In this document: positions 1 to 64,000 of the stretch, piece after piece
Position numbering within the stretch: the first letter of the stretch is position 1
Layout: the number at the start of each line of letters is the position of its first letter
Assembly: GCA_041674705.1 (NCBI GenBank)
Contig: JBAYVF010000004.1
Span: forward strand, 38,516 to 102,515
Reading direction: 5' to 3'
Source of the DNA: Candidatus Omnitrophota bacterium
GTDB taxonomy: Bacteria; Omnitrophota; Omnitrophia; Omnitrophales; Aquincolibacteriaceae
DNA length: 64,000 nucleotides
The notes under the pieces: model-generated
What the model was told of the DNA's origin: nothing
Seen by the model: the letters and a program-made list of their open reading frames with translations, nothing else
Database searches by the model: none
Made by a program: the position numbers and the translations under genes

Positions 1-561
1 CAAGAGGCCATTATTGGAATTGTCTATGCGGTGGCAGCAGCCGGGGCCATTCTCATCTTGAGCCGGGCGGCAGAAGGTGATGAAGAGATCCGTCATATGA
101 TGGTCGGCAATATCCTTCTGGTGGATCTCCGCGAGATACTCACGATGGCTGTCCTTTACGGCATCGTGGGTTCATTCCACTGGTATTTCCGCAAGACGTT
201 TCTCCTGATCTCGACAAAATCCGAAGAGGCTTATCGGAAAGGGATAAAGGTCCGGTGGTGGGACATTCTTTTTTATCTGACATTCGGTCTCGTGGTAACG
301 AGTTCGGTGCATATTGCGGGCGTCCTGCTCGTTTTCTCGTTTCTGATCATCCCGGCGGTCGGAGCGATCCTTTTTTCGGATAAAATATCCGGCAGGCTTT
401 TTCTGGGGTGGGGTTTTGGGATCCTTGCGAGTCTTGCAGGGATCGGGCTTTCGTATTACTTTGATCTCCCAACCGGGGCAACGGTGGTATGTGTTTTCGG
501 CGGACTCTTGGTCCTTCTCGCGTTAATAAAAACTTTGTTTCTTGCTGGCCCGAAGCCCTAG
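1..561 (+). CDS. ABC-3 family metal (Zn/Mn-type) ABC transporter permease, C-terminal part; the 5' end lies upstream of the window
   Basis: Frame 1 is open from position 1 (QEAIIGIVYAVAAAGAILIL...). The product is hydrophobic and multi-TM, with a ZnuB/MntB-like sequence. Confidence 0.65.
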   Translation, partial: QEAIIGIVYAVAAAGAILILSRAAEGDEEIRHMMVGNILLVDLREILTMAVLYGIVGSFHWYFRKTFLLISTKSEEAYRKGIKVRWWDILFYLTFGLVVTSSVHIAGVLLVFSFLIIPAVGAILFSDKISGRLFLGWGFGILASLAGIGLSYYFDLPTGATVVCVFGGLLVLLALIKTLFLAGPKP

Positions 562-1265
562 AGGCTGACCGCTTGGCCTTCTCGCAAGGGGGTAAAGCCT
601 CTTTTGTAAGCTCTTCGGAATAAGAGGTGGGCGGTAGCGCCGGTGCAGTGGAGGGGGATGACCTTTCGGACGCCGAGGGCTTGAAGTTCTGCGATGATCT
701 TTAAATTGTCTTTTCGCGTATTGTCCTTCATGTGGAATCCACCGCAGATAGCGTAGATTTTCTTGCCGAATATTTTGATAGCTTGCCTCACGATCCGGAC
801 GATCCCTGGGTGGGCGCAGCCCGTGATGACTGAAAAGCCCTTTTGTGATTTCACGACCAAAGCCTGTTCATAAAGAATGCCGCGACCTGTTTCGGCGCGC
901 ATCTGTCCAAGCGAAAAGATGCCCCGGCTTATTTGGCAGGGCCTGCTGACTTCGATTAATGAGCCGTGGTTACTCCGGATCAGCCCTTTTAGAGTTTTGC
1001 CGGTCTCCTTGCAGATGTGAACTTGTGCTTTGGGATGGGTCTTGAGGAAATCACCAAGTCCCGCAATGTGGTCCCAGTCCTCATGCGAGATCACCACATG
1101 TTTGACTCGGGAGAGATCGATTTTGAGGCGTCTGACATTTGTCCGAAAGATGTCTTCCCGGCCGAAAGCATCAAAGAGAACATCTCCGACGAGAAAAGAA
1201 ATGCCCCAACGCATGGCTTTACGTTCTTTTTTTGTTGAGCCATCGGCAATAAGCCTGAGATTCAT
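558..1265 (-). CDS. MBL-fold metallo-hydrolase
   Basis: HxHxDH-type motif (SHEDWDHIAGL) and a C-terminal CGGFH segment. Its stop overlaps the upstream gene's start. Confidence 0.7.
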   Translation of the reverse strand: MNLRLIADGSTKKERKAMRWGISFLVGDVLFDAFGREDIFRTNVRRLKIDLSRVKHVVISHEDWDHIAGLGDFLKTHPKAQVHICKETGKTLKGLIRSNHGSLIEVSRPCQISRGIFSLGQMRAETGRGILYEQALVVKSQKGFSVITGCAHPGIVRIVRQAIKIFGKKIYAICGGFHMKDNTRKDNLKIIAELQALGVRKVIPLHCTGATAHLLFRRAYKRGFTPLREGQAVSL

Positions 1266-1606
1266 TTTCTCCCGACCACTTCAGCGGCTTTTTCGACGCA
1301 GCCAACGCATGGTAGCTTTTTCAAAGCTTTGATCTCGTGGCATTTCAGGGAGCCTGCTAAGGAATGAAGCTCTTTCAAACCATCTTGGGTTCGGTGGGGG
1401 AAATGATGATCCAAGAGGCATTTTGCTGCGTAAAAAGCCCCGCAATATCCTTCTGGAGCCATTCCTCCACCGCAGGCTGAGAGCAATACCGTGGTTTTTT
1501 CCTCAAGTGGAAGTTGTTCCCGGAATGTTTCTGCGACAGACTGTGCACAATTAAGTCTTCGGGGGCTCTTCTTTCCCAAAAAATAGGCTTTTGCTGTTTC
1601 TTTCAT
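1262..1606 (-). CDS. C_GCAxxG_C_C family putative redox-active protein
   Basis: Family signatures NCAQSV ... ACGGGM ... GYCGAFYAAKC. Translationally coupled to the MBL hydrolase (4-nt overlap). Confidence 0.65.
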   Translation of the reverse strand: MKETAKAYFLGKKSPRRLNCAQSVAETFREQLPLEEKTTVLLSACGGGMAPEGYCGAFYAAKCLLDHHFPHRTQDGLKELHSLAGSLKCHEIKALKKLPCVGCVEKAAEVVGRK

Positions 1607-1779
1607 GAGTTATTGAAGCTTTCTATGGTCTTGTTTTAATTTCTCGTGAGCATTGCAAAAAGGACAGAACTTTTCCATCCGTGCCATGGCCCGGGCGAAT
1701 TTAGAGTTCGGGAAACGCCTGGCTATGATGCACAGAGGGCATATTTCACACACAAATGCGAGTAGCCGGATCAACCCGT

Positions 1780-2292
1780 TCATTTTTTGTCCTTTCCCGC
1801 CATTTTATGCTGTTTGAGAAAATGTTCTGTGCATTCCATGAATTTGGCGGTTCCTTTTGCGATAACCCGCTTGCCTTGCAAGAGCTCGGACTCCAGGATA
1901 TGCCACGCCGAGATAGATTTTTTTATCCGTGCACGGACGGTTGCCGCTTGCTTCACGGCAAGAGGGGATAGAAACCGAACCGTTAATGCTCCCGTCACGG
2001 CTATTCTACCATGGGCAAATAGGCAGTTCATCATCGCTCCGTCGAGGATCGCCGCAATGACGCCGCCGTGCATCAACCCGGGATAGCCTTGCAAGAACTC
2101 GTCGCAAAAGAAGCGCGCTTTAACAGAGCCATCTTTGCAAGCATGAAACGGTAGTTTGAGCCCAAGGGGATGCTTTTTGCCGCAGATGATGCAATGGGCA
2201 TGGAAAAGCTTTTGGAAGGACCTAAATCGCTTCTTTGTTTCCGCCATAAGTCCGCATGTGCTTTCTGTCAGGGGTTTTTTTACGTTTAGCAT
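1780..2292 (-). CDS. Hotdog-fold (PaaI/4HBT-like) thioesterase with an N-terminal Cys/His-rich segment
   Basis: HGGVIAAILDGAMMNC hotdog signature. N-terminal HAHCIICGKKH...HAC. Overlaps the next gene by 7 nt. Confidence 0.65.
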   Translation of the reverse strand: MLNVKKPLTESTCGLMAETKKRFRSFQKLFHAHCIICGKKHPLGLKLPFHACKDGSVKARFFCDEFLQGYPGLMHGGVIAAILDGAMMNCLFAHGRIAVTGALTVRFLSPLAVKQAATVRARIKKSISAWHILESELLQGKRVIAKGTAKFMECTEHFLKQHKMAGKDKK

Positions 2293-3137
2293 CCGACAAC
2301 CTCCCAGATCTTGGTGATCTCATTTTTTAAAGGGCCATTCGTATATTCTGTGATGGGTTTTCCTGCGATTACGGATTCGATGACGGCTCGTGCGAAAGGT
2401 ATTTTCCCGATAACAGGGACCCTGCGAGATTCGCAATAACGCTCGATCTTCTCCGACGCTTCCGGATTAATGTCCCATTTATTGATGACAAGCTGTGTCT
2501 GCACGTTGAAGTGCTCAGCTAGATCGATCACGCGTTCGGCATCATGCAATCCGGAAAGGGTGGGTTCTGTCACGATCAAGGCGAGATCCACTCCCGAAAG
2601 GGAAGCGATGACCGGACACCCGATGCCCGGAGGTCCATCGATGATGATGTGTGTTGCCCCGTTCTTTTCCGCGATTTCCTTGGCTGCCTCACGGACCTTC
2701 GCGACAAGTTTCCCCGAGTTTTCCTCGGCGATGCCCAGTTTTGCATGCACGAAGGGTCCGTACCGTGTTTCGGAAATAAACCACTCACCGGCCGTATTTT
2801 CTTTCATGCGGATCGCGTTTACAGGGCACAGCCTGGCGCATAAGCCACATCCTTCGCAAGCAATCGGGCTCACGGCAAATTCGGAACTGATCGCTTGAAA
2901 ACGGCATGCGTCCGAACATTGTCCGCAGTGCGTGCAAAGGACCGGATCGATCTTGGCAAAAGCCCCGCTCTTGAAGATGTTCCGTTCTTTTATGGAAGGG
3001 TGCAGCAAGAGGTGGAGATTGGCGGCATCGACATCGCAGTCCACCATGACCTTGTTTTTTGCCAATGATGCAAAAGCTCCGGTGAGCATGGTTTTCCCCG
3101 TGCCGCCTTTCCCGCTGATGACGACGATCTGTTTCAT
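2286..3137 (-). CDS. MinD/ParA-superfamily P-loop ATPase with inserted 2x[4Fe-4S] ferredoxin domain (COG1149-type)
   Basis: Deviant Walker A GKGGTGKT plus two CxxCxxCxxxCP motifs (CTHCGQCSDAC, CEGCGLCARLCP). Confidence 0.8.
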   Translation of the reverse strand: MKQIVVISGKGGTGKTMLTGAFASLAKNKVMVDCDVDAANLHLLLHPSIKERNIFKSGAFAKIDPVLCTHCGQCSDACRFQAISSEFAVSPIACEGCGLCARLCPVNAIRMKENTAGEWFISETRYGPFVHAKLGIAEENSGKLVAKVREAAKEIAEKNGATHIIIDGPPGIGCPVIASLSGVDLALIVTEPTLSGLHDAERVIDLAEHFNVQTQLVINKWDINPEASEKIERYCESRRVPVIGKIPFARAVIESVIAGKPITEYTNGPLKNEITKIWEVVGC

Positions 3138-3976
3138 GCCACGACCTTGGTGCTGTCCAGGATGAAACGGAAAAGCTCTTGGAATTTTGTCCGATATTCG
3201 GGGAATTGCTCAATAAAAGGGATTCCCACCGAATAGAGCTCAGCGATCTTGCGGTCGAAGGGGATCTTGAGTAGTACCGGGATGTCGTGAGCCTTAAAAT
3301 AAAGACGAGTTCTCAAGTCGTCAGGTTCCGCTCGATTCATAACAACGCCGTAAGGGATGCCAAGTTTTTGAACGGTTTCGATGGCCAGTTGGAGATCATT
3401 CATCCCGAAGGGTGTGGGTTCCGTGACCAGAATGCAGAAATCACTATCCTTTACGGCTGTGACCATAGGACACGCAGTGCCTGGAGGCGCATCAATGATC
3501 GCTGTCAAAGACGGATCGATATGTGATTTGACCTGCCTGATCAGAGGAGGGGCCATTGTCTCGCCTACGGTAAGCTTTCCCTGAATGAAACGGATGTCAT
3601 TTCGCTGTCCGATTTCAATCTCACCGATTGGGCGGTCGATCTCCCGGATCGTTCCCTGGGGGCATAGGCGGGAGCAGGCTCCGCAGCCGTGGCACATTTG
3701 AGGAAAGAAAAGGACCTTTTTAGGAAGCAGCGCGAAGGCATGATAAGCGCAAACATCCCGGCAAGTGCCGCAAAAGTTACATTTCCCGTAATCGATCTCC
3801 GGAACCCGGACCGTAGCCGGTTTTCGATCGCATATATTAGCTTTGAGAAATATCTGAGCATTAGGTTCTTCGACATCGCAATCAAGGAGCTGGGCTTGTT
3901 CAAGGCAGAGCGCCAGATTTACTGCCACCGTTGTTTTTCCGGTTCCGCCTTTGCCGCTTGCTACCGAGATGATCAT
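3134..3976 (-). CDS. MinD/ParA-superfamily P-loop ATPase with inserted 2x[4Fe-4S] ferredoxin domain (second paralogue)
   Basis: SGKGGTGKTT Walker A. Cys clusters CNFCGTCRDVC and CHGCGACSRLCP. 4-nt overlap with the neighbouring gene. Confidence 0.8.
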   Translation of the reverse strand: MIISVASGKGGTGKTTVAVNLALCLEQAQLLDCDVEEPNAQIFLKANICDRKPATVRVPEIDYGKCNFCGTCRDVCAYHAFALLPKKVLFFPQMCHGCGACSRLCPQGTIREIDRPIGEIEIGQRNDIRFIQGKLTVGETMAPPLIRQVKSHIDPSLTAIIDAPPGTACPMVTAVKDSDFCILVTEPTPFGMNDLQLAIETVQKLGIPYGVVMNRAEPDDLRTRLYFKAHDIPVLLKIPFDRKIAELYSVGIPFIEQFPEYRTKFQELFRFILDSTKVVA

Positions 3977-4620
3977 TTGGCTTTTGTCGCGATGAGCGTC
4001 TGATGAAAGAGCGTCTTCGTTTTTTGGAGGCTGAAATTTTTTCTCCGGAGGTATGCCGCAGTTTCCGACATGGTGATCGTGCCTCTGCCGTGAACATTTC
4101 CTTCGAGGGCATGGATCTGGTCCATGGTCTTAAATCCCTTTTCCGTAAAATCGCTCAGAATCAGCTTCCCCTGCGGTTTAAGGACTCGGATAAGTTCATC
4201 CAGGACCTTATGAGGCTGTGTGAAGTGGTGGAGGGTATTGATAGAGAAGATCATGTCATAGCTACTGTCTTTGAAACTCAAATGTTCGCCGTTCTCGACG
4301 CGAAGGTCAGCGAATCCGTCCAGAAGTTGGAATTTTAGATAGCGTTTCGCGATATCTTTTTCTTCTTTGGAAATATCAAAGCTGGTGAAGGAAAGTCCGC
4401 ATTTTGCAAGTGCGCTCGCGAAATGACCCTTTCCCGTGCCTGCTTCGAGTATCTTGCCGCGCAGGGGAGAGGCCTGTTCGAGAATCACTTCCCGCTCCCG
4501 GTCGAGATCGTAGCCGAATTTCAAAAACAATTTCTTGCGTTCAAATATCCGGGTTAATTCAGGAGGAAGTCCGGCGGGGATTTTGCTTTTCTTGGAGACT
4601 CGTATCGGATCAGTTTTCAT
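3973..4620 (-). CDS. Class I SAM-dependent methyltransferase (start corrected from the 265-aa ORF call)
   Basis: Motif I LEAGTGKGHFASALA and post-I VLKPQGKLILSD. The ORF-track N-terminal 50 aa overlaps a real ferredoxin gene in another frame. Start moved to ATG at 4620 (MKTDPIRV...). Confidence 0.7.
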   Translation of the reverse strand: MKTDPIRVSKKSKIPAGLPPELTRIFERKKLFLKFGYDLDREREVILEQASPLRGKILEAGTGKGHFASALAKCGLSFTSFDISKEEKDIAKRYLKFQLLDGFADLRVENGEHLSFKDSSYDMIFSINTLHHFTQPHKVLDELIRVLKPQGKLILSDFTEKGFKTMDQIHALEGNVHGRGTITMSETAAYLRRKNFSLQKTKTLFHQTLIATKAK

Positions 4621-4783
4621 TGGGAGTGATCGCTTGGGTTGGGCAGGAGGGAATGCAGCTCCCGCATTCGACGCATTGTTCGTTCGCCACAGCTTTGCCT
4701 CCCACGAGTCGGACTCCGTCCACAGGGCAAATTCCGATGCAAGCGCAGCAACCGTTACATTTTGAGGCATCTATTTTGACCAT
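4610..4783 (-). CDS. 2x[4Fe-4S] ferredoxin, 57 aa (not in ORF track)
   Basis: Minus-strand translation gives MVKIDASKCNGCCACIGICPVDGVRLVGGKAVANEQCVECGSCIPSCPTQAITPNEN*. It has two CxxCxxCxxxCP motifs. Its stop overlaps the methyltransferase start. Confidence 0.7.
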   Translation of the reverse strand: MVKIDASKCNGCCACIGICPVDGVRLVGGKAVANEQCVECGSCIPSCPTQAITPNEN

Positions 4784-4848
4784 GAAAATTTCTCCATCGT
4801 TTTATGTTTATAGAACAGCCTCCTAGGCTGTTTTTAGATTGTGATTTT

Positions 4849-5184
4849 TCAAAGAGGGTGAAAAAGGGTAATAGCTTCCGTGACCTTGCCGGTGATCCCG
4901 GTATGGATTTTTATCCCGGCAGGGTTCAGGACCTGGGCGGCATTCGGGCCGACGCTACCGGTCAAGACCGCCTCAACACCTTTTGAGACCATCAATTGTG
5001 CGGATTGGACGCCAGCACCCCCTGAGTTCTGGCCATTCGGATTTCCGAGGATCTCTTGCTCACCCGAAACCGTATCAACGATCCAGAAATACCGGCACCG
5101 GCCAAAGCGGGGATCGACCGCCGCTTCCGGATCATTTCCTTGAGCTGTAATACAGAGACGCATAGATTTCCTTTCGATTAGCAC
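4849..5184 (-). CDS. NifX/NifB-C-terminal-like (dinitrogenase FeMo-cofactor biosynthesis domain) protein
   Basis: About 110 aa with the RFGRCRYFWIVD motif typical of the NifB/NifX/NafY-type domain. Confidence 0.7.
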   Translation of the reverse strand: MLIERKSMRLCITAQGNDPEAAVDPRFGRCRYFWIVDTVSGEQEILGNPNGQNSGGAGVQSAQLMVSKGVEAVLTGSVGPNAAQVLNPAGIKIHTGITGKVTEAITLFHPL

Positions 5185-5254
5185 CGTTTCTCATTTGATT
5201 TTAAAGGAAAACGGTACAGCCTTGCGAATCCATAAAATCAATTGGAGCGCAGTG

Positions 5255-5620
5255 CTAGTGGCAACCACCCTCGTGCCCTTGGCAACCCGCCAGTCCGCCG
5301 AGCTTATTTTTAATGAGGTCTTCGACCGCGGCTCTGACATTTCCCGAGTAACCGAACACCTGAATCCCGGCGTGCACAAATTTTTCCTGAGCGCCCATAC
5401 CCATGCCGCCGGCGATCACGTGCGTTATACCATGCTTCATCATTTCGCCAACGGCCTGGCAGCCGCCCCCGCCGTGTTGGGCGGTGTTCTGAGCTACTTT
5501 AGCTTCCTTAACTTTATCTCCGTCTATTTCGACGATGCAAAAATATTTACACTGCCCGAAATGTGCGGATACATCGCTGTCGAGTCCCCGGTCGTCATTG
5601 GTGGTAATCCCTATTTTCAT
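5255..5620 (-). CDS. NifX/NifB-C-terminal-like domain protein with Gly/Cys/His-rich C-terminal tail
   Basis: HFGQCKYFCIVEID motif. The C-terminus GGLAGCQGHEGGCH suggests metal or cluster binding. Confidence 0.7.
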   Translation of the reverse strand: MKIGITTNDDRGLDSDVSAHFGQCKYFCIVEIDGDKVKEAKVAQNTAQHGGGGCQAVGEMMKHGITHVIAGGMGMGAQEKFVHAGIQVFGYSGNVRAAVEDLIKNKLGGLAGCQGHEGGCH

Positions 5621-5650
5621 TTGATACTCCCTTTAGTTTGATGTTGGATA

Positions 5651-5681
5651 GGGGACAGGCCGCTCATTCTTGCCTGTCCCC
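5651..5681 (-). promoter_or_regulatory. Intercistronic stem-loop (10-bp stem GGGGACAGGC/GCCTGTCCCC) between DUF5320 and NifX-like genes
   Basis: Perfect inverted repeat seen in the sequence. No U-run follows it on the minus strand, so it looks like a stability or processing element rather than a terminator. Confidence 0.35.
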
Positions 5682-5687
5682 TAAGTG

Positions 5688-5939
5688 TTATTTCGCTTTA
5701 CTCTGTTCCAGCTCGTTCAGTTTTGAACGGACGGCTTCCAATTCGCTGGAAAGGTATGCTGCACGCTCTTTCAGGGTCTCGGTTCCTTCGGTCCCGCTAA
5801 CTTTTGGCTGACCTGAATCAGCCCGTTGCCTGCCGGTGAGTCCCGTGGCATAAAACTGATTTCGCCAACCGCGTCCTCGACCCATCGTCATTCCCATTCT
5901 CCTGGGTCCTGTTCCATCTCCTCCTGGCATGATATTCAC
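5688..5939 (-). CDS. DUF5320-family small protein
   Basis: N-terminal GDGTGPRRMGMTMGRGRG plus C-terminal coiled coil. Sits beside DUF134 as is typical for this family. Confidence 0.6.
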   Translation of the reverse strand: MNIMPGGDGTGPRRMGMTMGRGRGWRNQFYATGLTGRQRADSGQPKVSGTEGTETLKERAAYLSSELEAVRSKLNELEQSKAK

Positions 5940-5948
5940 CTCCTTTGG

Positions 5949-6332
5949 TTAAATTGTGTCATTTGTTCCAAAATTGCCCCGGCGGCATCTTCCGCGCCCT
6001 TGCCCAAAACCGCCCTTGAGTGGAGGTTCCGGTTGTTCCGGTATCTGAATATTGATGCCACCGGCGATTTTGAGTGCTTTACCATTCACAATAGCATCTG
6101 CGATCTTCTTGTGGGCTGCAGCAATGGTATTGCCGAAGGTTTGCCGCGAAATATTCATTTTTTTTGCTGCGTCTTCCTGATAAAGGCCTTCCAGATCCGC
6201 GAGGCGGATCGCTTCAAACTCATCAAGTGTCAAACCAACCTCCTGAAGGACAGAGAGAGGAATGCCTCTTGGCTTGAAATAATCCACTCCGGGTGTTCCG
6301 AAAACGCGCCTGCATTTAAACGGTCTTGGCAT
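5949..6332 (-). CDS. DUF134/UPF0251 putative DNA-binding protein (first gene of operon)
   Basis: Conserved KCRRV...FKPRGIP...LTLDEFEAIRLADLEGL sequence, which is sigma-70 region-4-like. Confidence 0.7.
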   Translation of the reverse strand: MPRPFKCRRVFGTPGVDYFKPRGIPLSVLQEVGLTLDEFEAIRLADLEGLYQEDAAKKMNISRQTFGNTIAAAHKKIADAIVNGKALKIAGGINIQIPEQPEPPLKGGFGQGRGRCRRGNFGTNDTI

Positions 6333-6425
6333 GGGGTCCTCCGAATGTTATTAGCATATGCCAATAATAGCCCTCAAGAGACTACTTGTCAAGGATTCGA
6401 AGGAACTTTGCTGAATGGAGGGAAG

Positions 6426-6466
6426 GTAAAATCCCAACGGGCCCGATGTTAGGCGGACCCGTTGGG
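6426..6466 (-). terminator. Rho-independent terminator of the peroxiredoxin gene
   Basis: CCCAACGGG...CCCGTTGGG stem followed by a short U-run on the minus strand. Confidence 0.45.
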
Positions 6467-6480
6467 CAGGGAAAACTGTT

Positions 6481-7260
6481 TTATTGCTTACTCGAACCTT
6501 TTTCGACTTCCTCTTTGGGGAGCTTTTTAAAACACATGAACCAGTCCTTACAGGTCACATCTCCTTTTCCTGATTGTTCCATGCGTTCTTTAGCGGTCCC
6601 GCAAGAACCGGCGGGAGGTACGATCACATCCTGACCTGGCTGCCAGTTGGCAGGGGTAGCGACCTTAAAGGCATCGGCGGTCTGCATGGCGATCAAGAGA
6701 CGCTTGATCTCGTCAAAGTTGCGGCCGTTGGAGAGCGGATAGTAAAGCATCGCGCGAACTTTGCCCACGGGATCGATAAAAAATACCGCACGCACTGCTT
6801 TGGTATCGCTTGCGGTCGGCTGAAGCATCCCGTACTTTTTCGCCACTTCCATCTTGAGATCTTCGATCAGCGGGAAAGTTACTTCCACATTCTTCATCCC
6901 GTTGAACTCGATTTTTTCTTTGATCGTCCTGAGCCACGCGATATGGCTGTAGGTGCTATCGATCGAAAGACCGACCAGCTGTGTGTTGAGCTTCTCGAAC
7001 TCAGGCATCATGGTCGCAAACGTCATGAACTCGGTTGTGCAGACGGGAGTAAAATCCGCAGGGTGGCTGAAGAGAATGATCCATTTCCCCTTATAATCGC
7101 CCGGGAAATTGATCGGGCCTTGGGTGGTCTGGGCCGTAAACGCCGGAGCATCATCCCCGATCAGAGGCAAATGCTTGGCTGCGACTTCCTCAGCAAAACC
7201 TAAAGGAAGGGTGACAGTTATTAAGGCAAAAGCCAGTAACAGCGAAAACGTTTTTTTCAT
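6481..7260 (-). CDS. Secreted 1-Cys/Prx6-type peroxiredoxin (AhpC/TSA family)
   Basis: Signal peptide MKKTFSLLLAFALITVTLPLGFA. Peroxidatic motif FTPVCTTE. Confidence 0.8.
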   Translation of the reverse strand: MKKTFSLLLAFALITVTLPLGFAEEVAAKHLPLIGDDAPAFTAQTTQGPINFPGDYKGKWIILFSHPADFTPVCTTEFMTFATMMPEFEKLNTQLVGLSIDSTYSHIAWLRTIKEKIEFNGMKNVEVTFPLIEDLKMEVAKKYGMLQPTASDTKAVRAVFFIDPVGKVRAMLYYPLSNGRNFDEIKRLLIAMQTADAFKVATPANWQPGQDVIVPPAGSCGTAKERMEQSGKGDVTCKDWFMCFKKLPKEEVEKGSSKQ

Positions 7261-7418
7261 GGTGGCTCCTCGAATTTGTTGGGGGCTTTAGGAATTCCCT
7301 TCGATGGGTTCAATATAGGTCCGAAAAGCTGGCGAAGCAAGAGCCGATTTATTTTGGGGTTTTTCCGTAAAAAAGCTTTTTGGAAGGTGAAAAAGCGATA
7401 AGATATACAATATTCCTT

Positions 7419-8807
7419 ATGAAAAAAGCTATCTTGTTTCTCTCGATATTGAGCTTGATCTCGGGCCATTTGGTTTGCGCCGAAGAAATGCCGGCGCAAA
7501 ACGCAGAGCTTGAGAAACGCACATTCCTTGATTGTTACCAGAAAGTTCTCACCCATTATCCCGCGCTCAGGAAACGGTATGAACAATTGGAACAGGCCAA
7601 GGCGGAACGAAATCTTGCCATCGCGGATCTTTTTCCCAAAGTGCGCGGCATTTTCGAAATGGAGACCTCCGATGACCCGGTGTTCGTGTTCGGCAGTCTG
7701 CTCCGGCAGAAATCTTTTACCGACCAGAACTTCGAGCTTAATTCACTCAACACACCCCGTCACCGGACGAATTATCATTTCGGGATCGAAGGGGACATCC
7801 TTCTTTTCGATTCATTCAATACGATCTCGAAGATCCGCTCCGCCCGCCGGCTTGTGAAATCCGCGGATCTCGAGACGGATTTTACCGAAATGGAAGCCGC
7901 GATCATCACGCTTGAAAGTTATTTGGGGATCCTTCTCGCGCGGGAGCTCTATAACGTTGCGGTCGAGGTAAAGGAAGCCTCGGACAAGGATCTTCAGCAG
8001 GCCAAAGACCTGAACGACAAGGGGATGATCTTGGGCGCGGACTATTACGCGGCCAAGGTGACGGCGGCAGGGATCGAGCGTGAAGTGAACCGACTAAAGG
8101 GCCTTCTTAAAACTTCTCGCATGTTGATGAATATTCTGATGGGGGAAGACCCGGAGCTTGTCTGGGATGCGGCTGGTCAATTTCCGGATGCCGCTCAAGA
8201 TCAAGGGGCACTTCAATCCTGGCTCGCTCAGGCGTATCAAAAAAGGCTGGACCTTGCGGCGATGGATCAGCTGCTTGATGCGCAACGGATCGAATCGCTG
8301 CGCCAGAAAACTTCCTTTCTCCCAAAATTTTACGGGTTCGGCAGTTTGGATGAAGACACCAACAATTGGCATACCGGCGGGCAGAACTTTTCAGTAGGCG
8401 TGAAAGGTTCGATGGATTTTTTTGATCCGAGTTATCCGGGACGCGTAAAAGGATCCGGCGCCAGATACAAGGAGCTTAAGGCCGAACGCGACGCGCTTCG
8501 CGATGAGATCGCCAAGGGACTTATCCAGGAGCTCACGCGTTACGAAACCGTGACCGCGGATGCGCCGATCATGAAGTTGGCCTACGCCGACGCAAAACAG
8601 GCCTCCGAACTTACGGCGAAACTTTATCAGGAAGGCCGAAAATCGATCGCGGATCTTCTGGAGATGCGCCGCGGCTATTTTGAAACGGCCGCCGGGTTCC
8701 AGAGCCTTCTCTTGGCGCTTGAACTCGAATATGCAAAACTTTTATTCCTCTCCGGACAGCTTACCGAAAACGGTATCCACGAAATGAACACGCGGCTCAA
8801 AGGTTAG
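7419..8807 (+). CDS. TolC-family outer membrane efflux protein
   Basis: Signal peptide from MKKAILFLSILSL, so the start is moved from 7380. Coiled-coil/beta repeats typical of outer membrane efflux proteins. Confidence 0.75.
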   Translation: MKKAILFLSILSLISGHLVCAEEMPAQNAELEKRTFLDCYQKVLTHYPALRKRYEQLEQAKAERNLAIADLFPKVRGIFEMETSDDPVFVFGSLLRQKSFTDQNFELNSLNTPRHRTNYHFGIEGDILLFDSFNTISKIRSARRLVKSADLETDFTEMEAAIITLESYLGILLARELYNVAVEVKEASDKDLQQAKDLNDKGMILGADYYAAKVTAAGIEREVNRLKGLLKTSRMLMNILMGEDPELVWDAAGQFPDAAQDQGALQSWLAQAYQKRLDLAAMDQLLDAQRIESLRQKTSFLPKFYGFGSLDEDTNNWHTGGQNFSVGVKGSMDFFDPSYPGRVKGSGARYKELKAERDALRDEIAKGLIQELTRYETVTADAPIMKLAYADAKQASELTAKLYQEGRKSIADLLEMRRGYFETAAGFQSLLLALELEYAKLLFLSGQLTENGIHEMNTRLKG

Positions 8808-8811
8808 CTCT

Positions 8812-11800
8812 ATGGCCACGCATCACTCGGACATCATTAGCGGGATCGTCAGTTACTTCGCCAAGTCCAAGATCACGCCTCTCATTATCGCAGCGTCGCT
8901 TATTATCGGCGTGTTTGCGGTCATCAATCTTCCCCGGGAAGAAGAGCCGCAGATCTCGGTGCCGATGTTTGATATTTTTGTCGCTTATCCGGGCGCAGAT
9001 TCCAAGGAGGTCGAGCAACGGATCGTGACCCTTGGAGAACGCAAGCTCTGGGAGATCCCGGGCGTGGAATACGTTTATTCTACGATCGAGCCGGAAGGAG
9101 CGCTGATCATTGTTCGGTTCAAGGTCGGGGAAGATGTCGAAAAGAGCCTGATCAAGCTTTACACCAAGGTCTATTCCAATCTCGATTTCCTGCCTTCTGA
9201 CGCAACGCAGCCCCTGATCAAAGTCCGTTCGATTGATGATGTGCCGATTCTGACCCTTACTTTCCATGGTAAAGATAAAGATCCTGTCGTGCTTCGCAGA
9301 ACCGTGGCAAATGTCCAGAACATCGTGAACGCGATCCCCGATGTTTCAGAAACCCGCATTACGGGTGGCCGCAAACGTCAGTTCCAGGTATTTTTTGATG
9401 AAGAAAAGCTTAAGGCCCGGCTCCTGAACCCGCTTGAGATCACGCAGATCATCCGCTCCGCGAACGTGAAACAAAGTGCCGGACATCTTGAAAGCGCGCC
9501 GGAACTTGAATCGGTGGAGGCAAATTCGTTTTTCCGCACAAAATCCGATCTTGAGAATCTCGTGGTCGGCGCGAGCGCGGGGAGCGTGGTGACGCTCAAA
9601 GACATCGCGAAAGTCGTGGACGGTCCGGATGAAGAAGAACGCGCGTCGGAAATTTTCTTTGGACCCGCATCGAAGGAAAAAGACAAAGGTCCGTTTGATG
9701 CCGTGACGCTTTCGATCTCAAAACGTAAGGGCGCGAACGCGGCCCATCTTTCCGAGGTGATCCTGCACGCGATTAAAGAGCTTCCGGAAACGACGCTTCC
9801 CAAAGATGTTGAAATGACCGTAACGCGCGATTACGGGGAGACCGCGAAAGAAAAATCCAACGAACTGCTTTTTCATATGGCGATCGCGATCTTCGGCGTG
9901 AGTGTTCTGATCGCCTGGGTGCTTGGCCTGCGCGAGTCCGGGGTGGTGGCGATCGCGATCCCGATGACCTTGGCGCTGACGCTTGCCACGTTCTATTTTC
10001 TTGGCTATACGCTGAATCGCATTACGCTTTTTGCGCTGATCTTTTCGATCGGGATCCTTGTGGATGACCCGATCGTGGATGTGGAAAATATCGTCCGGCA
10101 TCTCCGGCTTCCGGACAATAAAGGAAAATCCATTCTGGATATCACGATCGAAGCCGTGAATGAAGTCCGCAGTCCTTTGATCCTCGCGACGCTTACGGTG
10201 ATCGCAGCCATCCTGCCGATGGCTTTTGTAAGCGGACTTATGGGCCCCTACATGCGCCCCATTCCGATCGGCGCAAGCGCGGCGATGATGTTCTCGATGT
10301 TCGTGGCTTTTGTCGCGACTCCTTGGGCCGCATACCAGATTCTCGGGAGGGCGTTCGCTCAGGGGAAGCTCAAAGCCCACCACGAAGGAGAGAAAGAAGA
10401 TTTTCTGACGCATCTTTATCGCTCCTACATGAATCCGCTCATTTATAACGCGAAGATCCGGCAATGGTTCTTGATCGGTCTCGGAACCTTGCTTGCGCTT
10501 GCGGTTTTGCTTGTGCCTCTCAAGTTGGTTCGCATGAAAATGTTGCCGTTCGACAACAAGAATGAATTCCAGGTGGTGCTCAATATGCCCGAGGGGACAC
10601 CCGCGGCGAAGACTCAGGCTGTGATCACGGAGATCGCGGATTATCTCGTCACCACGCCGGAAGTCAAAGACATTGAGATGTATGTGGGCTCGGCAGCACC
10701 CTATAATTTCAACGGGCTTGTGCGTCATTACTTTCTTCGATCAAAACCTTTCCAGGCGGATCTTCAAGTGAATCTGGCAGGAAAACATCAGCGCAAACGC
10801 CAAAGCCATGATATCGCCAAAGCGGTACGCCCGAGGATCCATGAGATCGTGAAAAAACACGGCGGCCATGTTCAGGTTGCAGAAGTCCCTCCCGGCCCGC
10901 CTGTTCTTTCGACGCTCGTGCTTGAAATTTATGGACCCACGCTTGAGGGCCAAACAAAGCTTGCGAAACAGATCGAAGGATTGCTCGCTTCCAGCGAAGG
11001 CGTGACCGACATCGATACCTATATCCAGTCACCGGAAAAGCTCATGCGCCTCCGTGTGAATACGCAGAAAGCATCCTTGAATGGAATTCCGGTCGCGCAG
11101 ATCGCTGAAGTTATCACAACCGCAGTCGGGGGAAAGACCGTGGATCTGGCGCACCTTTCTGAAGAATACGAGCCGGTGGAGATCCTTTTGCGTCTGCCCA
11201 AGGAAAAGCGTGCGGGGATGGAGAGTGTTCTCAATATGACGCTTCTCTCCCGGTATGGGAACCCGATCCCGGTACGGGAACTTGTGGATATCGAAAAGGA
11301 CACCAAAGACCCCGCGATCTATCACAAGAACCTTATGCGGGTCTCATATGTGATCGCGGACGTGGCAGGGAAGTTTGAAAGCCCGGCGTATGCGATCCTG
11401 AAACTCAAAAAAGAGATCGCAAAGATGCCGGTGCCTGTTAATCAAGAGGGCCAGAAGACGCTCGACCAACTTTTTAACGGCCAGCCGCAAACGACGGATC
11501 GCTGGACCTTGAAGTGGGATGGAGAATGGCAGATCACGTACGAAGTATTCCGTGATCTCGGGATCGCGTTCGTCTTTGTGCTTCTTCTGATCTACGCGCT
11601 TGTGGTTGGGTGGTTCCAGTCGTTTAAAACGCCGTGGATCATCATGTTGCCGATTCCGCTCACGCTTGTGGGGATTTTACCTGCGCACTGGCTCGGCGGC
11701 GTGTTTTTTACTGCGACTTCCATGATCGGGATGATCGCGGGTGCCGGGATCGTGGTCCGCAATTCCATTATTCTCGTGGATTTTATCGAAATGAGACGTG

Positions 11801-12036
11801 CGGAGGGGATGCCCCTTGAAGAAGCCGTGATCGATGCCGGGGTGAAGCGCTTCAGGCCGATGCTTTTGACAGCGGCGGCGGTAGTCGTCGGCGCATCGGT
11901 CATTCTGTTCGACCCGATCTTTCAGGGTTTAGCCGTCGCCTTGATGGCGGGGGAGATCGCCTCGACGATCCTTTCTCGAACCGCAGTTCCTGTTTTCTAT
12001 TACATGATGGCTAAAAAAACAGGGACTCGGGACTAG
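8812..12036 (+). CDS. RND efflux transporter permease (AcrB/CzcA-type)
   Basis: 1074 aa. 12-TM RND architecture with large periplasmic loops. Confidence 0.85.
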   Translation: MATHHSDIISGIVSYFAKSKITPLIIAASLIIGVFAVINLPREEEPQISVPMFDIFVAYPGADSKEVEQRIVTLGERKLWEIPGVEYVYSTIEPEGALIIVRFKVGEDVEKSLIKLYTKVYSNLDFLPSDATQPLIKVRSIDDVPILTLTFHGKDKDPVVLRRTVANVQNIVNAIPDVSETRITGGRKRQFQVFFDEEKLKARLLNPLEITQIIRSANVKQSAGHLESAPELESVEANSFFRTKSDLENLVVGASAGSVVTLKDIAKVVDGPDEEERASEIFFGPASKEKDKGPFDAVTLSISKRKGANAAHLSEVILHAIKELPETTLPKDVEMTVTRDYGETAKEKSNELLFHMAIAIFGVSVLIAWVLGLRESGVVAIAIPMTLALTLATFYFLGYTLNRITLFALIFSIGILVDDPIVDVENIVRHLRLPDNKGKSILDITIEAVNEVRSPLILATLTVIAAILPMAFVSGLMGPYMRPIPIGASAAMMFSMFVAFVATPWAAYQILGRAFAQGKLKAHHEGEKEDFLTHLYRSYMNPLIYNAKIRQWFLIGLGTLLALAVLLVPLKLVRMKMLPFDNKNEFQVVLNMPEGTPAAKTQAVITEIADYLVTTPEVKDIEMYVGSAAPYNFNGLVRHYFLRSKPFQADLQVNLAGKHQRKRQSHDIAKAVRPRIHEIVKKHGGHVQVAEVPPGPPVLSTLVLEIYGPTLEGQTKLAKQIEGLLASSEGVTDIDTYIQSPEKLMRLRVNTQKASLNGIPVAQIAEVITTAVGGKTVDLAHLSEEYEPVEILLRLPKEKRAGMESVLNMTLLSRYGNPIPVRELVDIEKDTKDPAIYHKNLMRVSYVIADVAGKFESPAYAILKLKKEIAKMPVPVNQEGQKTLDQLFNGQPQTTDRWTLKWDGEWQITYEVFRDLGIAFVFVLLLIYALVVGWFQSFKTPWIIMLPIPLTLVGILPAHWLGGVFFTATSMIGMIAGAGIVVRNSIILVDFIEMRRAEGMPLEEAVIDAGVKRFRPMLLTAAAVVVGASVILFDPIFQGLAVALMAGEIASTILSRTAVPVFYYMMAKKTGTRD

Positions 12037-12073
12037 GGACTCGTTCCTCGAAAGAGTTTTGACGAGTCCCGAG
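12022..12073. repeat. REP-like GGGACTCG/CGAGTCCC palindromic element (copy 1), overlapping the RND stop codon
   Basis: GGGACTCGGGACTAGGGACTCG...CGAGTCCCGAG. The same motif family is present at 17758-17867 and 60626-60690. Confidence 0.6.
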
Positions 12074-12088
12074 CAACGGGGGTTTATT

Positions 12089-12292
12089 ATGACCATGGAA
12101 AAAATAATTCGCGTGATGGCGGGAACTTTCATTTTAGCAAGCGTCGCTCTGGCGATCTGGGTAAGCCCCTGGTGGCTCGTCTGGACGGCGCTTATCGGCG
12201 TGAATCTTATCCAGTCCGCCTTCACCGGTTGGTGTCTGGCCGAAAAGATCCTCAAGAAATTCGGCGTCCCTGGTTCCTGTTGCAGTCAATAG
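12089..12292 (+). CDS. DUF2892 (YgaP-like) small membrane protein
   Basis: 67 aa with two TM helices and a C-terminal GWCLAEK motif. GGGGG Shine-Dalgarno 7 nt upstream of ATG 12089. Confidence 0.55.
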   Translation: MTMEKIIRVMAGTFILASVALAIWVSPWWLVWTALIGVNLIQSAFTGWCLAEKILKKFGVPGSCCSQ

Positions 12293-12306
12293 CCGATATT
12301 ACCCCA

Positions 12307-12363
12307 TGTAACACCGGGTGTTAAAACGGTGTCATTTCCCCGAATGTAAGACCGGGTGTTACA
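12307..12363. promoter_or_regulatory. Two tandem 17-19-bp palindromes TGTAACACCGGGTGTTA and TGTAAGACCGGGTGTTACA (putative regulator or enhancer sites)
   Basis: Seen directly at 12307-12323 and 12345-12363. They lie 45-105 bp upstream of the TTGACA and TGGCAC elements. Confidence 0.4.
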
Positions 12364-12382
12364 TTTGGGTGAGGCCCTTTGA

Positions 12383-12426
12383 TTGACACTCCTTCCGCCT
12401 TCGGGCAGAATGGCACCACTTTTAAT
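12383..12426 (+). promoter_or_regulatory. Candidate gatCAB promoter(s): TTGACA-17-CAGAAT overlapping a sigma54-like TGGCAC-N5-TTAAT
   Basis: TTGACA at 12383-12388, CAGAAT at 12406-12411, TGGCAC at 12411-12416. The -12 element lacks GC, so the sigma54 assignment is weak. Confidence 0.35.
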
Positions 12427-12443
12427 CACGGGTCGGGAACTTG

Positions 12444-12566
12444 CCCCGTTAGAGATTCACGAGAAGAAATTGTGCGAGATTGATTTTTAATGAAAACATT
12501 TAAAGTGGTAGACATAGATAGCCAGACAAGCGGAAGCGCCCTAGGCGCTTCCTATCTCTAACGGGG
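12444..12566 (+). promoter_or_regulatory. Leader hairpin: 11-bp inverted repeat CCCCGTTAGAG...CTCTAACGGGG enclosing about 100 nt, with an inner 9-bp hairpin, ending 5 nt before the gatC ATG
   Basis: Arms at 12444-12454 and 12556-12566. Inner GGAAGCGCC-CTA-GGCGCTTCC at 12532-12552. The same arms recur at 45314-45416. Confidence 0.5.
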
Positions 12567-12571
12567 TAAAC

Positions 12572-12853
12572 ATGGAAATCAATATCGATAGAGTTGCGGA
12601 ACTTGCGCGGCTCAATCTTAAAGCCGAAGAAAAAAAGAAGCTCGAAAAAGACCTCGGGGCGATCCTCGACTACGTCAAAAAACTGGATAAGCTGGATACG
12701 TCCAAAGTCGAGCCCACGAGCCATGTCCTTAATATGGAGAACGTGTTCCGCCCTGATGAAGCCAAGTCTTCGGATGCCGCCTCAAAGGCCCTGGAACATG
12801 CCCCTCAGACCGAAGGCTCTTTCTTCAAAGTCCCCAAGATCGTGCAAAGATAA
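12572..12853 (+). CDS. gatC: Asp-tRNA(Asn)/Glu-tRNA(Gln) amidotransferase subunit C
   Basis: 93 aa with a typical GatC sequence (LARLNL..EE...L..IL.YV..L). Lies upstream of gatA. Confidence 0.9.
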   Translation: MEINIDRVAELARLNLKAEEKKKLEKDLGAILDYVKKLDKLDTSKVEPTSHVLNMENVFRPDEAKSSDAASKALEHAPQTEGSFFKVPKIVQR

Positions 12854-12887
12854 GTGCTAAGTGATAAGTGTTAAGCGATAGGCAGAA

Positions 12888-14321
12888 ATGAATACACCAC
12901 TCCATAAACTGACAGTGAAGGAAGCGATCGGGTTCTGCCAAAAAGGCGGGGCTCAGGAGCTTGTTCATGCTTTAACCGAGAGGGCCCAAAAGTTGAATCC
13001 TCTCGTGAACGCGTTTTTGCGGTTTAGTGCTTCCGATATCAACTTACCGCTTACCGCTGAACGCTTACCCCTCGCAGGTGTTCCCGTTTCTATTAAAGAC
13101 AACATCTGTATCGATGGCAGGGAAGTGACGTGCGCGTCGAAGATCCTGGCTAAGCACGTGCCTCCTTATAATGCCACCGTGATCGAGAAATTGAAGAGCG
13201 CGGGTGCGACACTTTTCGGCCAATGCAATATGGACGAATTCGCGTTCGGTTCTTCGTGCGAAACCTCGGCGTTCGGTCCGTGCAAAAATCCCTGGGACCT
13301 CACGCGCGTACCCGGAGGCTCGAGCGGTGGCTCTGCGGCTTCCGTCGCGGCAGACATGACGCTTGCGGCGCTCGGGAGTGACACCGGCGGTTCGATTCGT
13401 CAGCCCGCGGCGCTTTGCGGTGTGGTCGGCGTCAAGCCCACTTACGGCCGCGTGTCGCGCTACGGTCTTATCGCGTTCGGTTCAAGCTTTGACCAGATCG
13501 GTCCCATTACAAAAACCGTGGAAGATGCCGCCATTCTGCTGAATGTGCTGAGCGGCCACGACCCGAAAGATTCCACGTCCGCGTCTCAGTCCGTTCCTGA
13601 TTTTACGCAAGCGCTCAAGCGCGATGTGAAGGGCCTCAAGATCGGCCTTCCGAAAGAGTACTTCATTGAAGGGATTGATCCCCAGATCGAGAAAAGCGTT
13701 CGCGAAGCCGCGGAGATCTATAAGAAGCTCGGCGCCGAGATCAAGACGATCAGCTTGTCGCATACCGAACACTCGGTTGCGGTCTACTATATTGTGGCCG
13801 TGGCGGAAGCCAGCTCGAACCTTGGACGCTTTGATGGCGTCGAGTACGGCCTGAGGGTTCCCACAAAAGATCTTCGTGAAATGTATTTTGAAACGCGCGA
13901 CCAGGGGTTCGGCCAGGAAGCCAAGCGCCGCATTCTGCTCGGCACGTTCGTGCTCTCGGCCGGTTATTATGAGGCTTATTATCTGAAGGGCCAGAAAGTC
14001 CGTACACTTATTCGGCAGGATTTTGAGAAGGCGTTCAAGGAAGTGGACGTGATCTTGTCGCCCACCTCGCCCACGGCGGCGTTCAAGATCGGCGAAAAGT
14101 CCGCAGACCCGATCGCCATGTACCTTTCCGATATCTTTACGATCCCCGCGAACCTGGCCGGCATTCCCGCGATGTCGGTTCCGTGCGGTTTTACAAGCGG
14201 CGGTCTTCCCATAGGCTTGCAGCTTATGGCCAGGCCCTTTGACGAATCCACCATGCTCCGCGCGGCTTACGCTTTCGAGCAGGAAACCGGCATCTATAAA
14301 AAGAAACCGAAGTTAGACTAG
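12888..14321 (+). CDS. gatA: Asp-tRNA(Asn)/Glu-tRNA(Gln) amidotransferase subunit A
   Basis: Amidase signature GGSSGGSAASVAA. 477 aa. Confidence 0.95.
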   Translation: MNTPLHKLTVKEAIGFCQKGGAQELVHALTERAQKLNPLVNAFLRFSASDINLPLTAERLPLAGVPVSIKDNICIDGREVTCASKILAKHVPPYNATVIEKLKSAGATLFGQCNMDEFAFGSSCETSAFGPCKNPWDLTRVPGGSSGGSAASVAADMTLAALGSDTGGSIRQPAALCGVVGVKPTYGRVSRYGLIAFGSSFDQIGPITKTVEDAAILLNVLSGHDPKDSTSASQSVPDFTQALKRDVKGLKIGLPKEYFIEGIDPQIEKSVREAAEIYKKLGAEIKTISLSHTEHSVAVYYIVAVAEASSNLGRFDGVEYGLRVPTKDLREMYFETRDQGFGQEAKRRILLGTFVLSAGYYEAYYLKGQKVRTLIRQDFEKAFKEVDVILSPTSPTAAFKIGEKSADPIAMYLSDIFTIPANLAGIPAMSVPCGFTSGGLPIGLQLMARPFDESTMLRAAYAFEQETGIYKKKPKLD

Positions 14322-14346
14322 AGACTACAGACCAGAGACGACAGCG

Positions 14347-14562
14347 ATGACGAATAATTTGCATCATGCAGCTAAAAAGTATGTCGAAGTGATCGAGAAG
14401 ATTGAAAGAACCACCAATCCCAAAGAGTTGCAGGAACTTGAGGAGAAGCGGGTGGACCTGCACTGGAAGTTTATCGATCTGCTCAAAAAGCAGGGGATCA
14501 AATATAAAGACAGAGATCACGCAACCCGGATTGCCATACGGATTGCGCACGGAGAGTTATGA
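14347..14562 (+). CDS. Hypothetical small protein (71 aa) within the gatA-gatB insert
   Basis: ORF only. ATGA overlap with the next ORF. Lower GC than flanking genes. Confidence 0.4.
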   Translation: MTNNLHHAAKKYVEVIEKIERTTNPKELQELEEKRVDLHWKFIDLLKKQGIKYKDRDHATRIAIRIAHGEL

Positions 14563-14792
14563 CGACGCTTGAAATTGCTCGCATTTATACGGATCTGGTG
14601 AAGGCGGAGCGGGAGATTCCTGAAGCGGAGCACCAGGCCAAGGAAAAGATCAATGCTCTCCGGACCAAGTATCACGAGATCCTGATGGCAAAGATGCGGG
14701 AAGAACGGATCGATTTCTCCGATCGCTTCGACGCCGCAGCCAAGGCTTTCGATCTTGTTCGCGAAGAAGATTCAAAGTACGGTGGTAGGTAG
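14559..14792 (+). CDS. Hypothetical small protein (77 aa) within the gatA-gatB insert
   Basis: ORF only, charged and helical. Coupled to the previous ORF. Confidence 0.4.
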   Translation: MTTLEIARIYTDLVKAEREIPEAEHQAKEKINALRTKYHEILMAKMREERIDFSDRFDAAAKAFDLVREEDSKYGGR

Positions 14793-14835
14793 TTGCAGAG
14801 CATTTGTGCGGCGCCGCACGAATTGGAAATGAATT

Positions 14836-15006
14836 AGCTCGACGTCGAGCTTATTGAGATCAGGCTGGCAAGGCGGTTCGGGCAGTCGGGGGCCTTATAT
14901 CGTATATGATATACCTGCCTGCCGGCAGGCGGCAAAACAGTCGGCGCCGACTGTTTTGGCCAATAGTGTGGGGGAGCTAACCCCTCCCCACCGGACGCCG
15001 TCCGGT
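14836..15006. repeat. Cluster of five GC-rich perfect palindromes
   Basis: AGCTCGACGTCGAGCT (14836-14851). GCCTGCCGGCAGGC (14917-14930). AAAACAGTCGGCGCCGACTGTTTT (14934-14957). GGGGAG-ctaacc-CTCCCC (about 14970-14989). ACCGGACGCCGTCCGGT (14990-15006). Confidence 0.65.
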
Positions 15007-15024
15007 TGACAAGAATGGAGAGAG

Positions 15025-15591
15025 ATGAAGAAAGAGCCATTTGTGCCAAGCTTAGGCTCTGATGTAATTAAGAAGTTTTGTCAGTTGTGTGATTGGGCGT
15101 ATCAATCATGGCTAATGCAACGGACTCTTTTTGATGATAACCCTAATCTTTATGTTCTGGAAAAGGATAGTTTTCAGAGATTTTTTAGTCTTCTTAATAA
15201 TGTTACGCTCGAATATGCCCTTCAGCAGCTCATAAAGCTTCATGATCCGGCAATTATGAATGGCAAGATTAATCTGACGATTAATTGCATAGTCCAATAT
15301 GGCGACTGGGAAAAGAAGGTGAGGACGGATTTAAAAAGTCTTAGCGACGAGTTAGAGTTATTAGCCGGATGCCTGAGAGCGGCGAGGAATAAAGTTCTTT
15401 CTCATAACGATTTTCTGGCGTGCATGGAAAATGTGCCGATCGGTTGTTTTGAGGAAAACAAAGATAGGGATTATTTTGATAAGCTCCAAGAATTTGTAAA
15501 TATTGTTCATGATAAAACGATCGGCGGGCCTTATCCTTTTGATAGTTTGGTGCAAAGTTACACCCGCGAATTTTTGAGTGCGCTGAAATAG
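15025..15591 (+). CDS. Hypothetical protein, low-GC cargo gene; possible HEPN-like Rx5H motif
   Basis: 188 aa, AT-rich codon usage. Motif RNKVLSH near residue 120. No confident family match. Confidence 0.5.
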   Translation: MKKEPFVPSLGSDVIKKFCQLCDWAYQSWLMQRTLFDDNPNLYVLEKDSFQRFFSLLNNVTLEYALQQLIKLHDPAIMNGKINLTINCIVQYGDWEKKVRTDLKSLSDELELLAGCLRAARNKVLSHNDFLACMENVPIGCFEENKDRDYFDKLQEFVNIVHDKTIGGPYPFDSLVQSYTREFLSALK

Positions 15592-15633
15592 CATTAGTAA
15601 CTGCGGCTATTCCTGTGCGCTAAAGTAATCAAA

Positions 15634-16197
15634 ATGATTCAAAGGGGAAGCCTGGTGGACGACAAATTGTTGAATGACATAGCAAAAAGCTTTGTTGTGA
15701 CGGCGCTTAGCTATACCAACCAGAACTGGCGGACATTTTGTCAGTCTTGGAGCAAGGCGTTGAAGGCTGATTTGTCAGGAGACGCTGAGGCTAAACTAGA
15801 ATTTTCGATGGCCATTATCGGGTTGGGCTTGTCACGCATTAAACGAGATTCTTTGGAAAATACTGCATCGCGTGAAGTTGGCAAGGTGCAGGCTGAGAAG
15901 ATTAGAGATTATTTGAGGGTGATGTCGGGCAACTTAGGTGATGAGCCATGGGAAAAGGCAATGAAGTATCATAATGCTTATGAAAATTGTCCCAATTTCG
16001 ATTCGAGATTTGATAAACCTCCTTTTGAAAGCCGCGTGGAAGCAATAGCCGTGGTTTTATTCGATTCTTTTAAAATAGCGCATCTTATTAAAATAGGAGG
16101 TCGCATCTCTTACGAACCTCTTACGCTTATGATGCTTGCTGGTACAGTTTTGGCAGCTTACCAAGACTGTAAAAACACATTTCAGAGTTTATTATGA
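15634..16197 (+). CDS. Hypothetical protein, low-GC cargo gene
   Basis: 187 aa, AT-rich. Partner of the previous ORF. No recognisable domain. Confidence 0.5.
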
Positions 16198-16325
16198 ACT
16201 ACGAACCTGTGATCGGACTTGAGGTCCACGTACAGCTGAAAACAAAGAGCAAGCTGTTTTGTTCGTGCTTCCGCCACACAGCGCGGCGGACAGGCGACGG
16301 AATTCGGTTAAGGAATGAATTATGA
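16194..16325 (+). pseudogene. Diverged duplicate of the gatB 5' end (25 gatB codons, then unrelated sequence to a stop)
   Basis: [25 protein letters not shown] matches gatB residues 1-25 ([25 protein letters not shown]) with about 22 synonymous nt differences. Its ATG overlaps the stop of the upstream cargo ORF. Confidence 0.7.
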
Positions 16326-17773
16326 ATTATGAGCCCGTGATAGGTTTGGAAGTGCATGTTCAATTGAAGACAAGATCAAAGTTGTTTTGTTCTTGTTCCA
16401 CCACTTTTGGCGAGGAAGGTAATAAGAATACATGCCCCGTGTGTCTCGGCTGGCCGGGGTCATTGCCGGTACTGAACGAAGCGGCGCTGAAACTCGGGAT
16501 TCGGGTGGGGCTTGCGCTTAATTGCAAGATCGCCGAGCGGCTCAAGTTCGACCGGAAGAATTATTTTTATCCGGATCTTCCCAAAGCCTACCAGATCTCG
16601 CAATTCGATATGCCGGTGAACGGCCGCGGCGAACTTCTCATCGAAACAAAAGATGCGGAAGGAAAAATGATCGAGCGAAAGATCGGGATTACTCGTGCGC
16701 ACCTGGAAGAAGATGCCGGGAAGCTTCTGCATGAAGGCATCGCGGACGGCAGTCTCGTGGACTACAACCGCGGCGGTATCCCGCTTCTTGAGATCGTCTC
16801 CGAACCGGATCTCGGAAGCCCGCAAGAGGCGCATGACTATCTCACCGCGCTCAAGGCCATCCTTCAATATGTGGAAGTGAGCGACTGCGATATGGAAAAG
16901 GGGAGCCTTCGCTGCGACGCGAACGTGTCGGTGCGGCCCGTGAGCCAGGAAAAACTCGGGACCAAGGTCGAGATCAAGAACCTGAACTCGTTCAAGATGG
17001 TGGCGCGAGCGATCCAGTACGAGATCGAACGGCAGACGGAAGCGCTTGAACGCGGGGAGGCGATCGTCCAGGAAACGCGACTTTGGAGTGACGCCGAGGG
17101 CATGACGGTTTCCATGCGTTCCAAAGAAGATGCCCACGACTACCGTTATTTTCCCGAGCCCGACCTTGTGCCTTTCACCTTGTCGCGCGAAGTCGTAGAG
17201 GCGATCCGGAAGACTTTGCCGGAATTGCCGCTTGAGCGCGCGAAGCGGTTCATCAAAGAATTCGGCATTCCGGAATATGATGCCTATGTGCTGGTGCAGG
17301 AGAAAAAACTGGCCAACTATTTTGAATCCTGCATTCGCGAAGGCGCCGCGCCGAAGCTCGCGAGCAATTGGATCCAAAATGAACTCTTGGCGCTGCTGAA
17401 TGTGAAAAACATCGCGATCGATGAGTGCCTGGTTTCGCCCCACGCGCTTGCCGGACTGATCCGGCTGGTCGAAAAAGGGATCGTAAGCGGGAAAACCGCT
17501 AAAGATGTTTTTCAGGAAATGGCGGCGACCGGTAAAACGGCGGACGTAATCGTTAAAGAAAAAGGCCTCACGCAGGTTTCGGATACCGGGCTCATTGAAA
17601 AAGCCGTTGAAAAAGCGATCGCCGCGAATCCCACGGCCGTCGCGGAATTCAAGGCCGGCAAACAAAAAGCCCTCGGCGCGCTGGTGGGTGCCGTTATGAA
17701 AGAAACCGGCGGCAAGGCGAATCCGAAAGTGGTTAATGAAATTCTCATTAACAAGCTGGGGACTCGTAGCTAG
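16322..17773 (+). CDS. gatB: Asp-tRNA(Asn)/Glu-tRNA(Gln) amidotransferase subunit B
   Basis: 483 aa, canonical GatB. Its last codons (GTRS*) are supplied by the REP-like element. Confidence 0.95.
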
Positions 17774-17867
17774 GGACTCGCACCTCGTGAAAAAAACTAC
17801 TCGTACCTCGTACCTCGTATCTCGGGACTCGAAAAAACGAGGAACTAGTCCCGAGTCCCGAGTCCCG
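17758..17867. repeat. REP-like GGGACTCG/CGAGTCCC element (copy 2), with CTCGTAC x3 and GTCCCGA x3 tandem units
   Basis: GGGACTCG x3, CTCGTACCTCGTACCTCG, CGAGGAACTAGTCCCGAGTCCCGAGTCCCG. Overlaps the gatB 3' end and the nominal tsaD 5' extension. Confidence 0.6.
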
Positions 17868-17876
17868 CTCTACACC

Positions 17877-18875
17877 TTGGGGGTAGAAACTTCCTGCGAC
17901 GAAACGTCGTGTTCGGTGCTGAAAGGCAAAGACACGATCCTCTCCAACGTGGTTTCCTCCAGTCTTTTCCGGCACAAGAAATTCGGCGGCGTGGTGCCCG
18001 AGATCGCGTCCCGGCACTGCATGGAACAGATCCAGTGCGTGTTCGAAGAAGCACTTCGACAGGCTCAGTGCAAGGCGCAGGATTTAGATCTGATCGCGGT
18101 CACGCAGGGCCCGGGTCTTATCGGTTCGCTTCTCGTGGGAGTCTCCTTCGCAAAGTCGTTGGCCTATCAACTTGGAATTCCCATCGTGGGTGTGAACCAT
18201 ATGGAAGCGCATCTCGTCGCGAATTTTTTCGGGACTCCGGAACCCAAACGCTATATCGGGCTCCTTGTTTCCGGCGGGCATACGATGCTCACGTTCTGCG
18301 AAAAAGGGAAGATCCATATTCTTGGCGAGACGGTGGATGACGCGGTCGGCGAAGCATACGACAAAGTCGCGAAGATCATGGGTTTGAGTTATCCGGGCGG
18401 GCCTATCCTTGATAAACTTGCGAAAGAGGGGAACCCGTGCGCTTTTCATTTTACCAGGCCGAAGCAGGACGAGCGTTTCAACTTCAGTTTCAGCGGCGTG
18501 AAAACGGCCGTGCTTTATCAATTTCAGGATCCGAAAACGGGGAAGCCGAATCCAGCGGCGCCTTCGGTGAAAGATATGGCGGCGAGTTTTCAGCACGCGG
18601 TGATCGGATGGCTTGTGGAAAAAGCGCTCGACGCGGCGGAATTTAAAAAGGCTTTCGACATCGTGGTGGGCGGCGGCGTGAGCGCGAATTCTTATTTGCG
18701 GGAGAAGCTCACGCGGGACGGCGCCGCAAAAGGCATCAAGGTCTGGTTCCCGCCGTTCGTGCTGTCGACCGACAACGCAGCCATGATCGCACGCCGGGGT
18801 TTTGAGCTTTTTAAACGAGGCTGTTGTTCTCCGCTCAAGATGACGGGAAATCCCGCTTTAGCTTTGGGCCGCTGA
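17877..18875 (+). CDS. tsaD: tRNA N6-adenosine threonylcarbamoyltransferase TsaD (Kae1/YgjD family)
   Basis: GVETSCDETS and HMEAHL motifs. The ORF-track start at 17736 is rejected. TTG at 17877 is the nearest in-frame start before the conserved N-terminus, so the start is uncertain. Confidence 0.8.
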   Translation: MGVETSCDETSCSVLKGKDTILSNVVSSSLFRHKKFGGVVPEIASRHCMEQIQCVFEEALRQAQCKAQDLDLIAVTQGPGLIGSLLVGVSFAKSLAYQLGIPIVGVNHMEAHLVANFFGTPEPKRYIGLLVSGGHTMLTFCEKGKIHILGETVDDAVGEAYDKVAKIMGLSYPGGPILDKLAKEGNPCAFHFTRPKQDERFNFSFSGVKTAVLYQFQDPKTGKPNPAAPSVKDMAASFQHAVIGWLVEKALDAAEFKKAFDIVVGGGVSANSYLREKLTRDGAAKGIKVWFPPFVLSTDNAAMIARRGFELFKRGCCSPLKMTGNPALALGR

Positions 18876-18887
18876 TATTTTAAAGTC

Positions 18888-18966
18888 GTACTTGGTCGTT
18901 GGTACATAGTACTTAGAAAAACAAAAACTGTCGTTACACTAAGTACCAAGTGCTATGTACCATGTA
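18888..18966 (+). promoter_or_regulatory. Long imperfect hairpin in the mgtC leader
   Basis: GTACTTGGT..TGGTACATAGTACTTAG pairs with CTAAGTACCAAGTGCTATGTACCA. About 17 bp of stem with a 7-nt bulge, directly upstream of the Shine-Dalgarno AAAGGAGG. Confidence 0.4.
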
Positions 18967-18985
18967 CTCATCAAAGGAGGTTTTT

Positions 18986-19459
18986 ATGTGTTCTTTTATG
19001 GGCCTGACAGCGCATGACATTGAAAATTTTACACGGCTTCTAACGGCTACCGGACTCGGAGCCCTCATCGGGCTTGAGAGGGAATACAATGGTAAGGAAG
19101 CCGGTTTCAAGACTTATACGCTGGTCTGTCTGGGGTCGGCCCTTATGATGATCATTTCCGCGGACATTTTTTTGATCTACAGAGGCCTTGCGGTTGTGGA
19201 TCCCTCGCGTATTGCGGCGCAAGTGGTGACAGGGATCGGTTTTTTGGGAGCCGGGGCGATCATTCGCGATCAGCAGGGCGTCCGGGGACTGACGACGGCG
19301 GCGGGGATCTGGGCGGTTTGCGGTATCGGTCTTGCTTGCGGTCTTGGTTTTTTTAAACCCGCCATGTTTACGACGCTCTTGGTGCTTATTGTGCTTGTCC
19401 TGTTCCAAAAATTCGAAAAGGATATTCTTCCCAAGAAGAAATCCCACCATACAATTTAA
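18986..19459 (+). CDS. mgtC: MgtC/SapB family membrane protein
   Basis: GLEREYNGKEAGFKTYTLVCLGSAL and VVTGIGFLGAGAI motifs. Start set at the ATG preceded by AAAGGAGG. Confidence 0.7.
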   Translation: MCSFMGLTAHDIENFTRLLTATGLGALIGLEREYNGKEAGFKTYTLVCLGSALMMIISADIFLIYRGLAVVDPSRIAAQVVTGIGFLGAGAIIRDQQGVRGLTTAAGIWAVCGIGLACGLGFFKPAMFTTLLVLIVLVLFQKFEKDILPKKKSHHTI

Positions 19460-19478
19460 CGGACGGATATTTCCACGA

Positions 19479-19507
19479 TTGACACTCCGAGAGCAAAAAG
19501 CTAGAAT
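19479..19507 (+). promoter_or_regulatory. Sigma70-type promoter for hisG (TTGACA-17-TAGAAT)
   Basis: TTGACA at 19479-19484 and TAGAAT at 19502-19507. Confidence 0.45.
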
Positions 19508-19516
19508 CCGCTCCCT

Positions 19517-20398
19517 ATGACAACAGTGAACAAGCTTAAAATTGCATTACCCAAGGGCAGTCTCGAAGAAGCGACCTATAATCTCTTCAAGCGGGCCGGC
19601 TTCAAGATCAACGTTAACTCCCGTTCCTACATTCCTTCCATTGATGATCCCGAGATCGAAGTGGTCCTCTTCCGCCCCCAAGAGATGTCCCGTTATGTTG
19701 AAGACGGCATTGTGGATTGCGGCCTCACCGGGCATGACTGGATCGTGGAAAATGACTCCGATGTGGTCGAACTTTGCGAGCTTCAATATTCCAAGCGCAC
19801 CTCCAATCCTGTCCGCTGGGTTCTGGCCGTGCACGAATCGTCGCCCTTTAAAAGCGTCAAGGACCTGAATGGCAAAAAGATCGTGACCGAGCTCGTGGGT
19901 GTAACGAAGCGCTATCTTAAAAAGAACAAAGTGACCGCGGAAGTGGAATTCTCGTGGGGGGCCACGGAAGCCAAACCGCCGCGTCTTGCGGATGCCATCG
20001 TGGAAGCCACCGAGACCGGCTCCAGTCTTCGCGCGAATAAACTCAAGATCATTGACACCGTGATCGTTTCGATACCGAAGTTCATCGCAAATAAGAAAAG
20101 CGTGAAAGACTCCTGGAAAAAACACAAGATGGACAATCTGATCATGTTGCTTCAAGGCGCGATGCGTGCCCAGGAAAAGGTCGGCCTTAAGATGAATGTC
20201 GAGAAGAAGAACCTGCAAAAGATCCTGAGTCTTCTCCCGGCCATGAAAAAACCGACCATTGCGAATCTTACGGATAAGAACTGGCTGGATGTCGAGACCA
20301 TCATCGACGAGTCTGTGGTCCGTGAGTTGATCCCGGCGCTCAAGGCGGCCGGCGCCTCAGGCATCATCGAATATCCGCTCAATAAAGTTATTCCCTAA
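19517..20398 (+). CDS. hisG: ATP phosphoribosyltransferase, long form
   Basis: [10 protein letters not shown]...GLTGHD N-terminal domain plus C-terminal regulatory domain. 293 aa. Confidence 0.9.
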
Positions 20399-20424
20399 AA
20401 CCATCATCCAAAGGAGTTCCATTC

Positions 20425-20523
20425 ATGCCTTGGGCTCGTAAACAGCGCAAGAAAAAGATGAACAAGCATAAGCGCAAAAAAAAGTTGCGCCGGAACCGTC
20501 ACAAGAAAAAAGACTGGTCCTAG
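20425..20523 (+). CDS. bS22-type small basic ribosomal protein (AURKAIP1/DUF1713-like), 32 aa (not in ORF track)
   Basis: MPWARKQRKKKMNKHKRKKKLRRNRHKKKDWS*. AAGGAG Shine-Dalgarno 8 nt upstream. Pattern matches bS22 (RKxRMxKHKxKKL..RH). Confidence 0.65.
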   Translation: MPWARKQRKKKMNKHKRKKKLRRNRHKKKDWS

Positions 20524-20545
20524 TTTTAAGTCACAAAGCTGCAAG

Positions 20546-20604
20546 GCCACAAGGACACAAAAGAAATGCTCGCGAGGCATGTGTCCTTGTGGCTTTGTGT
20601 CTTT
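20546..20604 (+). terminator. Strong hairpin (14-bp stem GCCACAAGGACACA/TGTGTCCTTGTGGC) plus T-rich tail after the bS22 gene
   Basis: Arms at 20546-20559 and 20580-20593, then TTTGTGTCTTT. It could also act as an attenuator before ispE. Confidence 0.55.
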
Positions 20605-20617
20605 AAGAGGGGTCTCC

Positions 20618-21493
20618 ATGCAAGCGCTCACTCTGAAGAGTCCGGCGAAACTCAATCTCTACCTCCGTATCCTCGGAAAACGGCCGGACGGATATCACAA
20701 ACTCCTGACGCTCTTTCACCGTATTTCGCTTGTCGATACGATCGTGATCCGTAAAAGCTCTCAAGGTTTTAAACTTTCCACAAATATTGCCTCACTTGAA
20801 ACCGGGGAAGGCAATCTCATCACCCGGGCCTACCGGGAGCTTCAACGGAAATTCCCCAGGTTGGGCGGGGTTTCTGTGCGGCTTACCAAGCGCATTCCGC
20901 TCGGCGCCGGATTGGGAGGCGGTTCCAGTAATGCCGCGTCATTTCTGCTAGGCATGAAAAAGCTTTTCAGGCTCAAGATATCTCGGCAAGAGCTTTTTTC
21001 TATAGGGAAAAGACTTGGCGCGGACGTGCCGTTCTTCCTTTCAGAGGCGCGGCAAGCCATGGCTTGGGGGATCGGGGATAAGCTGCAAAAAGTGCCTTCG
21101 GGCGTCCGTTTGGGGTTCCTTTTGTTGGTGACCGATCAGGGGCTGAACACGAAAAAAGTCTATCAGAAACTCGCCAGGAGCGGGCGGCCCCTTTCCTTGA
21201 CAAAGGAAAAGCGTATTGCTAGAATCCTGCGCTCTTTTCTCGCAAGCAAGAGGGTTCGGGAGGCTTCGGAATTCGCGCGAAATGATCTGGAAATCCCGGC
21301 GTTTCGCTTGATGCCATCCATTCCTAAAGCGATCACGGCTCTCAAAAACTTTGGCGTTCCCTATGTCCTTATGAGCGGAAGCGGGGCCACGGTCTTCGCA
21401 GCGTTCTCCAGCCGGGAAGAAGCTTTAGACCTATCGAAGAGATTGAAAGAAGTTCCCTTTCCTTTTCGCAAGGTGATTTGTCACTCATACTAG
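20618..21493 (+). CDS. ispE: 4-diphosphocytidyl-2-C-methyl-D-erythritol kinase
   Basis: KLNLYLRILGKRPDGYH and PLGAGLGGGSSNAA (GHMP kinase) motifs. Start moved to MQALTLKSP. Confidence 0.85.
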   Translation: MQALTLKSPAKLNLYLRILGKRPDGYHKLLTLFHRISLVDTIVIRKSSQGFKLSTNIASLETGEGNLITRAYRELQRKFPRLGGVSVRLTKRIPLGAGLGGGSSNAASFLLGMKKLFRLKISRQELFSIGKRLGADVPFFLSEARQAMAWGIGDKLQKVPSGVRLGFLLLVTDQGLNTKKVYQKLARSGRPLSLTKEKRIARILRSFLASKRVREASEFARNDLEIPAFRLMPSIPKAITALKNFGVPYVLMSGSGATVFAAFSSREEALDLSKRLKEVPFPFRKVICHSY

Positions 21494-21513
21494 TGGTACA
21501 TAAGAGTTGAGGT

Positions 21514-21828
21514 TTGGAAGTGAAGATCACGGAAATTCGCGTTTTTCCCCAAGCGAATAAAGAAAACAAGTTGTGTGCCTTTGCCAACATCACCTTTGAC
21601 GGTTGTTTTGTGGTGCGTGGCCTGAAGGTTCTCGAAGGGTCGAAAGGCCTTTTTGTGGTGATGCCGTCCCGCAAGGTCAAAGGCGATGATTACCGGGACG
21701 TGGCGCACCCCATCACGGCGGAGTTTAAGGATTATATTCAGAGCGAGGTCTTGAAAGCCTACGAGCTTTTTATCGAACATCAGCCCCAGGCCCAAGCGCT
21801 CAATGACGACGATCCGTTTGAGCGTTAG
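21514..21828 (+). CDS. spoVG: SpoVG family protein
   Basis: MEVKITEIRV...FVVRGLKVLEGSKGLFVVMPSRK. TTG start with GAGGT Shine-Dalgarno. Confidence 0.8.
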   Translation: MEVKITEIRVFPQANKENKLCAFANITFDGCFVVRGLKVLEGSKGLFVVMPSRKVKGDDYRDVAHPITAEFKDYIQSEVLKAYELFIEHQPQAQALNDDDPFER

Positions 21829-21829
21829 A

Positions 21830-22078
21830 ATGTCTTTTTTTGTTTATGGTCTCGAGAGTAAAAAAGACGGTCGGCATTACGTGGGAAGCGGTGAAGATGT
21901 TGACGAAAGATTGCGGCGGCACAATTTAGGCGATTATCGTTATACTAAAGGTCATCGGCCGTGGATTGTGATTTACAAGGAATCCTGCAAGTCACGCTCA
22001 GAAGCTGTAAAGCGGGAACGGTTTTTTAAATCCGGCGTAGGGCGCAAGTTCTTAAAAGAAATTATTAGTTCGAAATAA
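21830..22078 (+). CDS. Small stand-alone GIY-YIG nuclease-domain protein
   Basis: FFVYGLESKKDGRHYVGSGEDVDERLRRHN...RPW...ESCKSRSEAVKRERFFKSGVGRKFL. Start moved to MSFFVYG, 1 nt after the spoVG stop. Confidence 0.7.
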   Translation: MSFFVYGLESKKDGRHYVGSGEDVDERLRRHNLGDYRYTKGHRPWIVIYKESCKSRSEAVKRERFFKSGVGRKFLKEIISSK

Positions 22079-22086
22079 CAAAGTAT

Positions 22087-22157
22087 TGCCCCGTGGTGAA
22101 ATGGTATCACACTGCCCTTTGGAGGCAAGGTTTCTGGTTCGAGCCCAGACGGGGCAG
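22087..22157 (+). tRNA. tRNA-Gln (anticodon UUG)
   Basis: Hand-folded cloverleaf. Acceptor TGCCCCG/CGGGGCA with U1:A72 and G73. U8. D-arm GTGA-AATGGTA-TCAC. Anticodon loop CTTTGGA. T-arm TCTGG-TTCGAGC-CCAGA. No CCA is encoded. Confidence 0.8.
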
Positions 22158-22415
22158 ATTTTAAGAATCAAAGAACGGTTTTAAGGGAGCCCTTTTCCGC
22201 CTGAGGCGGATTCGTCCGCAAGGCGAATCCGATGATGAACGGATTCGCCTCTGGCGAAGGAGGCAAGGTTTCTGGTTCGAGCCCAGACGGGGCAGATTTT
22301 AAGAATCAAAGAACGGTTTAAGGGAGCCCTTTTCCGCCTGAGGCGGATTCGTCCGCAAGGCGAATCCGATGATGGACGGATTCGCCTCTGGCGAAGGAGG
22401 CAAGGTTTCTGGTTC
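22121..22415 (+). repeat. Tandem 138/137-bp repeat (about 2.15 copies), each unit starting with the 3' half of tRNA-Gln (GGAGGCAAGGTTTCTGGTTCGAGCCCAGACGGGGCAG)
   Basis: Units begin at 22121, 22259 and 22396. The last unit is truncated. Units contain several small GC hairpins (CCGCC-TGA-GGCGG, CGGATTCG..CGAATCCG). Confidence 0.75.
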
Positions 22416-22521
22416 TCCGCCGAAGGTCGGATCCGCCAACGCTTTGTGGCGGAGAGCCTCCGCCAAAGGACGGATTCGTCCTGAAGCTTTGCTTCGGGCG
22501 AACAGGCCGGGCAGACTTTGA

Positions 22522-23454
22522 ATGCAGCAAACTGGAAAAAATATGAAAAACGGACTCAGGGATAAAACGAAGGAAATGATCGCGGCCTACGGGTTCCTCA
22601 TGCCGAACCTGGTCGGATTTCTTCTCTTCACCTCGATCCCGGTCTTGGCGTCGCTTTGGCTGAGTTTTGTGAAGTGGGATCTTTTGTCGGATGGGCCGCA
22701 ATTTGCGGGGCTCACGAATTTTATCGAGCTCGTGAAAGATCCGTTTTTCGGAAAATATTGCTGGAACACCCTTTATTTGATGGCGGCGATCCCGATCAGC
22801 ATGGCAGGGTCGCTTCTCCTTGCGATCGCGCTGAATCAAAAACTTAAAGGGACGGTCATTTTCAGGACGCTCTATTTTCTTCCGACGATCTGTTCGGGCG
22901 TTGCGATCTTCATGCTCTGGCGCTTGATCTACAATCCGAATTTCGGGCTCCTCAATTCCATGATCGCTCAATTCGGGGATACGCTCGGTCTTAAATTGAT
23001 CGGACCGAACTGGCTGACGGACGAAGCGTGGGCGAAGCCGGCATTCATCATCATGAGCGTGTGGCAATCGATCGGCGGCTACAACATGATCCTTTATCTG
23101 GCCGCGTTGCAGGGTGTGCCGCGCGATCTTTATGATGCCGCGGAAGTGGACGGCGCCAACAGCTGGCAGAAATTCTGGAATGTCACGTGGCCGCAGATCT
23201 CGCCCACGACGTTCTTTATCGCGACCATGAGTTTGATCGGCGGATTCCAGGCGGGGTTCGATCAAGCGTACATCATGACGGGCGGGGGTCCTAACGGGTC
23301 CACCACCACGATCATTTATTATATTTTCAACAATGCTTTCGAATGGTACCGCATGGGGTATGCGGCCGCTATTTCGTGGGTGCTGTTTCTGATCATTTTT
23401 GCGGTAACGATCGTGAAGTGGCGTTTCTTTGGCAAGATCGTTCACTACACCTAG
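22522..23454 (+). CDS. Carbohydrate ABC transporter permease (MalF/UgpA-like)
   Basis: 6-TM ABC TMD with EAA-like region. 310 aa. Confidence 0.8.
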   Translation: MQQTGKNMKNGLRDKTKEMIAAYGFLMPNLVGFLLFTSIPVLASLWLSFVKWDLLSDGPQFAGLTNFIELVKDPFFGKYCWNTLYLMAAIPISMAGSLLLAIALNQKLKGTVIFRTLYFLPTICSGVAIFMLWRLIYNPNFGLLNSMIAQFGDTLGLKLIGPNWLTDEAWAKPAFIIMSVWQSIGGYNMILYLAALQGVPRDLYDAAEVDGANSWQKFWNVTWPQISPTTFFIATMSLIGGFQAGFDQAYIMTGGGPNGSTTTIIYYIFNNAFEWYRMGYAAAISWVLFLIIFAVTIVKWRFFGKIVHYT

Positions 23455-23563
23455 AACATCGTAGAATATAGCTTGTCATCCCCGCGGAGGCGGGGATCCA
23501 GTGAATGGATTCCCGATGAAGGCATTCGGGAATGACATTATTAGGGGATCTTAAGAGAAGACC

Positions 23564-24520
23564 ATGGGCAACCACATTGATTCATTGATCCAAGCGGAAA
23601 TGAAACAAGAGATGGCGGCATCTGCCTCCCGCTCTAAAAGAAAAAAACCGACGAAAGTCGTGACCGAGCTTAAGGAAAAGTCGCCCCTGAAGCGTAGATT
23701 GCAGCGTGCGGTGCTTTTTATAGCCCTGTTTATCGGTGCCGTGAGCATGGCGGCGCCTTTTCTCTGGATGGTCTCGACTTCGCTGGCGGAAGCGGGGCAG
23801 GTGTTTGCCGAAAATCGTCCGTGGTGGCAGGAATGGCTCCCGACCAGTTTTGTCTGGCAGAATTATGTGAAGGTCTGGTCCGTCGTTCCGTTCGCGCAAT
23901 TTTATCTGAATTCTATTTTTGTGAGTCTTTGCATTACGTTCGGGCAAGTCGCCACGAGCGCGATGGCCGCGTACGCGTTTGCGCGTCTGAGTTTTCCGGG
24001 CCGTGACAGGATCTTTTTTGGTTATCTCGCGACCATGATGATCCCAGGCGCGGTGACCATGATCCCGGTCTTTATCCTGCTCCGGCATTTTGGATGGATC
24101 GATACGTATAAGGCGCTGATCCTCCCGGGGATCTTTACGGCTTACGGGACGTTCATGTTACGGCAATTCTTTTTGACGCTGCCGAAGGATCTGGAAGATG
24201 CCGCGAAGATCGACGGGTGTTCGTATGTCCGGATCTTCTGGCACATCATTCTGCCGCTCTCGAAGCCGGCCTTGGCAACTTTGACGACTTTTACGTTCAT
24301 GGGGTCGTGGATGAATCTGATGTGGCCTTTGATTGTGGTGAATACGCATACGAAATATACGTTGCCGGTCGGATTGGCTTATTTTCAGGGAGTTCACGGC
24401 ACGGATTGGACGCTCCTTATGGCGGCGTCGATGTTGATGATCCTGCCGATCCTGATCGTCTTTTTATTCAATCAACGGTTCTTTGTCGAAGGTATCAAAT
24501 TAACCGGGATTAAAGGCTAA
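23564..24520 (+). CDS. Carbohydrate ABC transporter permease (MalG/UgpE-like)
   Basis: EAA motif region DAAKIDGCSYVRIFWHIILPLSKPAL. 318 aa. Confidence 0.8.
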   Translation: MGNHIDSLIQAEMKQEMAASASRSKRKKPTKVVTELKEKSPLKRRLQRAVLFIALFIGAVSMAAPFLWMVSTSLAEAGQVFAENRPWWQEWLPTSFVWQNYVKVWSVVPFAQFYLNSIFVSLCITFGQVATSAMAAYAFARLSFPGRDRIFFGYLATMMIPGAVTMIPVFILLRHFGWIDTYKALILPGIFTAYGTFMLRQFFLTLPKDLEDAAKIDGCSYVRIFWHIILPLSKPALATLTTFTFMGSWMNLMWPLIVVNTHTKYTLPVGLAYFQGVHGTDWTLLMAASMLMILPILIVFLFNQRFFVEGIKLTGIKG

Positions 24521-24525
24521 TTCCT

Positions 24526-25776
24526 ATGGAAGCGATTGTTCTCGCAGCTGGAAAAGGAACGCGGATGTGTTCGGAATTGCCGAAGGTCCTGCACCCGGTG
24601 TTTGGGAAACCCGTGCTCGGGTATGTGCTTGAAACGTTAGCCGGGGCCGGGATCAAGAATCCTTATGTCGTGGTGGGTTATAAGGCGGATGAAGTCCGTT
24701 CTTTTTCGAGATCGTACGGAGCGATCCCGGTGCTTCAGCGCGAGCAAAAAGGGACCGGTCATGCGGTGATGATGGCCAAGACGGCCTTGAAGCAGGCGCA
24801 GGGGGCTGTGCTGGTCTGGCCGGGCGATATGCCGCTTGTGAAGCCGGAAACACTCGAGAAATTTTTGGCGGCGCATAAAAAATCACGGGCGCATGTCAGC
24901 GTGTTATCCTGTGATCAGGCCGATCCTTCCGGATACGGGCGGATCGTTCGGGACGAAGGGCATTTTGCGGCCATTCGCGAGGAACTGGATGCGACTGCGG
25001 AAGAGCGTAAGATCCGGGAAGTGAATACCGGCATTTATCTTTTTGATAAAAAAGTTTTGTTCGAGGCTTTGGAAAAGATCGGACGGGACAACCAGAAGGG
25101 TGAGTATTATCTCACCGACACCATTGAGATCCTCCGGCGGGAGGGCTATTGTGTGGAAGCGTTTTCACTGGCGAGCGCGGAAGAAGGGCAAGGGATCAAT
25201 TCCCAGAAAGATCTGGCCACCGTGACAAAAAAGATCAATGAGCGGGAGATCGCAAGGCATCAGGAAAAAGGCGTGACGTTCATGGCGCCGGACCAGACGT
25301 TTGTGGCGCCCGGCGTGAAGATCGGCAGAGGCACCACGATCTATCCCTGGTGCTTTATTGAAAGCGATGTGGAGATCGGCGCCCATTGCAGGATCGGGCC
25401 GTTCGCGAAGCTTCGCCACGGTACCGTGATCGGAGAGGATTCGTTGATCGGAAGCTTTGTGGAAGTGAGCCGGAGTTGTCTTGGAAAAAAGGTTTCGGCT
25501 AAACATTTGACTTATTTGGGGAATGCAGTGATCGGGGACGGAACGAATCTCGGGGCCGGGACCATTACTGCGAATTTTGACGGAAAGAAAAAGCATCAGA
25601 CAGTGATCGGTAAAAATGTAATGATCGGTTCCAATACGGTTTTCGTGGCGCCTGTCCGGATCCCGGACGGGGCGAAGACCGGCGCGGGGTCGGTGGTGAT
25701 CCCGAAAATAAAAATTAAAAAAGGTGATGTGGTCGTCGGCGTTCCCGCCCGTCCCGTCACAAAGAAGAAAAGGTAG
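24526..25776 (+). CDS. glmU: Bifunctional GlcNAc-1-P uridylyltransferase / GlcN-1-P acetyltransferase (GlmU-like)
   Basis: N-terminal LAAGKGTRM nucleotidyltransferase domain plus C-terminal left-handed beta-helix hexapeptide repeats. Lies upstream of prs as in the gcaD-prs-ctc-pth cluster. Confidence 0.75.
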   Translation: MEAIVLAAGKGTRMCSELPKVLHPVFGKPVLGYVLETLAGAGIKNPYVVVGYKADEVRSFSRSYGAIPVLQREQKGTGHAVMMAKTALKQAQGAVLVWPGDMPLVKPETLEKFLAAHKKSRAHVSVLSCDQADPSGYGRIVRDEGHFAAIREELDATAEERKIREVNTGIYLFDKKVLFEALEKIGRDNQKGEYYLTDTIEILRREGYCVEAFSLASAEEGQGINSQKDLATVTKKINEREIARHQEKGVTFMAPDQTFVAPGVKIGRGTTIYPWCFIESDVEIGAHCRIGPFAKLRHGTVIGEDSLIGSFVEVSRSCLGKKVSAKHLTYLGNAVIGDGTNLGAGTITANFDGKKKHQTVIGKNVMIGSNTVFVAPVRIPDGAKTGAGSVVIPKIKIKKGDVVVGVPARPVTKKKR

Positions 25777-25785
25777 GGTGCCCTC

Positions 25786-26772
25786 ATGGTGAAGATTGCG
25801 AAACTGAATAAAAAACAGAATGGCGACATGGTTCTTTTAACCGGGAGCTCTCATCCGGAGCTCGCCAAGGAGATCGCAAAGCATCTTGGTATTCCTCTCG
25901 GCGATGTGATGCTCGGCCGCTTTCCGGAAGGGGAGATCCAGCTTCAGATCCGCGATAATATCCGCGGCAAAGATGTTTTTATCGTTCAGCCGACCTGCAC
26001 GCCGCCTAACGAAAGTCTAATGGAACTTTTGATCCTGATCGATGCCGCGCGCCGCGCTTCGGCCAAGCGGATCACGGCGGTACTGCCGTTTTTCGGTTAT
26101 GCCCGTCAGGATCGCAAAGACAAGCCGCGTGTTCCGATCACCGCGAAGCTGGTGGCCAATCTGATCGTAAGCGCCGGCGCGAACCGTGTGCTGGCCATGG
26201 ATCTTCACGCGGGACAGATCCAGGGATTTTTTGATATCCCGGTGGATCACCTCTATTCGATCAACGTGCTGGGGAACTACTTCAAGAAAAAGAAGATCAA
26301 GGATCTCGTGGTGGTTTCGCCTGACGTAGGCGGGATCAAGATGGCGCGAGGATACGCCAAACTTTTTAATTGCGATTTCGCGATCGTGGACAAGCGCCGC
26401 GAGAGCGCGTCCCAGACGCATGTGATGCACATCATCGGTTCCGTGGCCGGGAAAAACGTTGTGATCATCGACGACATGATCTCAACCGGCGGATCGCTGG
26501 TCGAAGCCGCCAAGGCTCTCAAGAAGGCGGGCGCATTGGACATCTATGCTAACATTGTGCACCCTGTTCTGGCCGGGAGCGCCGTTTCGAGGATCCGGGA
26601 TTCCGTGATCAAGGAACTTATCGTGACGAACAGTATCCCCTTAGGCAAGGAAAAGCGGATCAAGAAGATCACGCAGCTTTCGATCGCTTCGCTTTTGGCG
26701 GACGCGATCTGCCGGATCCATTACAACGAATCGATCAGCACACTTTTTTCAAGCGCAGGAGTAGAAGCATAA
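25786..26772 (+). CDS. prs: Ribose-phosphate pyrophosphokinase
   Basis: PRPP synthetase motifs (FPDGE, DLHA.QIQGFF, VVIIDDMISTGGS). Confidence 0.9.
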   Translation: MVKIAKLNKKQNGDMVLLTGSSHPELAKEIAKHLGIPLGDVMLGRFPEGEIQLQIRDNIRGKDVFIVQPTCTPPNESLMELLILIDAARRASAKRITAVLPFFGYARQDRKDKPRVPITAKLVANLIVSAGANRVLAMDLHAGQIQGFFDIPVDHLYSINVLGNYFKKKKIKDLVVVSPDVGGIKMARGYAKLFNCDFAIVDKRRESASQTHVMHIIGSVAGKNVVIIDDMISTGGSLVEAAKALKKAGALDIYANIVHPVLAGSAVSRIRDSVIKELIVTNSIPLGKEKRIKKITQLSIASLLADAICRIHYNESISTLFSSAGVEA

Positions 26773-26831
26773 ACCGAGCAAGAGGGAAGCCACTTCCGTC
26801 TTAATCACAGGACATCAAGGAGGAATTTTCA

Positions 26832-27578
26832 ATGCAAACTTTTGAACTGAAAGCCAAGGCACGTACCGCGGATGGAACCAGTAAAGCACGCGCGGTCCGT
26901 CGTAACGAAATGTTTCCCGCCGTGGTCTATGGCCATGGGATGAAACCGCTCGCGATCGAAGTGCCGGATAAGGCCTTCTTAAAGGCGATTCATACCAAGG
27001 CCGGCGCCAACGTCCTGATCACGCTTCAGATCGAAGGCGTGAAGCTGAAGGAATCGACCTGCCGTGTCAAAGCGATCCAGAATAATCCCGTCACCGACAA
27101 GATCGATCATATTGATTTTATGGTCATTTCGCTCACCGAAAAGATCACGGTGAAGGTGCCGGTAGTTCTTCTCCATATTGAAGAGGCGCCCGGCGTCAAG
27201 GAAAACGGATCCCTTGACCTGGTGCATCGCGAGATCGAGGTGGAGTGTTTGCCGACTCAGATCCCGGAAAAGATCGAGATCGAAACGAAGACGATGAAGA
27301 TTAACGACGCGGTCCACGTCAAGGACTTGATACTGCCCCATGGGATCAAATGCCTGCTTTCACCCGAGGATGTTGTGCTCGCGATCCATCCTCCTCGTGA
27401 AGAGGAAGTGAAGCCTGTTGAAGAGGGTGCCGTGGAGCCTGAGGTCATGGAAAAGGGCAAGAAGGATAAGGAAGGCGAAGAAGGTGCTCCCGCGAAGGCC
27501 GCGGCGCCTGCCGGAGCCAAACCTGCCGCACCTGCCGCGGGAAAACCTGCCGCAGCCCCCGCCAAAGAAGGAAAGTAA
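26832..27578 (+). CDS. rplY: 50S ribosomal protein L25 / general stress protein Ctc, with A/P/K-rich C-terminal tail
   Basis: L25/Ctc N-terminal and beta-barrel domains. C-terminal AKAAAPAGAKPAAPAAGKPAAAPAKEGK. Confidence 0.85.
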   Translation: MQTFELKAKARTADGTSKARAVRRNEMFPAVVYGHGMKPLAIEVPDKAFLKAIHTKAGANVLITLQIEGVKLKESTCRVKAIQNNPVTDKIDHIDFMVISLTEKITVKVPVVLLHIEEAPGVKENGSLDLVHREIEVECLPTQIPEKIEIETKTMKINDAVHVKDLILPHGIKCLLSPEDVVLAIHPPREEEVKPVEEGAVEPEVMEKGKKDKEGEEGAPAKAAAPAGAKPAAPAAGKPAAAPAKEGK

Positions 27579-27717
27579 CGACGGTCCCAATGCTTATCAA
27601 TTTCAGCGGATCTGAAATTGGGGCCGTCCTGACGGCCATTGATGAAAAGAAAATAAAAGTCAGGACGGATTTCCCGGGAGTCGCGCAAGCGTCCCCGGGA
27701 GGATCCTGAGGGCTCTG

Positions 27718-28299
27718 ATGAAACTCATCGTTGGGCTTGGGAATCCCGGAGACGAATACGCCCGCACGCGGCACAATATCGGCCGCCGGCTCATGGAGTT
27801 CATCGCTGAAGATGAGAAAGTAAAGCTCGCTTCCAAAAAGTCCCAGAAAGCGGCTCTGGCTTCGGTGTTGTGGAATCAAGAGGCCGTTCACCTGGCGCAT
27901 CCGCTCACCTATATGAATCTTTCCGGCGAAGCGATCGCGGCGCTTGTAAAATATTGGAAGGTCGCGGCGGACAAAGATCTTTTAGTCGTAGTCGATGATG
28001 TCGCGTTGCCTTTTGGAAAATTCCGTTTGCGGGGCGAGGGAAGTTCGGGCGGGCATAATGGCCTTGCCTCGATCGAAGAACATCTTGGGAGCCGTGCCTA
28101 TCCGAGGCTTAGGATCGGGATCGGTCCTTGCGAGAAAGGAACGGACGAGTCGCTTCGGGATTATGTGCTTTCTCCCTTTAAGGTCTTAGAAGAAAAGAAA
28201 ATGAAAACGCTTCTTGGGGCCGGGGCGGAAGCGTGCCGGGCCTGGGCGTTAGAGCCCCTGGCGAAGGCGATGAATCGGGTCAATGCTGTCACGTTGTGA
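27718..28299 (+). CDS. pth: Peptidyl-tRNA hydrolase
   Basis: MKLIVGLGNPG..Y..TRHNIG signature. Confidence 0.9.
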   Translation: MKLIVGLGNPGDEYARTRHNIGRRLMEFIAEDEKVKLASKKSQKAALASVLWNQEAVHLAHPLTYMNLSGEAIAALVKYWKVAADKDLLVVVDDVALPFGKFRLRGEGSSGGHNGLASIEEHLGSRAYPRLRIGIGPCEKGTDESLRDYVLSPFKVLEEKKMKTLLGAGAEACRAWALEPLAKAMNRVNAVTL

Positions 28300-28482
28300 A
28301 GGGCAGATGAGCTTTCCTATTAAATGAGAATCAGGGTTGCTCAAGCAGGGCATTTATGTTACATTGTCTTTCCTTTTAGCCTTTTCAAAGGCCTAAAAAC
28401 TTCATAACTGCTTCTGTAGCTTCTGTTTATGAAACTTACGGGAAGAGTTATCATTTTAATAATCTAGACGCCGAGGGAGTGT

Positions 28483-28824
28483 GTGATGAAAAAATACGAA
28501 GGTTTGTTTATTTTTCCGCCGGAGATCACAGGGGAGAGCCATAAAGACCCTGCCGCGGAGGTTGTGAAGTGGATCGAAAAGTTCCAGGGGAAAGTCATTC
28601 AGAAGACCGATCTCGGGAAAAAGCCGCTCGGCCATATGATCCGCAAATACAAAGACGGCCGGACGTTTGTTTTTGAATTCGAAATGGATCCGTCCCGGGC
28701 CCAGGATTTCCGCAAGGAACTGGAGCTTCAGGAAAATCTTTTAAGATACATGGTGAGCATCCCCGCGAAGAAGCCCGCATTGCCGCCTCTTCCGGTCGCT
28801 CCTGTCGCAACATCCAAAGCATAA
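28483..28824 (+). CDS. rpsF: 30S ribosomal protein S6
   Basis: YEGLFIFPPE...G...DLGKKPLGHMIRK. Followed by ssb-rpsR-rplI. Confidence 0.85.
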   Translation: MMKKYEGLFIFPPEITGESHKDPAAEVVKWIEKFQGKVIQKTDLGKKPLGHMIRKYKDGRTFVFEFEMDPSRAQDFRKELELQENLLRYMVSIPAKKPALPPLPVAPVATSKA

Positions 28825-28855
28825 TCAACCCAACACAAAAAATATCGGGTGACCT

Positions 28856-29341
28856 ATGGCCGTAAGTTTGAATAAAGTGATGTTGATCGGAAATCTCACG
28901 AGGGATCCGGAGCTTCGTTATATTCCTTCGGGACAGGCCGTGACGACGTTCACGATCGCCGTCAACCGCGCGTTCAATTCCAAGGCGGGAGAAAAAAAAG
29001 AAGAAGTCGCCTTTATCCGCATCGTTGCTTGGGCGCGTCTCGCCGAGATCTGCAATGAGTACCTGAAAAAAGGCCGCCCCGTTTTTGTCGAAGGAAGGAT
29101 CCAGACCCGAAGTTGGGATGGCCCGGATGGTACCAAACGGTATTCCACGGAAGTGGTTGCCGACAATGTCCAGTTCCTCGGATCAAAGCCCGGAAGCGGG
29201 AAGGGCGAGAGCTCGGATGTACCGACGATGGACGTGGACGATAGTATTTTTGAAGCCCCGGAGGGCGGCATGCCTTCCAAAAAGGATTCCGTCTCCCTTT
29301 CAAAGGACGAACTTAAACCCGACGAAGAAATTCCATTCTAA
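28856..29341 (+). CDS. ssb: Single-stranded DNA-binding protein
   Basis: OB fold with NKVMLIGNLTRDPELRY and an acidic C-terminal tip (DEEIPF). Confidence 0.9.
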   Translation: MAVSLNKVMLIGNLTRDPELRYIPSGQAVTTFTIAVNRAFNSKAGEKKEEVAFIRIVAWARLAEICNEYLKKGRPVFVEGRIQTRSWDGPDGTKRYSTEVVADNVQFLGSKPGSGKGESSDVPTMDVDDSIFEAPEGGMPSKKDSVSLSKDELKPDEEIPF

Positions 29342-29438
29342 TCCTGCGTTACGGGTAATTTTATGGGTTTGCAGTATTTGTACCGTTAACCCGTAAAAAA
29401 AATAATAAACGGTGCTAAATCAGCCAGGTGTAAAAAAT

Positions 29439-29756
29439 ATGAAACCGAGATCTTCGAAGTTTGGAAAGTTTGAAAAGAAAAAACCATTTGATAAGAACGC
29501 CCGCGGTCCCAAAAAGGGCGAAAAGGGTTACGGCTCACCGAGTCGGGCTCCTTCCCGGCCCGTGCGCAAACGTATGCGTCGCGTGTTGCCCCAGATGGAT
29601 TACAAGGATGTGGACGCTCTCGGCAAATACATCACCGAAAAAGGCAAGATCCTGCCGCGTCGTATCACGCGTTTGAGCTCGAAAGACCAGCGGACGCTCA
29701 CGCGTCTCATTAAGAAGTCGCGTCACTCCGGGCTTCTGGCGTTCCAGGCGAATTAA
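29439..29756 (+). CDS. rpsR: 30S ribosomal protein S18, with Lys-rich N-terminal extension
   Basis: Conserved core [47 protein letters not shown]. Start chosen at ATG 29439 (GGTG Shine-Dalgarno). 29412 is the alternative. Confidence 0.8.
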
Positions 29757-29797
29757 TCGCCGGGACCATTTTAAAAAAGAAAAAGAGGAATTGATCC

Positions 29798-30253
29798 ATG
29801 GAATTATTGCTTTTAAAAAATGTGACAGATGTTGGCAAAAAAGGCGATGTCGTACGCGTCCGTGACGGGTTCGCAAGAAATTTCCTGATGCCTCAGGATC
29901 TCGCGATCCCGGCAACCCGTGCGAACAAGCAGTTCTTTGCGGAAAAGCGCGCCCGTAACGTTGTGCGCAAGGCCAAAGAAAAAGAAATCGCCGAAAAACG
30001 AGCTAAAGAGATGAAGGATCTTACGATCACCCTCGAAGTCCGCGCAGGCGAAGGGGACAAGCTTTACGGCTCCGTGACCGCCGAGGACCTTCGTGTGGCG
30101 CTTGAAAAACAAGGACACAGTTTTGAAAAAAAGCAGGTCCGGATCAAGGACGCTTTGAAGACCCTGGGTACGCATCAGGTGGATCTCGAGATCTACCCGC
30201 AGGTCAAGACACGTCTGACGGTTGAGCTCGTCCGCGGCCCTGATTCTCATTAA
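29798..30253 (+). CDS. rplI: 50S ribosomal protein L9
   Basis: MELLLLKNVTDVGKKGDVVRVRDGFARNFLMPQ is the canonical L9 N-terminus. Confidence 0.9.
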   Translation: MELLLLKNVTDVGKKGDVVRVRDGFARNFLMPQDLAIPATRANKQFFAEKRARNVVRKAKEKEIAEKRAKEMKDLTITLEVRAGEGDKLYGSVTAEDLRVALEKQGHSFEKKQVRIKDALKTLGTHQVDLEIYPQVKTRLTVELVRGPDSH

Positions 30254-30350
30254 TTTTAATATCAACGGGTAATCAGGACAGTCCGATTCAGCGTTTTTGA
30301 AAAGAAGATAGGGAATTGGACGACCGTCTTAACCTCTCTAGAGGTCATTT

Positions 30351-31715
30351 GTGGCTGAATTGAAGACAACGGTCAATCTTTACGAAAAACTTCCGCCCCA
30401 GAATCGCGAAGCTGAAATGAGCGTTCTGGGCGCAATGTTTTTTGACGAGATCGCGCTCGCCAAAGCCATTGAAGTTCTTACCCCCGATTTTTTCTACGAT
30501 CAGCGTCATCAAAACATCTTCACGGCGATGACGGCCCTCTTTTCCAAGAATCACCCCGTGGATCTCATCACCGTTTCCGAAGAGCTCAAAAAACGCAAGC
30601 AGCTGGAAGACCTGGGCGGGATCAGCTACCTGACGCAACTCACTACGATCGTCCCGACGGCGGCCAATATTGAGCACTATGCCCGCATCGTCAAAGACAA
30701 GGCCCTTCTTCGAAAGCTTATCCAATCCGGAACGCAGATTGTGCAAAACAGTCTTGAGTCCGACGGAAATGCCCGCGAGATGATCGACAGCGCGGAGAAG
30801 ATGATCTTCGACATCGGTCAGTCGCAGATCGAAAATAAGACCGTTCAGATCAAAGACATTATCCATGAGAGCATGGAAACGATCGACCAGCTCTTTCAGC
30901 GCAAGGAGCACATCACCGGGATCGCGACCGGTTTTCATGAATTCGATATGAAGACGGCGGGGCTTCAGCCGTCGGACCTCGTTATCGTCGCCGGACGTCC
31001 TTCCATGGGAAAATCCGCTTTTGCCACCGCGATCTGCGAACATGCGGGCATCAATTTGAAGAAACCGGTCGTTATTTTCTCGCTTGAAATGAGCAAAGAA
31101 CAATTGGTCCAGAGGATGCTCTGTTCCCACGCCCGCGTGGACGCGCAAAAGGTCCGCACAGGATATCTTTCCCATCAGGATTGGCCGAAGCTCACGAACG
31201 CTGCCGGGAAACTTTCTGAGGCGCCGATCTTTATTGATGACACGCCGGGCCAGACCGTGCTCGAGATCCGCGCCAAGGCGCGCCGCCTTAAAATGAAGCA
31301 CGATATTTCGCTGATCGTGATCGACTATTTGCAGCTCATGCAGGGTTCCAAATCCTCCGAGAACCGCCAGCAGGAGATCTCCGAAATTTCCAGGTCCCTC
31401 AAGGCCCTGGCGCGAGAGATCCGGGTTCCCGTGATTGCGGTGAGTCAGCTTTCCCGCGCGGTAGAGTCCAGGACAGGCAATCGTCCGCAGCTTTCCGATC
31501 TTCGCGAGTCAGGCGCCATCGAACAGGACGCGGACGTGGTTGTGTTTCTTTTTCGCGAAGAGTATTATCAGCCTTCTGAAGAGAACAAGAACAAGGCCGA
31601 AGCGATCATCGCCAAACAACGTAATGGGCCCACGGGTGTGATTCCGCTCGTGTTTCTCAAAGAATGGACGCGTTTCGATAATCCCGAATTTTTTAGATCC
31701 GAGGAATCCGCATGA
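30351..31715 (+). CDS. dnaB: Replicative DNA helicase
   Basis: Walker A GRPSMGKSAF, the DnaB N-terminal domain, and downstream H2-H4 motifs. GTG start with GAGGT Shine-Dalgarno. Confidence 0.95.
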   Translation: MAELKTTVNLYEKLPPQNREAEMSVLGAMFFDEIALAKAIEVLTPDFFYDQRHQNIFTAMTALFSKNHPVDLITVSEELKKRKQLEDLGGISYLTQLTTIVPTAANIEHYARIVKDKALLRKLIQSGTQIVQNSLESDGNAREMIDSAEKMIFDIGQSQIENKTVQIKDIIHESMETIDQLFQRKEHITGIATGFHEFDMKTAGLQPSDLVIVAGRPSMGKSAFATAICEHAGINLKKPVVIFSLEMSKEQLVQRMLCSHARVDAQKVRTGYLSHQDWPKLTNAAGKLSEAPIFIDDTPGQTVLEIRAKARRLKMKHDISLIVIDYLQLMQGSKSSENRQQEISEISRSLKALAREIRVPVIAVSQLSRAVESRTGNRPQLSDLRESGAIEQDADVVVFLFREEYYQPSEENKNKAEAIIAKQRNGPTGVIPLVFLKEWTRFDNPEFFRSEESA

Positions 31716-34117
31716 AGCGTTTCAGTGTTTTGTTTTTGAGCTTGTCCTTCTGCGCGTTCCTTTCGTCGGCGGTTTTTGCCGAAGATGCCGCGAAGAAGAC
31801 GGCGACTGAACCCGCGGTGGCTTCTCCGGCGGCTCCCGTTTCAACCCCTCAAGCTCAGACTTCGACTTCCACTTCGCCCGCAACAGATTCCCAGCCCGCT
31901 CCGAGGATTGAAAAAACGGTCGTCGCCGTGGATGTTCGCGGGAATCGCATCGTGAGCACGAACACGATCTTGAGTAAGATCCAGACCAAGGAAGGGCTTG
32001 CCCTTAAACAGCAAACCGTCAACGAAGATATCAAGCGCCTTTATGCGACCGGATTTTTTGAGGATGTGAAACTGGAAGTGGAAGAACTTCCGGAAGGTTA
32101 CAAGCTGATCGTGGACGTCGACGAGAAGCCGATCATCAAGCAAATTACGCTCGAGGGGTTTACTTCTTTTAAAGAGGATAAGCTTCGCAAGACATTGGGC
32201 GTGATGGAAGGACAGATCCTGGATCGCAAGGCCGTCAAAAAAGGCGAGGAAGAGATCCGGAAGCTTTACGCGGACAAGGGATTCCGGTTCGTGGACCTTC
32301 AAACGGCGGTGAACGTGGACCCTCAAACCAAAGAAGCTGTGATCACGATCAAGGTCTTCGAAGGGAAAAAGTTCAAGATCACCAAGATCTCTTTCGAGGG
32401 GGCCAAAGCCTTCAAGCCCAAGCAGCTTGCCAAGCTCATGAAGACGAAGAAGCAAATATGGTTCCTGTTCGGCACGTTCAAAGAAGGTGACTTTGAAAAA
32501 GACCTCGAGAAGATCAGTTTCTTCTATCAAAAGGAAGGCTATCTGGACGTGAAGGTGTCTCCGGAGTTCAGTTATAACAAAGACAAGAATACGATCGAGA
32601 TCCTGATCAGGATCGACGAGGGGCAACATTATCTGACCGGTGAGATCAAGTTCAAGGGGAGTACCCTTTTCCCGGAGTCCGAGCTTTGGCAGCAACTCGA
32701 AATGCTTCCCGGCCTGACTTATTCGCAGTTCTATGTCGCGCAGGATATCGAAAAGCTCCGTCAGTTCTATGCCAACGAGGGTTATATCGAAGCTCGCGTG
32801 GTGCCTGACGTAAAATTGAACCGCGACAGCGGGAAAGTCGATATCACCTACGAGATCCAGGAAGGAGACCTTTATTTTGTGGAGAAGGTCCAGATCCGCG
32901 GAAACACCAAGACCCGCGACAAGGTCATCCGTCGCGAGCTTCGCATCCGCCCGGGCGAACGCTTTGACGGCAAGAAGATCGAAAAATCCAAGGAGCGCCT
33001 CCAGAACCTGAACTATTTTGAAGAGATCACCTATGATACCGAGCCTACGGATGCCGGGACAAATCGCAAAGACCTTATTTTCAGGGTGAAAGAAAAACGT
33101 ACGGGCGAGCTTTCCTTCGGCGGCGGCGTCAGTTCCATTGATACCTTCATGGGGTTTGCCGAGATCTCCCAACGCAATTTCGATATTCTCAACTGGCCGC
33201 GTTTCACGGGTGGTGGACAGTCGCTTTCGATCCGCGGGCAGATCGGTACGATCCACCAGGAATACGACGTCAGTTTCGTGGAACCGTACCTTTTTAACAA
33301 GCCGATCTCCTGGGGCACGAACCTTTTTGCCACTTCTCAAGACAACAAGAACACTCTTTTTGGCGAGAGACGCATGGGCGCTTCCACGACTTTATCGCGT
33401 CTTTTTAAAGATGTTCTCCGGGCGGGTGGCGGGTACACGCTGGAACGCGTGGAGCTCAGGGATATTGCGGACAATGCTCCCGTTTCGGTCACGGAATTTA
33501 AAGGGCCGGACTGGCTTTCCAGACTTCGTGCGTTCACGACCTTTGATAATCGAGATAGTGTCTTTGCCCCGACCAAAGGGCGCGTGATCAATCTCGCAGG
33601 CGAGCTGGTCGGAAGTTTTCTTGGCGGCGACCAGGAGTATTATATCCTGAGATCCGGATACACGGAGTACCTTACGTTCCATAAAAAGCATCAGATCGAA
33701 TTTCAGGCCAGGTTGGCTTCGGCTCAGTCGTTCGGGAAATCGTCCACAACGCCGGCCTATGACAGGTTCTTTGCCGGCGGCCTTGGTACGGTACGTGGTT
33801 TTGATTACCGGCGTGTGGGGCCTCAGGAAGAAGGGGAGGCCGTGGGCGGTCAGACCATGGCGATTGTGAATTTGGACTACACTTTTCCGCTTCCGTATCT
33901 TGACGCATTCCGCGGTGTGGTGTTTGTGGATGCGGGGAATGTTAGCAAGGATTCCTACAATATCGATTTCGGGAAATTTGCCGTAAGCGTGGGTCCCGGG
34001 ATCAAGGTCAAGACACCGATCGGGCCTTTGGCTTTTTATTATGGTCTTCCCATTGCAAACCGGGACACCAAGAACAGGAACGGTCGTTTTGAATTCAGTT
34101 TGAGCCGTAGTTTTTGA
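31712..34117 (+). CDS. bamA: Outer membrane protein assembly factor BamA
   Basis: Signal peptide, POTRA repeats, C-terminal 16-strand barrel ending ...FEFSLSRSF. Confidence 0.9.
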   Translation: MKRFSVLFLSLSFCAFLSSAVFAEDAAKKTATEPAVASPAAPVSTPQAQTSTSTSPATDSQPAPRIEKTVVAVDVRGNRIVSTNTILSKIQTKEGLALKQQTVNEDIKRLYATGFFEDVKLEVEELPEGYKLIVDVDEKPIIKQITLEGFTSFKEDKLRKTLGVMEGQILDRKAVKKGEEEIRKLYADKGFRFVDLQTAVNVDPQTKEAVITIKVFEGKKFKITKISFEGAKAFKPKQLAKLMKTKKQIWFLFGTFKEGDFEKDLEKISFFYQKEGYLDVKVSPEFSYNKDKNTIEILIRIDEGQHYLTGEIKFKGSTLFPESELWQQLEMLPGLTYSQFYVAQDIEKLRQFYANEGYIEARVVPDVKLNRDSGKVDITYEIQEGDLYFVEKVQIRGNTKTRDKVIRRELRIRPGERFDGKKIEKSKERLQNLNYFEEITYDTEPTDAGTNRKDLIFRVKEKRTGELSFGGGVSSIDTFMGFAEISQRNFDILNWPRFTGGGQSLSIRGQIGTIHQEYDVSFVEPYLFNKPISWGTNLFATSQDNKNTLFGERRMGASTTLSRLFKDVLRAGGGYTLERVELRDIADNAPVSVTEFKGPDWLSRLRAFTTFDNRDSVFAPTKGRVINLAGELVGSFLGGDQEYYILRSGYTEYLTFHKKHQIEFQARLASAQSFGKSSTTPAYDRFFAGGLGTVRGFDYRRVGPQEEGEAVGGQTMAIVNLDYTFPLPYLDAFRGVVFVDAGNVSKDSYNIDFGKFAVSVGPGIKVKTPIGPLAFYYGLPIANRDTKNRNGRFEFSLSRSF

Positions 34118-34240
34118 TCGGGCGCTTGTTTCGCCCGATCATCCTGAGCGACTGAACGTATTTTGTGAGGGAGTCGAAGGATTCCCTTTGAGGTGAAGTA
34201 GGATTTTAATTCCATTCTAATCTAAAAAAGGAGAGATACC

Positions 34241-34753
34241 ATGAACCGTAAAATGATAGCAGGTTTTCTGGCGGCGTTGATGATGTTGGGCCTGAGCTTT
34301 CCGGCTTTCGCGGCGGAGATGAAGGTTGCCTATGTCGATGTGGGCGAGGTTTTTGACAATTACCAAAAGACCAAGGATCAGGATCTGGTGCTGAAGACCG
34401 CGGGAGAAGCCAAGGAAAAAGAACGTAATGAAATGGCGACCAAGATCCGCTCGATGGAAGATGAAATAGCCCTTCTCGCGGCGGATGCCCGCGCTGCCAA
34501 GCAGGAGCAATTGATCGAAAAGAAGCGTCAGCTTGAGGATTTTGATCGCAATGTGCGTCAGCAACTCGCAGAACAGCGCGATAAGGTGGTTCGCGAGATC
34601 TTCCAGGAGATCGATGTGATCGTTCAGGATCTTTCGGCCAAGGGCGGTTATGACATGATCTTCAATAAACGCGTGCTTCTTGCCCAGAAAAAGAATTTTG
34701 ACATTACGCCGCAAGTTTCTGCGGAGCTCGCGAAGAAATACAAAAAGGCTTAA
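34241..34753 (+). CDS. skp: OmpH/Skp periplasmic chaperone
   Basis: Signal peptide plus coiled-coil OmpH fold. Lies downstream of bamA. Confidence 0.8.
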   Translation: MNRKMIAGFLAALMMLGLSFPAFAAEMKVAYVDVGEVFDNYQKTKDQDLVLKTAGEAKEKERNEMATKIRSMEDEIALLAADARAAKQEQLIEKKRQLEDFDRNVRQQLAEQRDKVVREIFQEIDVIVQDLSAKGGYDMIFNKRVLLAQKKNFDITPQVSAELAKKYKKA

Positions 34754-34766
34754 AGCTTTAGGGATC

Positions 34767-36047
34767 ATGAAACAAAAGACGCTCAAAACCCAAGCTGTTT
34801 TCGAAGGGACGGGGCTCCATACCGGTCACAAGGTGACGGTATGCGTGCGTCCGGCTTCGGAGAATGCGGGCATTCTCTTTTGCCGTGTCGATCTGGCCCC
34901 GGACCTCAAGGTCCGGGCCTCGATCGAGAATGTCTGTTCCGACGAAGCTCGCCAGACCGCCATTGTGGTAGGCAGCGGTCGTGTCCGTACGATCGAGCAT
35001 CTCATGGCGGCTTTCCACGGGCTCGGGATCGATAACGCCTTAGTCGAGATCGACGGGGAAGAAGTGCCCGGGATGGACGGGAGCGCTCTGGAGTTTACGA
35101 AGGCCCTCATTGCCTCCGGTTTCGAGGAGCAGAACGCTCCGCGAAAGTTTCTTGAGATCAAAGAACCGGTGTATGTCGATCAAGGGGACCAGTCGATCGT
35201 GCTTTTGCCGGCCCCGACATTTTCGATCTCCTATATGTTGAGCTATCGCGATGCGAACCTTTTGGACCAGTACCTGTCGCTTCCGATCGTGCCGGAGATC
35301 TTTGAACGAGAGCTGGCGTCGGCTCGCACCTTTTGTCTTAAAAAAGAAGCCGAGCTCTTGCTGTCCCAGGGATTTGGCAAAGGGGCGAATCCTACCAACA
35401 CGCTTATTTTTGAAAAGAACAAACCCCTCCAGAACACTTTAAGGTTTGAAAACGAAGCGTGTCGCCATAAAATGATGGATATCCTGGGCGATCTGTTTTT
35501 ATGCGGAAAATTCATCCGCGGGCATGTGATCGCTTCCCGAAGTGGCCATGCCCTAAACGTCGAACTCGTGAGGAAACTGATGATGAACACTCCCGCTGAA
35601 CCCAAACCGCTCTCCAGGACGCTCAATGTGGAAGAGATCCAAAAGATCATCCCGCACCGCTACCCCTTTCTTTTTGTGGACCGGATCGAGAATTTTGAAC
35701 CGGGAACGCGTGCCACAGGTTTCAAACAGGTCACGATGAACGACTATTTTTTTCAGGGGCATTTCCCGGGTCATCCCGTGATGCCGGGGGTGTTGATCGT
35801 GGAAGCCATGGCGCAAGTCGGTGGCGTGATCATGCTGGGAGAGCCCGAGAATCGGGGCAAGATCGCCTACTTCATGAGCGTGGATGCCGTCAAGTGGCGC
35901 ACCCCGGTCCTTCCGGGAGATACGCTCCGGATGGAGGTCGAGGTTTTGAAGAAACGCGCCAAGTTTGGTCAATGTTCCGGCAAGGCTTATGTGGGTGATA
36001 AACTTGCATGCGAAGCGGATGTGAAATTCGCTGTGGTGGATGCGTGA
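34767..36047 (+). CDS. lpxC/fabZ: Bifunctional UDP-3-O-acyl-GlcNAc deacetylase / 3-hydroxyacyl-ACP dehydratase (LpxC-FabZ fusion)
   Basis: N-terminal LpxC (TLKTQAVFEGTGLHTG...HALNVEL). C-terminal FabZ hotdog (FQGHFPGHPVMPGVLIVEAMAQ). Start moved to MKQKTLK. Confidence 0.85.
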   Translation: MKQKTLKTQAVFEGTGLHTGHKVTVCVRPASENAGILFCRVDLAPDLKVRASIENVCSDEARQTAIVVGSGRVRTIEHLMAAFHGLGIDNALVEIDGEEVPGMDGSALEFTKALIASGFEEQNAPRKFLEIKEPVYVDQGDQSIVLLPAPTFSISYMLSYRDANLLDQYLSLPIVPEIFERELASARTFCLKKEAELLLSQGFGKGANPTNTLIFEKNKPLQNTLRFENEACRHKMMDILGDLFLCGKFIRGHVIASRSGHALNVELVRKLMMNTPAEPKPLSRTLNVEEIQKIIPHRYPFLFVDRIENFEPGTRATGFKQVTMNDYFFQGHFPGHPVMPGVLIVEAMAQVGGVIMLGEPENRGKIAYFMSVDAVKWRTPVLPGDTLRMEVEVLKKRAKFGQCSGKAYVGDKLACEADVKFAVVDA

Positions 36048-36814
36048 AGATTCATCCGACGGCGATCGTTCATCCGGACGCCATTTTGGGCGACGGGGTG
36101 GAGATCGGCCCTTGGGCGATCATTGCCGGGACGGTGAAGATCGGCGCGCGCACGAAGGTCGGGCCGCGCGTGACAATTGAAGGACACACCACGATCGGTG
36201 AAGATAATGAGATTTTTACCGGCGCGGTTGTTGGCAGCCTGACGCAGGACAAAAAAGCCGATGGTGGCGTGAGTTATCTGAAGATCGGCGACCGCAACAC
36301 GATCCGCGAATATGCGACCCTGAACCCCGGTACTTTAAATGGCACCGAAACCGTGGTCGGAAATGATAATCTTCTGATGGCCTACGCGCACGTGGCGCAT
36401 GATTGTATTATCCAAAATGGCGTAACCCTTGCCAATAACGCGACACTTGCGGGCCATGTGATCGTGGAGGATCAAGCGATCATCGGGGGGCTTTCCGCGG
36501 TCCATCAATTCGTCCGGATCGGAAAATTGTCGATCACGGGGGGATGCTCCAAAGTCGTGCAGGACATTCCTCCCTTTATGATGGTCGACGGCCATCCGGC
36601 ACATGCCTTTGGCATCAATGCCGTGGGGCTCGATCGCGCGGGATTTTCCAAGGAAGAAAAATCCGCCATCAAAAAGGCCTTCAAGATCATCTTCAAATCG
36701 GGCCTTATCTTAAAGAACGTTATCAAACAGATCCAGCAAGACATCCCCCTGAGTCCTTCCATTCAGACGATCCTCGCATTCCTGGAGACGTCCGAACGTG
36801 GCATTTGCGGATAA
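36044..36814 (+). CDS. lpxA: Acyl-ACP--UDP-N-acetylglucosamine O-acyltransferase
   Basis: GTG start overlapping the fabZ stop (GTGA). Hexapeptide repeats. (V)KIHPTAIVHPDAILGDGVEIGP. Confidence 0.85.
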   Translation: MKIHPTAIVHPDAILGDGVEIGPWAIIAGTVKIGARTKVGPRVTIEGHTTIGEDNEIFTGAVVGSLTQDKKADGGVSYLKIGDRNTIREYATLNPGTLNGTETVVGNDNLLMAYAHVAHDCIIQNGVTLANNATLAGHVIVEDQAIIGGLSAVHQFVRIGKLSITGGCSKVVQDIPPFMMVDGHPAHAFGINAVGLDRAGFSKEEKSAIKKAFKIIFKSGLILKNVIKQIQQDIPLSPSIQTILAFLETSERGICG

Positions 36815-36917
36815 GGTCCGCTTGAAGTCGGTATTTCGGGCCGTTCCCCCAGTGGTCGAATTCGCAGGGGATGAAGCCGATATCTCTTTCTGATATAATC
36901 TCTGGCGAGGTGAACTT

Positions 36918-37733
36918 ATGAAGACCATGGGCATTATCGCGGGCAACGGTCGTTTTCCCATTCTGGTGGCGGAAGAAGCCAAGCGGGCGGGATACCGGGT
37001 CGTGACCTGCGCCATTGAACAGGAAGCCGAACCGGCTCTGGAAAAACTTTCGGACGCTTTCTCGTGGGTCAAAGTGGGCGAGCTTAAAAAGCTGTCGAAA
37101 TTCCTCAAAGACGAAGGTGCTCACGAAGCCATCATGGCCGGCAAGATCGAGAAAGTGCGTTTCTTTAAGGAAAACGTCCGGTTCGATCTCGATATGATGG
37201 GAGTTCTTGTAAAGCTGAAGGACCACAAAGATGACTCCCTCCTCGGGGGTATTGCGGATTACCTCTTTAAAAAAGGCATCGTGCTCCAGGATTCAACCCT
37301 CCTTCTCAAAGATATGATGCCGGGCCCCGGCTTGCTTGGGAAAAGGAAACCCTCGAAAGCCGTTATGGACAATATTGATTTTGGCTTTGAAATGGCGCAA
37401 AAGATCTCGGGCGCGGACATCGGACAAACCGTGGTCGTGAAGAACAAGGCCGTACTCGCGGTCGAGGCCATTGAAGGCACCGACGAAGCGATACGCCGCG
37501 GCGGGGCGCTCGGGCGCGGTAAGATCGTTGTGGTGAAGATCGCCAAGCCAAATCAGGATATGCGTTTTGATGTGCCGGCGGTGGGCTTAAAGACCCTGGA
37601 GGGGTTGATCGAAGCGCAGGCTGTGGCTTTCGCATTTGAGGCCCATAAGACTCTTTTTATCGGCAAAGATATTTTTGTGGAGCAAGCCAATCGCGCGGGC
37701 ATCGTTCTTTACGGCGTGAGCGACCGGCCTTAA
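36918..37733 (+). CDS. lpxI: UDP-2,3-diacylglucosamine diphosphatase LpxI (DUF1009 family)
   Basis: About 270 aa with an N-terminus of LpxI/DUF1009 type (IAGNGRFP). Lies downstream of lpxA. Confidence 0.65.
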
Positions 37734-37746
37734 TGCTGGGGAAAAT

Positions 37747-39333
37747 ATGAGCAGTGAAAAAATAAAACCTACCGTAGGTTTGAAGCGTGAGATCCAGGAG
37801 CTCAGTGTGCTCTATGAGATCACCCGGCATATGACGGCCCCATTCCCGATCGAGGAGCGGATGAGGAAAGCGCTGGATGTGCTCCATGAAAAAATGGGCA
37901 TGCACCGCGGAACCTTGACGCTTCTGGATGCGGATGGTGAGAGCCTGACGATCGAGATCGCCCATGGCCTGGACGATCAGGCGAAAAAGAAAGGGCGCTA
38001 CAAGATCGGCGAAGGTATTACCGGAAAAGTCGTGGAGGCGGGAGAGCCGATCGCGGTGCCGAATATTGGGGAAGAACCGCTTTTTCTTAACCGCACCGGA
38101 GCCCGGAAAGATTTCCGGCGCAACCGGATCGCTTTCATCTGTGTCCCTATCAAGATCGACCAAGAGACCATTGGCGCGCTCAGCGTGGACCGCCTTTTCG
38201 AAGGCAATATTTCTCTGGACGAAGATCTAAGGCTTCTGACCATTATCAGCTCCATCCTTGCGCAAACCGTTGCCAGTTACCGACTTCGCGAAAAGGAAAA
38301 AGCGAAGCTCCAGTTCGAGAATGTCGAATTGAAGCGCGAACTTGCCAAGAAATTCCATCCAGCTAACATCATCGGGAAAAGCAAGCGCATGGAAGAAGTT
38401 TATGAGGCCATCGATATGGTGAGCCGGACGCGCTCGACCGTGCTGCTCCGGGGTGAAACAGGGACCGGAAAAGAATTGGTGGCGCATGCGATCCATTATG
38501 GAAGTTTCCGCTCGAAAGGGCCGTTCGTGAAGGTGTCCTGCGCGGCATTACCGGAAACTCTCCTCGAGAGCGAGCTCTTTGGGTATGAAAAGGGCGCTTT
38601 TACCGGGGCGGTCGCAAGAAAACTGGGGCGTTTTGAGCTGGCCGACGGCGGGACTCTTTTCCTCGATGAGATCGGGGATATCTCAGCCTCAATGCAGGTT
38701 AAGCTTTTGCGGGCACTCCAGGAGCGGGAGTTCGAGCGCGTGGGCGGGACCCAGACGATTCGCGTGGATGTGCGGGTTATCGCGGCGACGAACCGTGATC
38801 TTGAAAAAGCGATCCAGGAAAAGCAGTTCCGGGAAGATCTCTATTACCGGCTCAATGTAGTGCCGATCCTTTTGCCCTCTTTAAGGGAAAGGCGGGAAGA
38901 TATTCCGCTTCTTGTCGCGCATTTCTTGAAAAGGGCAGATCTTGAAAACGGGAAAAAAGTGAAGTATGTTTCCGACGATGCCATGAAGTATTTGATGGGT
39001 TATTCTTGGCCCGGCAATATCCGGGAGCTTGAGAACGCGATCGAACGGGCTGTGATCCATTGCAAGACCGATACGCTTGAAACCGATCTTTTTCCGATAC
39101 CGGGATCCAAAGGCCATCCGGTTATGATCCAGCCCAAGCCTTTTGAATCCTCGATCGGGGAAAAGGGTGAAGATGTTCCAGGGGATCTTCCGAGCGCTGT
39201 TGAAAAGCTTGAAAAGAAGTTGATCCAGGAGGCTCTTCGCTCCAATGCCGGGAATCAGCGCAAGACGGCCAAGGCGCTTGGAGTGACGGAGCGTATCCTT
39301 GGGTACAAGATCAAACAGTATGGTCTGAAGTAG
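37747..39333 (+). CDS. Sigma54-dependent transcriptional activator with N-terminal GAF domain and C-terminal Fis-type HTH (NifA/NtrC-like, no receiver domain)
   Basis: AAA+ sigma54-interaction domain ([29 protein letters not shown]-equivalent). C-terminal [22 protein letters not shown]. Confidence 0.85.
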
Positions 39334-39340
39334 CGGGTTC

Positions 39341-39383
39341 CTACAAAATTGTAGTTATTTCCCCCAAGACAACAATTTTGTGG
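39341..39383. promoter_or_regulatory. Two inverted copies of the motif CYACAAAATTGTWG (CTACAAAATTGTAG and CAACAATTTTGTGG), a putative upstream activator site for glnN
   Basis: Located at 39341-39354 and 39370-39383, 50-95 bp upstream of the sigma54 -24 element. Confidence 0.45.
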
Positions 39384-39433
39384 TTTTATATCTCAGATGG
39401 AGTGAATCCCTAGGGGTGAAATAGCTAAGAAAT

Positions 39434-39449
39434 TGGCATAGAAATTGCT
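39434..39449 (+). promoter_or_regulatory. Sigma54 promoter (TGGCAT-N5-TTGCT) for glutamine synthetase
   Basis: GG-N10-GC spacing is exact. Lies 80 nt upstream of the ATG. Confidence 0.6.
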
Positions 39450-39528
39450 AATTAGGAATGGGGTTCTTTTACGTCTTCATGAAAAGAAGCTGAATTAACA
39501 AGCTATTCAAACAAAAAAGGGGGATGTT

Positions 39529-41670
39529 ATGTGCGAAGATAAGGCCTGTCAGTGCAGTTCTAAAAATGTGGATGTGCCGAAGATTTTTGGAAGTAACGTT
39601 TTTAATGATCGGACCATGAGAGAACGTCTCCCCAAAGAGACCTATAAAGCTCTCAAGAAAACGATCCAGCAAGGACTTCCGCTTTCGCCCGAGGTGGCCA
39701 ATGTGGTTGCCAATGCGATGAAGGATTGGGCTATTGAAAAAGGTGCGACGCATTACACCCATTGGTTTCAGCCGCTCACTGGCCGTACCGCGGAAAAACA
39801 TGATTCTTTTATCTCTCCGACCGACGATGGTAGCGTGATCATGGAGTTCTCCGGGAAGCAATTGGCTCAAGGTGAACCAGATGCATCGTCTTTTCCGAGC
39901 GGGGGTCTTCGCTCCACATTTGAAGCGCGTGGCTATACGGCGTGGGATTGCACCTCTCCCGCATTCCTCAAAGAGGATGCTTCGGGGAATGTGACTCTTG
40001 CCATTCCGACGGCTTTTTGTTCTTATACGAGCGAAGCGCTTGATAAAAAAACGCCGCTTCTTCGTTCCATGGAAGCAGTTTCCAAACAGGCCATTCGCGT
40101 TTTAAAAGCCCTCGGCAACAAAACCGCAAAGCGCGTGACCTCGACGGTCGGTCCTGAGCAGGAATATTTCCTGATCGACAAGACCTGCTATGAAAAACGT
40201 CTCGATCTGATCGTTTCCGGGAGGACGCTTTTCGGCGCCCCTTCGCCCAAGGGACAGGAGTTGGAAGATCAGTATTTTGGCGCGATCAAAGATCGTATTG
40301 CCGATTTCATGAGGGATCTGGATATCGAACTTTGGAAGATGGGGATCTCTTCCAAGACCAAGCACAACGAAGTGGCGCCCGCGCAGTATGAAATGGCGCC
40401 GATCTATTCCACGACCAACATCGCGGCGGATCACAATCAACTTGTGATGGAAACCATGCAGAAAGTGGCGCTTCGCCACGGCCTTGTGTGCCTCCTTCAT
40501 GAGAAGCCGTTTGCGGGCGTGAATGGTTCTGGCAAGCATAACAACTGGTCGCTTTCGACCGACGATGGACAAAATCTTCTTGAGCCGGGGAAGACGCCTT
40601 CTGAGAACGAGCAGTTCTTGATCTTTGTAAGCGCCCTTCTCATGGCAGTGGATCGTCATGCTGACAAGCTTCGCGCGAGTTGCGGCAATCCCGGGAATGA
40701 TCTACGGCTCGGCGCGAACGAAGCTCCTCCTGCCATTATTTCGGTTTTTATGGGGGAAGAGTTCACGGAGATTTTGGAAGGTATCGCTAAGGGGAAAAAA
40801 GTGGAGTCCCGTGGCCAGAGTTTTCTTCATATCGGGGTCGATGCCTTACCTCCGCTCCCGAAGGACAATACCGATCGTAACCGCACATCGCCTTTCGCGT
40901 TCACGGGGAACAAGTTCGAATTCCGCATGGTTGGCTCCTCGGCCTCCATTTCGGGACCGAATATCGTGATCAATACTATTGTTGCGGAAGCGTTGGATGA
41001 GATTGCGACGCGTCTTGAAAAGGCCGGCAAGAACGGTCTGAACAAAGAAGCAACCGCAATCGTTCGCGACGCAGTGAAAAAGCATGGGCGTATCATTTTT
41101 AACGGGAACAACTACTCCGATGAGTGGGTTGCAGAAGCCAAGAAGCGCGGTCTGCCGAACATCAAGACCGGCATCGAAGCTCTGGGCTACATGGCGACGC
41201 CTCAGGCAGAGAAGCTCTTCGACAAGTACCAGGTGCTTTCTCCCAAGGAGCTCCATTCCCGTTATGAGATCTACTTGGAAGCCTATGTAAAGCATGTGAA
41301 TATCGAAGCTCAGGCATCCGTCCAGATGGTCAAGCGGCTCTTTATGCCTGCAGGGATAAAGTTTGCCGCCGAGCTCGCAGGGGGGATCGGAGCTTTAAAA
41401 TCAGCTGCGGCTTCGGTGACGGTCCAGAAAGCATTGCTCACAACTGTGAGCGGCCTTTTATCAACCGCTTCGGAAAAGCTTGCGGTACTTGAAGCTTCAA
41501 TCGATAAGGCGCACCATGTATCGGATGTGGCCAAACGTGCCGAGGCATTCCGAGACAAAGTCGTTGTGGTGATGAATGCTCTTCGCAAGGACATCGATGC
41601 GCTTGAAGGCGTGACTCCGACTGAAATTTGGCCGGTTCCCACTTACGCGGAGATGCTCTTCAAGTTGTAA
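39529..41670 (+). CDS. glnN: Glutamine synthetase type III
   Basis: 713 aa, the size typical of GSIII. The catalytic region shows the Gln-synt_C hallmark residues of a type III GS. Confidence 0.8.
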
Positions 41671-41848
41671 GGCGCGATTTTAAGCGCACTTATCTGGTTC
41701 GACATAGCTTACCACCTTGAGTGAAGTCGAAGGGCTGAGCAAGCCCGAAGGGCGCGCCGAAGGATATCCTTCGACTCCTTCGCAAAAGGCTCACTCGCTC
41801 AGGATGATTAGGGTTGGTGTTACCAACCCTAAACAATCAGGGCAAGGC

Positions 41849-41888
41849 AGGCGGGTTTCCTCATCCCCTGAGGGACCCGCCTTTTTTT
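41849..41888 (+). terminator. Rho-independent terminator of glnN
   Basis: AGGCGGGT...ACCCGCC stem followed by TTTTTTT. It is preceded by three further hairpins (41745-41795, and TAGGGTTGGT-gtt-ACCAACCCTA at about 41805-41828). Confidence 0.6.
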
Positions 41889-41962
41889 ATTGAGACTGTC
41901 CTGATGTTCTCGCAATAAATTCCCGCAAAAATACACACATCTTTCGGCCCATTCACTCGATT

Positions 41963-41978
41963 TGGCATGGCTCTTGCA
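41963..41978 (+). promoter_or_regulatory. Sigma54 promoter (TGGCAT-N5-TTGCA) for amt1-glnK1
   Basis: Exact -24/-12 consensus and spacing. Confidence 0.6.
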
Positions 41979-42080
41979 CCTATATGATGGCTCTAGAGTA
42001 CGAGTGGTTTTTATAGGCATAAAAATACAAAAATGTGCGACAAATTCGTGGAGAATCAAACCTTTGAAAGGGAGGAGCAA

Positions 42081-43412
42081 ATGATGAAAAAACTAAAGAA
42101 GTGGTTTTTAGGAATAACCGGGTTTATGGCTCTCATGGGAATTTCAAGGCTGGCCATGGCGGCGGACGGGGTCGTTCCGGCCATTAATACGGGCGATACG
42201 GCGTGGGTGCTGATGTCTGCGGCGTTCGTTTTCCTGATGACCCCGGGCCTAGCATTCTTCTACGGCGGCCTAGTTCGCAAAAAGAACATGCTTTCGGTGC
42301 TCATGCAATGTTTTATGCTGATGTGCATCATCACGCTTCAATGGGTGATCTTTGGCTACAGCCTTTCGTTCGGGCCGGATATCAAAGGAATGATCGGAAG
42401 CTTGAGCTGGGCGGGCCTGCACGGCGTCGGGATAACGCCGTTCGCGGATTATTCAGCCACGGTTCCGCATCAAGCCTTCATGATCTATCAAGCGATGTTT
42501 GCCATTATCACGCCGGGACTGATCCTGGGCGCTTTCGCGGAGCGTATGAAATTTTCCGCATTTGTTGTCTTCTCGCTCCTCTGGGCGACCTTTGTTTATG
42601 ATCCCGTTTGCCACTGGGTGTGGGGCGTGGGCGGTTTCTTGAGAAACATGGGAGCGCTTGATTTTGCCGGAGGCACAGTCGTTCACATTAATGCGGGTGT
42701 TGCGGCTCTTGCCTGCGCGCTAGTGCTAGGGAAAAGAAAAGGTTATCCCAGCCATATGTCACCTCCGCACAATCTTCCGTTTGCTGTGCTCGGCGCGGGG
42801 TTGTTGTGGTTCGGCTGGTTCGGGTTCAATGGAGGAAGTGCCCTGGGAGCTAACGGTCTTGCCACAAGCGCCCTTGTGGTGACCCATGTGGCCGCCGCTG
42901 CCGCAGGTCTGACCTGGTCATTGATCGAATGGAAGATTAGCTCGAAGCCGACCATGCTTGGCATGATCACGGGAGCTGTTGCTGGGCTTGTTGCTATTAC
43001 GCCGGCCGCGGGATTTGTCGGCCCCATGGATGCTATTTGGATCGGGATTGGGGTTTCCGTGATTTGTTATTTCTTTGTTGCTGTGGTGAAAAGCAAGTTT
43101 GGCTATGACGATTCTCTGGATGCTTTTGGTGTGCATGGGGTTGGCGGGATCTGGGGAGCTTTGGCCACGGGACTCTGGGCCACAAAGGAGATTAATCCGG
43201 CCGGGAATAATGGGCTTTTTTACGGGAATCCTGGACTCCTGTGGATTCAGCTCAAGGCGGTAGTGATTACCATTGTTTATTCGTTCATCGTTTCGTTTGT
43301 TCTTCTGAAGATCGTAGACGTTCTGCTGGGTCTACGCGTTTCGGAGGACGAAGAGCGCATCGGGCTGGACCTCACGCAACATCGTGAATCTGGCTACACC
43401 ATCTTAGATTAA
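42081..43412 (+). CDS. amt: Ammonium transporter (copy 1)
   Basis: Amt/MEP signature D(F)AGG.VVH. Signal peptide. 11 TM helices. Start moved to the ATG after the GGGAGG Shine-Dalgarno. Confidence 0.9.
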   Translation: MMKKLKKWFLGITGFMALMGISRLAMAADGVVPAINTGDTAWVLMSAAFVFLMTPGLAFFYGGLVRKKNMLSVLMQCFMLMCIITLQWVIFGYSLSFGPDIKGMIGSLSWAGLHGVGITPFADYSATVPHQAFMIYQAMFAIITPGLILGAFAERMKFSAFVVFSLLWATFVYDPVCHWVWGVGGFLRNMGALDFAGGTVVHINAGVAALACALVLGKRKGYPSHMSPPHNLPFAVLGAGLLWFGWFGFNGGSALGANGLATSALVVTHVAAAAAGLTWSLIEWKISSKPTMLGMITGAVAGLVAITPAAGFVGPMDAIWIGIGVSVICYFFVAVVKSKFGYDDSLDAFGVHGVGGIWGALATGLWATKEINPAGNNGLFYGNPGLLWIQLKAVVITIVYSFIVSFVLLKIVDVLLGLRVSEDEERIGLDLTQHRESGYTILD

Positions 43413-43424
43413 AGGAGGAATGCC

Positions 43425-43766
43425 ATGAAATATATTATCGCCGTGATCCAACCGGACCGGGTGGATGAAGTGCTCCGGATCCTCGAAGAAAAAGAGATCC
43501 ATCTTGTGACCGTAACTAATGTTCTTGGCCGCGGCCGGCAAAAGGGGATCTCCGAGGTTTACCGGGGCCATAAAGAGGGGGGGCGGCTGCTTCGAAAAGT
43601 GAAGCTCGAAATCGCGGTCAATGAAGCCTTTGTGAAGGCGACGGTCGATGCGATCAAAGAAGGTTCGAGGACGGGGCATATCGGGGACGGCAAGATCTTT
43701 GTGCTCGATCTCAAGGAATGCTTTCGAATTCGCACCGGGGAGATCGGCGAAGTCGCAATCGGATAA
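43425..43766 (+). CDS. glnK: Nitrogen regulatory protein P-II (copy 1)
   Basis: MKYIIAVIQPDR...GRGRQKG...EVYRG T-loop. Linked to amt. Confidence 0.9.
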   Translation: MKYIIAVIQPDRVDEVLRILEEKEIHLVTVTNVLGRGRQKGISEVYRGHKEGGRLLRKVKLEIAVNEAFVKATVDAIKEGSRTGHIGDGKIFVLDLKECFRIRTGEIGEVAIG

Positions 43767-43767
43767 A

Positions 43768-43826
43768 ACGCGGGGAACGGCGAGCGAGAAATATTAGTTT
43801 TTGCGTTCGGCGTTCCCCGTTTCCAG
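43768..43826 (+). terminator. Imperfect long hairpin (CGGGGAACGGCG.../...CGTTCGGCGTTCCCCG) after glnK1: possible terminator or enhancer site
   Basis: About 17-bp stem with 2 mismatches and an AT-rich loop. A short T-run follows. Confidence 0.4.
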
Positions 43827-43840
43827 GTTTTTCAACAACT

Positions 43841-43856
43841 TGGCACATCTCTTGCA
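43841..43856 (+). promoter_or_regulatory. Sigma54 promoter (TGGCAC-N5-TTGCA) for amt2-glnK2
   Basis: Perfect consensus. Confidence 0.65.
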
Positions 43857-43984
43857 CCATACCGTGAGAAGCTCTATCTCTGCATTCGGCTCAGAATAGA
43901 GATTTTTTTGCTACCTTAAAGTCTACAAAAATGTAGGACGAATTCGTCGCGAATAGGATCTGTCGACAAAAATGGAGGCGTTTG

Positions 43985-45313
43985 ATGCGAAAAAAAAGTA
44001 AGCTTTTTTGGGAAATTATTCTTTTCTTTGTTTTTCTGGGTTTATCGAAAATGGTATGGGCTGCAGACCCAGCGGTCCCGCCCGTTAGCGGCGGAGATAT
44101 CTCGTGGGTTCTTGTTTCCGCGGCTCTGGTATTTCTGATGACTCCCGGTTTGGCTTTTTTCTACGGCGGGCTCGTTCGTAAGAAGAATATGCTCTCGGTC
44201 CTGATGCAGTGCTTTATTTTGATATGCCTGATCACGCTTCAGTGGGTGCTTTTCGGCTATAGTTTGGCATTTGGTCCGGATGTGAAGGGGCTGATCGGCA
44301 ACTTGAGCTGGGCAGGGCTTCAGGGCGTGGGTCTGGATCCTTTTGCGGCTTATTCATCTACAATCCCGCATCAGCTTTTTATGATCTATCAAGCGATGTT
44401 CGCGATTATCACGCCGGGCTTGATCCTGGGGGCCTTCGCAGAGCGCATGAAATTCTCCGCATTTTGTATCTTCTCGCTTCTTTGGGCCACATTCGTTTAC
44501 GATCCCGTTTGCCACTGGATGTGGGGTGCGGGTGGTTTCCTGAGAGATATGGGGGCTCTTGATTTTGCGGGTGGGGTTGTGGTTCATATCAACGCCGGCA
44601 TTGCGGCTTTGGTTTGCGCGCTTGTGCTCGGTAAAAGAAAAGGCTATCCCAGTCATATGTCGCCTCCCCACAACCTGCCCTTTGCGGTTTTAGGTGCCGG
44701 GCTTCTTTGGTTCGGTTGGTTTGGGTTTAATGGAGGAAGTGCGTTAGGCGCCAATCGACTCGCCGTGAGCGCCATGGTCGTTTCTCACGTTGCCGGGGCA
44801 GCTGCCGGGCTGACTTGGGCGCTCCTGGAATGGAAGTTCAACTCTAAACCTACCATGCTCGGTATGATTACCGGCGCCGTCGCGGGACTTGCGACGATCA
44901 CCCCGGCAGCAGGCTTTGTGGGGCCGATCGATGCGATCTGGATAGGGGTTTTGGCTTCACTCGTCTGTTTCTTTTGTGTGGCGGTGGTTAAAGCCAAGTT
45001 CACTTACGATGATTCACTGGATGCTTTCGGAGTGCACGGGGTTGGCGGGATCGTGGGGACTTTGGCCACGGGACTCTGGGCGACAAAGGCCATCAATCCA
45101 GCCGGGAATAACGGACTTTTTTACGGAAATCCGGGTCTGTTTCTAATTCAGCTGAAGGCTGTGGGGATCACCATTGTTTATTCATTTGTCGTCTCCTGGG
45201 TCCTTCTGAAGCTTGTGGATGTTTTTATAGGTCTGCGTGTTTCTGAGGACGGCGAACGCATCGGGCTGGATCTCACGCAGCATCGTGAATCTGCCTACAC
45301 CATGTTGGATTAA
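43985..45313 (+). CDS. amt: Ammonium transporter (copy 2)
   Basis: Paralogue of copy 1, about 75% identical. GGAGG Shine-Dalgarno before ATG 43985. Confidence 0.9.
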   Translation: MRKKSKLFWEIILFFVFLGLSKMVWAADPAVPPVSGGDISWVLVSAALVFLMTPGLAFFYGGLVRKKNMLSVLMQCFILICLITLQWVLFGYSLAFGPDVKGLIGNLSWAGLQGVGLDPFAAYSSTIPHQLFMIYQAMFAIITPGLILGAFAERMKFSAFCIFSLLWATFVYDPVCHWMWGAGGFLRDMGALDFAGGVVVHINAGIAALVCALVLGKRKGYPSHMSPPHNLPFAVLGAGLLWFGWFGFNGGSALGANRLAVSAMVVSHVAGAAAGLTWALLEWKFNSKPTMLGMITGAVAGLATITPAAGFVGPIDAIWIGVLASLVCFFCVAVVKAKFTYDDSLDAFGVHGVGGIVGTLATGLWATKAINPAGNNGLFYGNPGLFLIQLKAVGITIVYSFVVSWVLLKLVDVFIGLRVSEDGERIGLDLTQHRESAYTMLD

Positions 45314-45416
45314 CCCCGTTAGAGGTTCAGATGTCTCATAACGGACGTTCTAGAAAGTATGCGAATCAATACATCAAAAACACATCCCGTGAAAGTGGGT
45401 TAGATCTCTAACGGGG
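45314..45416 (+). promoter_or_regulatory. Second copy of the CCCCGTTAGAG...CTCTAACGGGG bracketed leader, between amt2 and glnK2
   Basis: Arms at 45314-45324 (starting right after the amt2 stop) and 45406-45416. The interior differs from the gatC copy. GGAGG Shine-Dalgarno and the glnK2 ATG follow. Confidence 0.5.
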
Positions 45417-45430
45417 TAAAGGAGGAACCT

Positions 45431-45772
45431 ATGCGCTACATCATTGCGATCATTCAACCAGATCGATTGGACGAAGTTTTGAGAATCTTGGAAGAAAAAG
45501 AGATTCATCTCGTGACGGTCACAAGCGTTCTGGGGCGCGGACGTCAAAAGGGGATTTCGGAAGTTTATCGCGGTCATAAGGAAAATGGACGTCTCTTGAA
45601 AAAAATAAAACTGGAGATCGCCGTGAATGAAGAGTTCGTGAAAGCTACCGTCGACGCCATTATCCAAGGTGCTCGAACTAATCACATCGGGGATGGAAAG
45701 ATCTTCGTTCTTGATCTAAAAGAATGTTTTCGTATCCGTACCGGTGAGACCGGGAAAATAGCGATCGGTTAA
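45431..45772 (+). CDS. glnK: Nitrogen regulatory protein P-II (copy 2)
   Basis: Near-identical to copy 1. Confidence 0.9.
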   Translation: MRYIIAIIQPDRLDEVLRILEEKEIHLVTVTSVLGRGRQKGISEVYRGHKENGRLLKKIKLEIAVNEEFVKATVDAIIQGARTNHIGDGKIFVLDLKECFRIRTGETGKIAIG

Positions 45773-45790
45773 ACCCAACTAAAAAGAGTA

Positions 45791-45854
45791 TCCCGGCCCA
45801 AAATCGCCTCCCCTGGCGATTGAGAAGTACCCCTTCTCGGGGCCGGGATTTTTC
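45791..45854 (+). terminator. Repeated 64-nt compound terminator element (copy 1)
   Basis: TCCCGGCCC...nested AATCGCC-tcccctg-GCGATT...GGGGCCGGGA followed by TTTTT. Near-identical to 47610-47674. Confidence 0.55.
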
Positions 45855-45976
45855 TTGCCCTGTTTTTTTGGATGTCGGGTGTTGGATCATTCCTAAAAAC
45901 TACAAAATTGTAATACCTCAAAATGTTTCTGCCTTCTCAAAATAAAATCCTACTGTAAGCCCGATTTTTCCTAACT

Positions 45977-45992
45977 TGGCATGATATATGCA
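45977..45992 (+). promoter_or_regulatory. Sigma54-type promoter (TGGCAT-N5-ATGCA) upstream of the Fis-like gene and porin; CTACAAAATTGTAA motif at 45900-45913
   Basis: GG-N10-GC spacing conserved. The motif lies about 65 bp upstream. Confidence 0.5.
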
Positions 45993-46035
45993 CTGTTTCC
46001 AATGGGTTCATTAACAGCCAATCGAAATTCAAGGT

Positions 46036-46242
46036 TTGAAGCAAATGGAGAATTTTAAACTGGATCATGGAGCTCTTCCAAATGAAGGGAGGCTTCTAAA
46101 TGCTGTTCATGAGCTTGAAAGGCAGATGATTGAGAAGGCCATGGCGCGCTCCGGGGGAAACCAACGCGTGGCCTCGGAAATCCTGGGGATCACGGAGCGT
46201 ATGCTGGGATATCGCTTAAAACATTACGGAATGAATTTTTAG
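46036..46242 (+). CDS. Stand-alone Fis-family HTH DNA-binding protein (68 aa)
   Basis: C-terminal NQRVASEILGITERMLGYRLKHYGM resembles the Fis/NtrC C-terminal HTH. Confidence 0.6.
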   Translation: MKQMENFKLDHGALPNEGRLLNAVHELERQMIEKAMARSGGNQRVASEILGITERMLGYRLKHYGMNF

Positions 46243-46274
46243 GAAGCATTTTAGAAATACAACAACTGGAGGAA

Positions 46275-47573
46275 GTGATGGAAAAAATATTAAAAAGGTT
46301 TTTAAGTGTGTGCCTGATCGGAATGTGTTTTTGCCCCGGGGTGGTTTTTGGCGAAAGCCTTGAGACCGCGCCCGGGGTCCAGGCAACCGAGATCGCTCCG
46401 GCGCCGGTAGCCTCTCCGGACCGAGGGCTCTTGATGAGCCTTCTGGATTGGGCGGGGATCGGACAGACCCTGGACAAAGCCGGCATCAAGATCTACGGCT
46501 ATTCCGAAGCCGGGATCATGTTCGATCCCACGGCGGGCCGGAACGGGGCGGGTCCGACTTTTCTGGGATTCAATTATTTCAAAAACACCCCGATGCTCAA
46601 CAAGATCAGTTTGAACGTTGAGCGCACGGTCGATCCGTCGAAGAAGGCGTTTGACGTGGGTTTCCGTCTCGAGGGCATCTGGGGAACGGACGCGAAGTTC
46701 ATCCACGCGAACGGTATCGCGGACACACAAACGGGTCGCTATCAGATGGATCCTTTGCAGGCCTATGTCGACGTCACGACGCCTTACCTTCCGATTCGGA
46801 TCCGCGCCGGAAAATGGATCGAACTGGCCGGCTTTGAACATTTCAGCGCCAATATCTACGGTGCGTTCGGTGATCCTGCCAGGGCGTTTTATTCTTACAG
46901 TTATCAGTTCCTCTACGCGGAGCCTGGGACCCAAACGGGTGTTTTGGGGACTTATGTCCTGAATCCGCAATGGTCTTTTGATCTTGGGATCACGGATGGC
47001 TGGAATCAATGTACCCGGGATGCCAACCATTACGCGGACATCCTGGGGCGTATTACGTTTACGCCCAATGATAAGACCGCGTTTATTTTCACAATGACCG
47101 AAGGCCCGGAGTATCCGACGGGGGTAGGGCGTGGATTGCCTCCCGGTGACAATAAAGACTGGTGGACGGCCATGGATTTCGTAGCCACCCGCAAGGTGAC
47201 CGAAAAATTGAGTTTGGGTTTGGGAGGCGATTTTGTGAATGCTCCGCACATTCCCGGATTGTCCAAAGGCGCCAAACAATGGGGAGGTGTGGCCGGGTAT
47301 GCCAGCTACGCTCTTAACAAGTTTGTCACGGCGAATTCGCGACTCGAGTGGTATATCGACGCGGCCAACGGGTTTTCGAACGGAGCGTCCACGCGCGCCA
47401 ATTACTATGAAGCGACCTTGGGCCCGGCTATCAAGCCCTTCGCGAACAAGAAGTTCTTGTCTCAGGTGATCGTGAGACCGGAACTTCGCTTTGATTTTTC
47501 AAATCAGCCGGTTTTTGCCAAAGGCGACAAGATGCAGGTGTCGTTAAGCGCGGATATTCTGTATACCTTTTAG
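46275..47573 (+). CDS. Outer-membrane beta-barrel porin (sigma54/nitrogen-regulon associated)
   Basis: Signal peptide (MMEKILKRFLSVCLIGMCFCPGVVFG). Alternating amphipathic beta strands. C-terminal ...ADILYTF with terminal aromatic residue. Confidence 0.65.
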   Translation: MMEKILKRFLSVCLIGMCFCPGVVFGESLETAPGVQATEIAPAPVASPDRGLLMSLLDWAGIGQTLDKAGIKIYGYSEAGIMFDPTAGRNGAGPTFLGFNYFKNTPMLNKISLNVERTVDPSKKAFDVGFRLEGIWGTDAKFIHANGIADTQTGRYQMDPLQAYVDVTTPYLPIRIRAGKWIELAGFEHFSANIYGAFGDPARAFYSYSYQFLYAEPGTQTGVLGTYVLNPQWSFDLGITDGWNQCTRDANHYADILGRITFTPNDKTAFIFTMTEGPEYPTGVGRGLPPGDNKDWWTAMDFVATRKVTEKLSLGLGGDFVNAPHIPGLSKGAKQWGGVAGYASYALNKFVTANSRLEWYIDAANGFSNGASTRANYYEATLGPAIKPFANKKFLSQVIVRPELRFDFSNQPVFAKGDKMQVSLSADILYTF

Positions 47574-47609
47574 GATCGCGGAAGCTCCATAAGAGATCAA
47601 GGAAAAATT

Positions 47610-47674
47610 CATCCCGGCCCAAGATCGCCTCCCCTGGTGATCGAGAAGTACCCCTTCTCAGGGCCGGGACTTTT
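47610..47674 (+). terminator. Repeated 64-nt compound terminator element (copy 2)
   Basis: TCCCGGCCCAAGATCGCCTCCCCTGGTGATCGAGAAGTACCCCTTCTCAGGGCCGGGA followed by TTTTTT. Confidence 0.55.
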
Positions 47675-47826
47675 TTCAGGATTTAGGGGTTCTCGGGACC
47701 CCGGATTTTATGATTATCCGCTGCTGGACAGTTTGGCCAACCTGAAGTATTCTATGCGCCAATCTGAAGGCCTTCTGACCAGTAAGAACGGAAGCCCGCT
47801 GATTCACTTACCCCAGGTGTAAAATC

Positions 47827-48954
47827 GTGAAAAAAGCAATACTAGCGCTCGAGGATGGTGTGTGGTTCGAAGGCGAGGGTTTTGGCGCCGACGGTGAGGT
47901 ATTTGGGGAAGTTGTTTTCAATACGGGCTTAAGCGGCTATCAAGAGATCCTGACCGATCCCTCCTACAAAGGTCAGATGGTCTGCATGACCTATCCCCAT
48001 ATCGGCAACTACGGAATCAATACAGCCGATAGTGAATCCTCCCGGCCCTGGGTCGAAGGTTTTATCATCAAGGAACTGAGCCCGGTGGTGAGCAATTACC
48101 GCTCCGAGATGACGCTCGATCAATACCTCAAGAAATACAACATCCTCGGCATCCAGGGGATCGATACCCGCAAGCTTGTGAAACATCTCCGGACCGTGGG
48201 CGCCAAGAAAGCCGTTATTTCCACCCAGGAACTCGATCCCAAAAAACTCATCCAAAAAGCCAAGAAATCCCGCGGCATCGAAGGCGTCGATCTGGTCAAA
48301 GAAGTGATGTGCCAGAAACCTTATGTCTTTGAAGATGTCATGCCGATGGAATTTGCATGGGGTGATCAGCAAAAAAAAGGATTCAAGGTCGTCGCTGTCG
48401 ATAGCGGTGTGAAATGGAATATCCTCCGGAAACTCAACCAGCATGGCTTCCATGTTCAGGTGGTTCCGGCGAGCGCGACCGCCGAAGAGATCCTGGCGTA
48501 TAAACCGGACGGTCTTTTTCTCGCGAACGGTCCCGGCGATCCGGCGGCTGTGAAATATCTGGTTGCAACGGTGCGGAAACTCATCGGCAAACTGCCGATG
48601 TTCGGTATTTGTCTCGGGCATCAGATGATCGGGCAGGCGCTCGGGGGGAAGACCTCCAAGCTCAAATTCGGGCACCATGGCAATAACCAGCCGGTCATGG
48701 ACCTCAAGACACGGAAGATCGAGATCACTTCCCAAAACCACAACTTTGTGGTGAATATCGAGTCGCTTCCCAAAGACGAAGTGGAAATGACGCACATCAA
48801 TTTGAATGATAAAACGCTCGAGGGATTCCGGCACAAGAAATACCCGATCTTCTGCGTGCAGTATCACCCCGAGAATGCCCCGGGGCCGCACGACAGCGAC
48901 TATCTCTTTTCCCGTTTTTATGACCTTATAGAGAAGAGCCAAAAGAATGCCTAA
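47827..48954 (+). CDS. carA: Carbamoyl-phosphate synthase small (glutaminase) subunit
   Basis: GATase class I triad region (GICLGHQ). GTG start. Confidence 0.95.
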
Positions 48955-51900
48955 AAGAACCGATATCAAAAAGATCCTCATCATCGGGTCCGGGCCGATC
49001 ATCATCGGTCAGGCGTGCGAATTCGATTATTCGGGCGCGCAGGCCGTCAAGGCCTTGAAAGAAGAAGGCTACAAGGTGGCCCTCATTAATTCCAATCCCG
49101 CGACCATCATGACCGATCCTGATCTTGCGGACGCGACCTACATTGAGCCGCTCACCGTGGAATTTCTCGAGAAGGTCATTATCAAGGAAAAGCCTGATGC
49201 CGTTCTGCCGACCATGGGCGGACAAACAGGATTGAATCTCGCCGTTGAGGCCTATGAAGCGGGCGTATTCAAGCGCCATAATGTCGAAATGATCGGCGCG
49301 AAGTACGAAGCGATCAAGAAGGCCGAGAACCGCGAGGAATTCAAGCGCGCCATGCAAAAGATCGGCCTGGATCTTCCGAAAAGCGATTTCGCGTATTCCC
49401 TGGAAGAAGCCGAGAAGGTGGCTGAAAAAATTGGTTATCCGGTCATTGTGCGGGCGAGTTTTACGCTCGGCGGTTCCGGAAGCGGCGTTTGCCATAATAT
49501 CGAGGAACTCCGGACAACGGCGCGCACAGGGTTGGATTACAGCCGGGTTCACGAGATTCTGATCGAAGAATCGATCGTGGGATGGAAAGAATATGAACTT
49601 GAGGTGATGCGCGACACGAATGACAATTTCGTGGTTATCTGCTCGATCGAAAATCTGGACCCCATGGGCGTTCATACGGGTGATTCCATCACCGTGGCGC
49701 CGGCGCAGACCTTGACGGACCGGGAATACCAGCGGATGCGCGATGCCGCCCGCAAAGTGATGTCTGAGATCGGGATCGAGACCGGAGGCTCGAACGTTCA
49801 GTTCGCGGTCGATCCCAAAACGGGCCGCATGGTCATCATTGAGATGAATCCTCGTGTTTCCAGGTCTTCGGCCTTGGCTTCCAAAGCCACGGGTTTTCCG
49901 ATTGCGAAGTTTGCGGCCAAGCTCGCGGTCGGATTGACACTGGATGAGATCCCCAACGACATTACCAAATACACGCCGGCCTCGTTTGAACCTTCAATCG
50001 ATTATTGCGTGGTCAAGATCCCGCGCTTTGCTTTCGAAAAATTTGAGGGTGTGGATGACCGCCTGTCGACCCAAATGAAATCCGTCGGCGAGGTCATGTC
50101 GATTGGCCGCACCTTTAAGGAAGCGTTCCAGAAAGGCTTGCGTTCGCTGGAGACGAAGCGTTTCGGGTTCGGCGGCGATGGTAAAGACAAGATCTTCGAC
50201 CTCACGCTCAAAACGCGCGAAGCCTATCTCCAATTCCTTAAGACCGTCCCTCAGGACAAGGAACTTCGCGAGAAGATCTTTGCCTATGCGAAGATTCCCC
50301 GGGAAGACAGGATTTTTTATCTGAAATACGCGTATCTTGCCGGGTACACCACCGAAGAGATCTATAAAAAAACAGGGGTCGACCCGTGGTTTCTAGCGCA
50401 GCTTAAGCAGATCATTGATCTTGAAGGAGAATTGCTCGCCGCGCAGGGGAAGCTAAAGCAACAGGATGGGTTGATGCGAAAGGCCAAGCAATACGGATTT
50501 TCGGACCGGCAACTCGCATTTTATTGGGGGCTTCAGGAAAAAGACGTTCGCAAAAAACGTAAGGGCCTTGGGATCAAACCGGTCTATAAATTGGTGGATA
50601 CCTGCGCCGCGGAATTCAAGGCCTACACGCCTTACTTTTATTCAACCTATGAGGACGAGGACGAGGCGAATCCCAGCCGGAAAAAGAAGGTCATGATCCT
50701 GGGCGGCGGGCCGAACCGCATCGGGCAGGGGATCGAATTTGATTATTGCTGCGTCCACGCGGTCATGGCCCTGAAAAAAATGGGCTATGAGACGATCATG
50801 GTCAACTCCAACCCCGAGACCGTGAGTACGGATTATGACACTTCCGACAAACTTTTCTTCGAACCGCTCACGCTGGAAGATGTCCTTAATATTTATGAAA
50901 ATGAAAAACCGCTGGGCGTGATCCTGCAGCTTGGCGGTCAAACGCCCTTGAATCTTGCGAAGTCGCTTTTGGCGAACGGGGTCAAGATCCTCGGGACCTC
51001 GGTCGATGCGATCGATCGCGCCGAAGATCGCGACCGGTTCAAGAAGTTGCTTAAGAAGATCGGGCTTCGCCAGCCCGCCAACGGAATTGCGACAAGTCTG
51101 GAGGAAGCCCATCAGATCGCCAAAGAGATCGGATATCCGGTCGTCATTCGTCCGTCCTATGTGCTCGGCGGCCGCGCCATGGAGATCGTCTATGACCAGA
51201 CTTCGCTCAAAAAATATATGAAACATGCGGTCGAAGCCAGTGACGACCAGCCTGTGCTGATCGATAAATTCCTTGAGGATGCGACCGAGATGGATGTGGA
51301 TCTTATTTCCGACGGGAAGACCGCCGTGGTGGGTTCTGTGATGGAACACATCGAGGAAGCGGGCATCCATTCCGGAGATAGCGCGTCCGTTATTCCGCCT
51401 TTTTCTATTTCCCGTGAGATTGTCGAGGAGATCGTCCAGAAGACCAAGCGGATCGCCAAAGAGCTCGGCGTGGTCGGGCTGATGAACGTTCAATATGCGA
51501 TCCAGAAGGACCAGGTTTTTTGCCTGGAGGTGAACCCGCGTGCTTCACGGACGGTGCCGTTTGTGAGTAAAACGATCGGGGTGCCGCTTGCAAAACTTGC
51601 CGCGCAGCTCATGGTCGGGAAAACGCTCAAAGAACTGAAATTCACCGAAGAGATCGTGCCGAAACATGTGGCCGTCAAAGAATCTGTTTTTCCTTTCGTG
51701 AAATTCCCGGGAGTCGACATTATCCTTTCTCCGGAAATGAAATCCACCGGCGAAGTCATGGGGATCGACAAAGATTTCGGGAAGGCTTTCTACAAATCCC
51801 AGGACGCGGCCATGTCTCATATCCCGCGCAAAGGAACAGTATTTATTAGCGTAAAAGATACAGATAAACCCAAGATCGCCGAGATCGCCCGGGAGTTTCA

Positions 51901-52240
51901 CAAGCTGGGCCTCAAAATCGTCTCAACCAAGGGGACGGCCAAGGTCCTGAAAGAGGCGGGCGTGCCTGCTGAAGAAGTTCTCAAGATGGTGGAGGGAAGC
52001 CCCAATCTCTCGCATTGGATCAAAGAGAAGAAAATGGACCTCATCATTAATACGCCGAGCGGAAAAGGCCCCATGCTCGATGAAGGCAAGATCCGATCGC
52101 TCGCCGTTTCCTTCAATATCCCGTGTATTACCACGCTGAGCGCTGCGCGTGCGGCCGTTCGCGGTCTTCAAGCTGTCCGGGATGATGACCTCGATGTGAA
52201 GTCGATCCAAGACTATCACGGCGTTAAAGGTAAACCCTAA
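48947..52240 (+). CDS. carB: Carbamoyl-phosphate synthase large subunit
   Basis: 1097 aa. Duplicated ATP-grasp halves and MGS-like C-terminal domain. Confidence 0.95.
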
Positions 52241-52252
52241 AAGGAGAGTTCC

Positions 52253-54829
52253 TTGATCAGCTCGGGAGTCAAAGGTCTCGATAAAGTAACCACAGGATTG
52301 CGCCTCGGCGATAATGTTGTTTGGCAGGTCGACGCGATCCACCATTACGCGGAATTTGTCGCCCCCTTCGTCCAAAAAGCCCTCGAAGAAAAAAGAAAAC
52401 TTGTCTATATCCGCTTTGCCAATCATGAGCCTCTCCTGAAGGAAGACAAGAACATCACCGTCTACAAGCTCGACCCGCATATGGGCTTCGAGCCTTTTTC
52501 CGCCGCGATCAACAGTATCGCGAAAAAAGAAGGCGAAGGCGTTTTTTATGTTTTTGACTGCCTCTCGGACCTGCTTTCGGCTTGGGCCAATGACCTCATG
52601 ATCGGGAATTTTTTCAAAATCACCTGTCCCTACCTTTATGAGTTGAACACGATCGCTTATTTTGCTCTTTTGCGAAGCCGGCATTCGTTCAAGACCGTCG
52701 CGCGTATCCGGGACACGACCCAGCTTTTGATCGATGTGTATTATTACCATGGGGATTGTTACATCCATCTCCTGAAGGTCTGGAACCGGTATTCGCCGAC
52801 GATGTTCTTGCCCCATGTCCGGCAGAAGGAAAAATTTATTCCCATCGCCAATAGCGCCGATACGGCCAAGGTCTTTTCCGAGATCTTCAAAAAAGGAGCC
52901 AAGAGCGCGAAGCGGAATCTGGATTACTGGGACCAGCTTTTCCTGAAGGCGGAAGACCTTGCAGGCAAAAAAAGCGGTTCTAAAGAAGTGAAAGAACAAA
53001 TGATGGATCAGTTGTGCCGGATCGTATTGGCCCGCGACGAAAAAATGCTGGCTCTGGCCAAGGAAAATTTTGGGTTGGAAGATCTCCTGAATATCAAGTC
53101 GAGGATGATTGGGACCGGGTTCATCGGAGGGAAGTCGGTGGGGATGCTGATCGCCCGGAGCATTTTGCAGAGAGAGAAATCTTTGGAGACGGAAAAACTT
53201 TTTGAGCCGCATGACTCTTTTTACATCGGTTCGGATGTCTTCTACACTTATATCGTAGAAAATGGCCTGTGGAAAGACCACATGGCGCAGAGGACTCCGG
53301 AAGGTTATTTGGAAGTGGCCGGAAAACTTCACGAGGAGTTGGTGCGAGGCACCTTTCCCGAAGAGATCAAGGACCAGTTCCTCCAGATGATCGAGTATTT
53401 CGGACAGTCGCCGATCATCGTTCGTTCCAGCAGTTTGCTCGAAGACAGTTACGGGAATGCCTTTGCCGGGAAATACGAAAGTGTTTTTCTCGTTAACCAG
53501 GGAACGCCCGATGAACGTTATGCGAAATTCGTCGAAGCCGTTCGCCGGATCTATGCTTCTACGATGAACCCCGACGCCTTGGCCTACCGGTTGCAGCGCG
53601 GATTGGATCAGATGGATGAGCAAATGGCGCTCCTGGTCCAGCGGGTCTCAGGCGCCTACCATCAGGACTATTTTTTCCCGGATGCCGCCGGCGTCGGGAT
53701 CTCGCAGAACGTTTTCGTCTGGAAAAGCGGCCTGGACCCTAAAGCCGGCATGTTGCGCTTGGTCTTAGGGTTAGGGACCCGAGCGGTCAATCGCGTGGAG
53801 GGGGATTACCCGCGGGTCGTGGCTTTGGATGAGCCGCTTCTCAAGGCTTATGCGGGGATGGCGGCAACCCAGAGGTTTTCGCAGCACGACGTGGATGTCT
53901 TGAACGTTAAAGAAAATACCCTGCAAACGATCTCTTTCAGGAAATTGCTGAAGGAGAAAGTAGAAATGCCTCTGGATCTCCTGGCGATCAAAGATCACGA
54001 GGTCGCGGAAAAATTGCAGGCGGCGGGGTCGGACGAGGAGCCCTGGATCATCACTTTCGACAAACTTGTTTCCGAAACAACGTTTGCCTCGATCATGCAA
54101 AAAATCCTCAAGGTCCTGGAAACAGCTTATGGATATCCCGTCGATATCGAATTCACGGTCAATTTCAAAAAGAACGGCGCGTTCCAGGTGAACCTGCTTC
54201 AATGCCGGCCGATGCAGACCAAGGGCTTGGGGCATCGCGTCAAGATCCCGAAAACGATTTCCAAAGACAAGGTTCTTTTCCAGTCGAAAGGAAACTTTCT
54301 GGGCGGGAACATTTTGCAGGCCATTGATAAGATCATTTACGTGGACCCGGAAGCCTATTGCGGGCTGGAAACTCAGTCGGAGCGTTATGATATTGCGCGC
54401 GTGGTCGGAGAGCTCAATCGCAAGATCGAGAGTAAGGAAAAAACGGCCGTCATGCTTTTGGGCCCCGGCCGGTGGGGGACCACCACGCCGTCTTTAGGGG
54501 TGCCGGTTTCTTTTGCCGAGATCAATCATATTACCGTTCTTGGAGAGATCGCGTTTGTGACGGAGAATGCATCTCCCGAGATCTCCTTCGGGACCCATTT
54601 CTTTCAGGATCTTGTGGAGACGGGGATCTTCTACGTAGCGCTTTTCCCGGGTGATTCAGGCGTTTCGATGGATCAGAAATTTTTCGATGCGATCCCCAAG
54701 ACGCTGAAGAAGCTGGCGCCGGAATACAAAAAATATGAGCACGTGGTCAAGGTATTCGACGTGAAGAAGAACGACCTCAAGATCGCGGCAGACATCCTTT
54801 CTCAAAAAGTCGTCTGCTACTTTGGGTAA
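52253..54829 (+). CDS. Hypothetical 858-aa fusion protein: Walker-A-less KaiC/RecA-like N-terminal domain plus PEP-utilising-enzyme N-terminal (PPDK_N, ATP-grasp-like) nucleotide-binding domain plus uncharacterised C-terminal region
   Basis: N-terminal ISSGVKGLDKVTTGLRLGDNVVWQVD matches the KaiC-type I-x-TG-x-GLD-x-L-GG-L pattern but has no GKT. Middle region has GFIGGKSVGMLIA and IIVRSSSLLEDSYGNAFAGKYESV, matching PPDK_N/PEP synthase motifs. TTG start with AAGGAG Shine-Dalgarno 13 nt after the carB stop. Confidence 0.55.
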   Translation: MISSGVKGLDKVTTGLRLGDNVVWQVDAIHHYAEFVAPFVQKALEEKRKLVYIRFANHEPLLKEDKNITVYKLDPHMGFEPFSAAINSIAKKEGEGVFYVFDCLSDLLSAWANDLMIGNFFKITCPYLYELNTIAYFALLRSRHSFKTVARIRDTTQLLIDVYYYHGDCYIHLLKVWNRYSPTMFLPHVRQKEKFIPIANSADTAKVFSEIFKKGAKSAKRNLDYWDQLFLKAEDLAGKKSGSKEVKEQMMDQLCRIVLARDEKMLALAKENFGLEDLLNIKSRMIGTGFIGGKSVGMLIARSILQREKSLETEKLFEPHDSFYIGSDVFYTYIVENGLWKDHMAQRTPEGYLEVAGKLHEELVRGTFPEEIKDQFLQMIEYFGQSPIIVRSSSLLEDSYGNAFAGKYESVFLVNQGTPDERYAKFVEAVRRIYASTMNPDALAYRLQRGLDQMDEQMALLVQRVSGAYHQDYFFPDAAGVGISQNVFVWKSGLDPKAGMLRLVLGLGTRAVNRVEGDYPRVVALDEPLLKAYAGMAATQRFSQHDVDVLNVKENTLQTISFRKLLKEKVEMPLDLLAIKDHEVAEKLQAAGSDEEPWIITFDKLVSETTFASIMQKILKVLETAYGYPVDIEFTVNFKKNGAFQVNLLQCRPMQTKGLGHRVKIPKTISKDKVLFQSKGNFLGGNILQAIDKIIYVDPEAYCGLETQSERYDIARVVGELNRKIESKEKTAVMLLGPGRWGTTTPSLGVPVSFAEINHITVLGEIAFVTENASPEISFGTHFFQDLVETGIFYVALFPGDSGVSMDQKFFDAIPKTLKKLAPEYKKYEHVVKVFDVKKNDLKIAADILSQKVVCYFG

Positions 54830-54869
54830 TCCGCAATTCCACAGACCTATTCCTTAGGTTTTTTTGAAG

Positions 54870-55142
54870 ACAATCCCAATGCGAAGAGGCGCGCTCGCGA
54901 GACGGAACGGGCACGGTGGCGAACAGGAATCGCCTCTCGACACCGGCTGTTCACTCGCTCCTGCGGCGAGTGCCAGCCTGCGCTCTCGCTGATGGGACCT
55001 GCCCAGCTGAGCAGGACCAAGCTCCCATCAGCTCCGAGAGCTGTCTCGATGCGATTCCTGTCCGCCGAGTGAAGTCGAGCGCGCGAGCGAAGATCGCCTC
55101 GCTGGGGCGATCTGAGTGGTGACGAAGCGCATTGGGATTGTT
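54870..55142. repeat. 273-bp foldback (long imperfect palindrome) element with 14-bp terminal inverted repeats ACAATCCCAATGCG/CGCATTGGGATTGT
   Basis: Terminal repeats at 54870-54883 and 55129-55142. Internal arms are also mutually complementary (GCGATTCCTGT..CGCC on both sides, GCTGATGGGA/TCCCATCAGC around the centre). Confidence 0.6.
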
Positions 55143-55374
55143 AAGTGACTAACCATGAGATGAAAGGCCAGGCCGATTTTCGGACAGCACTTGCCCTCTT
55201 CTGATAAAAATATAAGGTTGGCAAGTACAGTCCTTGTCTCGCATTTCATTTCCACAAAGGTTGACAAGGACAGCCCCAATCTCAGCTCAGCTGAGATTGA
55301 TTGGTATTGGGACAGTCCAAATCAACATTTAAAAACATAAGATAAGAGTTTGGACTGGCGTTACCGGAGTTTCG

Positions 55375-55770
55375 ATGTTAAATTACCCTCCTATGCAAAG
55401 ACCCACTAAAACATTCATCACACTTTTTGTCCTGCTCGCTTTTGCCTGTCCTTTAATGGCCGCGGAAGTGGCCCCGGAGGCCACGATCCAGGAAGAAGGA
55501 ACGATGTTGCGCAAAGCACAACGCGGGTTTCTTAATATCGCGCTTTGTCCCTTCGAGATATCCAATGAGCTTTCCAAAGAAGTCCGCAATGACACACTCC
55601 CTCCGAGTTGGTTTGCAGGATTAGGGCGCGGCGCTTTTTACATGGTAGGACGTGCTTTGGTGGGGGTTTATGAAGTGGTGACTTTCCCGATCCCTTATCC
55701 GGCAAAGTACAAACCGGTCATCCAGCCGGAATTCCCCTGGCAGCTCGCGAAAGAGAAGCCTAATTTTTAA
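55375..55770 (+). CDS. Hypothetical secreted protein (signal peptide)
   Basis: TFITLFVLLAFACPLMAAEVAP signal sequence. 131 aa. No confident family. Confidence 0.5.
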   Translation: MLNYPPMQRPTKTFITLFVLLAFACPLMAAEVAPEATIQEEGTMLRKAQRGFLNIALCPFEISNELSKEVRNDTLPPSWFAGLGRGAFYMVGRALVGVYEVVTFPIPYPAKYKPVIQPEFPWQLAKEKPNF

Positions 55771-55779
55771 GCAGCAACC

Positions 55780-56919
55780 TTAGTTATTTCTTCCCAGAAA
55801 GTTGCAAACTTCCTTCGCGGCTCGCGCGCTTGCGCCTTTTTCTCCAAGTTTCTCTCTCACCTGACGGAACTCCTCTTTCATCTTCTGCTGCAATTCCGGG
55901 GTTTGGAGAAAGAACTTGGCTTCATGGGCAAGCGTTTCGGGGTGGGCGTCTTGCTGAATGAATTCAGGGACAACCTTGTCGTCGGCGAGGAGATTGACGA
56001 GTCCGAGGTAGGGGACTTTAATGAGGTGTTTGCCGAGAAGGTAGGTTGACCAGCTCGCTTTATAGAGAAGAAAGAAAGGCGTTCCGATGAGCGCTGTTTC
56101 AAGCGTTGCGGTGCCGGAAGCCACATAGGCAAAGTCCATGGCCTTCACAAGCTCATAAAAAGGAACAGCAGGACAAGTCACCTTCACGCCGGATGCCGCG
56201 ACGATTTCATCATACACAACCGACGGCACATTGGCAGATTTTGAAAGAAAAAAAGCGGTTTCCGGAAGATCTTTTTGAAGATAAGCCGCGGCCCGGAGCA
56301 TGATGGGGAGAATGCGTTTGACCTCTTTTTCCCGTGAACCTGAAAAAAGGCCAATCGCTTTTTGTTTCGGAGTGATCCCGATCTTGGCACGTAGTATCGC
56401 GGCTTCCGGAAGCTCCGGGATCGCGTCGAGCAGGGGATGGCCGACGAATTTGACCGCCACGCCTTCCTCTTCGTAAAAATCCTTCTCAAATGGCAGGATC
56501 ACGAGCATTTCCTGAATGTGCTTGCGCACGATATGGATCCGGCGTTTTCCCCAGGCCCAGAGCTGCGGGGAGATGTAATAAAGGACGGGGGCGGCCTTCG
56601 GGAGCTTTTTCGCGAGACGAAGGTTGAAGGCCGGAGAGTCGATCAGAATAATGGCATCTGGCTTTTCTCTTCGGATATTAGCGAGCGTTTCGTTGAAGAT
56701 CTTCAGGTATTTGAAATAATTCCGGAGCACGTCGCCCAGGCCCAGCGCAGAGATCTTTGTCATATCGTGAAAAACCTGCATCCCAGCGGCTTGCATCTTG
56801 GCGCCGCCGACACCACAGAACTGAGTCCCGGGCATGAGCCTTTGGATTTCGGAAATAAGATGAGCGCCGTGGAGATCGCCCGAGGCTTCGCAGGCCACTA
56901 GAAAAATTTTATGGGTCAT
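55780..56919 (-). CDS. lpxB: Lipid-A-disaccharide synthase
   Basis: GT-B glycosyltransferase with N-terminus MTHKIFLVACEASGDLHGAHLI. Start moved from 56985 to 56919. Confidence 0.85.
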   Translation of the reverse strand: MTHKIFLVACEASGDLHGAHLISEIQRLMPGTQFCGVGGAKMQAAGMQVFHDMTKISALGLGDVLRNYFKYLKIFNETLANIRREKPDAIILIDSPAFNLRLAKKLPKAAPVLYYISPQLWAWGKRRIHIVRKHIQEMLVILPFEKDFYEEEGVAVKFVGHPLLDAIPELPEAAILRAKIGITPKQKAIGLFSGSREKEVKRILPIMLRAAAYLQKDLPETAFFLSKSANVPSVVYDEIVAASGVKVTCPAVPFYELVKAMDFAYVASGTATLETALIGTPFFLLYKASWSTYLLGKHLIKVPYLGLVNLLADDKVVPEFIQQDAHPETLAHEAKFFLQTPELQQKMKEEFRQVREKLGEKGASARAAKEVCNFLGRNN

Positions 56920-57022
56920 AAAATTTTTAAATAACCAATAACCAAGAGACAAATCCCAAGCAAATTCAAAGAACCAATCTCCCAATCACGAATTTGGTTA
57001 TTGAGTTTTGGTTCTTGTTTGG

Positions 57023-58009
57023 TCATTGGATCTTGGAATTTGGAGATTGAAGCGAAGCGCTGGGTTTAGGGTGGTTTTTCTGGATGACTTCGGCGATCTT
57101 GAGGGCGATCGCGAGGGCGTTGCGGGCCGCGACATCGGGTTTTCCGATGCTTGTCCCAGTGCTGATCCCGTTCAGGAAGGATTTCAGCTCTTCCTTGAGA
57201 GGCTCGGCCTTTTCGATCGAGATGTCTTCCTGGAGGACCTCGTTCCCGGTCTTGCGGATGATCTTGCCGGTCTGAGCGCCGTAATCCAGGGAAATATAGG
57301 CGTCTTCCTGGAAGATGCGGATCTTACGCTGTTTTTCGAAAGTAAGCCGCGACGCGGTGATGTTCGCGATCGTTCCGTTCTTGAATTTGAGGCGGACATT
57401 CGCGATATCTTCAAAAGGGGTCAGGACATTCACTCCGATCGCGTCGAAATGTTCGAAGGGGGAGTCCACGAGCCCCAACACAATATCAAGATCATGGATC
57501 ATCAGGTCCAGCACGACGCCGCAGTCGTTGATCCTTCCCGTGAAGGGTCCGAGGCGGTGGATCTCGAGGAACCGGATATTTTTTGCGATCTCCCGGACGC
57601 GTTTGAAAGCGGGATTGTGGCGTTCGATGTGACCGACCTGGAGGGTGCAGGAATGCTTCCGGGAAAGTTTGATCAGTTCATCCGCTTCGCGGAGCCGCAG
57701 CGTAATGGGTTTTTCGACCAGGACGTGGATGCCGGCTTTTAGGAACTCTTTGGCGACCGCGTAATGAGTCGAGGTGGGGGTGGCGATACTCACGGCATCG
57801 ACTTTTCCGATGAGATCCCGGAAATCCTTGTAATAGACGGTTCCGAGCTCTTTGGCCTTGTCCTCCTTGGCAGGATCCAGGTCCGAGATCCCGACCAATT
57901 CCGCCTCAGAGAGGTCGCGATAGATCCTGGCATGTTCCTTGCCCAGGTGTCCTACGCCAACCACGCCAACTTTAAGAGGTTTTGTCACTTTAAATCCTTC
58001 AGGCTGCAT
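57023..58009 (-). CDS. Gfo/Idh/MocA family NAD(P)-dependent oxidoreductase (lipid A cluster; GnnA-like candidate)
   Basis: Rossmann N-terminus KVGVVGVGHLGKEHARIY. Placed between lpxB and msbA. Confidence 0.75.
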   Translation of the reverse strand: MQPEGFKVTKPLKVGVVGVGHLGKEHARIYRDLSEAELVGISDLDPAKEDKAKELGTVYYKDFRDLIGKVDAVSIATPTSTHYAVAKEFLKAGIHVLVEKPITLRLREADELIKLSRKHSCTLQVGHIERHNPAFKRVREIAKNIRFLEIHRLGPFTGRINDCGVVLDLMIHDLDIVLGLVDSPFEHFDAIGVNVLTPFEDIANVRLKFKNGTIANITASRLTFEKQRKIRIFQEDAYISLDYGAQTGKIIRKTGNEVLQEDISIEKAEPLKEELKSFLNGISTGTSIGKPDVAARNALAIALKIAEVIQKNHPKPSASLQSPNSKIQ

Positions 58010-58177
58010 GAGTTATCGAGAGGAAAACGATGTTCAGAAGCTTAAATCATAACCTTGAGCAGTGTCAACGGATATGTTACAGTGTGGCCTCAAACCGTAC
58101 AGCGTTTCGCGTACGGAGTACGGCGAAGGGTATTCCCTAATACGCCGTACGCCTTACTCCTTACTCGGAGATTTTTC

Positions 58178-59941
58178 ATGGACATCTATAAACGACTACT
58201 GGGTTATGTAAAGCCGTACCGCGGGCGTCTTGCCATCGCTTTTCTGTGCATGCTCGCGTTTTCGATGGCCAACGCTCTTGTCTCGGTCGCGCTCTATGTG
58301 ATCACAAAAGGGTTCTTTCAGAAGAGCCAGGTTGTCGTGGATAAAATTCCTTTTCTCTCCAAGTATTTCCCGCAACTGACCTCCGTCGCTTTGCCCATGA
58401 TCTGGATCCCCGTTATTCTGATCGGTGTGTTTGCTTTGCGCGGTTTTTTTGATTATATATCGAACTACAATATGGCCAATGTGGGGATCCTTGTGGTTCG
58501 CAAGGTCCGGGACGATCTTTATCGCCACCTGGTCTATCTTTCCCATGATTTTTATGCGAAGGGCCGTACCGGAGATTTTCTTTCTCGCATCACGAACGAT
58601 GTCGGTCAGATCCAGGGCGCGGTCACGGACGTGATCACCGACCTTATCAAGCAACCTTTGGTCATTCTTTTCAACATCCCCTTTATTTTTATTTGGGGCG
58701 GGAAATTTGCGCTTATTGCAATCGTGATCTTTCCGCTTGTGGCGATTCCGATCGTGCTTTTGGGTAAGCAGCTTCGCAAGCTGACGAAGAAGATGCAGGA
58801 GCGAACCGGGGACATCACCTCCTTTATCGGTGAGACTCTGTCCGGGGCCCATATTGTGAAGTCCTTCACCAGCGAAGAAAGAGAGATCCGTCGTTTTGAA
58901 GAGATCAATAATAGCGTTTTCAATTATTTTAGAAAGACTATCAAGATTACGATCATCCAGCGGCCTCTGATCGAGGTGATCGGCGCGATCGGCGCTGCGT
59001 TCGCGGTATGGTATGGAATGCAGTACCTGTCACCGGAGCGTTTTGCGGCTTTTTTTATTTCGCTTTATATTTGTTACGAACCTCTCAAAAAAATCAGCAG
59101 GGTGAATAGCACGATCCAGCAGTCGATCGCCTCCGGCCAGCGCATCTTCGAAGTGCTGGATTCCAAACCCACGATCCATAACAAACCCGGCGCCCACGTC
59201 TTTTCGGAGCCGGTCCATGAGATCAGCTATGAACACGTGGGTTTCTATTATGAATTCGATAAATGGGTGCTCAAGGATATTGAGATCAAGGCCAAGCACA
59301 ATGAAGTGATCGCCTTTGTGGGCGCAAGCGGTTCGGGAAAGACCACGCTCGTGAGTTTACTTCTTCGCTTTTATGATCCCGTGGAAGGTGCGATCAAGAT
59401 CAATGGCAAGGATATCCGGGATCTGTCGCTGAATTCTTTGCGAGGTTTGATCGGGATCGTGTCGCAGGAGACCGTGCTTTTTAATTGTACGATCCGGGAG
59501 AATATCGCCTATGGGCGTCCGGATGCGAGCCTGGAAGATGTCAAACGAGCGGCCGGGATCGCGTACGCTGATCATTTCATCGAAGCCCTTCCGAAAGGTT
59601 ACGACACTCCGCTCGGGGACCGGGGGCTCAAGCTTTCCGGCGGCGAGCGCCAGCGCATTGCGATCGCCCGCGCGCTTCTCAAAGATCCGCCGATCCTGAT
59701 CCTCGATGAAGCGACTTCACACCTCGACACGCAAAGCGAAAAAGAAGTCCAGGGCGCTTTGGAAAATCTCATGAAAGCCCGCACCGTGCTTGTGATCGCT
59801 CATCGCCTTTCCACCATCCAGAAAGCGGACCGTATCCTCGTGATGGATAAAGGCAAGATCGTCCAGCAGGGAACGAATGAGTTTCTTCTGCGATTGGGCG
59901 GGATGTACAAAAAACTCTACGACCTGCAGTTCAATCTTTAA
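58178..59941 (+). CDS. msbA: Lipid A export ABC transporter, fused permease/ATPase (MsbA-like)
   Basis: 6-TM domain plus NBD with Walker A GASGSGKTT, signature LSGGERQR and Walker B ILILDEATS. Start moved to MDIYKRLLGYV with GGAG Shine-Dalgarno. Confidence 0.8.
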   Translation: MDIYKRLLGYVKPYRGRLAIAFLCMLAFSMANALVSVALYVITKGFFQKSQVVVDKIPFLSKYFPQLTSVALPMIWIPVILIGVFALRGFFDYISNYNMANVGILVVRKVRDDLYRHLVYLSHDFYAKGRTGDFLSRITNDVGQIQGAVTDVITDLIKQPLVILFNIPFIFIWGGKFALIAIVIFPLVAIPIVLLGKQLRKLTKKMQERTGDITSFIGETLSGAHIVKSFTSEEREIRRFEEINNSVFNYFRKTIKITIIQRPLIEVIGAIGAAFAVWYGMQYLSPERFAAFFISLYICYEPLKKISRVNSTIQQSIASGQRIFEVLDSKPTIHNKPGAHVFSEPVHEISYEHVGFYYEFDKWVLKDIEIKAKHNEVIAFVGASGSGKTTLVSLLLRFYDPVEGAIKINGKDIRDLSLNSLRGLIGIVSQETVLFNCTIRENIAYGRPDASLEDVKRAAGIAYADHFIEALPKGYDTPLGDRGLKLSGGERQRIAIARALLKDPPILILDEATSHLDTQSEKEVQGALENLMKARTVLVIAHRLSTIQKADRILVMDKGKIVQQGTNEFLLRLGGMYKKLYDLQFNL

Positions 59942-60034
59942 TCAGGCTTTAGTCAGCAGACCACAGATCGCAGACAACAGACTGGAAGCGGTTGCGCCAG
60001 TCCCGGCAAGCTTAATGTGTTTAGAATATCCAAT

Positions 60035-60082
60035 AAAAAAGCCCCCGTGCTTTCTTGCAAAAGCAAGAACGGGGGCTTTTTT
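60035..60082. terminator. Bidirectional rho-independent terminator between msbA and the convergent minus-strand gene
   Basis: AAAAAAGCCCCCGT...ACGGGGGCTTTTTT with an inner CTTGC-aaaa-GCAAG. Confidence 0.7.
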
Positions 60083-60110
60083 GCTTTAGTTCGTGGTTAT
60101 TATAGCCTGA

Positions 60111-60539
60111 CTAGAACTTGAAGAGTTTGATCTTGGCGGCGTCGCCGGAACCTTTTTCGGCTTGTTCAATCTCGTAACTGTCATCTTTCGCGTAGCCGAG
60201 GGACGCGACCTTTTTAACGCCTTTAATGGTGTTATCGACGACCTTTTCCCCGGCCTGTTGCGTTCCGTCCAGGGTTCCAACGACGGGCTTTTCGCTCATG
60301 GTGCCGTGGGCCGTATCTCCGAGGGTGTCCTTGACGTTGTCATAGGTTACTTCTTTGATCCCCGTCGCAAAATTCTTCGCCGGATGGCGTTTTTCTTGGG
60401 CTTGTGTATCTTGATCCATCGCTTTTTGGACCTTTTCCTGCGCGCGAGCCTCTTGATCATACTGGTCCGGTTTTCGCGCCATGCCGACATTTGCCAGGGC
60501 AATGACAAGAACAAGGATAACGAGAATTCTCTTTTCCAT
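60111..60539 (-). CDS. Hypothetical secreted or membrane-anchored protein, Lys/Glu/Asp-rich
   Basis: N-terminal hydrophobic segment ILVILVLVIALANVGMA. 142 aa. No family match. Confidence 0.5.
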   Translation of the reverse strand: MEKRILVILVLVIALANVGMARKPDQYDQEARAQEKVQKAMDQDTQAQEKRHPAKNFATGIKEVTYDNVKDTLGDTAHGTMSEKPVVGTLDGTQQAGEKVVDNTIKGVKKVASLGYAKDDSYEIEQAEKGSGDAAKIKLFKF

Positions 60540-60625
60540 TTAGGGACCCCTTAGTTAGCTTATTTAGGAGAGCAAACAGGAATAGTATACATAAACGGGT
60601 TTTAAAGTAAATCCAAATGGAAAAC

Positions 60626-60690
60626 GGGACTCGTACCTCGGGACTCGTTTTGGTTCCTCGTTTTTACGAGTCCCTAGTCCCGAGTCCCGG
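60626..60690. repeat. REP-like GGGACTCG/CGAGTCCC element (copy 3)
   Basis: GGGACTCGTACCTCGGGACTCG...CGAGTCCCTAGTCCCGAGTCCCG, upstream of hom. Confidence 0.6.
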
Positions 60691-60803
60691 CTCTTCGGTT
60701 GGCGCCGAAGGGCTGTTTGATTTTTGCTTTGAGGTAAGTTATACTGCGCTGCCTTCGTTAAGGTTTGTCATCACTGAACTTAGGACATTTACTCAGGAGA
60801 AAT

Positions 60804-62099
60804 ATGAAAAAGATCAGAATCGGACTTCTCGGGTTGGGACAGATCGGTACCGGACTCTATGAGATCCTTACGGCGAAGAAAGCTCTATTCGCCCGTCAGC
60901 TCGGGGTGTCTTTTGAGCTCGCGCGGATCGCAGAAAAGTATCCCCAGCGGAATAAGAAGATTCGTCCTACGAAACACCTCATGACGAAAGACGCTTTCGC
61001 GGTAGTGCGGGATCCATCCATTGACGTCGTGGTCGAGCTGATTGGCGGTACGACGGTCGCCCGTCAACTCATCAAGGAAGCCCTCAGGAATGGCAAGCAT
61101 GTGGTGACCGCGAACAAGGCTCTTTTGGCCGAGCATGGCGATGAGATCTTTGAACTCGCGCACCGGATGAAACGCTGGCTTTGTTTTGAAGCGAGTGTGG
61201 GCGGCGGCATTCCGTGCATCAAGGCGCTTCGCGAAGGTCTTGTGTCCAACCGGATCGATTCGGTTCACGCCATTATCAACGGGACCACGAATTATATTTT
61301 GACCCAGATGACCGCCAAAGGTATGAGCTTCGCGGAAGCCTTGGCCGGCGCGCAAAAGTTGGGGTTTGCCGAGGCGAATCCTTTTCTGGATGTGAGTGGC
61401 CACGATGCCGCGCACAAGCTGGCGATCCTCGCGCGTTTCGCGTTCGGCGGGAAAGTGAAGTTCAAGGACATCTACTGCGAAGGGATCACCGAGATCTCAA
61501 GCGATGACATCGCCTTTGCCAAGGAATTCGGGTACACGATCAAACTTCTCGCGATCGCCAAGCGATCCGGGGCGGGGATGGAAGCGCGCGTTCAGCCGAC
61601 GCTTTTGCCGAACTCGCATATTCTCGCCAATGTGAATGGATCGTTCAACGCGATCCTGATGCGCGGCGACGAGGTGGGCGATGTGCTCTTTTACGGCCGC
61701 GGGGCGGGACCGCATCCGACCGCAAGCGCCGTGATCGCGGATCTGGTGGATATCGCCAAAGCCGGAGCCGCAGGGCCCGTCGAAGACCGGTTCATTGTCC
61801 GGGCGCTCGGGAAAACGATTCCGGTGAAAAGCATTTTTTCGATCCTGTCGCGTTACTACTTGAGGTTCTATGTAATCGATGAGCCCAGTGTGCTCGCGAA
61901 TATCTCGAAGATCCTCGGGAAATACAAGATCAGCATCTCGGATGTGATGCAGCGCGAGCGCAGCGCCGGTCGCGCGGTGCCGCTTATCCTTTTAACGCAT
62001 CATACGCACGAAAAAAATCTCCGGGCCGCCGTTCGCGAGATCGATCGTATGTCTTGCATCAAAGGAAGGACTCAGGTCATCCGGATGGAAGAGGCTTAA
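60804..62099 (+). CDS. hom: Homoserine dehydrogenase
   Basis: NAD-binding N-terminus [12 protein letters not shown] plus C-terminal ACT domain. Start moved to the ATG after the AGGAGA Shine-Dalgarno. Confidence 0.9.
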
Positions 62100-62104
62100 G
62101 CGCT

Positions 62105-63175
62105 ATGGGGAAATACGCCGTCAAAAAGATCGGGATCATTGAACGTTACCAGGAATATCTCCCGGTCACGGACAAAACCCCGATCATTTCGCTCAATGAA
62201 GGCAACACGTCGCTTATTCTCGCGGAAGCTTTGCCTAAAGAGCTCGGCCTGAAGAATGTCCGGATCTATTACAAATTCGAAGGCCTGAACCCGACGGGTT
62301 CTTTCAAGGATCGCGGGATGACCATGGCGATCACAAAAGCTGTGGAAGCGGGTTCGAAGGCCGTGATGTGCGCTTCGACCGGCAATACCTCCGCCTCTGC
62401 CGCGGCTTACGCGGCCCGGTGCGGGTTGAAATGTTTCGTGTTGATCCCGGAAGGGAAGATCGCCAAGGGGAAGCTTTTGCAGGCGTATCGCTACGGCGCG
62501 AAGGTAATCATGATCGAAGGAAATTTTGACAAGGCTCTGGAGCTGGTGAAAGAGATCACCCAGGAAGGCAAGATCACGCTTGTGAATTCCATCAATCCTT
62601 ATCGTATCGAAGGCCAGAAGACGGCGGCGTTCGAGATCGTCGATGATCTGGGGGATGCGCCGGAATATCACGCGCTTCCGGTCGGGAATGCGGGCAATAT
62701 CACCGCTTACTGGAAAGGCTACAAGGAATATAAAAAGGCGGGGAAGTCCGAGATCCTGCCGAAGATGCTTGGGTTCCAGGCCGCGGGTTCGGCGCCGATC
62801 GTGCTGGGGCATCCGGTGGAAAAACCGGAGACTCTCGCGACCGCGATCCGCATCGGGAATCCCGCGAGCTGGCAGGGCGCGGTTACCGCGCGTGATGAAT
62901 CGGGCGGGCTGATCGATAGTGTGACGGACGAAGAGATCACGAAGGCTTACCGTTTTATCGCGGAGCGCGAAGGCGTTTTCGCGGAACCGGCGAGTTGCGC
63001 GCCGGTGGCGGGGGTGATCCATCTCGCCCAAAAAGGATATTTTAAGGAAGGTTCCCGTATTGTGATCACGCTCACGGGGGCGGGCTTGAAAGATCCCGAT
63101 TTCGCGCTTAGCTTTGAAGATCCGGTCATTAAAGTCAAATCCACGCTTGATGCCGTCAAGGAGGTTATCCGATGA
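62105..63175 (+). CDS. thrC: Threonine synthase
   Basis: PLP-fold with FKDRGM (Lys) motif. Start moved to MGKYAVKK. Confidence 0.9.
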
Positions 63176-64000
63176 AGTCCATTGTTGTGGTGCTTGCAGG
63201 CGCTGCGGATCATCCGACCGAAGAGCTTGGCGGAAAAACTCCTTTGGAAGCGGCCAAAGTTCCGAACCTGAATTTTTTCGCGAAAAACGGCAAAGTAGGA
63301 ACTGCGAAACTTGTGTCCGATCGTTTGCCGCTTTCCGCGGACGTGAGCCTGTTTAATCTTTTAGGCTATGACGCGTCAAAACTTTATACAGGCCGCGGGC
63401 CGCTTGAGGCCGCCGACAAGGAATTGACACTTGATGACAAAGAAGTCGCGTTCTGCATGAATTTCATCACCGAGGCCGCCGGGATGCTGGCCGATCCGAC
63501 CGCCGGGGCTCTCAGCACCAAAGAGGCGAAGGCGCTGGTCAATTTTTTAAATAAAAAAGTAGCGAACGATTTTGTCCGGTTTTTTTCCGGTTCCGGGCAC
63601 CGGCATATTGCGGTCATCAAGGACGCGAATGGATTTGAAGCCTTGTCCGCGAAGACCCAGCCGCCGGAGAGTGTGATCGGCGAAAAGATCGAAGATGTGT
63701 TGCCCAAAGGTCCGGGTGAGGAAATGATGCGGAAATTGATGTATGACGCCCGGCTTCTTTTGCAGGACCATGAGATCAATCAGGTGCGCGTGGATCTCGG
63801 TGAAAATCCGGCGAACATGATCTGGCTTTGGGGACAGGGAAAGAAACCCGTGCTCAAGCCTTTCCGCGAATGCTTTGACGTCTCCGGCGGCGCGATGGTC
63901 GCGGCGCGTGAATATGCCAAGGGTATGGGGCGTGTGGTGGGGCTTACGGTTATGGAGGTCAAGGCGGAAGGTGAGGAACCTTCGGCTTTTTATGACAAGA
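63172..64000 (+). CDS. Cofactor-independent phosphoglycerate mutase, archaeal type (ApgM family; candidate non-orthologous homoserine kinase), 3' end beyond window
   Basis: [15 protein letters not shown]...NLLGYD is the ApgM-type metalloenzyme N-terminus. ATGA overlap with the thrC stop. The frame is open to the window end. Confidence 0.7.

Follow-up and report, generated by a model that had tools for sequence, protein, structure and literature searches.

The stretch of DNA under study, 64,000 nt in length and called here the window, comes from a Candidatus Omnitrophota bacterium (GCA_041674705.1, contig JBAYVF010000004.1, positions 38,516-102,515, forward strand). It contains the gene of a one-component sigma-54 activator, which begins 13 bp after lpxI, and further on glnN, two operons in which amt is joined to a P-II gene, and a unit composed of a small HTH gene and a porin gene (Table 1). 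The activator translation contains both the GAFTGA and the Walker A motif; its N-terminus is a GAF domain, and no Response_reg domain was matched in Pfam. Each of the four units stands behind an intergenic match to the sigma-54 promoter consensus (TGGCAY-N5-TTGCW). Three further matches in the window (26777, 53580 and 57928) each carry a mismatch, and the two that were examined both fall in coding sequence, one (57928) in a GFO_IDH_MocA gene and the other (53580) within long ORFs. Transcription starts were predicted from the -24/-12 consensus, and the box centres given below are relative to these starts. The TATATGC-type variant of the third promoter recurs in the related loci L085 (TGGCACGATATATGC) and L089 (TGGCACGGTATATGC), and the equivalents of the amt2-PII genes in L082 and L085 are called as Ammonium_transp and P-II by Pfam. 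No sigma-70-like promoter was found in the amt leaders.

Table 1. Genes, predicted sigma-54 promoters and 14-bp boxes of the locus, in window positions
Feature	Positions	Strand	Sequence	Remarks
sigma-54 activator gene	37747-39333	+		Pfam GAF, AAA+, C-terminal HTH_8; one-component
box G1	39341-39354		CTACAAAATTGTAG	reference (0 mismatches); matrix rank 1; centre ~-112.5 from predicted glnN start
box G2	39370-39383		CAACAATTTTGTGG on + strand, CCACAAAATTGTTG on - strand	2 mismatches to G1; matrix rank 4; centre ~-83.5 from predicted glnN start; 29 bp from G1
glnN sigma-54 promoter	39434-39449	+	TGGCATAGAAATTGCT	conserved in L081-L085
glnN, type III glutamine synthetase	39529-41670	+		Pfam GSIII_N, Gln-synt_C, Gln-synt_C-ter
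amt1-PII sigma-54 promoter	41963-41978	+	TGGCATGGCTCTTGCA	core invariant across nine aligned amt leaders
leader box A1a (amt1)	42025-42038		ATACAAAAATGTGC	>3 mismatches to G1; matrix rank 7; centre ~+42.5
leader box A1b (amt1)	42038-42051		CGACAAATTCGTGG	matrix rank 8; centre ~+55.5
amt1	42081-43412	+		NCBIfam amt
P-II gene of amt1 operon	43425-43766	+		NCBIfam P-II
amt2-PII sigma-54 promoter	43841-43856	+	TGGCACATCTCTTGCA
leader box A2a (amt2)	43923-43936		CTACAAAAATGTAG	1 mismatch to G1; matrix rank 3; centre ~+62.5
leader box A2b (amt2), degenerate	43936-43949		GGACGAATTCGTCG	7.3 bits; matrix rank 20; centre ~+75.5
third leader box (amt2), weak	43964-43977		CGACAAAAATGGAG	matrix rank 9; adjoins amt2 ribosome-binding site
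amt2	43985-45313	+		ORF; amt1 paralogue
P-II gene of amt2 operon	45431-45772	+		ORF; paralogous to P-II gene of amt1 operon
box P1	45900-45913		CTACAAAATTGTAA	1 mismatch to G1; matrix rank 2; centre ~-96.5 from third-type promoter start
third-type sigma-54 promoter (small HTH gene and porin)	45977-45992	+		-12 element TATATGC
stand-alone 65-aa HTH_8 protein	46045-46242	+		Pfam HTH_8
BBP2 (OmpL-like) porin	46275-47573	+		Pfam BBP2; last gene of the third promoter's unit

A recurring 14-bp box at the sigma-54 promoters

The recurring 14-bp motif is real. All copies listed in the original prediction are present in the sequence, one of them shifted by a single position (43923-43936 instead of 43922-43935). 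The glnN copies, placed there 50-95 bp upstream of the promoter, were found at 51-93 bp, the porin-promoter copy at 64 bp (about 65 bp predicted), and the copies at amt1 and amt2 do lie downstream of their promoters. The core of the box, cTACA-N4-TGTAg, is itself palindromic. Thus, what had been described as an inverted pair at glnN is indeed two copies, but each is its own palindrome, so that the supposed inversion amounts merely to two boxes 29 bp apart. The palindrome GACRAATTCGT, said to follow each amt copy, is present directly after the first copy in both leaders (GACAAATTCGT, 42039-42049; GACGAATTCGT, 43937-43947). It is, however, better read as belonging to a second, weaker and degenerate copy of the box, offset by 13 bp (A1b and A2b), than as a separate element: at the place of A1b, L081 has GGACAAATTTGTAA (16.5 bits), and the A2b equivalent in L082, GGACGAATTTGTTG at +77.5, scores 10.2 bits.

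We found 12 matches to the motif with at most three mismatches in the window, against 3.3 expected, a number reached in none of 100 shuffles. A position matrix built from 20 sites of relatives only was then scanned over the whole window. The top four matches were those at 39341, 45900, 43923 and 39370, with 42025, 42038 and 43964 at ranks 7-9, and seven of the nine best fall inside the four intergenic regions at the nitrogen genes (1,089 bp, 1.7% of the window). At a threshold of 10.9 bits or more, these regions hold seven matches in comparison to a mean of 0.09 in dinucleotide shuffles (0 of 2000 reach seven), and the remaining 62,950 positions hold two, both within coding genes (13784 in an amidase gene, 62269 in a gene for a PALP enzyme). 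Similar frequency in random intergenic or coding sequence of the genome had been named as the result that would speak against the motif; within the window, the boxes are concentrated at the sigma-54 promoters.

The phylogenetic footprint suggested earlier was made with eight syntenic Candidatus Omnitrophota loci, and the position of the box relative to the promoter is conserved across them. The glnN pair at about -112/-84 is kept in six genomes (the window and L081-L085), with G1 equivalents in the latter five at -111.5 to -118.5 and their G2 partners at -82.5 to -85.5. At the porin-type promoter the box lies at about -77 to -97, the equivalents of P1 being centred at -77.5 in L085 and -96.5 in L089. 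Leader boxes are present in all nine amt leaders examined, with centres from +32 to +78, and the alignment of these nine shows no invariant positions other than the promoter core and ACAA..TGT.

The adjacent activator as predicted partner of the box

The most probable protein to dock at the box is the GAF-AAA+-HTH_8 activator encoded next to it. Orthologues of the activator in Candidatus Omnitrophota share 60-92% identity. Of 26 loci whose match is full-length and covers the GAF domain, 11 carry strong boxes within 450 bp of the activator gene (20 boxes in 22.9 kb), and of 54 loci with paralogous activators none does (0 in 44.8 kb); the background elsewhere in these loci is about 0.02 per kb (20 boxes over 1.165 Mb). 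In the other 15 loci with full-length homologues no strong box adjoins the gene, and some of these homologues are other GAF activators, e.g., the DVU0569-like one of L017. Box-flanked homologues occur in Acidobacteriota, Desulfovibrio, Aquificota and Bacteroidales. Nitrogen targets in other phyla include Amt (Acidobacteriota L004 and L009), P-II with Amt (Bacteroidales L040) and a nitrite/sulfite reductase operon (Hydrogenothermaceae L014). The boxes could instead belong to an unrelated nitrogen regulator (e.g., of the Crp, MerR or GlnR type) whose gene lies elsewhere, while the activator uses other sites or none, as the motif is a generic AT-rich palindrome and our view of the genome is one of 64 kb. 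This is highly improbable in the light of the co-localisation of box and activator clade across phyla, where some boxes sit directly upstream of the activator gene itself. Moreover, each of the four sigma-54 promoters has a box within about 120 bp, and no other element common to the four was seen.

A box with the same core has been predicted for DVU1949, a single-component activator of D. vulgaris Hildenborough and other Desulfovibrionales, whose regulon was reconstructed in silico (Kazakov et al. 2015, BMC Genomics 16:919, PMC4641369). That regulon is annotated as "nitrogen metabolism and transport" and includes DVU1231-1233, DVU1258 and DVU3392; its boxes are 16 bp long (consensus tTtACAwwwwTGTaAa), and the DVU1949 gene is predicted to be autoregulated (PMC4641369). 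The in-silico study was the sole mention of DVU1949 found in the literature, with no experimental binding report for any member. When the published DVU1949 boxes were scored with the Omnitrophota matrix, 67% of 100 reached 8.5 bits or more, against 0.5% of shuffled boxes. The best Desulfovibrio matches to the activator (L013 and L015) show 41-43% identity over the full length, and their DNA-binding domain is nearly identical to the published DVU1949 domain. The activator is homologous to DVU1949, and its putative orthology rests on these best hits and on the similarity of the DNA-binding domains. Both are one-component sigma-54 activators with AAA+ (GAFTGA) and HTH_8 but no receiver domain, they share the DNA-binding helix LG.T.R..GY+I+, and their predicted targets belong to nitrogen assimilation. 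Both kinds of predicted boxes have an ACA-N4-TGT core with a T/A-rich spacer. The outer flanks, however, are C/G in Omnitrophota and T/A in Desulfovibrio, and the Omnitrophota activator gene abuts lpxI without an upstream box, unlike its presumably autoregulated counterpart. The placement of boxes in amt leaders and the stand-alone DNA-binding paralogue are not described in PMC4641369. As its core was already predicted for related activators of sulfate reducers, the motif is solid but largely ordinary.

The activator was also compared with two better-known regulators. It passes the NCBIfam NifA model (TIGR01817) marginally, with 538.7 bits at a cut-off of 528.85, which accounts for the public "NifA" names of these proteins, and it shares the GAF-AAA+-HTH_8 architecture with NifA. 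However, the NifA upstream activator sequence is TGT-N10-ACA, of which the window has seven copies, no more than expected by chance, and the four regulatory regions none; the box is ACA-N4-TGT. Neither the eight syntenic loci nor the part of the window that was examined showed a nif gene, and the box-linked promoters drive glnN, amt-PII and HTH-porin instead. Rhizobial NifA has a cysteine-rich interdomain linker, and a linker of this type is not visible in the activator translation. NtrC (NRI) binds two palindromic dimer sites at E. coli glnAp2, about three helical turns apart and roughly 100 bp upstream, and the locus resembles its system in the nitrogen-assimilation regulon, the sigma-54 promoters and the paired palindromes. 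It differs in the box sequence and in having a GAF sensor where NtrC has a phosphorylated receiver; no ntrB-like kinase gene is adjacent to the activator gene, and the NtrC model TIGR01818 gives 351.6 against a cut-off of 558.6.

By its sequence, the 65-aa HTH_8 protein is a copy, i.e., a paralogue, of the activator's DNA-binding domain: it shares 46% identity and 78% positives with activator residues 479-528 (the last 50), and within the set of loci retrieved it is most closely related to the DNA-binding domains found in this activator clade. From this identity, the box it recognises is probably the same one. The score with the Fis model NF001659 is far too low for Fis proper (27.1 bits against a cut-off of 99). 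Like Fis, which has reportedly been proposed to derive from NtrC (Morett & Bork 1998), it is a small free-standing HTH_8 protein homologous to the DNA-binding domain of an activator; unlike that of Fis, its gene lies inside the regulon, flanked by P-II and porin genes, an order kept in five loci. The original prediction had named this Fis-like protein and the activator's HTH as candidate binders, and both are reasonable. For the small protein as the primary binder one may cite its complete HTH_8 domain, its conservation as a family (75 clusters) and its location inside the regulon. It is nevertheless very unlikely to be so, since its gene is absent from five box-keeping Omnitrophota loci (L081, L083, L084, L086 and L088) and from the 10-kb flanks of the Acidobacteriota, Bacteroidales and Desulfovibrio loci, it is the activator gene that the boxes accompany, and a protein without an AAA+ domain cannot activate sigma-54. 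The activator is the constant partner of the boxes, and the earlier view of them as enhancer-binding-protein sites is supported by their positional conservation, their link to activator homologues and their match to the DVU1949 motif.

Placement of the amt leader boxes and the proposed circuit

The unusual feature of the motif is that at the amt genes the boxes lie downstream of the promoter, a placement which is both real and conserved. We consider it likely that the box is the recognition site of the activator's HTH_8 domain, that box and sigma-54 promoters together mark out a regulon for nitrogen assimilation, and that the amt boxes enhance from downstream. The predicted members are glnN, the two amt-PII operons and the small-HTH-plus-porin unit. 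Dimers of the DNA-binding domain would occupy the boxes, two of them at glnN much as NtrC does at glnAp2, and would nucleate an AAA+ hexamer, which could reach the closed complex of the sigma-54 holoenzyme through a DNA loop and use ATP for its opening. By analogy with NifA-type proteins, the GAF domain may gate this step by nitrogen status through 2-oxoglutarate and/or P-II. The small HTH_8 protein, made from a box-controlled promoter, would probably bind the same boxes and give feedback or architectural modulation.

In the amt leaders, the boxes would act as downstream enhancers, as described for the ftr elements of FlbD and for FlrC. Their distance from the -24/-12 element is approximately that of the upstream boxes, and the space upstream of the amt promoters is probably occupied by the terminator of the preceding gene. 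The FlrC sites of Vibrio cholerae are reportedly located downstream of a sigma-54 promoter (Correa & Klose 2005). For Caulobacter FlbD, downstream activator sites at ftr are indicated by the titles of Gober & Shapiro 1992 and Mullin & Newton 1993 (cited in PMC3096577). The nine amt leaders resemble these cases in having activator sites downstream of the (predicted) start; the known cases, however, are flagellar and use receiver-domain activators, whereas the present one belongs to a nitrogen regulon, is specific to the amt promoters, and has a putative enhancer function. A point against this reading is that the paired leader boxes, spaced 13 bp apart, lie on different helix faces, unlike the upstream pairs with their spacing of 29-30 bp.

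Both repression and looping from downstream have been suggested for these boxes, and we favour looping. The elongating polymerase has to displace any protein bound at a leader box, which makes damping or repression conceivable, a role in which inactive activator or the HTH_8 protein would form a roadblock or "governor" and only the upstream boxes would activate. At E. coli glnAp2, NtrC is described as having "governor" sites of low affinity. The boxes of all nine amt leaders lie between promoter and ribosome-binding site, and the small protein has the activator's recognition helix and comes from a box-controlled promoter. FlbD, according to the title of Benson et al. 1994 (cited in PMC3096577), both activates and represses via ftr. 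A purely negative role is still unlikely in our opinion. Most of the amt promoters examined (amt1 and amt2 of the window and those of L081, L082 and L084) have no upstream box, so these sigma-54 promoters would be left without any enhancer; a repressor would also add little, as sigma-54 promoters are silent without an activator. Moreover, leader boxes are kept in L081, L084 and L086, all devoid of the small protein. The leader copies might also work as RNA, as small 5' UTR hairpins controlling stability or translation of amt. The amt2 copy and its neighbour can indeed fold into two adjacent hairpins (-8.4 kcal/mol, z = -2.4, 35-nt piece), but folding of the whole leaders is no better than that of shuffles (z = -0.54 and +0.18), the amt1 copy forms no hairpin in the predicted fold, and no Rfam family was matched. 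The same box also occurs upstream of promoters, outside the regulated transcript, and symmetric changes such as TGACA..TGTCA are found in these upstream copies too, as expected for a dimer-binding DNA palindrome. An RNA function thus seems extremely improbable.

With the leader boxes read as downstream enhancers, a bolder and rather doubtful proposal is that these enhancers are obligatory for amt, and that the free copy of the activator's DNA-binding domain encoded in the regulon competes for or co-occupies the boxes, which would give built-in feedback. If true, both features would be new to nitrogen control, and the second would represent another, independent birth of a Fis-like protein from an activator, next to its parent. 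Proteins named "NifA" in Omnitrophota are more likely general regulators of nitrogen assimilation, which is relevant to metagenome screens for nitrogen fixation. A box previously predicted only for Desulfovibrionales is now extended to at least four further phyla, which suggests that this alternative to NtrBC is old and widespread. Two simple handles on the geometry of sigma-54 enhancers and on feedback are provided by the conserved position of the amt boxes downstream of their promoters and by the free paralogue of the DNA-binding domain. The uncultivated Omnitrophota gain a concrete, predicted nitrogen-control circuit made up of an activator with its box, the four promoters and the genes that these control.

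Distribution of the box in the window and in relatives

The box is a genuine, well-supported cis-regulatory motif. We found every copy listed in the original prediction in the window sequence, although the amt2 copy had been placed one base off and correctly lies at 43923-43936. The motif is itself palindromic (CTACA-N4-TGTAG) and, with up to three mismatches, occurs 12 times in the window versus 3.3 expected. In order to avoid circularity, a position matrix was built from 20 sites of the relatives only. Its four best matches in the whole window are at 39341, 45900, 43923 and 39370, and ranks 7-9 fall at 42025, 42038 and 43964. Of the matches scoring at least 10.9 bits, seven lie within the four regulatory regions, which together span 1,089 bp; when these AT-rich regions were dinucleotide-shuffled, 0.09 matches resulted, and none of 2000 shuffles reached seven. 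The other 62,950 window positions hold two matches of at least 10.9 bits, both weaker and both in genes. Thus, within this one 64-kb window, the motif is concentrated in regulatory regions and does not occur at similar frequency elsewhere.

Positions of the features discussed; every listed gene between 31.7 and 52 kb of the window is on the + strand
Feature	Position	Strand	Remark
bamA, ompH, lpxC-fabZ fusion, lpxA, lpxI	31.7-52 kb region	+	
Sigma-54 activator, GAF-AAA+-HTH_8	37747-39333	+	
glnN, type III glutamine synthetase	31.7-52 kb region	+	
Two amt-PII operons	31.7-52 kb region	+	
65-aa HTH_8 protein and BBP2 porin	31.7-52 kb region	+	
carA, carB	31.7-52 kb region	+	
Sigma-54 promoter matches (n=4)	39434, 41963, 43841, 45977		intergenic
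Off-target matrix match	13784		inside amidase gene
Off-target matrix match	62269		inside PALP-enzyme gene
Small HTH_8 protein gene	window 46045-46242		
Small HTH_8 protein gene	L082 20139-20378		
Small HTH_8 protein gene	L085 ~19908-20112		uncalled ORF
Small HTH_8 protein gene	L089 4003-4227		

The proposed footprint comparison, performed on eight syntenic Omnitrophota loci obtained via activator homologues of 64-88% identity, showed that box positions are kept at glnN, at a third promoter type and in the amt leaders. Relative to the predicted start, the glnN pair lies at -112 (±1; -118.5 in relative L081) and -84 (±1.5) in each of the six genomes with glnN there, and the third, TATATGC-type promoter has one box at -77 to -97 (window, L085, L089). 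In 9/9 amt leaders, from six genomes, boxes at +32 to +78 follow the promoter. When these nine leaders are aligned, the invariant positions are the promoter core and ACAA..TGT, plus two isolated positions beside the ribosome-binding site. Leader boxes appear in steps of about 10-11 bp (32.5, ~43, ~55, ~64, ~76), to which we give no weight since the sites are related by descent. GACRAATTCGT, originally regarded as a distinct palindrome, occupies the second-box position, 13 bp from the first leader box. L081 has GGACAAATTTGTAA there, a box of 16.5 bits, and the element is therefore a degenerate box copy.

The third promoter type has the -12 element TATATGC instead of TTGCA (window 45977-45992; L085 18063; L089 2178). 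It is conserved before amt3 or HTH-porin units, with boxes always upstream and never in the leader. Three further, weaker sigma-54 matches in the window carry a mismatch; both that were checked (53580 and 57928) lie within coding sequence and were dismissed.

Two non-coding elements were also observed. A conserved sequence of ~220 nt follows glnN (window 41671-41890; L081 13847-14030; L082 13964-14145; 3' ends in L083-L085) and has a terminator at its end; the sequence flanking this terminator on its 5' side, AGGGCAAGGCAGGCGGG, hardly varies among six genomes, and in L084 a ~80-nt unit starting AGGGCAAGGCAG is repeated twice ahead of it. The region has no Rfam match and may be a terminator only, or else a small RNA or an element of the 3' UTR. 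The amt2-PII spacer measures 117 bp (window 45314-45430) versus 12 bp in amt1-PII, and folds into a long stem closed by CCCCGUUAGAGGUUC/AGAUCUCUAACGGGG (-37.2 kcal/mol, z = -2.3).

Candidate binders of the box

Each sigma-54 promoter requires an enhancer-binding protein; eight bases upstream of the first box lies the gene for an activator that has both GAFTGA and an HTH_8 domain. In the 80 genome loci recovered with this protein, we counted boxes scoring at least 13 bits (strong boxes) that are no more than 450 bp from the activator gene. Where a full-length match extends over the GAF domain, such boxes occur at 11 of 26 loci, with 20 boxes in 22.9 kb, and they frequently form pairs spaced 29-30 bp. 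Near the genes of paralogous activators (54 loci, 44.8 kb) there were none, and the background away from the activator in the same 80 loci was 20 boxes in 1.165 Mb, or ~0.02 per kb. Box-positive loci belong to Acidobacteriota, Desulfovibrio, Hydrogenothermaceae and Bacteroidales, and in those checked the box-preceded neighbours are Amt, P-II or a nitrite/sulfite reductase operon. Together, the conserved positions and the boxes flanking full-length homologues argue that the original prediction of enhancer-binding-protein sites was essentially right.

Two binders had been proposed, the activator and the small HTH_8 protein. Since the latter was not found in L081, L083, L084, L086 and L088, five loci which keep their boxes, the activator is the constant partner, and the small protein is likely a second reader of the same box. 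This 65-aa protein shares 46% identity and 78% positives with the activator's last 50 residues and, after its own orthologues, best matches this activator clade's DNA-binding domains among all fetched loci. It looks like a free-standing copy of the local GAF activator's DNA-binding domain, retained inside its own regulon. Its gene lies between the P-II and BBP2 porin genes in 5/5 loci examined, and short stand-alone HTH_8 proteins form 75 clusters of 56-94 aa. A 100% identical copy (P0121) and activator homologues of 60-92% identity are NCBI-named Candidatus Omnitrophota, which identifies the source of the window as a MAG of that phylum.

The activator lies directly 3' of the fused lpxC-fabZ, lpxA and lpxI in 8/8 Omnitrophota loci (window 34680-39333; L081-L088 ~7000-11600), an order kept even in L087, where no nitrogen gene is adjacent. 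None of the eight loci has a box upstream of the activator gene, whereas the homologues in Acidobacteriota, Desulfovibrio and Aquificota do have boxes just upstream of their own genes. This suggests autoregulation in those groups but not in Omnitrophota. In L014, a Hydrogenothermaceae MAG (12632-12659 and 13511), two adjacent perfect boxes, TTACAAAATTGTAA and TTACAAAAATGTAA, lie ahead of genes for a siroheme-type methylase and a nitrite/sulfite reductase in the vicinity of the activator homologue, a hint that nitrite assimilation is part of the regulon in Aquificota.

Role of the amt leader boxes

Every mechanistic step past sequence association is one that we infer. The boxes would be dimer sites nucleating an AAA+ hexamer, which would open the sigma-54 closed complex via a DNA loop, and the GAF domain, by analogy with NifA-type proteins, would supply nitrogen sensing. 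Activation from downstream would be the most economical explanation of the amt leaders, since most amt promoters have no upstream box, the preceding terminator fills the upstream side, and the leader boxes are as far from -24/-12 (~60-95 bp) as the upstream boxes are. Moreover, downstream sigma-54 enhancers have a precedent in Vibrio FlrC. Another is found in Caulobacter, to judge by titles cited in PMC3096577.

The main rival is that the leader boxes damp or repress expression; a scan of the leaders found no sigma-70 promoter, so that the boxes are no obvious operators over a second promoter. A function as an RNA element is unlikely, as the folded leaders are no more stable than shuffled sequences, the box at amt1 stays unpaired, identical boxes also occur at non-leader positions, and an Rfam scan of 39200-46400 (E up to 1) returned no RNA family.

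Relation to DVU1949, NtrC and NifA

For DVU1949, a single-component activator of Desulfovibrionales, comparative genomics alone was used to reconstruct a regulon, labelled 'nitrogen metabolism and transport' (Kazakov et al. 2015; PMC4641369). It includes DVU1231-1233, DVU1258, DVU3392 and the regulator's own operon, and the published 16-bp sites include ATTACAAAATTGTAAT and TCTACATTTTTGTAAG (PMC4641369). From 100 published sites we derived the consensus tTtACAwwwwTGTaAa; 67% of them reach 8.5 bits or more when scored with the Omnitrophota matrix, versus 0.5% of shuffled sites. In the Desulfovibrio loci matched by the window's activator, the DNA-binding domain resembles that of DVU1949. On this sequence evidence, the Omnitrophota box is the family box of a regulator clade previously predicted in silico. 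DVU0569, the other D. vulgaris GAF activator, was rejected as a homologue: its published box differs (TGG..CCA type), as does its DNA-binding domain, which resembles that of locus L017 instead. Our literature search turned up no experimental study of DVU1949 or of nitrogen regulation in Omnitrophota, and no paper mentioning DVU1949 other than Kazakov et al. 2015.

Elements of this kind are already known: they are boxes for the enhancer-binding protein of a nitrogen regulon, and their family motif had been predicted earlier in another phylum. New here are the extension of the box to Omnitrophota and three more phyla, its conserved position in the leaders of amt, and a free DNA-binding-domain paralogue within the regulon.

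The activator is not NtrC, because a GAF domain replaces the receiver domain. Its homologues P0001-P0120 are publicly annotated as 'nif-specific transcriptional activator NifA' or 'VnfA'. The public 'NifA' name stems from a marginal pass of TIGR01817 (NCBIfam NifA), by only 10 bits (538.7 versus a cut-off of 528.85). NifA regulates nif genes, whereas the targets here are glnN, amt and the porin, and no canonical NifA site (TGT-N10-ACA) lies in the regulatory regions. Over-annotation probably accounts for the name, a point that bears on screens for nitrogen-fixation potential.

What the first reader, a model, noticed from the sequence alone, without database searches (positions are those of the whole stretch)
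52253..54829. Unusual 858-aa fusion of a P-loop-less KaiC/RecA-like domain with a PEP-utilising-enzyme nucleotide-binding (PPDK_N) domain, translationally coupled to carB
The N-terminus follows the KaiC/RadA-type GLD...GG pattern but lacks Walker A, so it is probably a non-catalytic scaffold or sensor. The central region carries two PPDK_N motifs. These are GGKSVGML, which matches the GGKxAxL signature, and RSSSLLEDSYGNAFAGKYES, which matches RSSATAEDLPxASFAGQ. This implies ATP-dependent phosphotransfer. No phospho-His swivel or PEP-utiliser C-terminal domain is evident, and the last about 250 aa are unassigned. Its position 13 nt after carB with its own Shine-Dalgarno hints at a link to carbamoyl-phosphate, arginine or pyrimidine metabolism or its regulation. 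I do not recognise this architecture as a characterised family.
Basis: partly seen in the sequence, partly recalled or inferred. Interest (0 to 1): 0.65.

Follow-up and report, generated by a model that had tools for sequence, protein, structure and literature searches.

The report
Unstudied ATP enzyme beside nitrogen-assimilation genes
This gene encodes a member of a large, widespread but unstudied bacterial protein family that joins a dead KaiC-like sensor domain to an intact ATP-using phosphotransfer domain and a tail of unrecognised fold, and it sits next to the core nitrogen-assimilation genes in many phyla, so it is probably an overlooked component or regulator of nitrogen metabolism.

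Summary
The ORF is real: 52253-54829, + strand, 858 aa, TTG start with an AAGGAG Shine-Dalgarno, 12 nt after carB. Residues 291-670 are a PPDK_N ATP-grasp (Pfam E=1.7e-52) with its nucleotide- and phosphate-binding motifs invariant. Residues 1-215 are a KaiC-like fold (Foldseek E=2e-9) with no Walker A in any homolog, that is, an inactivated KaiC. The last ~190 aa form a well-predicted alpha/beta domain with invariant GPGRWG and GTHFFQD motifs. It has no Pfam or PDB match and is not a swivel phospho-His domain; three tests were negative.

It is not a PEP synthase, although relatives are annotated that way. The family is very large (over 8000 clusters at 90% identity, at least 599 species, about 13 phyla). 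The link to carB is only one case of a wider one: 57 of 76 informative loci carry GDH, GOGAT, GS, amt/P-II, carAB, pyrG, purF or nrpR within three genes.

The ATP-grasp plus tail module occurs behind interchangeable accessory domains (inactivated KaiC, receiver, Polbeta nucleotidyltransferase). The same inactivated KaiC is fused to HTH regulators beside glutamate-synthase genes, and in six loci a NifA-type activator is co-operonic with the gene.

Best reading: a signal-controlled ATP-dependent phosphotransferase of the nitrogen-assimilation system. The substrate is unknown.

The parts
52253..54829 (+). Whole gene: 858-aa inactivated-KaiC + PPDK_N ATP-grasp + unassigned C-terminal domain protein (NCBI MFA7254966.1, annotated 'PEP/pyruvate-binding domain-containing protein')
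52241..52246 (+). Shine-Dalgarno AAGGAG, directly after the carB stop (52238-52240) and 6 nt before the TTG start
52253..52897 (+). N-domain, residues 1-215: inactivated KaiC/RecA-like domain. GDNVVW (52307-52324) replaces the Walker A region. A Walker-B-like FDCLS lies at 52553-52567. Many polar residues are invariant.
   Evidence: Foldseek to KaiC. No Walker A, and D20, N21, Q25, E80, D102, R141, H172, K175, R179, H188 invariant in 57/57. Weak Pfam hits to PAXNEB in 14/56 members and MEDS in 13/56. hhalign 99.8% to KaiC-annotated regulators.
52898..53122 (+). Helical linker, residues 216-290. Its distal part is also present ahead of the ATP-grasp in the N-domain-less first module of the Geobacter-type long forms.
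   Evidence: secondary structure of the AF2 model; alignment to P0013 residues 12-50
53123..54262 (+). PPDK_N-type ATP-grasp domain, residues 291-670. Motifs: GGK (53126-53134), RSSSLLED (53423-53446), DIEFT (54143-54157), LQCRP (54197-54211).
   Evidence: Pfam E=1.7e-52. Foldseek to rifampin phosphotransferase 5hv1 E=2.9e-12 and HpeI 9goj E=1.5e-11. Motif-by-motif alignment to PEP synthases 8a8e/2ols, HpeI and RPH. K294, R391, E633, Q650, R652 are 57/57; D631 is 48 D and 9 E.
54263..54826 (+). C-terminal alpha/beta domain, residues 671-858, with no recognised family or fold. Motifs: GPGRWGT (54461-54481) and GTHFFQD (54590-54610; invariant His782 at the start of a helix, after a low-confidence loop).
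   Evidence: AF2 domain model pLDDT 86, pTM 0.87. No Foldseek hit in PDB (best E=0.034). No Pfam hit in 57 members. No PDB sequence hit. hhalign to real swivel domains 0.5%. R740, H782, D786 are 57/57. His kept in distant subfamilies. 1841 representative clusters carry the domain.
47827..52240 (+). carA (47827-48954) and carB (48947-52240), immediately upstream and co-directional
   Evidence: Pfam
39574..47573 (+). Upstream co-directional nitrogen cluster: glnN (GS-III) 39574-41661, amt 42156-43400, P-II 43425-43763, amt 43982-45313, P-II 45431-45772, BBP2 porin 46275-47573
   Evidence: tblastn with cluster representatives; Pfam

Best explanation
The gene encodes a member of a large uncharacterised family of ATP-dependent phosphotransferases that belongs to the nitrogen (glutamate/glutamine) assimilation system.

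Shown:
(1) Residues 291-670 are a PPDK/PEP-synthase-type ATP-grasp domain with every nucleotide- and phosphate-binding motif conserved, so it very probably binds and cleaves ATP.
(2) Residues 1-215 are a KaiC-like fold that has lost its P-loop, an inactivated KaiC. The same domain serves as the input domain of HTH-cupin transcription factors in glutamate-synthase/nrpR loci.
(3) Residues 671-858 are a family-specific domain that always follows this ATP-grasp. It carries an invariant glycine-rich GPGRWG loop and an invariant His in GTHFFQD.
(4) The [ATP-grasp + tail] module is combined with interchangeable accessory domains: inactivated KaiC, response-regulator receiver, Polbeta nucleotidyltransferase, or none.
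(5) The gene is embedded in GDH, GOGAT, GS, Amt/P-II, CarAB, PyrG, PurF and NrpR neighbourhoods across about nine phyla. In six loci it is co-operonic with a NifA-type sigma-54 activator.

Inferred:
- The inactivated KaiC domain reads a nitrogen-status signal, either a metabolite such as 2-oxoglutarate, glutamine or glutamate, or a partner protein, and so controls the catalytic module.
- The ATP-grasp transfers phosphoryl or pyrophosphoryl from ATP to His782 of the tail domain. The tail would be a non-homologous functional replacement of the swivel phospho-His domain found in all characterised PPDK_N enzymes.
- The phosphoryl group then passes to an acceptor.
- The acceptor is unknown. The context favours either a nitrogen-assimilation enzyme or regulator (GDH, GOGAT, P-II, the NifA-type activator) or a Glu/Gln-type metabolite.
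For: Domain identities.

Catalytic competence of the ATP-grasp: K294, R391, E633, Q650, R652 are invariant in 57 species-level genomes, and they align with the VRSSxxED / DIEW / QxRP motifs of solved PEP synthases, HpeI and RPH.

Inactivated KaiC as an input domain:
- no Walker A in 0/56 and 0/105 sequences;
- hhalign 99.8% to the N-domain of KaiC-HTH_3-Cupin_2 regulators;
- those regulators sit next to Glu_synthase-domain genes and nrpR, and in Nitrospirota are divergent from a target-family gene;
- MEDS and other inactivated KaiC domains are recognised signalling domains (PMC5847659).

Modular architecture typical of signalling output enzymes:
- REC-fused paralogs keep GGK, VRSSGLLED, LQMRP, GPGRWGS and GTHFF;
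- Polbeta-NTase-fused variants exist;
- N-domain-less modules exist.

Tail-domain His: 57/57 invariant, and retained where flanking residues drift.

Context:
- 57 of 76 informative loci have a nitrogen gene within three genes, and about 45-48 have one directly adjacent;
- gdh is in 32 loci from 9 phyla and GOGAT in 28 loci from at least 7 phyla;
- gdh adjacency recurs for the REC subfamily and the NTase subfamily;
- a NifA-type GAF-sigma54-HTH activator lies 3-5 nt upstream in six loci;
- the window itself reads glnN-amt-PII-amt-PII-porin-carA-carB-target.
Against: - There is no biochemical, genetic or expression evidence at all.
- The tail domain is not homologous to any known phospho-carrier domain, so His782 as acceptor rests only on conservation and position.
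- I could not read the model coordinates to check whether His782 can reach the ATP site.
- All characterised PPDK_N enzymes phosphorylate small molecules or glucans rather than proteins. Tight operon spacing with gltBD and carAB (11-15 nt) would also suit a metabolic enzyme or subunit.
- The Geobacter-type double-module forms show no nitrogen context.
- No sigma-54 promoter or NrpR operator was found upstream.
- About a quarter of loci show no nitrogen gene nearby.
Confidence: 0.55

Rival explanations
1. A purely metabolic small-molecule kinase or dikinase acting on a Glu/Gln/2-oxoglutarate-type metabolite or on ammonia. It would be analogous to Campylobacter Cj1418, the ATP-dependent L-glutamine kinase that was once annotated as a PEP synthase. 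The N-domain would act as substrate-binding or oligomerisation domain rather than as a signal sensor.
For: - All characterised members of the PPDK_N superfamily phosphorylate small molecules or glucans. The best structural matches are rifampin phosphotransferase and HpeI.
- Cj1418 shows the superfamily can act on glutamine (PMC10971088).
- The neighbours all make or use Glu/Gln.
- Operon-like 11-15 nt spacing after gltD and carB.
Against: - The interchangeable REC, inactivated-KaiC and NTase accessory domains and the co-operonic NifA-type activator point to signalling.
- The association is with many different nitrogen genes and regulators rather than one pathway.
- No pathway partner such as a phosphatase or transferase is conserved next to it.
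- Similarity to Cj1418 itself was not tested, because no sequence was available here.
Confidence: 0.22
2. An ATP-grasp working without any phospho-His intermediate. Either it uses ligase-like acyl-phosphate chemistry on a carboxylate such as glutamate, or it is an ATP-binding, energy-sensing pseudo-enzyme. The tail domain would then be a substrate- or partner-binding module only.
For: - No recognisable swivel domain in cis.
- No swivel-motif ORF in any of 85 neighbourhoods.
- The wider ATP-grasp fold includes many glutamate ligases; this point is established knowledge and was not tested here.
Against: - The domain is specifically PPDK_N-type, whose known chemistry is transfer to His.
- The strictly invariant His, Arg and Asp in the tail domain suggest catalysis rather than binding alone.
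Confidence: 0.12
3. A dedicated accessory protein or regulator of carbamoyl-phosphate synthetase, tied to arginine or pyrimidine metabolism and translationally coupled to carB.
For: - A 12-nt gap after carB with its own SD in the window.
- carA/carB are in the locus in 13 of 85 cases, including the closest relative L005 and several other phyla.
Against: - carAB is a minority neighbour, against GDH in 32 loci and GOGAT in 28.
- In L005 (92% identical) the gene also precedes gltBD.
- Relatives at 79-80% identity (L006, L063) have no carAB nearby.
Confidence: 0.06
4. A genuine but truncated or degenerate PEP synthase or PPDK, as some database records label it.
For: Relatives are annotated 'phosphoenolpyruvate synthase', and there are partial NCBIfam hits to PEP synthase models.
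Against: - It scores 47.8-59.1 bits on the best PEP synthase equivalogs, whose cutoffs are 739.75-883.
- It lacks the swivel and PEP/pyruvate-binding domains.
- The full-length architecture is conserved over at least 599 species with strong purifying selection on the non-PEPS domains.
Confidence: 0.02

Closest known systems
PEP synthase / pyruvate phosphate dikinase (PpsA, PPDK)
   Same: Homologous N-terminal ATP-grasp nucleotide-binding domain (PF01326) with the GGK, RSSxxxED...FAG, DIEF/W and QxRP motifs.
   Different: No swivel phospho-His domain and no PEP/pyruvate TIM-barrel domain. It has an extra N-terminal inactivated KaiC domain and a C-terminal domain of its own. It fails all equivalog cutoffs.
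Rifampin phosphotransferase (RPH) and HpeI/AcvA-type ATP-grasp subunits of aromatic-compound dikinases
   Same: Best structural matches of the ATP-grasp part: 5hv1 E=2.9e-12 and 9goj E=1.5e-11. These are examples of PPDK_N domains recruited to non-PEP substrates.
   Different: RPH carries a C-terminal swivel His domain (5fbs residues 767-862). From my own recollection, not checked here, HpeI works with a separate swivel subunit. Neither a swivel in cis nor one in the neighbourhood is present here. NCBIfam Rph scores 33 bits against a cutoff of 999.
Cj1418, ATP-dependent L-glutamine kinase of Campylobacter jejuni
   Same: It was formerly annotated as a PEP synthase/PPDK and acts on glutamine (PMC10971088). 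That makes it a precedent for this superfamily acting at the Gln/Glu node.
   Different: It serves capsule modification, not central nitrogen assimilation. From my own recollection it uses a canonical phospho-His domain.
Inactivated KaiC-like signalling domains (iKaiC), including MEDS (PF14417) and Elp4/5/6-type P-loop-less RecA folds
   Same: KaiC-like fold without Walker A. Weak recurrent hits to MEDS, PAXNEB and Iki1. Used as an input domain fused to different outputs. The concept is described in PMC5847659.
   Different: It does not reach any Pfam gathering threshold on its own. It has its own conserved GDNVVW...FDCLS...CPYL signature. This subfamily is tied to nitrogen loci and fused to a PPDK_N module, a combination I did not find described in the searchable literature.
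Nitrogen-signal enzymes GlnD/GlnE, NtrB-NtrC, NifL-NifA and EI-Ntr (PtsP)
   Same: Functional analogy only: sensor domain plus nucleotide-dependent modifying enzyme encoded with nitrogen-assimilation genes. The resemblances are co-operonic pairing with a NifA-type activator and the occurrence of Polbeta-NTase fusions in the superfamily. From my own recollection, EI-Ntr couples a sensor domain to phospho-His transfer.
   Different: No homology to any of them apart from the generic NTase fold in some relatives. The chemistry and the target are unknown.

Membership tests
PPDK_N ATP-grasp superfamily (PF01326) | Pfam gathering score reached over the whole domain | tested here: met
   179.2 bits against a cutoff of 27, profile positions 4-325 of 328
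PPDK_N ATP-grasp superfamily (PF01326) | Conserved nucleotide- and phosphate-binding motifs (GGK, RSSxxxED/FAG, DxE, QxR) | tested here: met
   K294, R391, E633, Q650 and R652 are invariant in 57/57 and D631 is D or E. They align to the same motifs in PEPS 8a8e/2ols, HpeI 9goj and RPH 5hv6.
PEP synthase (PpsA; TIGR01418, NF005057, NF004881) | Equivalog score cutoff | tested here: not met
   59.1 against 883, 47.8 against 739.75, and 45.1 against 598 bits
PEP synthase / PPDK / RPH / PigC (all characterised PPDK_N enzymes) | Swivel phospho-His domain (PF00391, GG-x-[TS]-S-H-A-A motif) | tested here: not met
   No Pfam hit at E<=10 in 57 members. hhalign to five real swivel domains gives 0.5% probability. 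Foldseek of a pLDDT-86 model finds no swivel although many are in the PDB. No swivel motif in any neighbouring ORF.
PEP synthase / PPDK | C-terminal PEP/pyruvate-binding TIM-barrel domain (PF02896) | tested here: not met
   No Pfam hit. The tail is only 188 aa and alpha/beta, not a barrel.
KaiC / RecA-like ATPases (PF06745) | RecA/KaiC core fold | tested here: met
   Foldseek to many KaiC chains at E=2e-9 to 1e-7, about 220 columns, rmsd 3-4.6 A. hhalign 99.8% to a regulator domain that passes the PF06745 cutoff (31.5 against 26.6 bits).
KaiC / RecA-like ATPases (PF06745) | Walker A P-loop GxxxxGK[ST] | tested here: not met
   0/56 and 0/105 sequences. The region reads GDNVVWQVDAIHHY. It is therefore an inactivated KaiC, not an ATPase.
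KaiC / RecA-like ATPases (PF06745) | Pfam gathering score on the protein itself | tested here: not met
   No PF06745 hit for the window protein at E<=1 or for its N-domain at E<=10
MEDS sensory domain (PF14417) | Pfam model match | tested here: inconclusive
   13 of 56 members give weak hits (best E=0.0066), none for the window protein
L-glutamine kinase (Cj1418 type) | Sequence relationship to Cj1418 beyond the ATP-grasp, and glutamine-dependent ATP turnover | not testable with these tools
   No Cj1418 sequence or model was available here, and the primary paper is not held. The only basis is a review statement.

The most novel reading that the evidence does not exclude
The family is a previously unrecognised nitrogen-status signalling enzyme of anaerobic bacteria. 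An inactivated KaiC sensor would gate a PPDK-type ATP-grasp that loads a new, non-swivel phospho-His domain. That domain would then covalently modify a core nitrogen-assimilation protein (GDH, GOGAT, P-II or the co-operonic NifA-type activator). It would fill, in Omnitrophota, Planctomycetota, Syntrophia, Nitrospirota and others, the role that GlnD/GlnE/NtrB play in Proteobacteria.
Probability: 0.22. Interest if true: 0.88.

Novelty: new variant of a known kind. Interest (0 to 1): 0.7.

Why it matters
Regulation of nitrogen assimilation is understood mainly from Proteobacteria, Firmicutes, cyanobacteria and a few archaea. Here a conserved gene lies in the GS/GOGAT/GDH/Amt-P-II/NrpR loci of at least 599 species from about 13 phyla, with no assigned function and a misleading "PEP synthase" label. 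It is a concrete, testable candidate for a missing component.

It also matters for enzymology. Every characterised PPDK_N enzyme uses a swivel phospho-His domain. This large family has replaced it with a domain that has no detectable relative among solved structures (by Foldseek) yet carries an invariant His. That implies either a new phospho-carrier domain or a different use of this ATP-grasp.

Practically, the result corrects an annotation that would inflate predictions of gluconeogenic capacity in metagenome-assembled genomes.

Tried and rejected
1. Swivel hypothesis (my own). I proposed that the tail is a divergent swivel phospho-His domain, because GTHFFQDLVETGIFYVA resembles TSHAAIVARELGIPAVV. 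Rejected by Foldseek, by Pfam on 57 members and by hhalign against five real swivel domains (0.5%).

2. GDH-dikinase fusion. I briefly read the ~1000-aa ORFs in L074, L076 and L077 as such a fusion. This was wrong: they are REC-fused paralogs lying between gdh and the target.

3. Second family gene upstream. I first noted a second family gene directly upstream in Planctomycetota as an unfused version of the Geobacter double form. This was also wrong: it is a NifA-type GAF-sigma54-HTH activator, chained into the cluster through an over-extended ORF.

4. Promoter and operator scans. Scans for sigma-54 promoters (strict and relaxed) and for the GGAA-N6-TTCC NrpR operator upstream of target operons and of neighbouring nitrogen genes gave 0 hits. 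This is uninformative. The sigma-70 promoter and terminator scan around the gene was no better than shuffles.

5. PDB sequence searches. Searches with the whole protein and with the N- and C-domain profiles gave only weak ATP-grasp hits or noise.

6. Other accessory regions. The REC-paralog middle region and the N-terminus of the NTase-fused variants are not inactivated KaiC domains (hhalign 0.1-0.2%).

7. Long forms. The contexts of the Geobacter-type long forms are variable and show no nitrogen link.

8. Literature. Searches found no characterisation of the family.

Full report
**1. Observation**

carB ends with TAA at 52238-52240. AAGGAG follows at 52241-52246, and six bases later comes the TTG, so the gap is 12 nt. 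Homolog N-termini (consensus MxSTGxKGLD) agree with this start. The two quoted motifs are present: GGKSVGML at residues 292-299 and RSSSLLEDSYGNAFAGKYES at 391-410. The identical protein is already in NCBI as MFA7254966.1, [quoted passage not shown]. A cluster-mate is labelled "phosphoenolpyruvate synthase".

**2. Central domain**

Pfam finds one family, PPDK_N (PF01326): 179 bits against a cutoff of 27, E=1.7e-52, residues 291-670, covering nearly the whole profile. NCBIfam gives only partial matches to PEP synthase, PigC/RedH and rifampin phosphotransferase models. All are more than tenfold below their cutoffs, for example 47.8 against 739.75 bits for TIGR01418.

A family profile aligned to solved structures shows the motif correspondences VRSSxxxED...FAG, VQxM/V, DIEW/F and Q[SAC]RP with PEP synthases 8a8e and 2ols, HpeI 9goj and RPH 5hv6. 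The corresponding residues K294, R391, E633, Q650 and R652 are invariant in 57 species-level genomes, and D631 is D or E. The ATP-grasp is therefore very probably catalytically competent.

**3. N-terminal domain**

An AlphaFold2 model of the whole protein (53-sequence alignment, pLDDT 82, pTM 0.77) was searched against the PDB. After rifampin phosphotransferase (E=2.9e-12) and HpeI (E=1.5e-11), the next dozens of hits are KaiC chains at E=2e-9 to 1e-7, about 220 aligned columns, rmsd 3-4.6 A.

The domain passes no Pfam threshold by itself. Members give recurrent weak hits to the P-loop-less RecA-like families PAXNEB/Elp4 (14/56), MEDS (13/56) and Iki1/Elp5 (3/56).

A Walker A motif is absent from all 56 diverse and all 105 close homologs. 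The segment after the first strand reads GDNVVWQVDAIHHY. A Walker-B-like FDCLS and some ten polar residues are invariant, so the domain has a conserved functional surface although it is not an ATPase.

Sequence-level proof of KaiC ancestry comes by transitivity. Two loci carry 420-441-aa proteins whose N-terminal 190 residues align to this domain (hhalign 99.8%, E=1e-29). One of them passes the Pfam KaiC threshold. That family has 620 hits, mostly in Nitrospirota, and most of the 120 listed hits carry a precomputed PF06745 annotation. MEDS and similar domains are classed in the literature as inactivated KaiC signalling domains (PMC5847659).

**4. C-terminal domain**

Residues 671-858 were modelled alone (pLDDT 86.4, pTM 0.87). 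I suspected a divergent swivel phospho-His domain because of a motif-level resemblance around GTHFFQD. Three independent tests reject this:
- Foldseek finds nothing in the PDB (best E=0.034, TM about 0.3), although RPH, PEPS, PPDK and EI swivel domains are all there.
- None of 57 members hits any PEP-utiliser model at E<=10.
- hhalign against five genuine swivel domains gives 0.5% probability.

It carries two invariant motifs, GPGRWG[TS] and [FY]G[TS]HFFQD. R740, H782 and D786 are 57/57. The His sits at the start of a helix after a low-confidence loop. It is kept in distant subfamilies where its neighbours drift: GSHMF, GPHFF, GVHVF, GNHFF, ATHFF.

An exhaustive profile search finds the domain in 1841 representative clusters at 50% identity, always C-terminal to a PPDK_N domain in the proteins I examined.

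**5. Family and architectures**

They come from Omnitrophota, Planctomycetota, Desulfobacterota/Syntrophia, Bacillota, Spirochaetota, Acidobacteriota, Nitrospirota, Elusimicrobiota, Margulisiibacteriota, Aegiribacteria, Actinomycetota and others.

The [ATP-grasp + tail] module occurs in several architectures:
- with the inactivated KaiC domain (this family);
- without it, as ~610-645-aa proteins and as the first half of the ~1470-aa Geobacter-type double forms;
- behind a response-regulator receiver domain in Acidobacteriota paralogs, with all motifs retained;
- followed by a Polbeta-type nucleotidyltransferase domain.

A constant catalytic module behind interchangeable input or accessory domains is the usual signature of a signalling output enzyme. 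This last point is inference.

**6. Genomic context**

I clustered all ORFs from 85 loci without prior labels and annotated the recurrent clusters with Pfam. The counts per locus are:

| Neighbour | Loci | Typical position |
|---|---|---|
| glutamate dehydrogenase | 32 | adjacent, either strand |
| GOGAT large subunit (gltB) | 25 | mostly -2, same strand |
| GOGAT small subunit (gltD) | 20 | mostly -1, same strand, 11-15 nt gap |
| amt | 15 | variable |
| P-II | 13 | variable |
| carA | 11 | variable |
| carB | 10 | variable |
| pyrG | 10 | often +1 |
| nrpR | 9 | variable |
| GS-I (glnA) | 9 | variable |
| purF | 8 | variable |
| LysR | 7 | variable |
| GS-III (glnN) | 5 | variable |

Of 76 loci with enough flanking genes, 57 have one of these within three genes, and about 45-48 have one directly adjacent. 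Three of those loci were counted from a paralog next door.

With about a dozen such genes per genome, chance would give a few percent; this estimate is my inference. gdh linkage spans nine phyla and GOGAT at least seven, so shared ancestry does not explain it. gdh is also adjacent to the REC-fused and NTase-fused subfamilies.

In six Planctomycetota and Aegiribacteria loci a NifA-type GAF-sigma54-HTH activator is encoded 3-5 nt upstream of the gene, divergent from amt-PII-GS operons. In Nitrospirota the gene is divergent from the KaiC-like-HTH-cupin regulator, which is followed by a Glu_synthase-domain gene and nrpR. That regulator keeps this context where the target is absent.

The window fits the pattern: glnN, amt, P-II, amt, P-II, porin, carA, carB and the target all lie on one strand. 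The 92%-identical relative L005 has carAB upstream and gltBD downstream, while relatives at 79-80% identity have neither. The Geobacter-type double forms show no nitrogen context.

**7. Mechanism**

Shown:
- an intact PPDK-type ATP-grasp;
- a P-loop-less KaiC-like domain that is elsewhere an input domain of transcription factors in the same kind of locus;
- a conserved tail with an invariant His and a glycine-rich loop;
- modular architecture;
- a nitrogen-assimilation context that includes co-operonic regulators.

Inferred:
- a nitrogen-status signal, metabolite or partner protein, is read by the inactivated KaiC domain;
- the ATP-grasp transfers phosphoryl or pyrophosphoryl to His782 of the tail, which replaces the swivel domain functionally but not by homology;
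- the phosphoryl group goes on to an acceptor that I cannot identify.

I put 0.55 on this signal-controlled phosphotransferase reading. The rivals are:
- 0.22: a purely metabolic small-molecule kinase. The precedent is Cj1418 glutamine kinase (PMC10971088). Direct similarity to it was not testable here.
- 0.12: an ATP-grasp acting without a His intermediate.
- 0.06: a carB-specific accessory.
- 0.02: a true or degenerate PEP synthase.

**8. Comparison and novelty**

It works like a PPDK/PEPS/RPH-type enzyme in its ATP-binding half and is a member of the PF01326 superfamily. It is not a PEP synthase, PPDK, RPH or PigC, because the defining swivel and substrate domains were tested and are absent. 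Its N-domain belongs to the inactivated KaiC class.

I found no description of this family, of this domain combination or of its nitrogen linkage in the searchable literature. I rate it a new variant of a known kind. If the tail proves to be a new phospho-carrier domain acting on nitrogen-assimilation proteins, it would be a new kind of nitrogen-signalling system.

**9. Limits**

Noticed in passing
window 39574-45772: A co-directional nitrogen cluster with a type III glutamine synthetase (39574-41661) and two consecutive amt-P-II pairs (42156-43400 / 43425-43763 and 43982-45313 / 45431-45772). A BBP2 beta-barrel porin (46275-47573) follows, inserted before carA.
   Followed up: partly
L067:4815-6077(-), L051:17389-18714(-), L088/L089:7001-8263, L090/L091:7001-8254: A family of ~418-aa regulators built from a P-loop-less KaiC-like domain, HTH_3 and a cupin (620 hits, mainly Nitrospirota). 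They are consistently followed by a 534-aa Glu_synthase-domain gene and nrpR. Their function appears undescribed, and their KaiC-like domain is homologous to the target's N-domain.
   Followed up: partly
L011:8405-9982, L012:8390-9982, L019:8427-9983, L036:8405-9982, L038:8405-9982, L057:317-1891: A NifA-type enhancer-binding protein (GAF + Sigma54_activat + HTH_8, no receiver) is encoded 3-5 nt upstream of the target-family gene (4-nt overlap in L057). In L011, L012, L019 and L036 this pair is divergent from amt-PII-GS operons. The layout resembles a regulator pair such as nifLA or ntrBC.
   Followed up: partly
L074:6945-9959, L076:5591-8563, L077:2878-5964, L050:1-2256: Distant paralogs at 25-29% identity. 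The ~1000-aa L074, L076 and L077 proteins (Acidobacteriota) are built from a response-regulator receiver, ~300 aa of unknown region, PPDK_N and the same tail domain (GPGRWGS, GTHFF kept), and lie between gdh and the target-family gene. The L050 ORF runs off the contig end, and only its PPDK_N and tail could be seen.
   Followed up: partly
L092:5256-10195 (P0261); also P0269, P0151: A subfamily in which the module is followed by a C-terminal Polbeta-type nucleotidyltransferase domain with an apparently intact GS...DIDL motif. In L092 it is preceded by a 583-aa module-only paralog and by gdh. GlnD and GlnE use the same fold class (my recollection), but no specific similarity to them was seen.
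   Followed up: partly
P0013 (L002:8001-12419) and other ~1460-1500-aa Geobacter-type proteins: Double-module proteins: [ATP-grasp + tail] followed by [inactivated KaiC + ATP-grasp + tail]. In P0013 the second module has drifted motifs (RSS to RLS, GPGRWG to APGRLG), which suggests subfunctionalisation. Their genomic contexts are variable and not nitrogen-related.
   Followed up: partly
L022, L034, L050, L065 (cluster c19 with gltD-like and gdh genes): A DHODB_Fe-S_bind/NAD_binding_1 protein paired with a gltD-like gene next to gdh. It looks like an NfnAB-type NADPH-supplying module rather than GOGAT, so part of the 'gltD' count may be NfnB-like.
   Followed up: no
window 55375-55770 (+) and 57008-57742 (+): Two ORFs of 131 and 244 aa flanking lpxB (55780-56985, - strand) with no Pfam match. 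A 10-bp-stem hairpin lies at 55277-55299, between the target gene and the first of them.
   Followed up: no

Follow-up and report, generated by a model that had tools for sequence, protein, structure and literature searches.

Repeats in the spacer behind the PPDK_N gene

The window, by which we mean the whole 64-kb stretch of DNA that was analysed, is core chromosome of a member of the Omnitrophota, an uncultured and widespread phylum. Behind a gene encoding a PPDK_N-domain protein (stop codon at 54827–54829) lies a 545-bp spacer that holds most of the features collected in Table 1. A weak terminator-like hairpin, read from the sequence, sits just 3′ of the stop codon and 4 nt ahead of the largest feature, a GC-rich foldback that we refer to as family A; a consensus terminator scan made no call at this hairpin. 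No sigma-70-like promoters were found in 54700–55500 by a scan limited to that type, and a candidate sigma-54 promoter at TGGCAC inside A was rejected, since the GG-to-GC spacing in the consensus is 8 nt and not 10. Rfam covariance models gave no match at E ≤ 1 in 54000–56000, where such a search had been proposed, and the sole gathering-level match over the whole window was a tRNA.

An earlier sequence-only reading of this DNA had described a GC-rich foldback of 273 bp with 14-bp terminal inverted repeats. The foldback is real, although its length is 272 bp. Its two ends are 100% complementary, with 244 nt between them, and enclose nested arms of 9 nt (100% complementary), 25 nt (84%) and 13 nt (92%), which support the foldback. 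The two halves had also been described as complementary along most of their length; this holds for the nested arms, but overall the complementarity is imperfect, as alignment of the copy to its own reverse complement gave 182 identical positions in 305 columns. The GC content is 0.60–0.67 within the copy and 0.37–0.47 in the remaining spacer. Single-strand folding yielded −150.0 kcal/mol for the plus strand (z = −7.1) and −149.7 kcal/mol for the minus strand (z = −7.0), and none of 200 shuffles folded as well. The terminal 14-mer by itself had two matches in the window against 0.77 expected, which is not significant, and there were no further matches either in the window or in the loci L006–L024. 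It is the fold z-score and the family members elsewhere that make the copy significant, and not the 14-mer count.

The palindromes downstream of A, previously taken for isolated hairpins, belong to a copy of a second family, B, which also inserts into A. The 9-bp-stem hairpin that had been recognised there is hairpin 1 of this copy (GTCCTTGTC...GACAAGGAC, 55230–55238/55263–55271), and is followed by the conserved hairpin-2 domain, CCCCAAT-CTCAGC-T-CAGCTGAG-ATTG-ATTGGTATTGGGA. A palindrome placed by the earlier reading at 55279–55302 exists as well, but its position is 55277–55299 (CAATCTCAGCT-C-AGCTGAGATTG). The copy is bracketed by the direct repeat CAGTCC (55228–55233 and 55313–55318). Its start overlaps the 3′ arm of another hairpin, which is related to the second hairpin of the inserts denoted B′ in L011 and L015 and has an 81% match to L004 (7001–7052). 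Beyond the hairpin-2 domain there is a further hairpin built like hairpin 1, and the B profile has a weak minus-strand match at 55353–55277 (E = 9.5e-4); the window copy therefore looks like a head-to-head pair with one common hairpin-2 domain.

Table 1. Positions of the repeats and hairpins in the window.
Feature	Position	Strand	Remarks
Terminator-like hairpin	54845..54865	+	Weak; ACCTA-TTCCT-TAGGT, then seven T
Family A copy	54870..55141	.	GC-rich foldback; 272 bp, perfect 14-nt inverted ends, non-coding
Left terminal inverted repeat of A	54870..54883	+	ACAATCCCAATGCG; family consensus GCAATCCCAaTGCG
Right terminal inverted repeat of A	55128..55141	+	CGCATTGGGATTGT; family consensus CGCAyTGGGATTGC
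B′-like hairpin	55182..55233	+	GGACAGCACTTGCC / GGCAAGTACAGTCC; 14-nt arms, 86% complementary; 24-nt AT-rich loop
Family B copy	55228..55312	+	nhmmer E = 1.9e-19, profile positions 2–84
Hairpin resembling B hairpin 1	55313..55357	+	CAGTCCAAA / TTTGGACTG; 27-nt AT-rich loop
Second full family B copy	27585..27668	-	E = 9.4e-19; bordered by direct repeat CCGTC
Partial B-like match	30237..30302	+	Weak, membership uncertain; E = 0.0016, profile positions 3–68

Distribution and conserved pairing of family A

A degenerate multi-seed scan of GTDB genomes and JGI metagenomes yielded at least 19 further copies of A (at least 10 loci in GTDB genomes and at least nine in JGI metagenomes), spread over at least 12 Omnitrophota MAGs or metagenomes and 84–93% identical to the window copy. 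The element, which the earlier reading had allowed might be unique and devoid of conserved structure, is therefore neither. Among the matches listed, there were up to three copies per genome: MAG CAYZYT01 has three, JAZDFE01 and JBAZJC01 have two apiece, and Ga0172380_10000152 has two that lie 50 kb from each other. BLAST of the window copy against plasmids and phages gave no match, and a scan of viral contigs found no relative. The ends of the window copy, ACAAT...ATTGT, are found in a minority of copies, the majority having GCAAT...ATTGC, and position 10 is variable. These two properties explain why a scan of the JGI metagenomes for the exact terminal-repeat pair of the window copy, at the correct gap, returned zero matches.

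The borders of the family are sharp (GCAATCCCAaTGCG...CGCAyTGGGATTGC), and the flanks are unrelated between copies. The consensus ends are present in 17 of the 18 full copies; the exception is L006, in which one end has decayed, and the copies at L014 and L019 are truncated. GCAATCCCAATGCG represents the family A end type. Copies measure 263–276 bp, and up to 433 bp with inserts. All 19 further copies listed are intergenic, with 12 in tandem, four in divergent and two in convergent spacers; in tandem spacers the ratio of the two orientations relative to transcription of the neighbours is about 6:7, the window copy included. Several of the further copies also adjoin a T-run followed by (T)TGGAA, with flanks resembling gggttttttg.tttggaa directly before GCAAT at L006, L015, L016 and L020. 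Several copies lie on short contigs or close to contig ends, so the repeats probably contribute to contig breaks during assembly. Compared with one another, the copies are arranged like a star: ≈45% of the columns are invariant, and no two copies are nearly identical. The most similar pair is at most 94% identical, which gives no hint of a very recent burst; copies within a genome are 85–92% identical.

Pairing was evaluated in an alignment of the family written on the minus strand of the window (A1). The consensus has 84 pairs, in which 96.8% of the cells are paired, and 20 pairs have changed on both sides, compared to 9.0 ± 1.6 in shuffles (0/500) and 3–5 pairs in slid controls. On the 61 pairs common to the predictions for both strands, G-U occupies 24 cells in 14 columns when read on the plus strand and 16 cells in 13 columns when read on the minus strand. 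The A fold is thus maintained by compensatory changes, without strand bias. The alignment itself folds to −138.5 kcal/mol on the plus strand and −122.6 kcal/mol on the minus strand.

The small open reading frames noted earlier inside A exist mechanically, but none matches Pfam, and they show no conservation as coding sequence. Variability differs little by codon phase (0.091/0.085/0.079), the indel lengths in the alignment are not multiples of three, no frame is open throughout all copies, and single-base indels and frame-breaking inserts are present. One minus-strand frame is stop-free across the entire window copy; a search with stop-free translation of A against 5.8 billion protein clusters gave only four matches, all spurious ORFs. 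Family A is non-coding. We found no description of interspersed repeats in Omnitrophota in the literature, and Rfam likewise held nothing. Family A is thus a previously undescribed non-coding foldback repeat dispersed in intergenic spacers of Omnitrophota.

Family B insertions and turnover at shared loci

Family B is a repeat of ≈84 nt with two hairpins, of which 12 copies were mapped and aligned. In hairpin 1, the stem measures 9–11 bp and varies in sequence, and the loop is AT-rich and ≈20–25 nt long; the stem of hairpin 2 covaries. The motif ATTGGGA stands at the 3′ border of the terminal stem in both A and B. A possible IHF site in B (ATCAA....) was rejected because its TTR part is missing. 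The copies are bordered by direct repeats of 3–7 nt, with the tag variants CGTC, CGCC, AGTC and AGCC. B occurs both free-standing and nested within A. Elsewhere in the window, the second full copy lies between the ribosomal protein L25 gene (26832–27578) and pth (27718–28299), and the weak partial match lies between the ribosomal protein L9 gene and dnaB. The nested copies occupy three fixed positions in A, for which both filled and empty sites are visible, and all three are loops or junctions of the A fold.

At the window locus, four relatives whose PPDK_N protein is 90–92% identical share homology with the window up to 54833 and again from ≈55371. In place of the repeats they have a DPBB_1 gene, or only ≈48 nt, and the sequence of their spacer is unrelated to that of the window; no remnant of the DPBB_1 gene was detected in the window spacer by tblastx. 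It is thus probable that the spacer is a mosaic of selfish repeats, made up of A, B and the B′-like hairpin, that the closest relatives lack. Conversely, at L013 and L014 an A copy adjoins a gene whose window orthologue (60111–60539) has none. Close relatives therefore differ in carrying A at the same locus. (The window sequence at 59942–60111 was considered as the empty site for the insertion at L013 and L014, but synteny extends on one side only.) Neither locus thus gives a clean comparison of filled and empty sites for A.

In three of four orthologous pairs (L006/L016, L007/L012 and L013/L014), A is flipped relative to both flanks. The junction on one side falls at an identical position at these loci, which favours inversion in place; the immediate junction sequences differ between the flipped orthologues, which, together with variants that track the genome, favours replacement. 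Either process could underlie the flipped orientation. Of the diagnostic columns, 14 were genome-specific and three locus-specific, compared to two in a control grouping; the sequence variants of A follow the genome rather than the locus. In agreement, orthologous copies are 83–84.5% identical, which is no closer than unrelated copies (82–94%). The conservation of A is comparable to that of the flanking genes, while the adjacent spacer DNA is unalignable. This level of conservation could reflect a function for the host instead of selfish persistence.

Target-site duplications, which had been suggested as a check, were not seen: none of 17 A copies has direct flank repeats of 3 nt or more, and 2-nt repeats occur in two of the 17, compared to a mean of 0.64 when flanks were re-paired between copies. 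Instead, the flanks of seven of the 17 copies are complementary over 3–8 nt and extend the stem of A (mean 1.4 in the re-paired control; 0/2000 reached seven). TA or TNA duplications like those of IS630 or IS5-like MITEs were ruled out because the flanks of A are inverted, not direct, and the copies have no consistent TA termini.

Origin of the repeats and comparison with known systems

We consider it likely that A is a non-autonomous foldback mobile element, comparable to ERIC, Correia and REPIN elements, that resides within a repeat mosaic. Both A and B may be mobilised, now or recently, in trans by a putative enzyme encoded elsewhere in the genome; within the 64-kb window there is no transposase, integrase, HUH or recombinase gene, and no RAYT (HUH Y1) gene. 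This enzyme would recognise the folded terminal stem carrying ATTGGGA at its 3′ border, and its substrate would most likely be single-stranded DNA, as for the IS200/IS605-RAYT-type HUH enzymes that act on REP and REPIN hairpins. What speaks against the HUH step is that inverted terminal repeats typify DDE transposons more than they do elements moved by HUH enzymes. Insertion would proceed without target duplication, preferably at intergenic sites that are rich in T or form short palindromes. Consequences for the host would be secondary: the strong hairpin, when co-transcribed, could affect how stable the neighbouring transcripts are, or their read-through, as ERIC and Correia elements are reported to do.

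A more far-reaching proposal, which we regard as speculative and rather unlikely, is that A and B cooperate in a mobile system, specific to Omnitrophota, that acts on single-stranded DNA and is directed by structure. B would then land only in single-stranded loops or junctions of folded A, and a short internal segment of B, complementary to its border repeat, might act in a guide-like manner. At the same sites between genes, A would re-insert or be replaced in one orientation or the other, whereby its copies would evolve in concert within a genome. If so, the enzyme would read hairpin geometry and not duplex sequence, and this would amount to a new type of transposition aimed at hairpins, as opposed to another form of DDE-type MITE.

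Other explanations must account for the same data. The strong fold of A, well backed by covariation, its conservation across genomes beside unalignable spacer DNA and the somewhat better folding of the plus-strand alignment would all suit a multi-copy structured RNA transcribed from one strand, either a small-RNA family or a cis-regulatory element acting on stability or attenuation in a UTR. However, the pairing is symmetric between the strands, with no G-U versus A-C asymmetry, the orientation is nearly balanced in tandem spacers and flipped between orthologous loci, three sites tolerate 80-nt insertions, and the searches for a sigma-70-like promoter and for Rfam families described above were negative. 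A structured RNA, which the earlier reading had offered as one option, is thus improbable. We give a similarly small chance to A being a structural DNA element recruited by the host, such as a protein platform or cruciform kept by selection at each locus, in the way that BIMEs have been proposed as platforms for gyrase and IHF. The star-like set of copies, the pairing on both strands and the gene-like conservation agree with such a role, but presence of A at the same locus differs among close relatives, some copies are decayed or truncated, interruption by B is tolerated at three sites, and no candidate binding protein is known.

If a site-specific recombinase from another part of the genome inverted A where it lies, and served many switches genome-wide, this would explain the opposite orientations at orthologous loci and the junction that is retained on one side. 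The conserved inverted repeats at the ends are in keeping with this, and the size is close to that of fimS of E. coli (314 bp with 9-bp repeats), which, like the invertible promoters of Bacteroides, is an invertible switch. Nevertheless, it is very unlikely that A is an inverton: the sigma-70-type scan saw no promoter-like motif in or around the window copy, the 60–67% GC interior is itself a near-palindrome, so that the two orientations differ little, and copies also occur in convergent spacers. The absence of a recombinase gene from the window, the variants that follow the genome and the altered junctions, which suggest replacement over simple flipping, weigh against it as well. Finally, a chance palindrome, a unique local terminator or a small protein-coding gene could be supported by the stop-free minus-strand frame and by the terminator-like pattern of the downstream palindrome, but the further copies, the fold z-score of −7, the lack of codon periodicity, the single-base indels and frame-breaking inserts, and the purely spurious ORF matches leave almost no room for it.

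As a long, branched foldback in which both strands have kept their pairing, family A is a clear case. A second module has nested in it at sites where the structure allows insertion, and A is flipped at orthologous loci and homogenised by genome. A and B thus make a good system for studying how palindromic repeats without promoters or transposases persist and move. The repeats could be used to mark strains, and a covariance model covering both families would keep copies from being annotated as genes by mistake, as has already happened with the four spurious ORFs.

No sequence relationship to known families was detected in the Rfam, plasmid and phage searches. The sequence-only reading had called the element MITE-like, which is broadly right. 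Inverted ends, absence of coding capacity, multiple copies and a stem-loop are indeed all present, the ends are sharp and the presence of this dispersed family varies among close relatives; however, the criteria for bacterial MITEs include target-site duplications, often TA, and a size below 200 bp (about 100–200 bp), and A has no such duplication and, at 263–276 bp, exceeds that range (PMC2229807). The invertons of fimS and Bacteroides are also bounded by inverted repeats, measure a few hundred bp and vary in orientation among related genomes, but A differs from them in its lack of a promoter and of an adjacent recombinase, in its palindromic interior and in the evidence for replacement.

ERIC (IRU) elements of 127 bp are similar to A as imperfect palindromes that are intergenic, non-coding and co-transcribed, and that form a long stem-loop. 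They occur in either orientation, with sequence conserved across species at differing locations. Longer ERIC variants reportedly arose from internal insertions at fixed sites (Wilson and Sharp, in 2006, are said to have described them), which parallels the inserts of B in A. At 272 bp, A is twice as long, with inverted ends of 14 nt compared to 7 nt. Its phylum is a different one, and it has neither the TA termini nor the target-site duplication that are listed for ERIC. ERIC is counted among the MITEs, and its hairpin, when transcribed, influences mRNA stability in a manner that depends on orientation (PMC2229807). Correia (NEMIS) elements of Neisseria are likewise non-coding, multi-copy and bounded by inverted repeats. 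Like A, they have size classes set by an internal block, a 50-bp segment that separates 107-bp from 155-bp elements (PMC2229807), and are found in mosaic intergenic regions with other repeats (PMC3733652). The 24-nt inverted ends, TA duplication, and IHF site or promoter motifs of Correia elements (PMC2229807) are missing from A, and the internal block of A, unlike theirs, is an independent repeat family with free-standing copies.

The REP, BIME and REPIN repeats share with A intergenic hairpins with compensatory changes, mosaics, the absence of target-site duplications and, for REP/REPIN-RAYT systems, a proposed mobilisation as folded single-stranded DNA. REPIN populations have many identical master copies, whereas the A copies within a genome are 85–92% identical. 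Compensatory changes preserve REP hairpin stems (PMC3116915), and REPs combine into mosaics of different hairpin units, the BIMEs (PMC8266576). The inverted flanks of A resemble the longer, locus-specific palindromes in which REP dimers are sometimes embedded (PMC3733652). REPs are palindromes of only 20–50 nt with a GTAG tag (PMC8266576), however, whereas A has 272 nt and a branched fold; neither GTAG nor CTAC occurs at the ends or anywhere else in the A consensus, and GTAG occurs in B only in the variable loop of two copies. B can be compared with the CGTC-tagged REPs (Di Nocera et al. 2013), which have stems of 8–9 bp, loops of 4–5 nt and a terminal CGTC tag (PMC3733652); B differs in its loops of ≈20–25 nt, its second conserved hairpin domain and its variable tag. 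Many B copies nevertheless begin with C-CGTC-C, and both B and the CGTC REPs, which have no dedicated transposase gene alongside (PMC3733652), are small hairpin repeats that often form head-to-head dimers.

A foldback repeat in a lineage-specific spacer

The window copy of the GC-rich foldback repeat (family A) is 272 bp long, 1 bp less than the sequence-only reading had it, and is bounded by the predicted 14-bp terminal inverted repeats, which are perfectly complementary. Nested complementary arms of 9 nt (100%), 25 nt (84%) and 13 nt (92%) lie between them. The predicted folding energies of the plus strand (−150.0 kcal/mol, z = −7.1) and the minus strand (−149.7 kcal/mol, z = −7.0) are far below those of shuffled controls, and 0 of 200 shuffles equalled the fold on either strand. 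Alignment of A with its own reverse complement gave 182 identical positions in 305 columns, so the two halves are only imperfectly symmetric. The GC content is 0.60–0.67 within A, compared to 0.37–0.47 for the remainder of the spacer. The hairpin and the palindrome described downstream are also present.

Coordinates of repeat elements and other features of the window
Feature	Position	Strand	Remark
A, left end ACAATCCCAATGCG	54870-54883		fully complementary to right end
A, right end CGCATTGGGATTGT	55128-55141		fully complementary to left end
B copy	27585-27668	minus	between ribosomal protein L25 gene and pth
B copy	55228-55312		aligns with blocks inserted in A
Downstream hairpin	55230-55238 / 55263-55271		
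Downstream palindrome	55277-55299		previously placed at 55279-55302
B'-like hairpin	55182-55233		window B lies within its 3' arm
Hairpin built like B hairpin 1	55313-55357		follows window B
Weak partial B-profile match	30237-30302		E = 0.0016; between ribosomal protein L9 gene and dnaB
HEPN_AbiU2-domain ORF	15025-15591		Pfam E = 2e-9
Unannotated 187-aa ORF	15634-16197		adjoins HEPN_AbiU2 ORF
Gene-free gap	12037-12887		
Gene-free gap	21494-22317		contains the window's only tRNA (22087-22157)
Gene-free gap	45773-46274		

The window belongs to an ENA metagenome contig of 69 kb (ERZ27247358, k141_1166274). The spacer separates a PPDK_N-domain gene (858 aa, located after carA and carB) from an ORF of 125/131 aa that has no Pfam match; beyond this ORF, lpxB follows on the opposite strand. 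Homologues of the PPDK_N-domain protein bear names that place the organism in Candidatus Omnitrophota. The gene content of the whole window is that of a housekeeping chromosome; no transposase, integrase or recombinase was found within the 64 kb, and the only Rfam match was a tRNA. The locus was compared with that of four relatives whose PPDK_N protein is 90–92% identical to the window's. Nucleotide homology ends at 54833 and restarts at ≈55371 (55346 in relative L005). Three of the four have a DPBB_1 (RlpA-like) gene with a conserved leader in place of the spacer, the fourth merely ≈48 nt, and no remnant of the DPBB_1 gene was detectable in the window. The A/B spacer is lineage-specific.

The DPBB_1 leader is structured as well as conserved (6655-6798 in relative L002; same position in L003 and L005), and its match to the c-di-GMP-I riboswitch is below threshold (26.2 bits, gathering score 35, E = 0.0024). 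At the same three loci, the PPDK_N gene is preceded by a tandem pair of carB-like genes (1073 and 1096 aa; 1-3985), unlike the window, which has carA and then one carB; L004 has neither at that position. Elsewhere in the window, the HEPN_AbiU2 ORF and its neighbor are flanked by a gatA-like amidase gene (12888-14321) and gatB (16322-17773) and come after a 704-nt gene-free gap; this region (14322-16197) looks like a small abortive-infection/defence islet inserted in the gatCAB region. Three other gaps of 500–850 nt contain no genes.

Dispersal of A and nesting of B

The exact end pair of the window copy had no match in the JGI metagenomes, because these ends are a minority variant. One reading frame of the window copy is free of stop codons, and its translation, serving only as a degenerate DNA probe with six seeds, recovered at least 10 A loci in GTDB genomes and at least 9 in JGI metagenomes. 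A is thus not unique, with at least 19 further loci. All named hosts among the matches listed are Candidatus Omnitrophota, with at least three copies in MAG CAYZYT01 and at least two each in JAZDFE01 and JBAZJC01; two copies lie 50 kb apart on a single JGI contig (Ga0172380_10000152). The copies are 84–93% identical in DNA to the window copy over their full length and end sharply at GCAATCCCAaTGCG ... CGCAyTGGGATTGC, with flanks that are unrelated between copies. Every copy among the matches listed is intergenic, and the spacers include tandem, divergent and convergent ones. An extra copy, seen solely as a spurious ORF, has a radical-SAM gene on one side and an Fe-SOD gene on the other. At loci L014 and L019, A is truncated at approximately position 76–80 and fused to a GC-rich ≈160-nt segment (L014 2837-2994, L019 2589-2749; 83% identical) that has inverted repeats of its own and may represent a third foldback family.

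Some A copies are 345–433 bp long and carry ≈80-nt blocks at three fixed positions, after 63, 181 and 223 on the alignment strand (window minus strand). These blocks align with two window segments and define a smaller repeat, B, of which a profile search mapped 12 full copies. Hairpin 1 of B has a sequence-variable 9–11-bp stem and an AT-rich loop of ≈20–25 nt; the second part is a conserved domain, CCCCAAT-stem-loop-stem-ATTGATAGGTATTGGGA, whose stem covaries between copies. A variant, B', occupies the third insertion site of A in L011 and L015. All three insertion sites fall in loops or junctions of the A fold, none inside a helix. Direct repeats of 3–7 nt flank B (CCG, CCGCC, CCGTC, CCGT, CTAT, CAG, CAGTCC), the left one being the outer 5' arm of hairpin 1, with its complement usually just ahead of CCCCAAT. 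ATTGGGA stands at the 3' border of both A and B, suggesting that a single enzyme may serve the two.

Three of the 12 full B copies, in the window, L015 and L020, are free-standing, always on the same side of A and 48–90 nt away from it. Since window B sits within a B'-like hairpin and is followed by another resembling hairpin 1, 55182-55357 forms a cluster of four related hairpins. The "further palindromes" of the sequence-only reading are real; they are a copy of a second family that is also inserted in A, not isolated hairpins. The weak profile match at 30237-30302 may be a decayed B copy. In L004, a relative without A, a hairpin at the 3' end of a 126-aa gene (7001-7052) is 81% identical to the B'-like window segment 55185-55234, so B'-type hairpins are more widely distributed than A. 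A 60-nt window segment (60625-60684) is 82% identical to L011 3526-3586 in otherwise unrelated loci, and could represent a further small repeat or part of a conserved gene.

Conservation of the fold and turnover of A

A is not coding. Its variability by codon phase is flat (0.091, 0.085, 0.079), it has single-base indels plus 7–12-nt deletions, no frame is open in every copy, and a protein-cluster search with its translation gave four spurious ORF matches among 5.8 billion clusters; the small ORFs inside it are not conserved coding sequence. The pairing, by comparison, is conserved: in a consensus fold built from 18 full copies there are 84 pairs, and 96.8% of the cells are paired. Changes on both sides occurred in 20 pairs, versus 9.0 ± 1.6 in column shuffles (0/500) and 3–5 when partners were slid by 1–3 columns. 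The terminal stem is compensated within single copies (for example, CCCTTTGCG/CGCAAAGGG in L009 and CCGAGTG/CACTCGG in L018).

A structured non-coding RNA, as proposed earlier, could have such a fold, but an RNA working from one strand is expected to tolerate G-U pairs on that strand only. Among the 61 pairs common to both strand predictions, reading the plus strand gives 24 G-U pairs (14 columns) and reading the minus strand 16 (13 columns), and the fold is conserved equally on both strands. The orientation of A relative to its neighboring genes in tandem spacers is approximately even (6 to 7, window copy included), no sigma-70-type promoter was found around the window copy, and no Rfam family matches A. 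For these reasons, we consider it more likely that selection acts on the hairpin as DNA (single-stranded or cruciform) than on an RNA made from one strand.

Orthologous loci were compared with A masked. A is in opposite orientations between common flanks (77–93% identical) in L006/L016, L007/L012 and L013/L014, and in equal orientation in L006/L015. In the flipped pairs, the junction on one side is at an identical position, while a few tens of nt differ at the other. Orthologous copies are no closer (83–84.5% identical) than those at unrelated loci (82–94%). At two loci common to CAYZYT01 and JBAZJC01, 14 columns distinguish the genomes, 3 the loci and 2 a control grouping; within each genome, A copies thus either evolve in concert or give way to the variant current in that genome, which excludes simple vertical inheritance of static insertions. 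Turnover may occur by re-insertion at preferred sites, by inversion combined with gene conversion, or by both. The window lacks A beside its gene 60111-60539, the orthologue of which adjoins the L013/L014 copy; because synteny breaks off on the other side, the window locus does not count as a clean empty site.

Probable mobility and comparison with known repeats

No direct flank repeat of ≥3 nt was found at any of 17 A copies, so target-site duplication is lacking; the flanks are inverted instead. In 7 of the 17, complementary flanks of 3–8 nt lengthen the terminal stem (TTA/TAA, ATCA/TGAT, CAA/TTG, GGTCC/GGACC, TTTTGGAA/TTCCAAAA), whereas re-pairing flanks between copies gave a mean of 1.4 (0/2000 reached 7). 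A recurrent outer motif, (T)TTGGAA, often after a T-run, supplies part of this signal; the left flank of the window copy is TTTTTTTGAAG. The complementary flanks reach ≈25–33 nt in L012, less clearly in its orthologue L007, and resemble the locus-specific palindromes in which REP dimers are embedded (PMC3733652).

Repetition, sharp ends, insertion polymorphism and turnover agree with the MITE-like element of the sequence-only reading, but MITEs require a target-site duplication and a size <200 bp (PMC2229807), and A lacks the former and is larger than 200 bp. With nesting and structural selection on both strands added to these observations, the interpretation with the best support makes A a non-autonomous foldback mobile element and B a smaller one able to nest within it. 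The lack of target-site duplication for A, the strand-symmetric compensation and the landing of B only where folded A would be single-stranded speak for a proposed mobilization in trans, as folded single-stranded DNA, by an enzyme that would read structure. Inverted terminal repeats are, however, more typical of DDE elements, and we know of no enzyme that mobilizes A or B. HUH/RAYT-type enzymes are a precedent for mobilization as folded single-stranded DNA (PMC8266576, PMC3116915). By analogy with ERIC, whose effect in Yersinia depends on orientation (PMC2229807), A could plausibly influence neighboring genes when its hairpin is transcribed with them.

Plasmid and phage searches with A gave no match, and a full-text literature search turned up no publication that connects Omnitrophota with MITEs or REPs. 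A lacks the GTAG tag of REPs (PMC8266576), and the stems and loops of B differ in size from those of CGTC REPs (PMC3733652). A and B work most like ERIC/IRU and Correia/NEMIS elements and like REP/BIME/REPIN mosaics, belong to none of them, and are an undescribed variant of a familiar kind of bacterial repeat. What sets them apart is the length of A, its branched, strand-symmetric conserved fold and the nesting of modules at structurally permissive sites, together with the flipped orientation and concerted evolution of A at orthologous loci.
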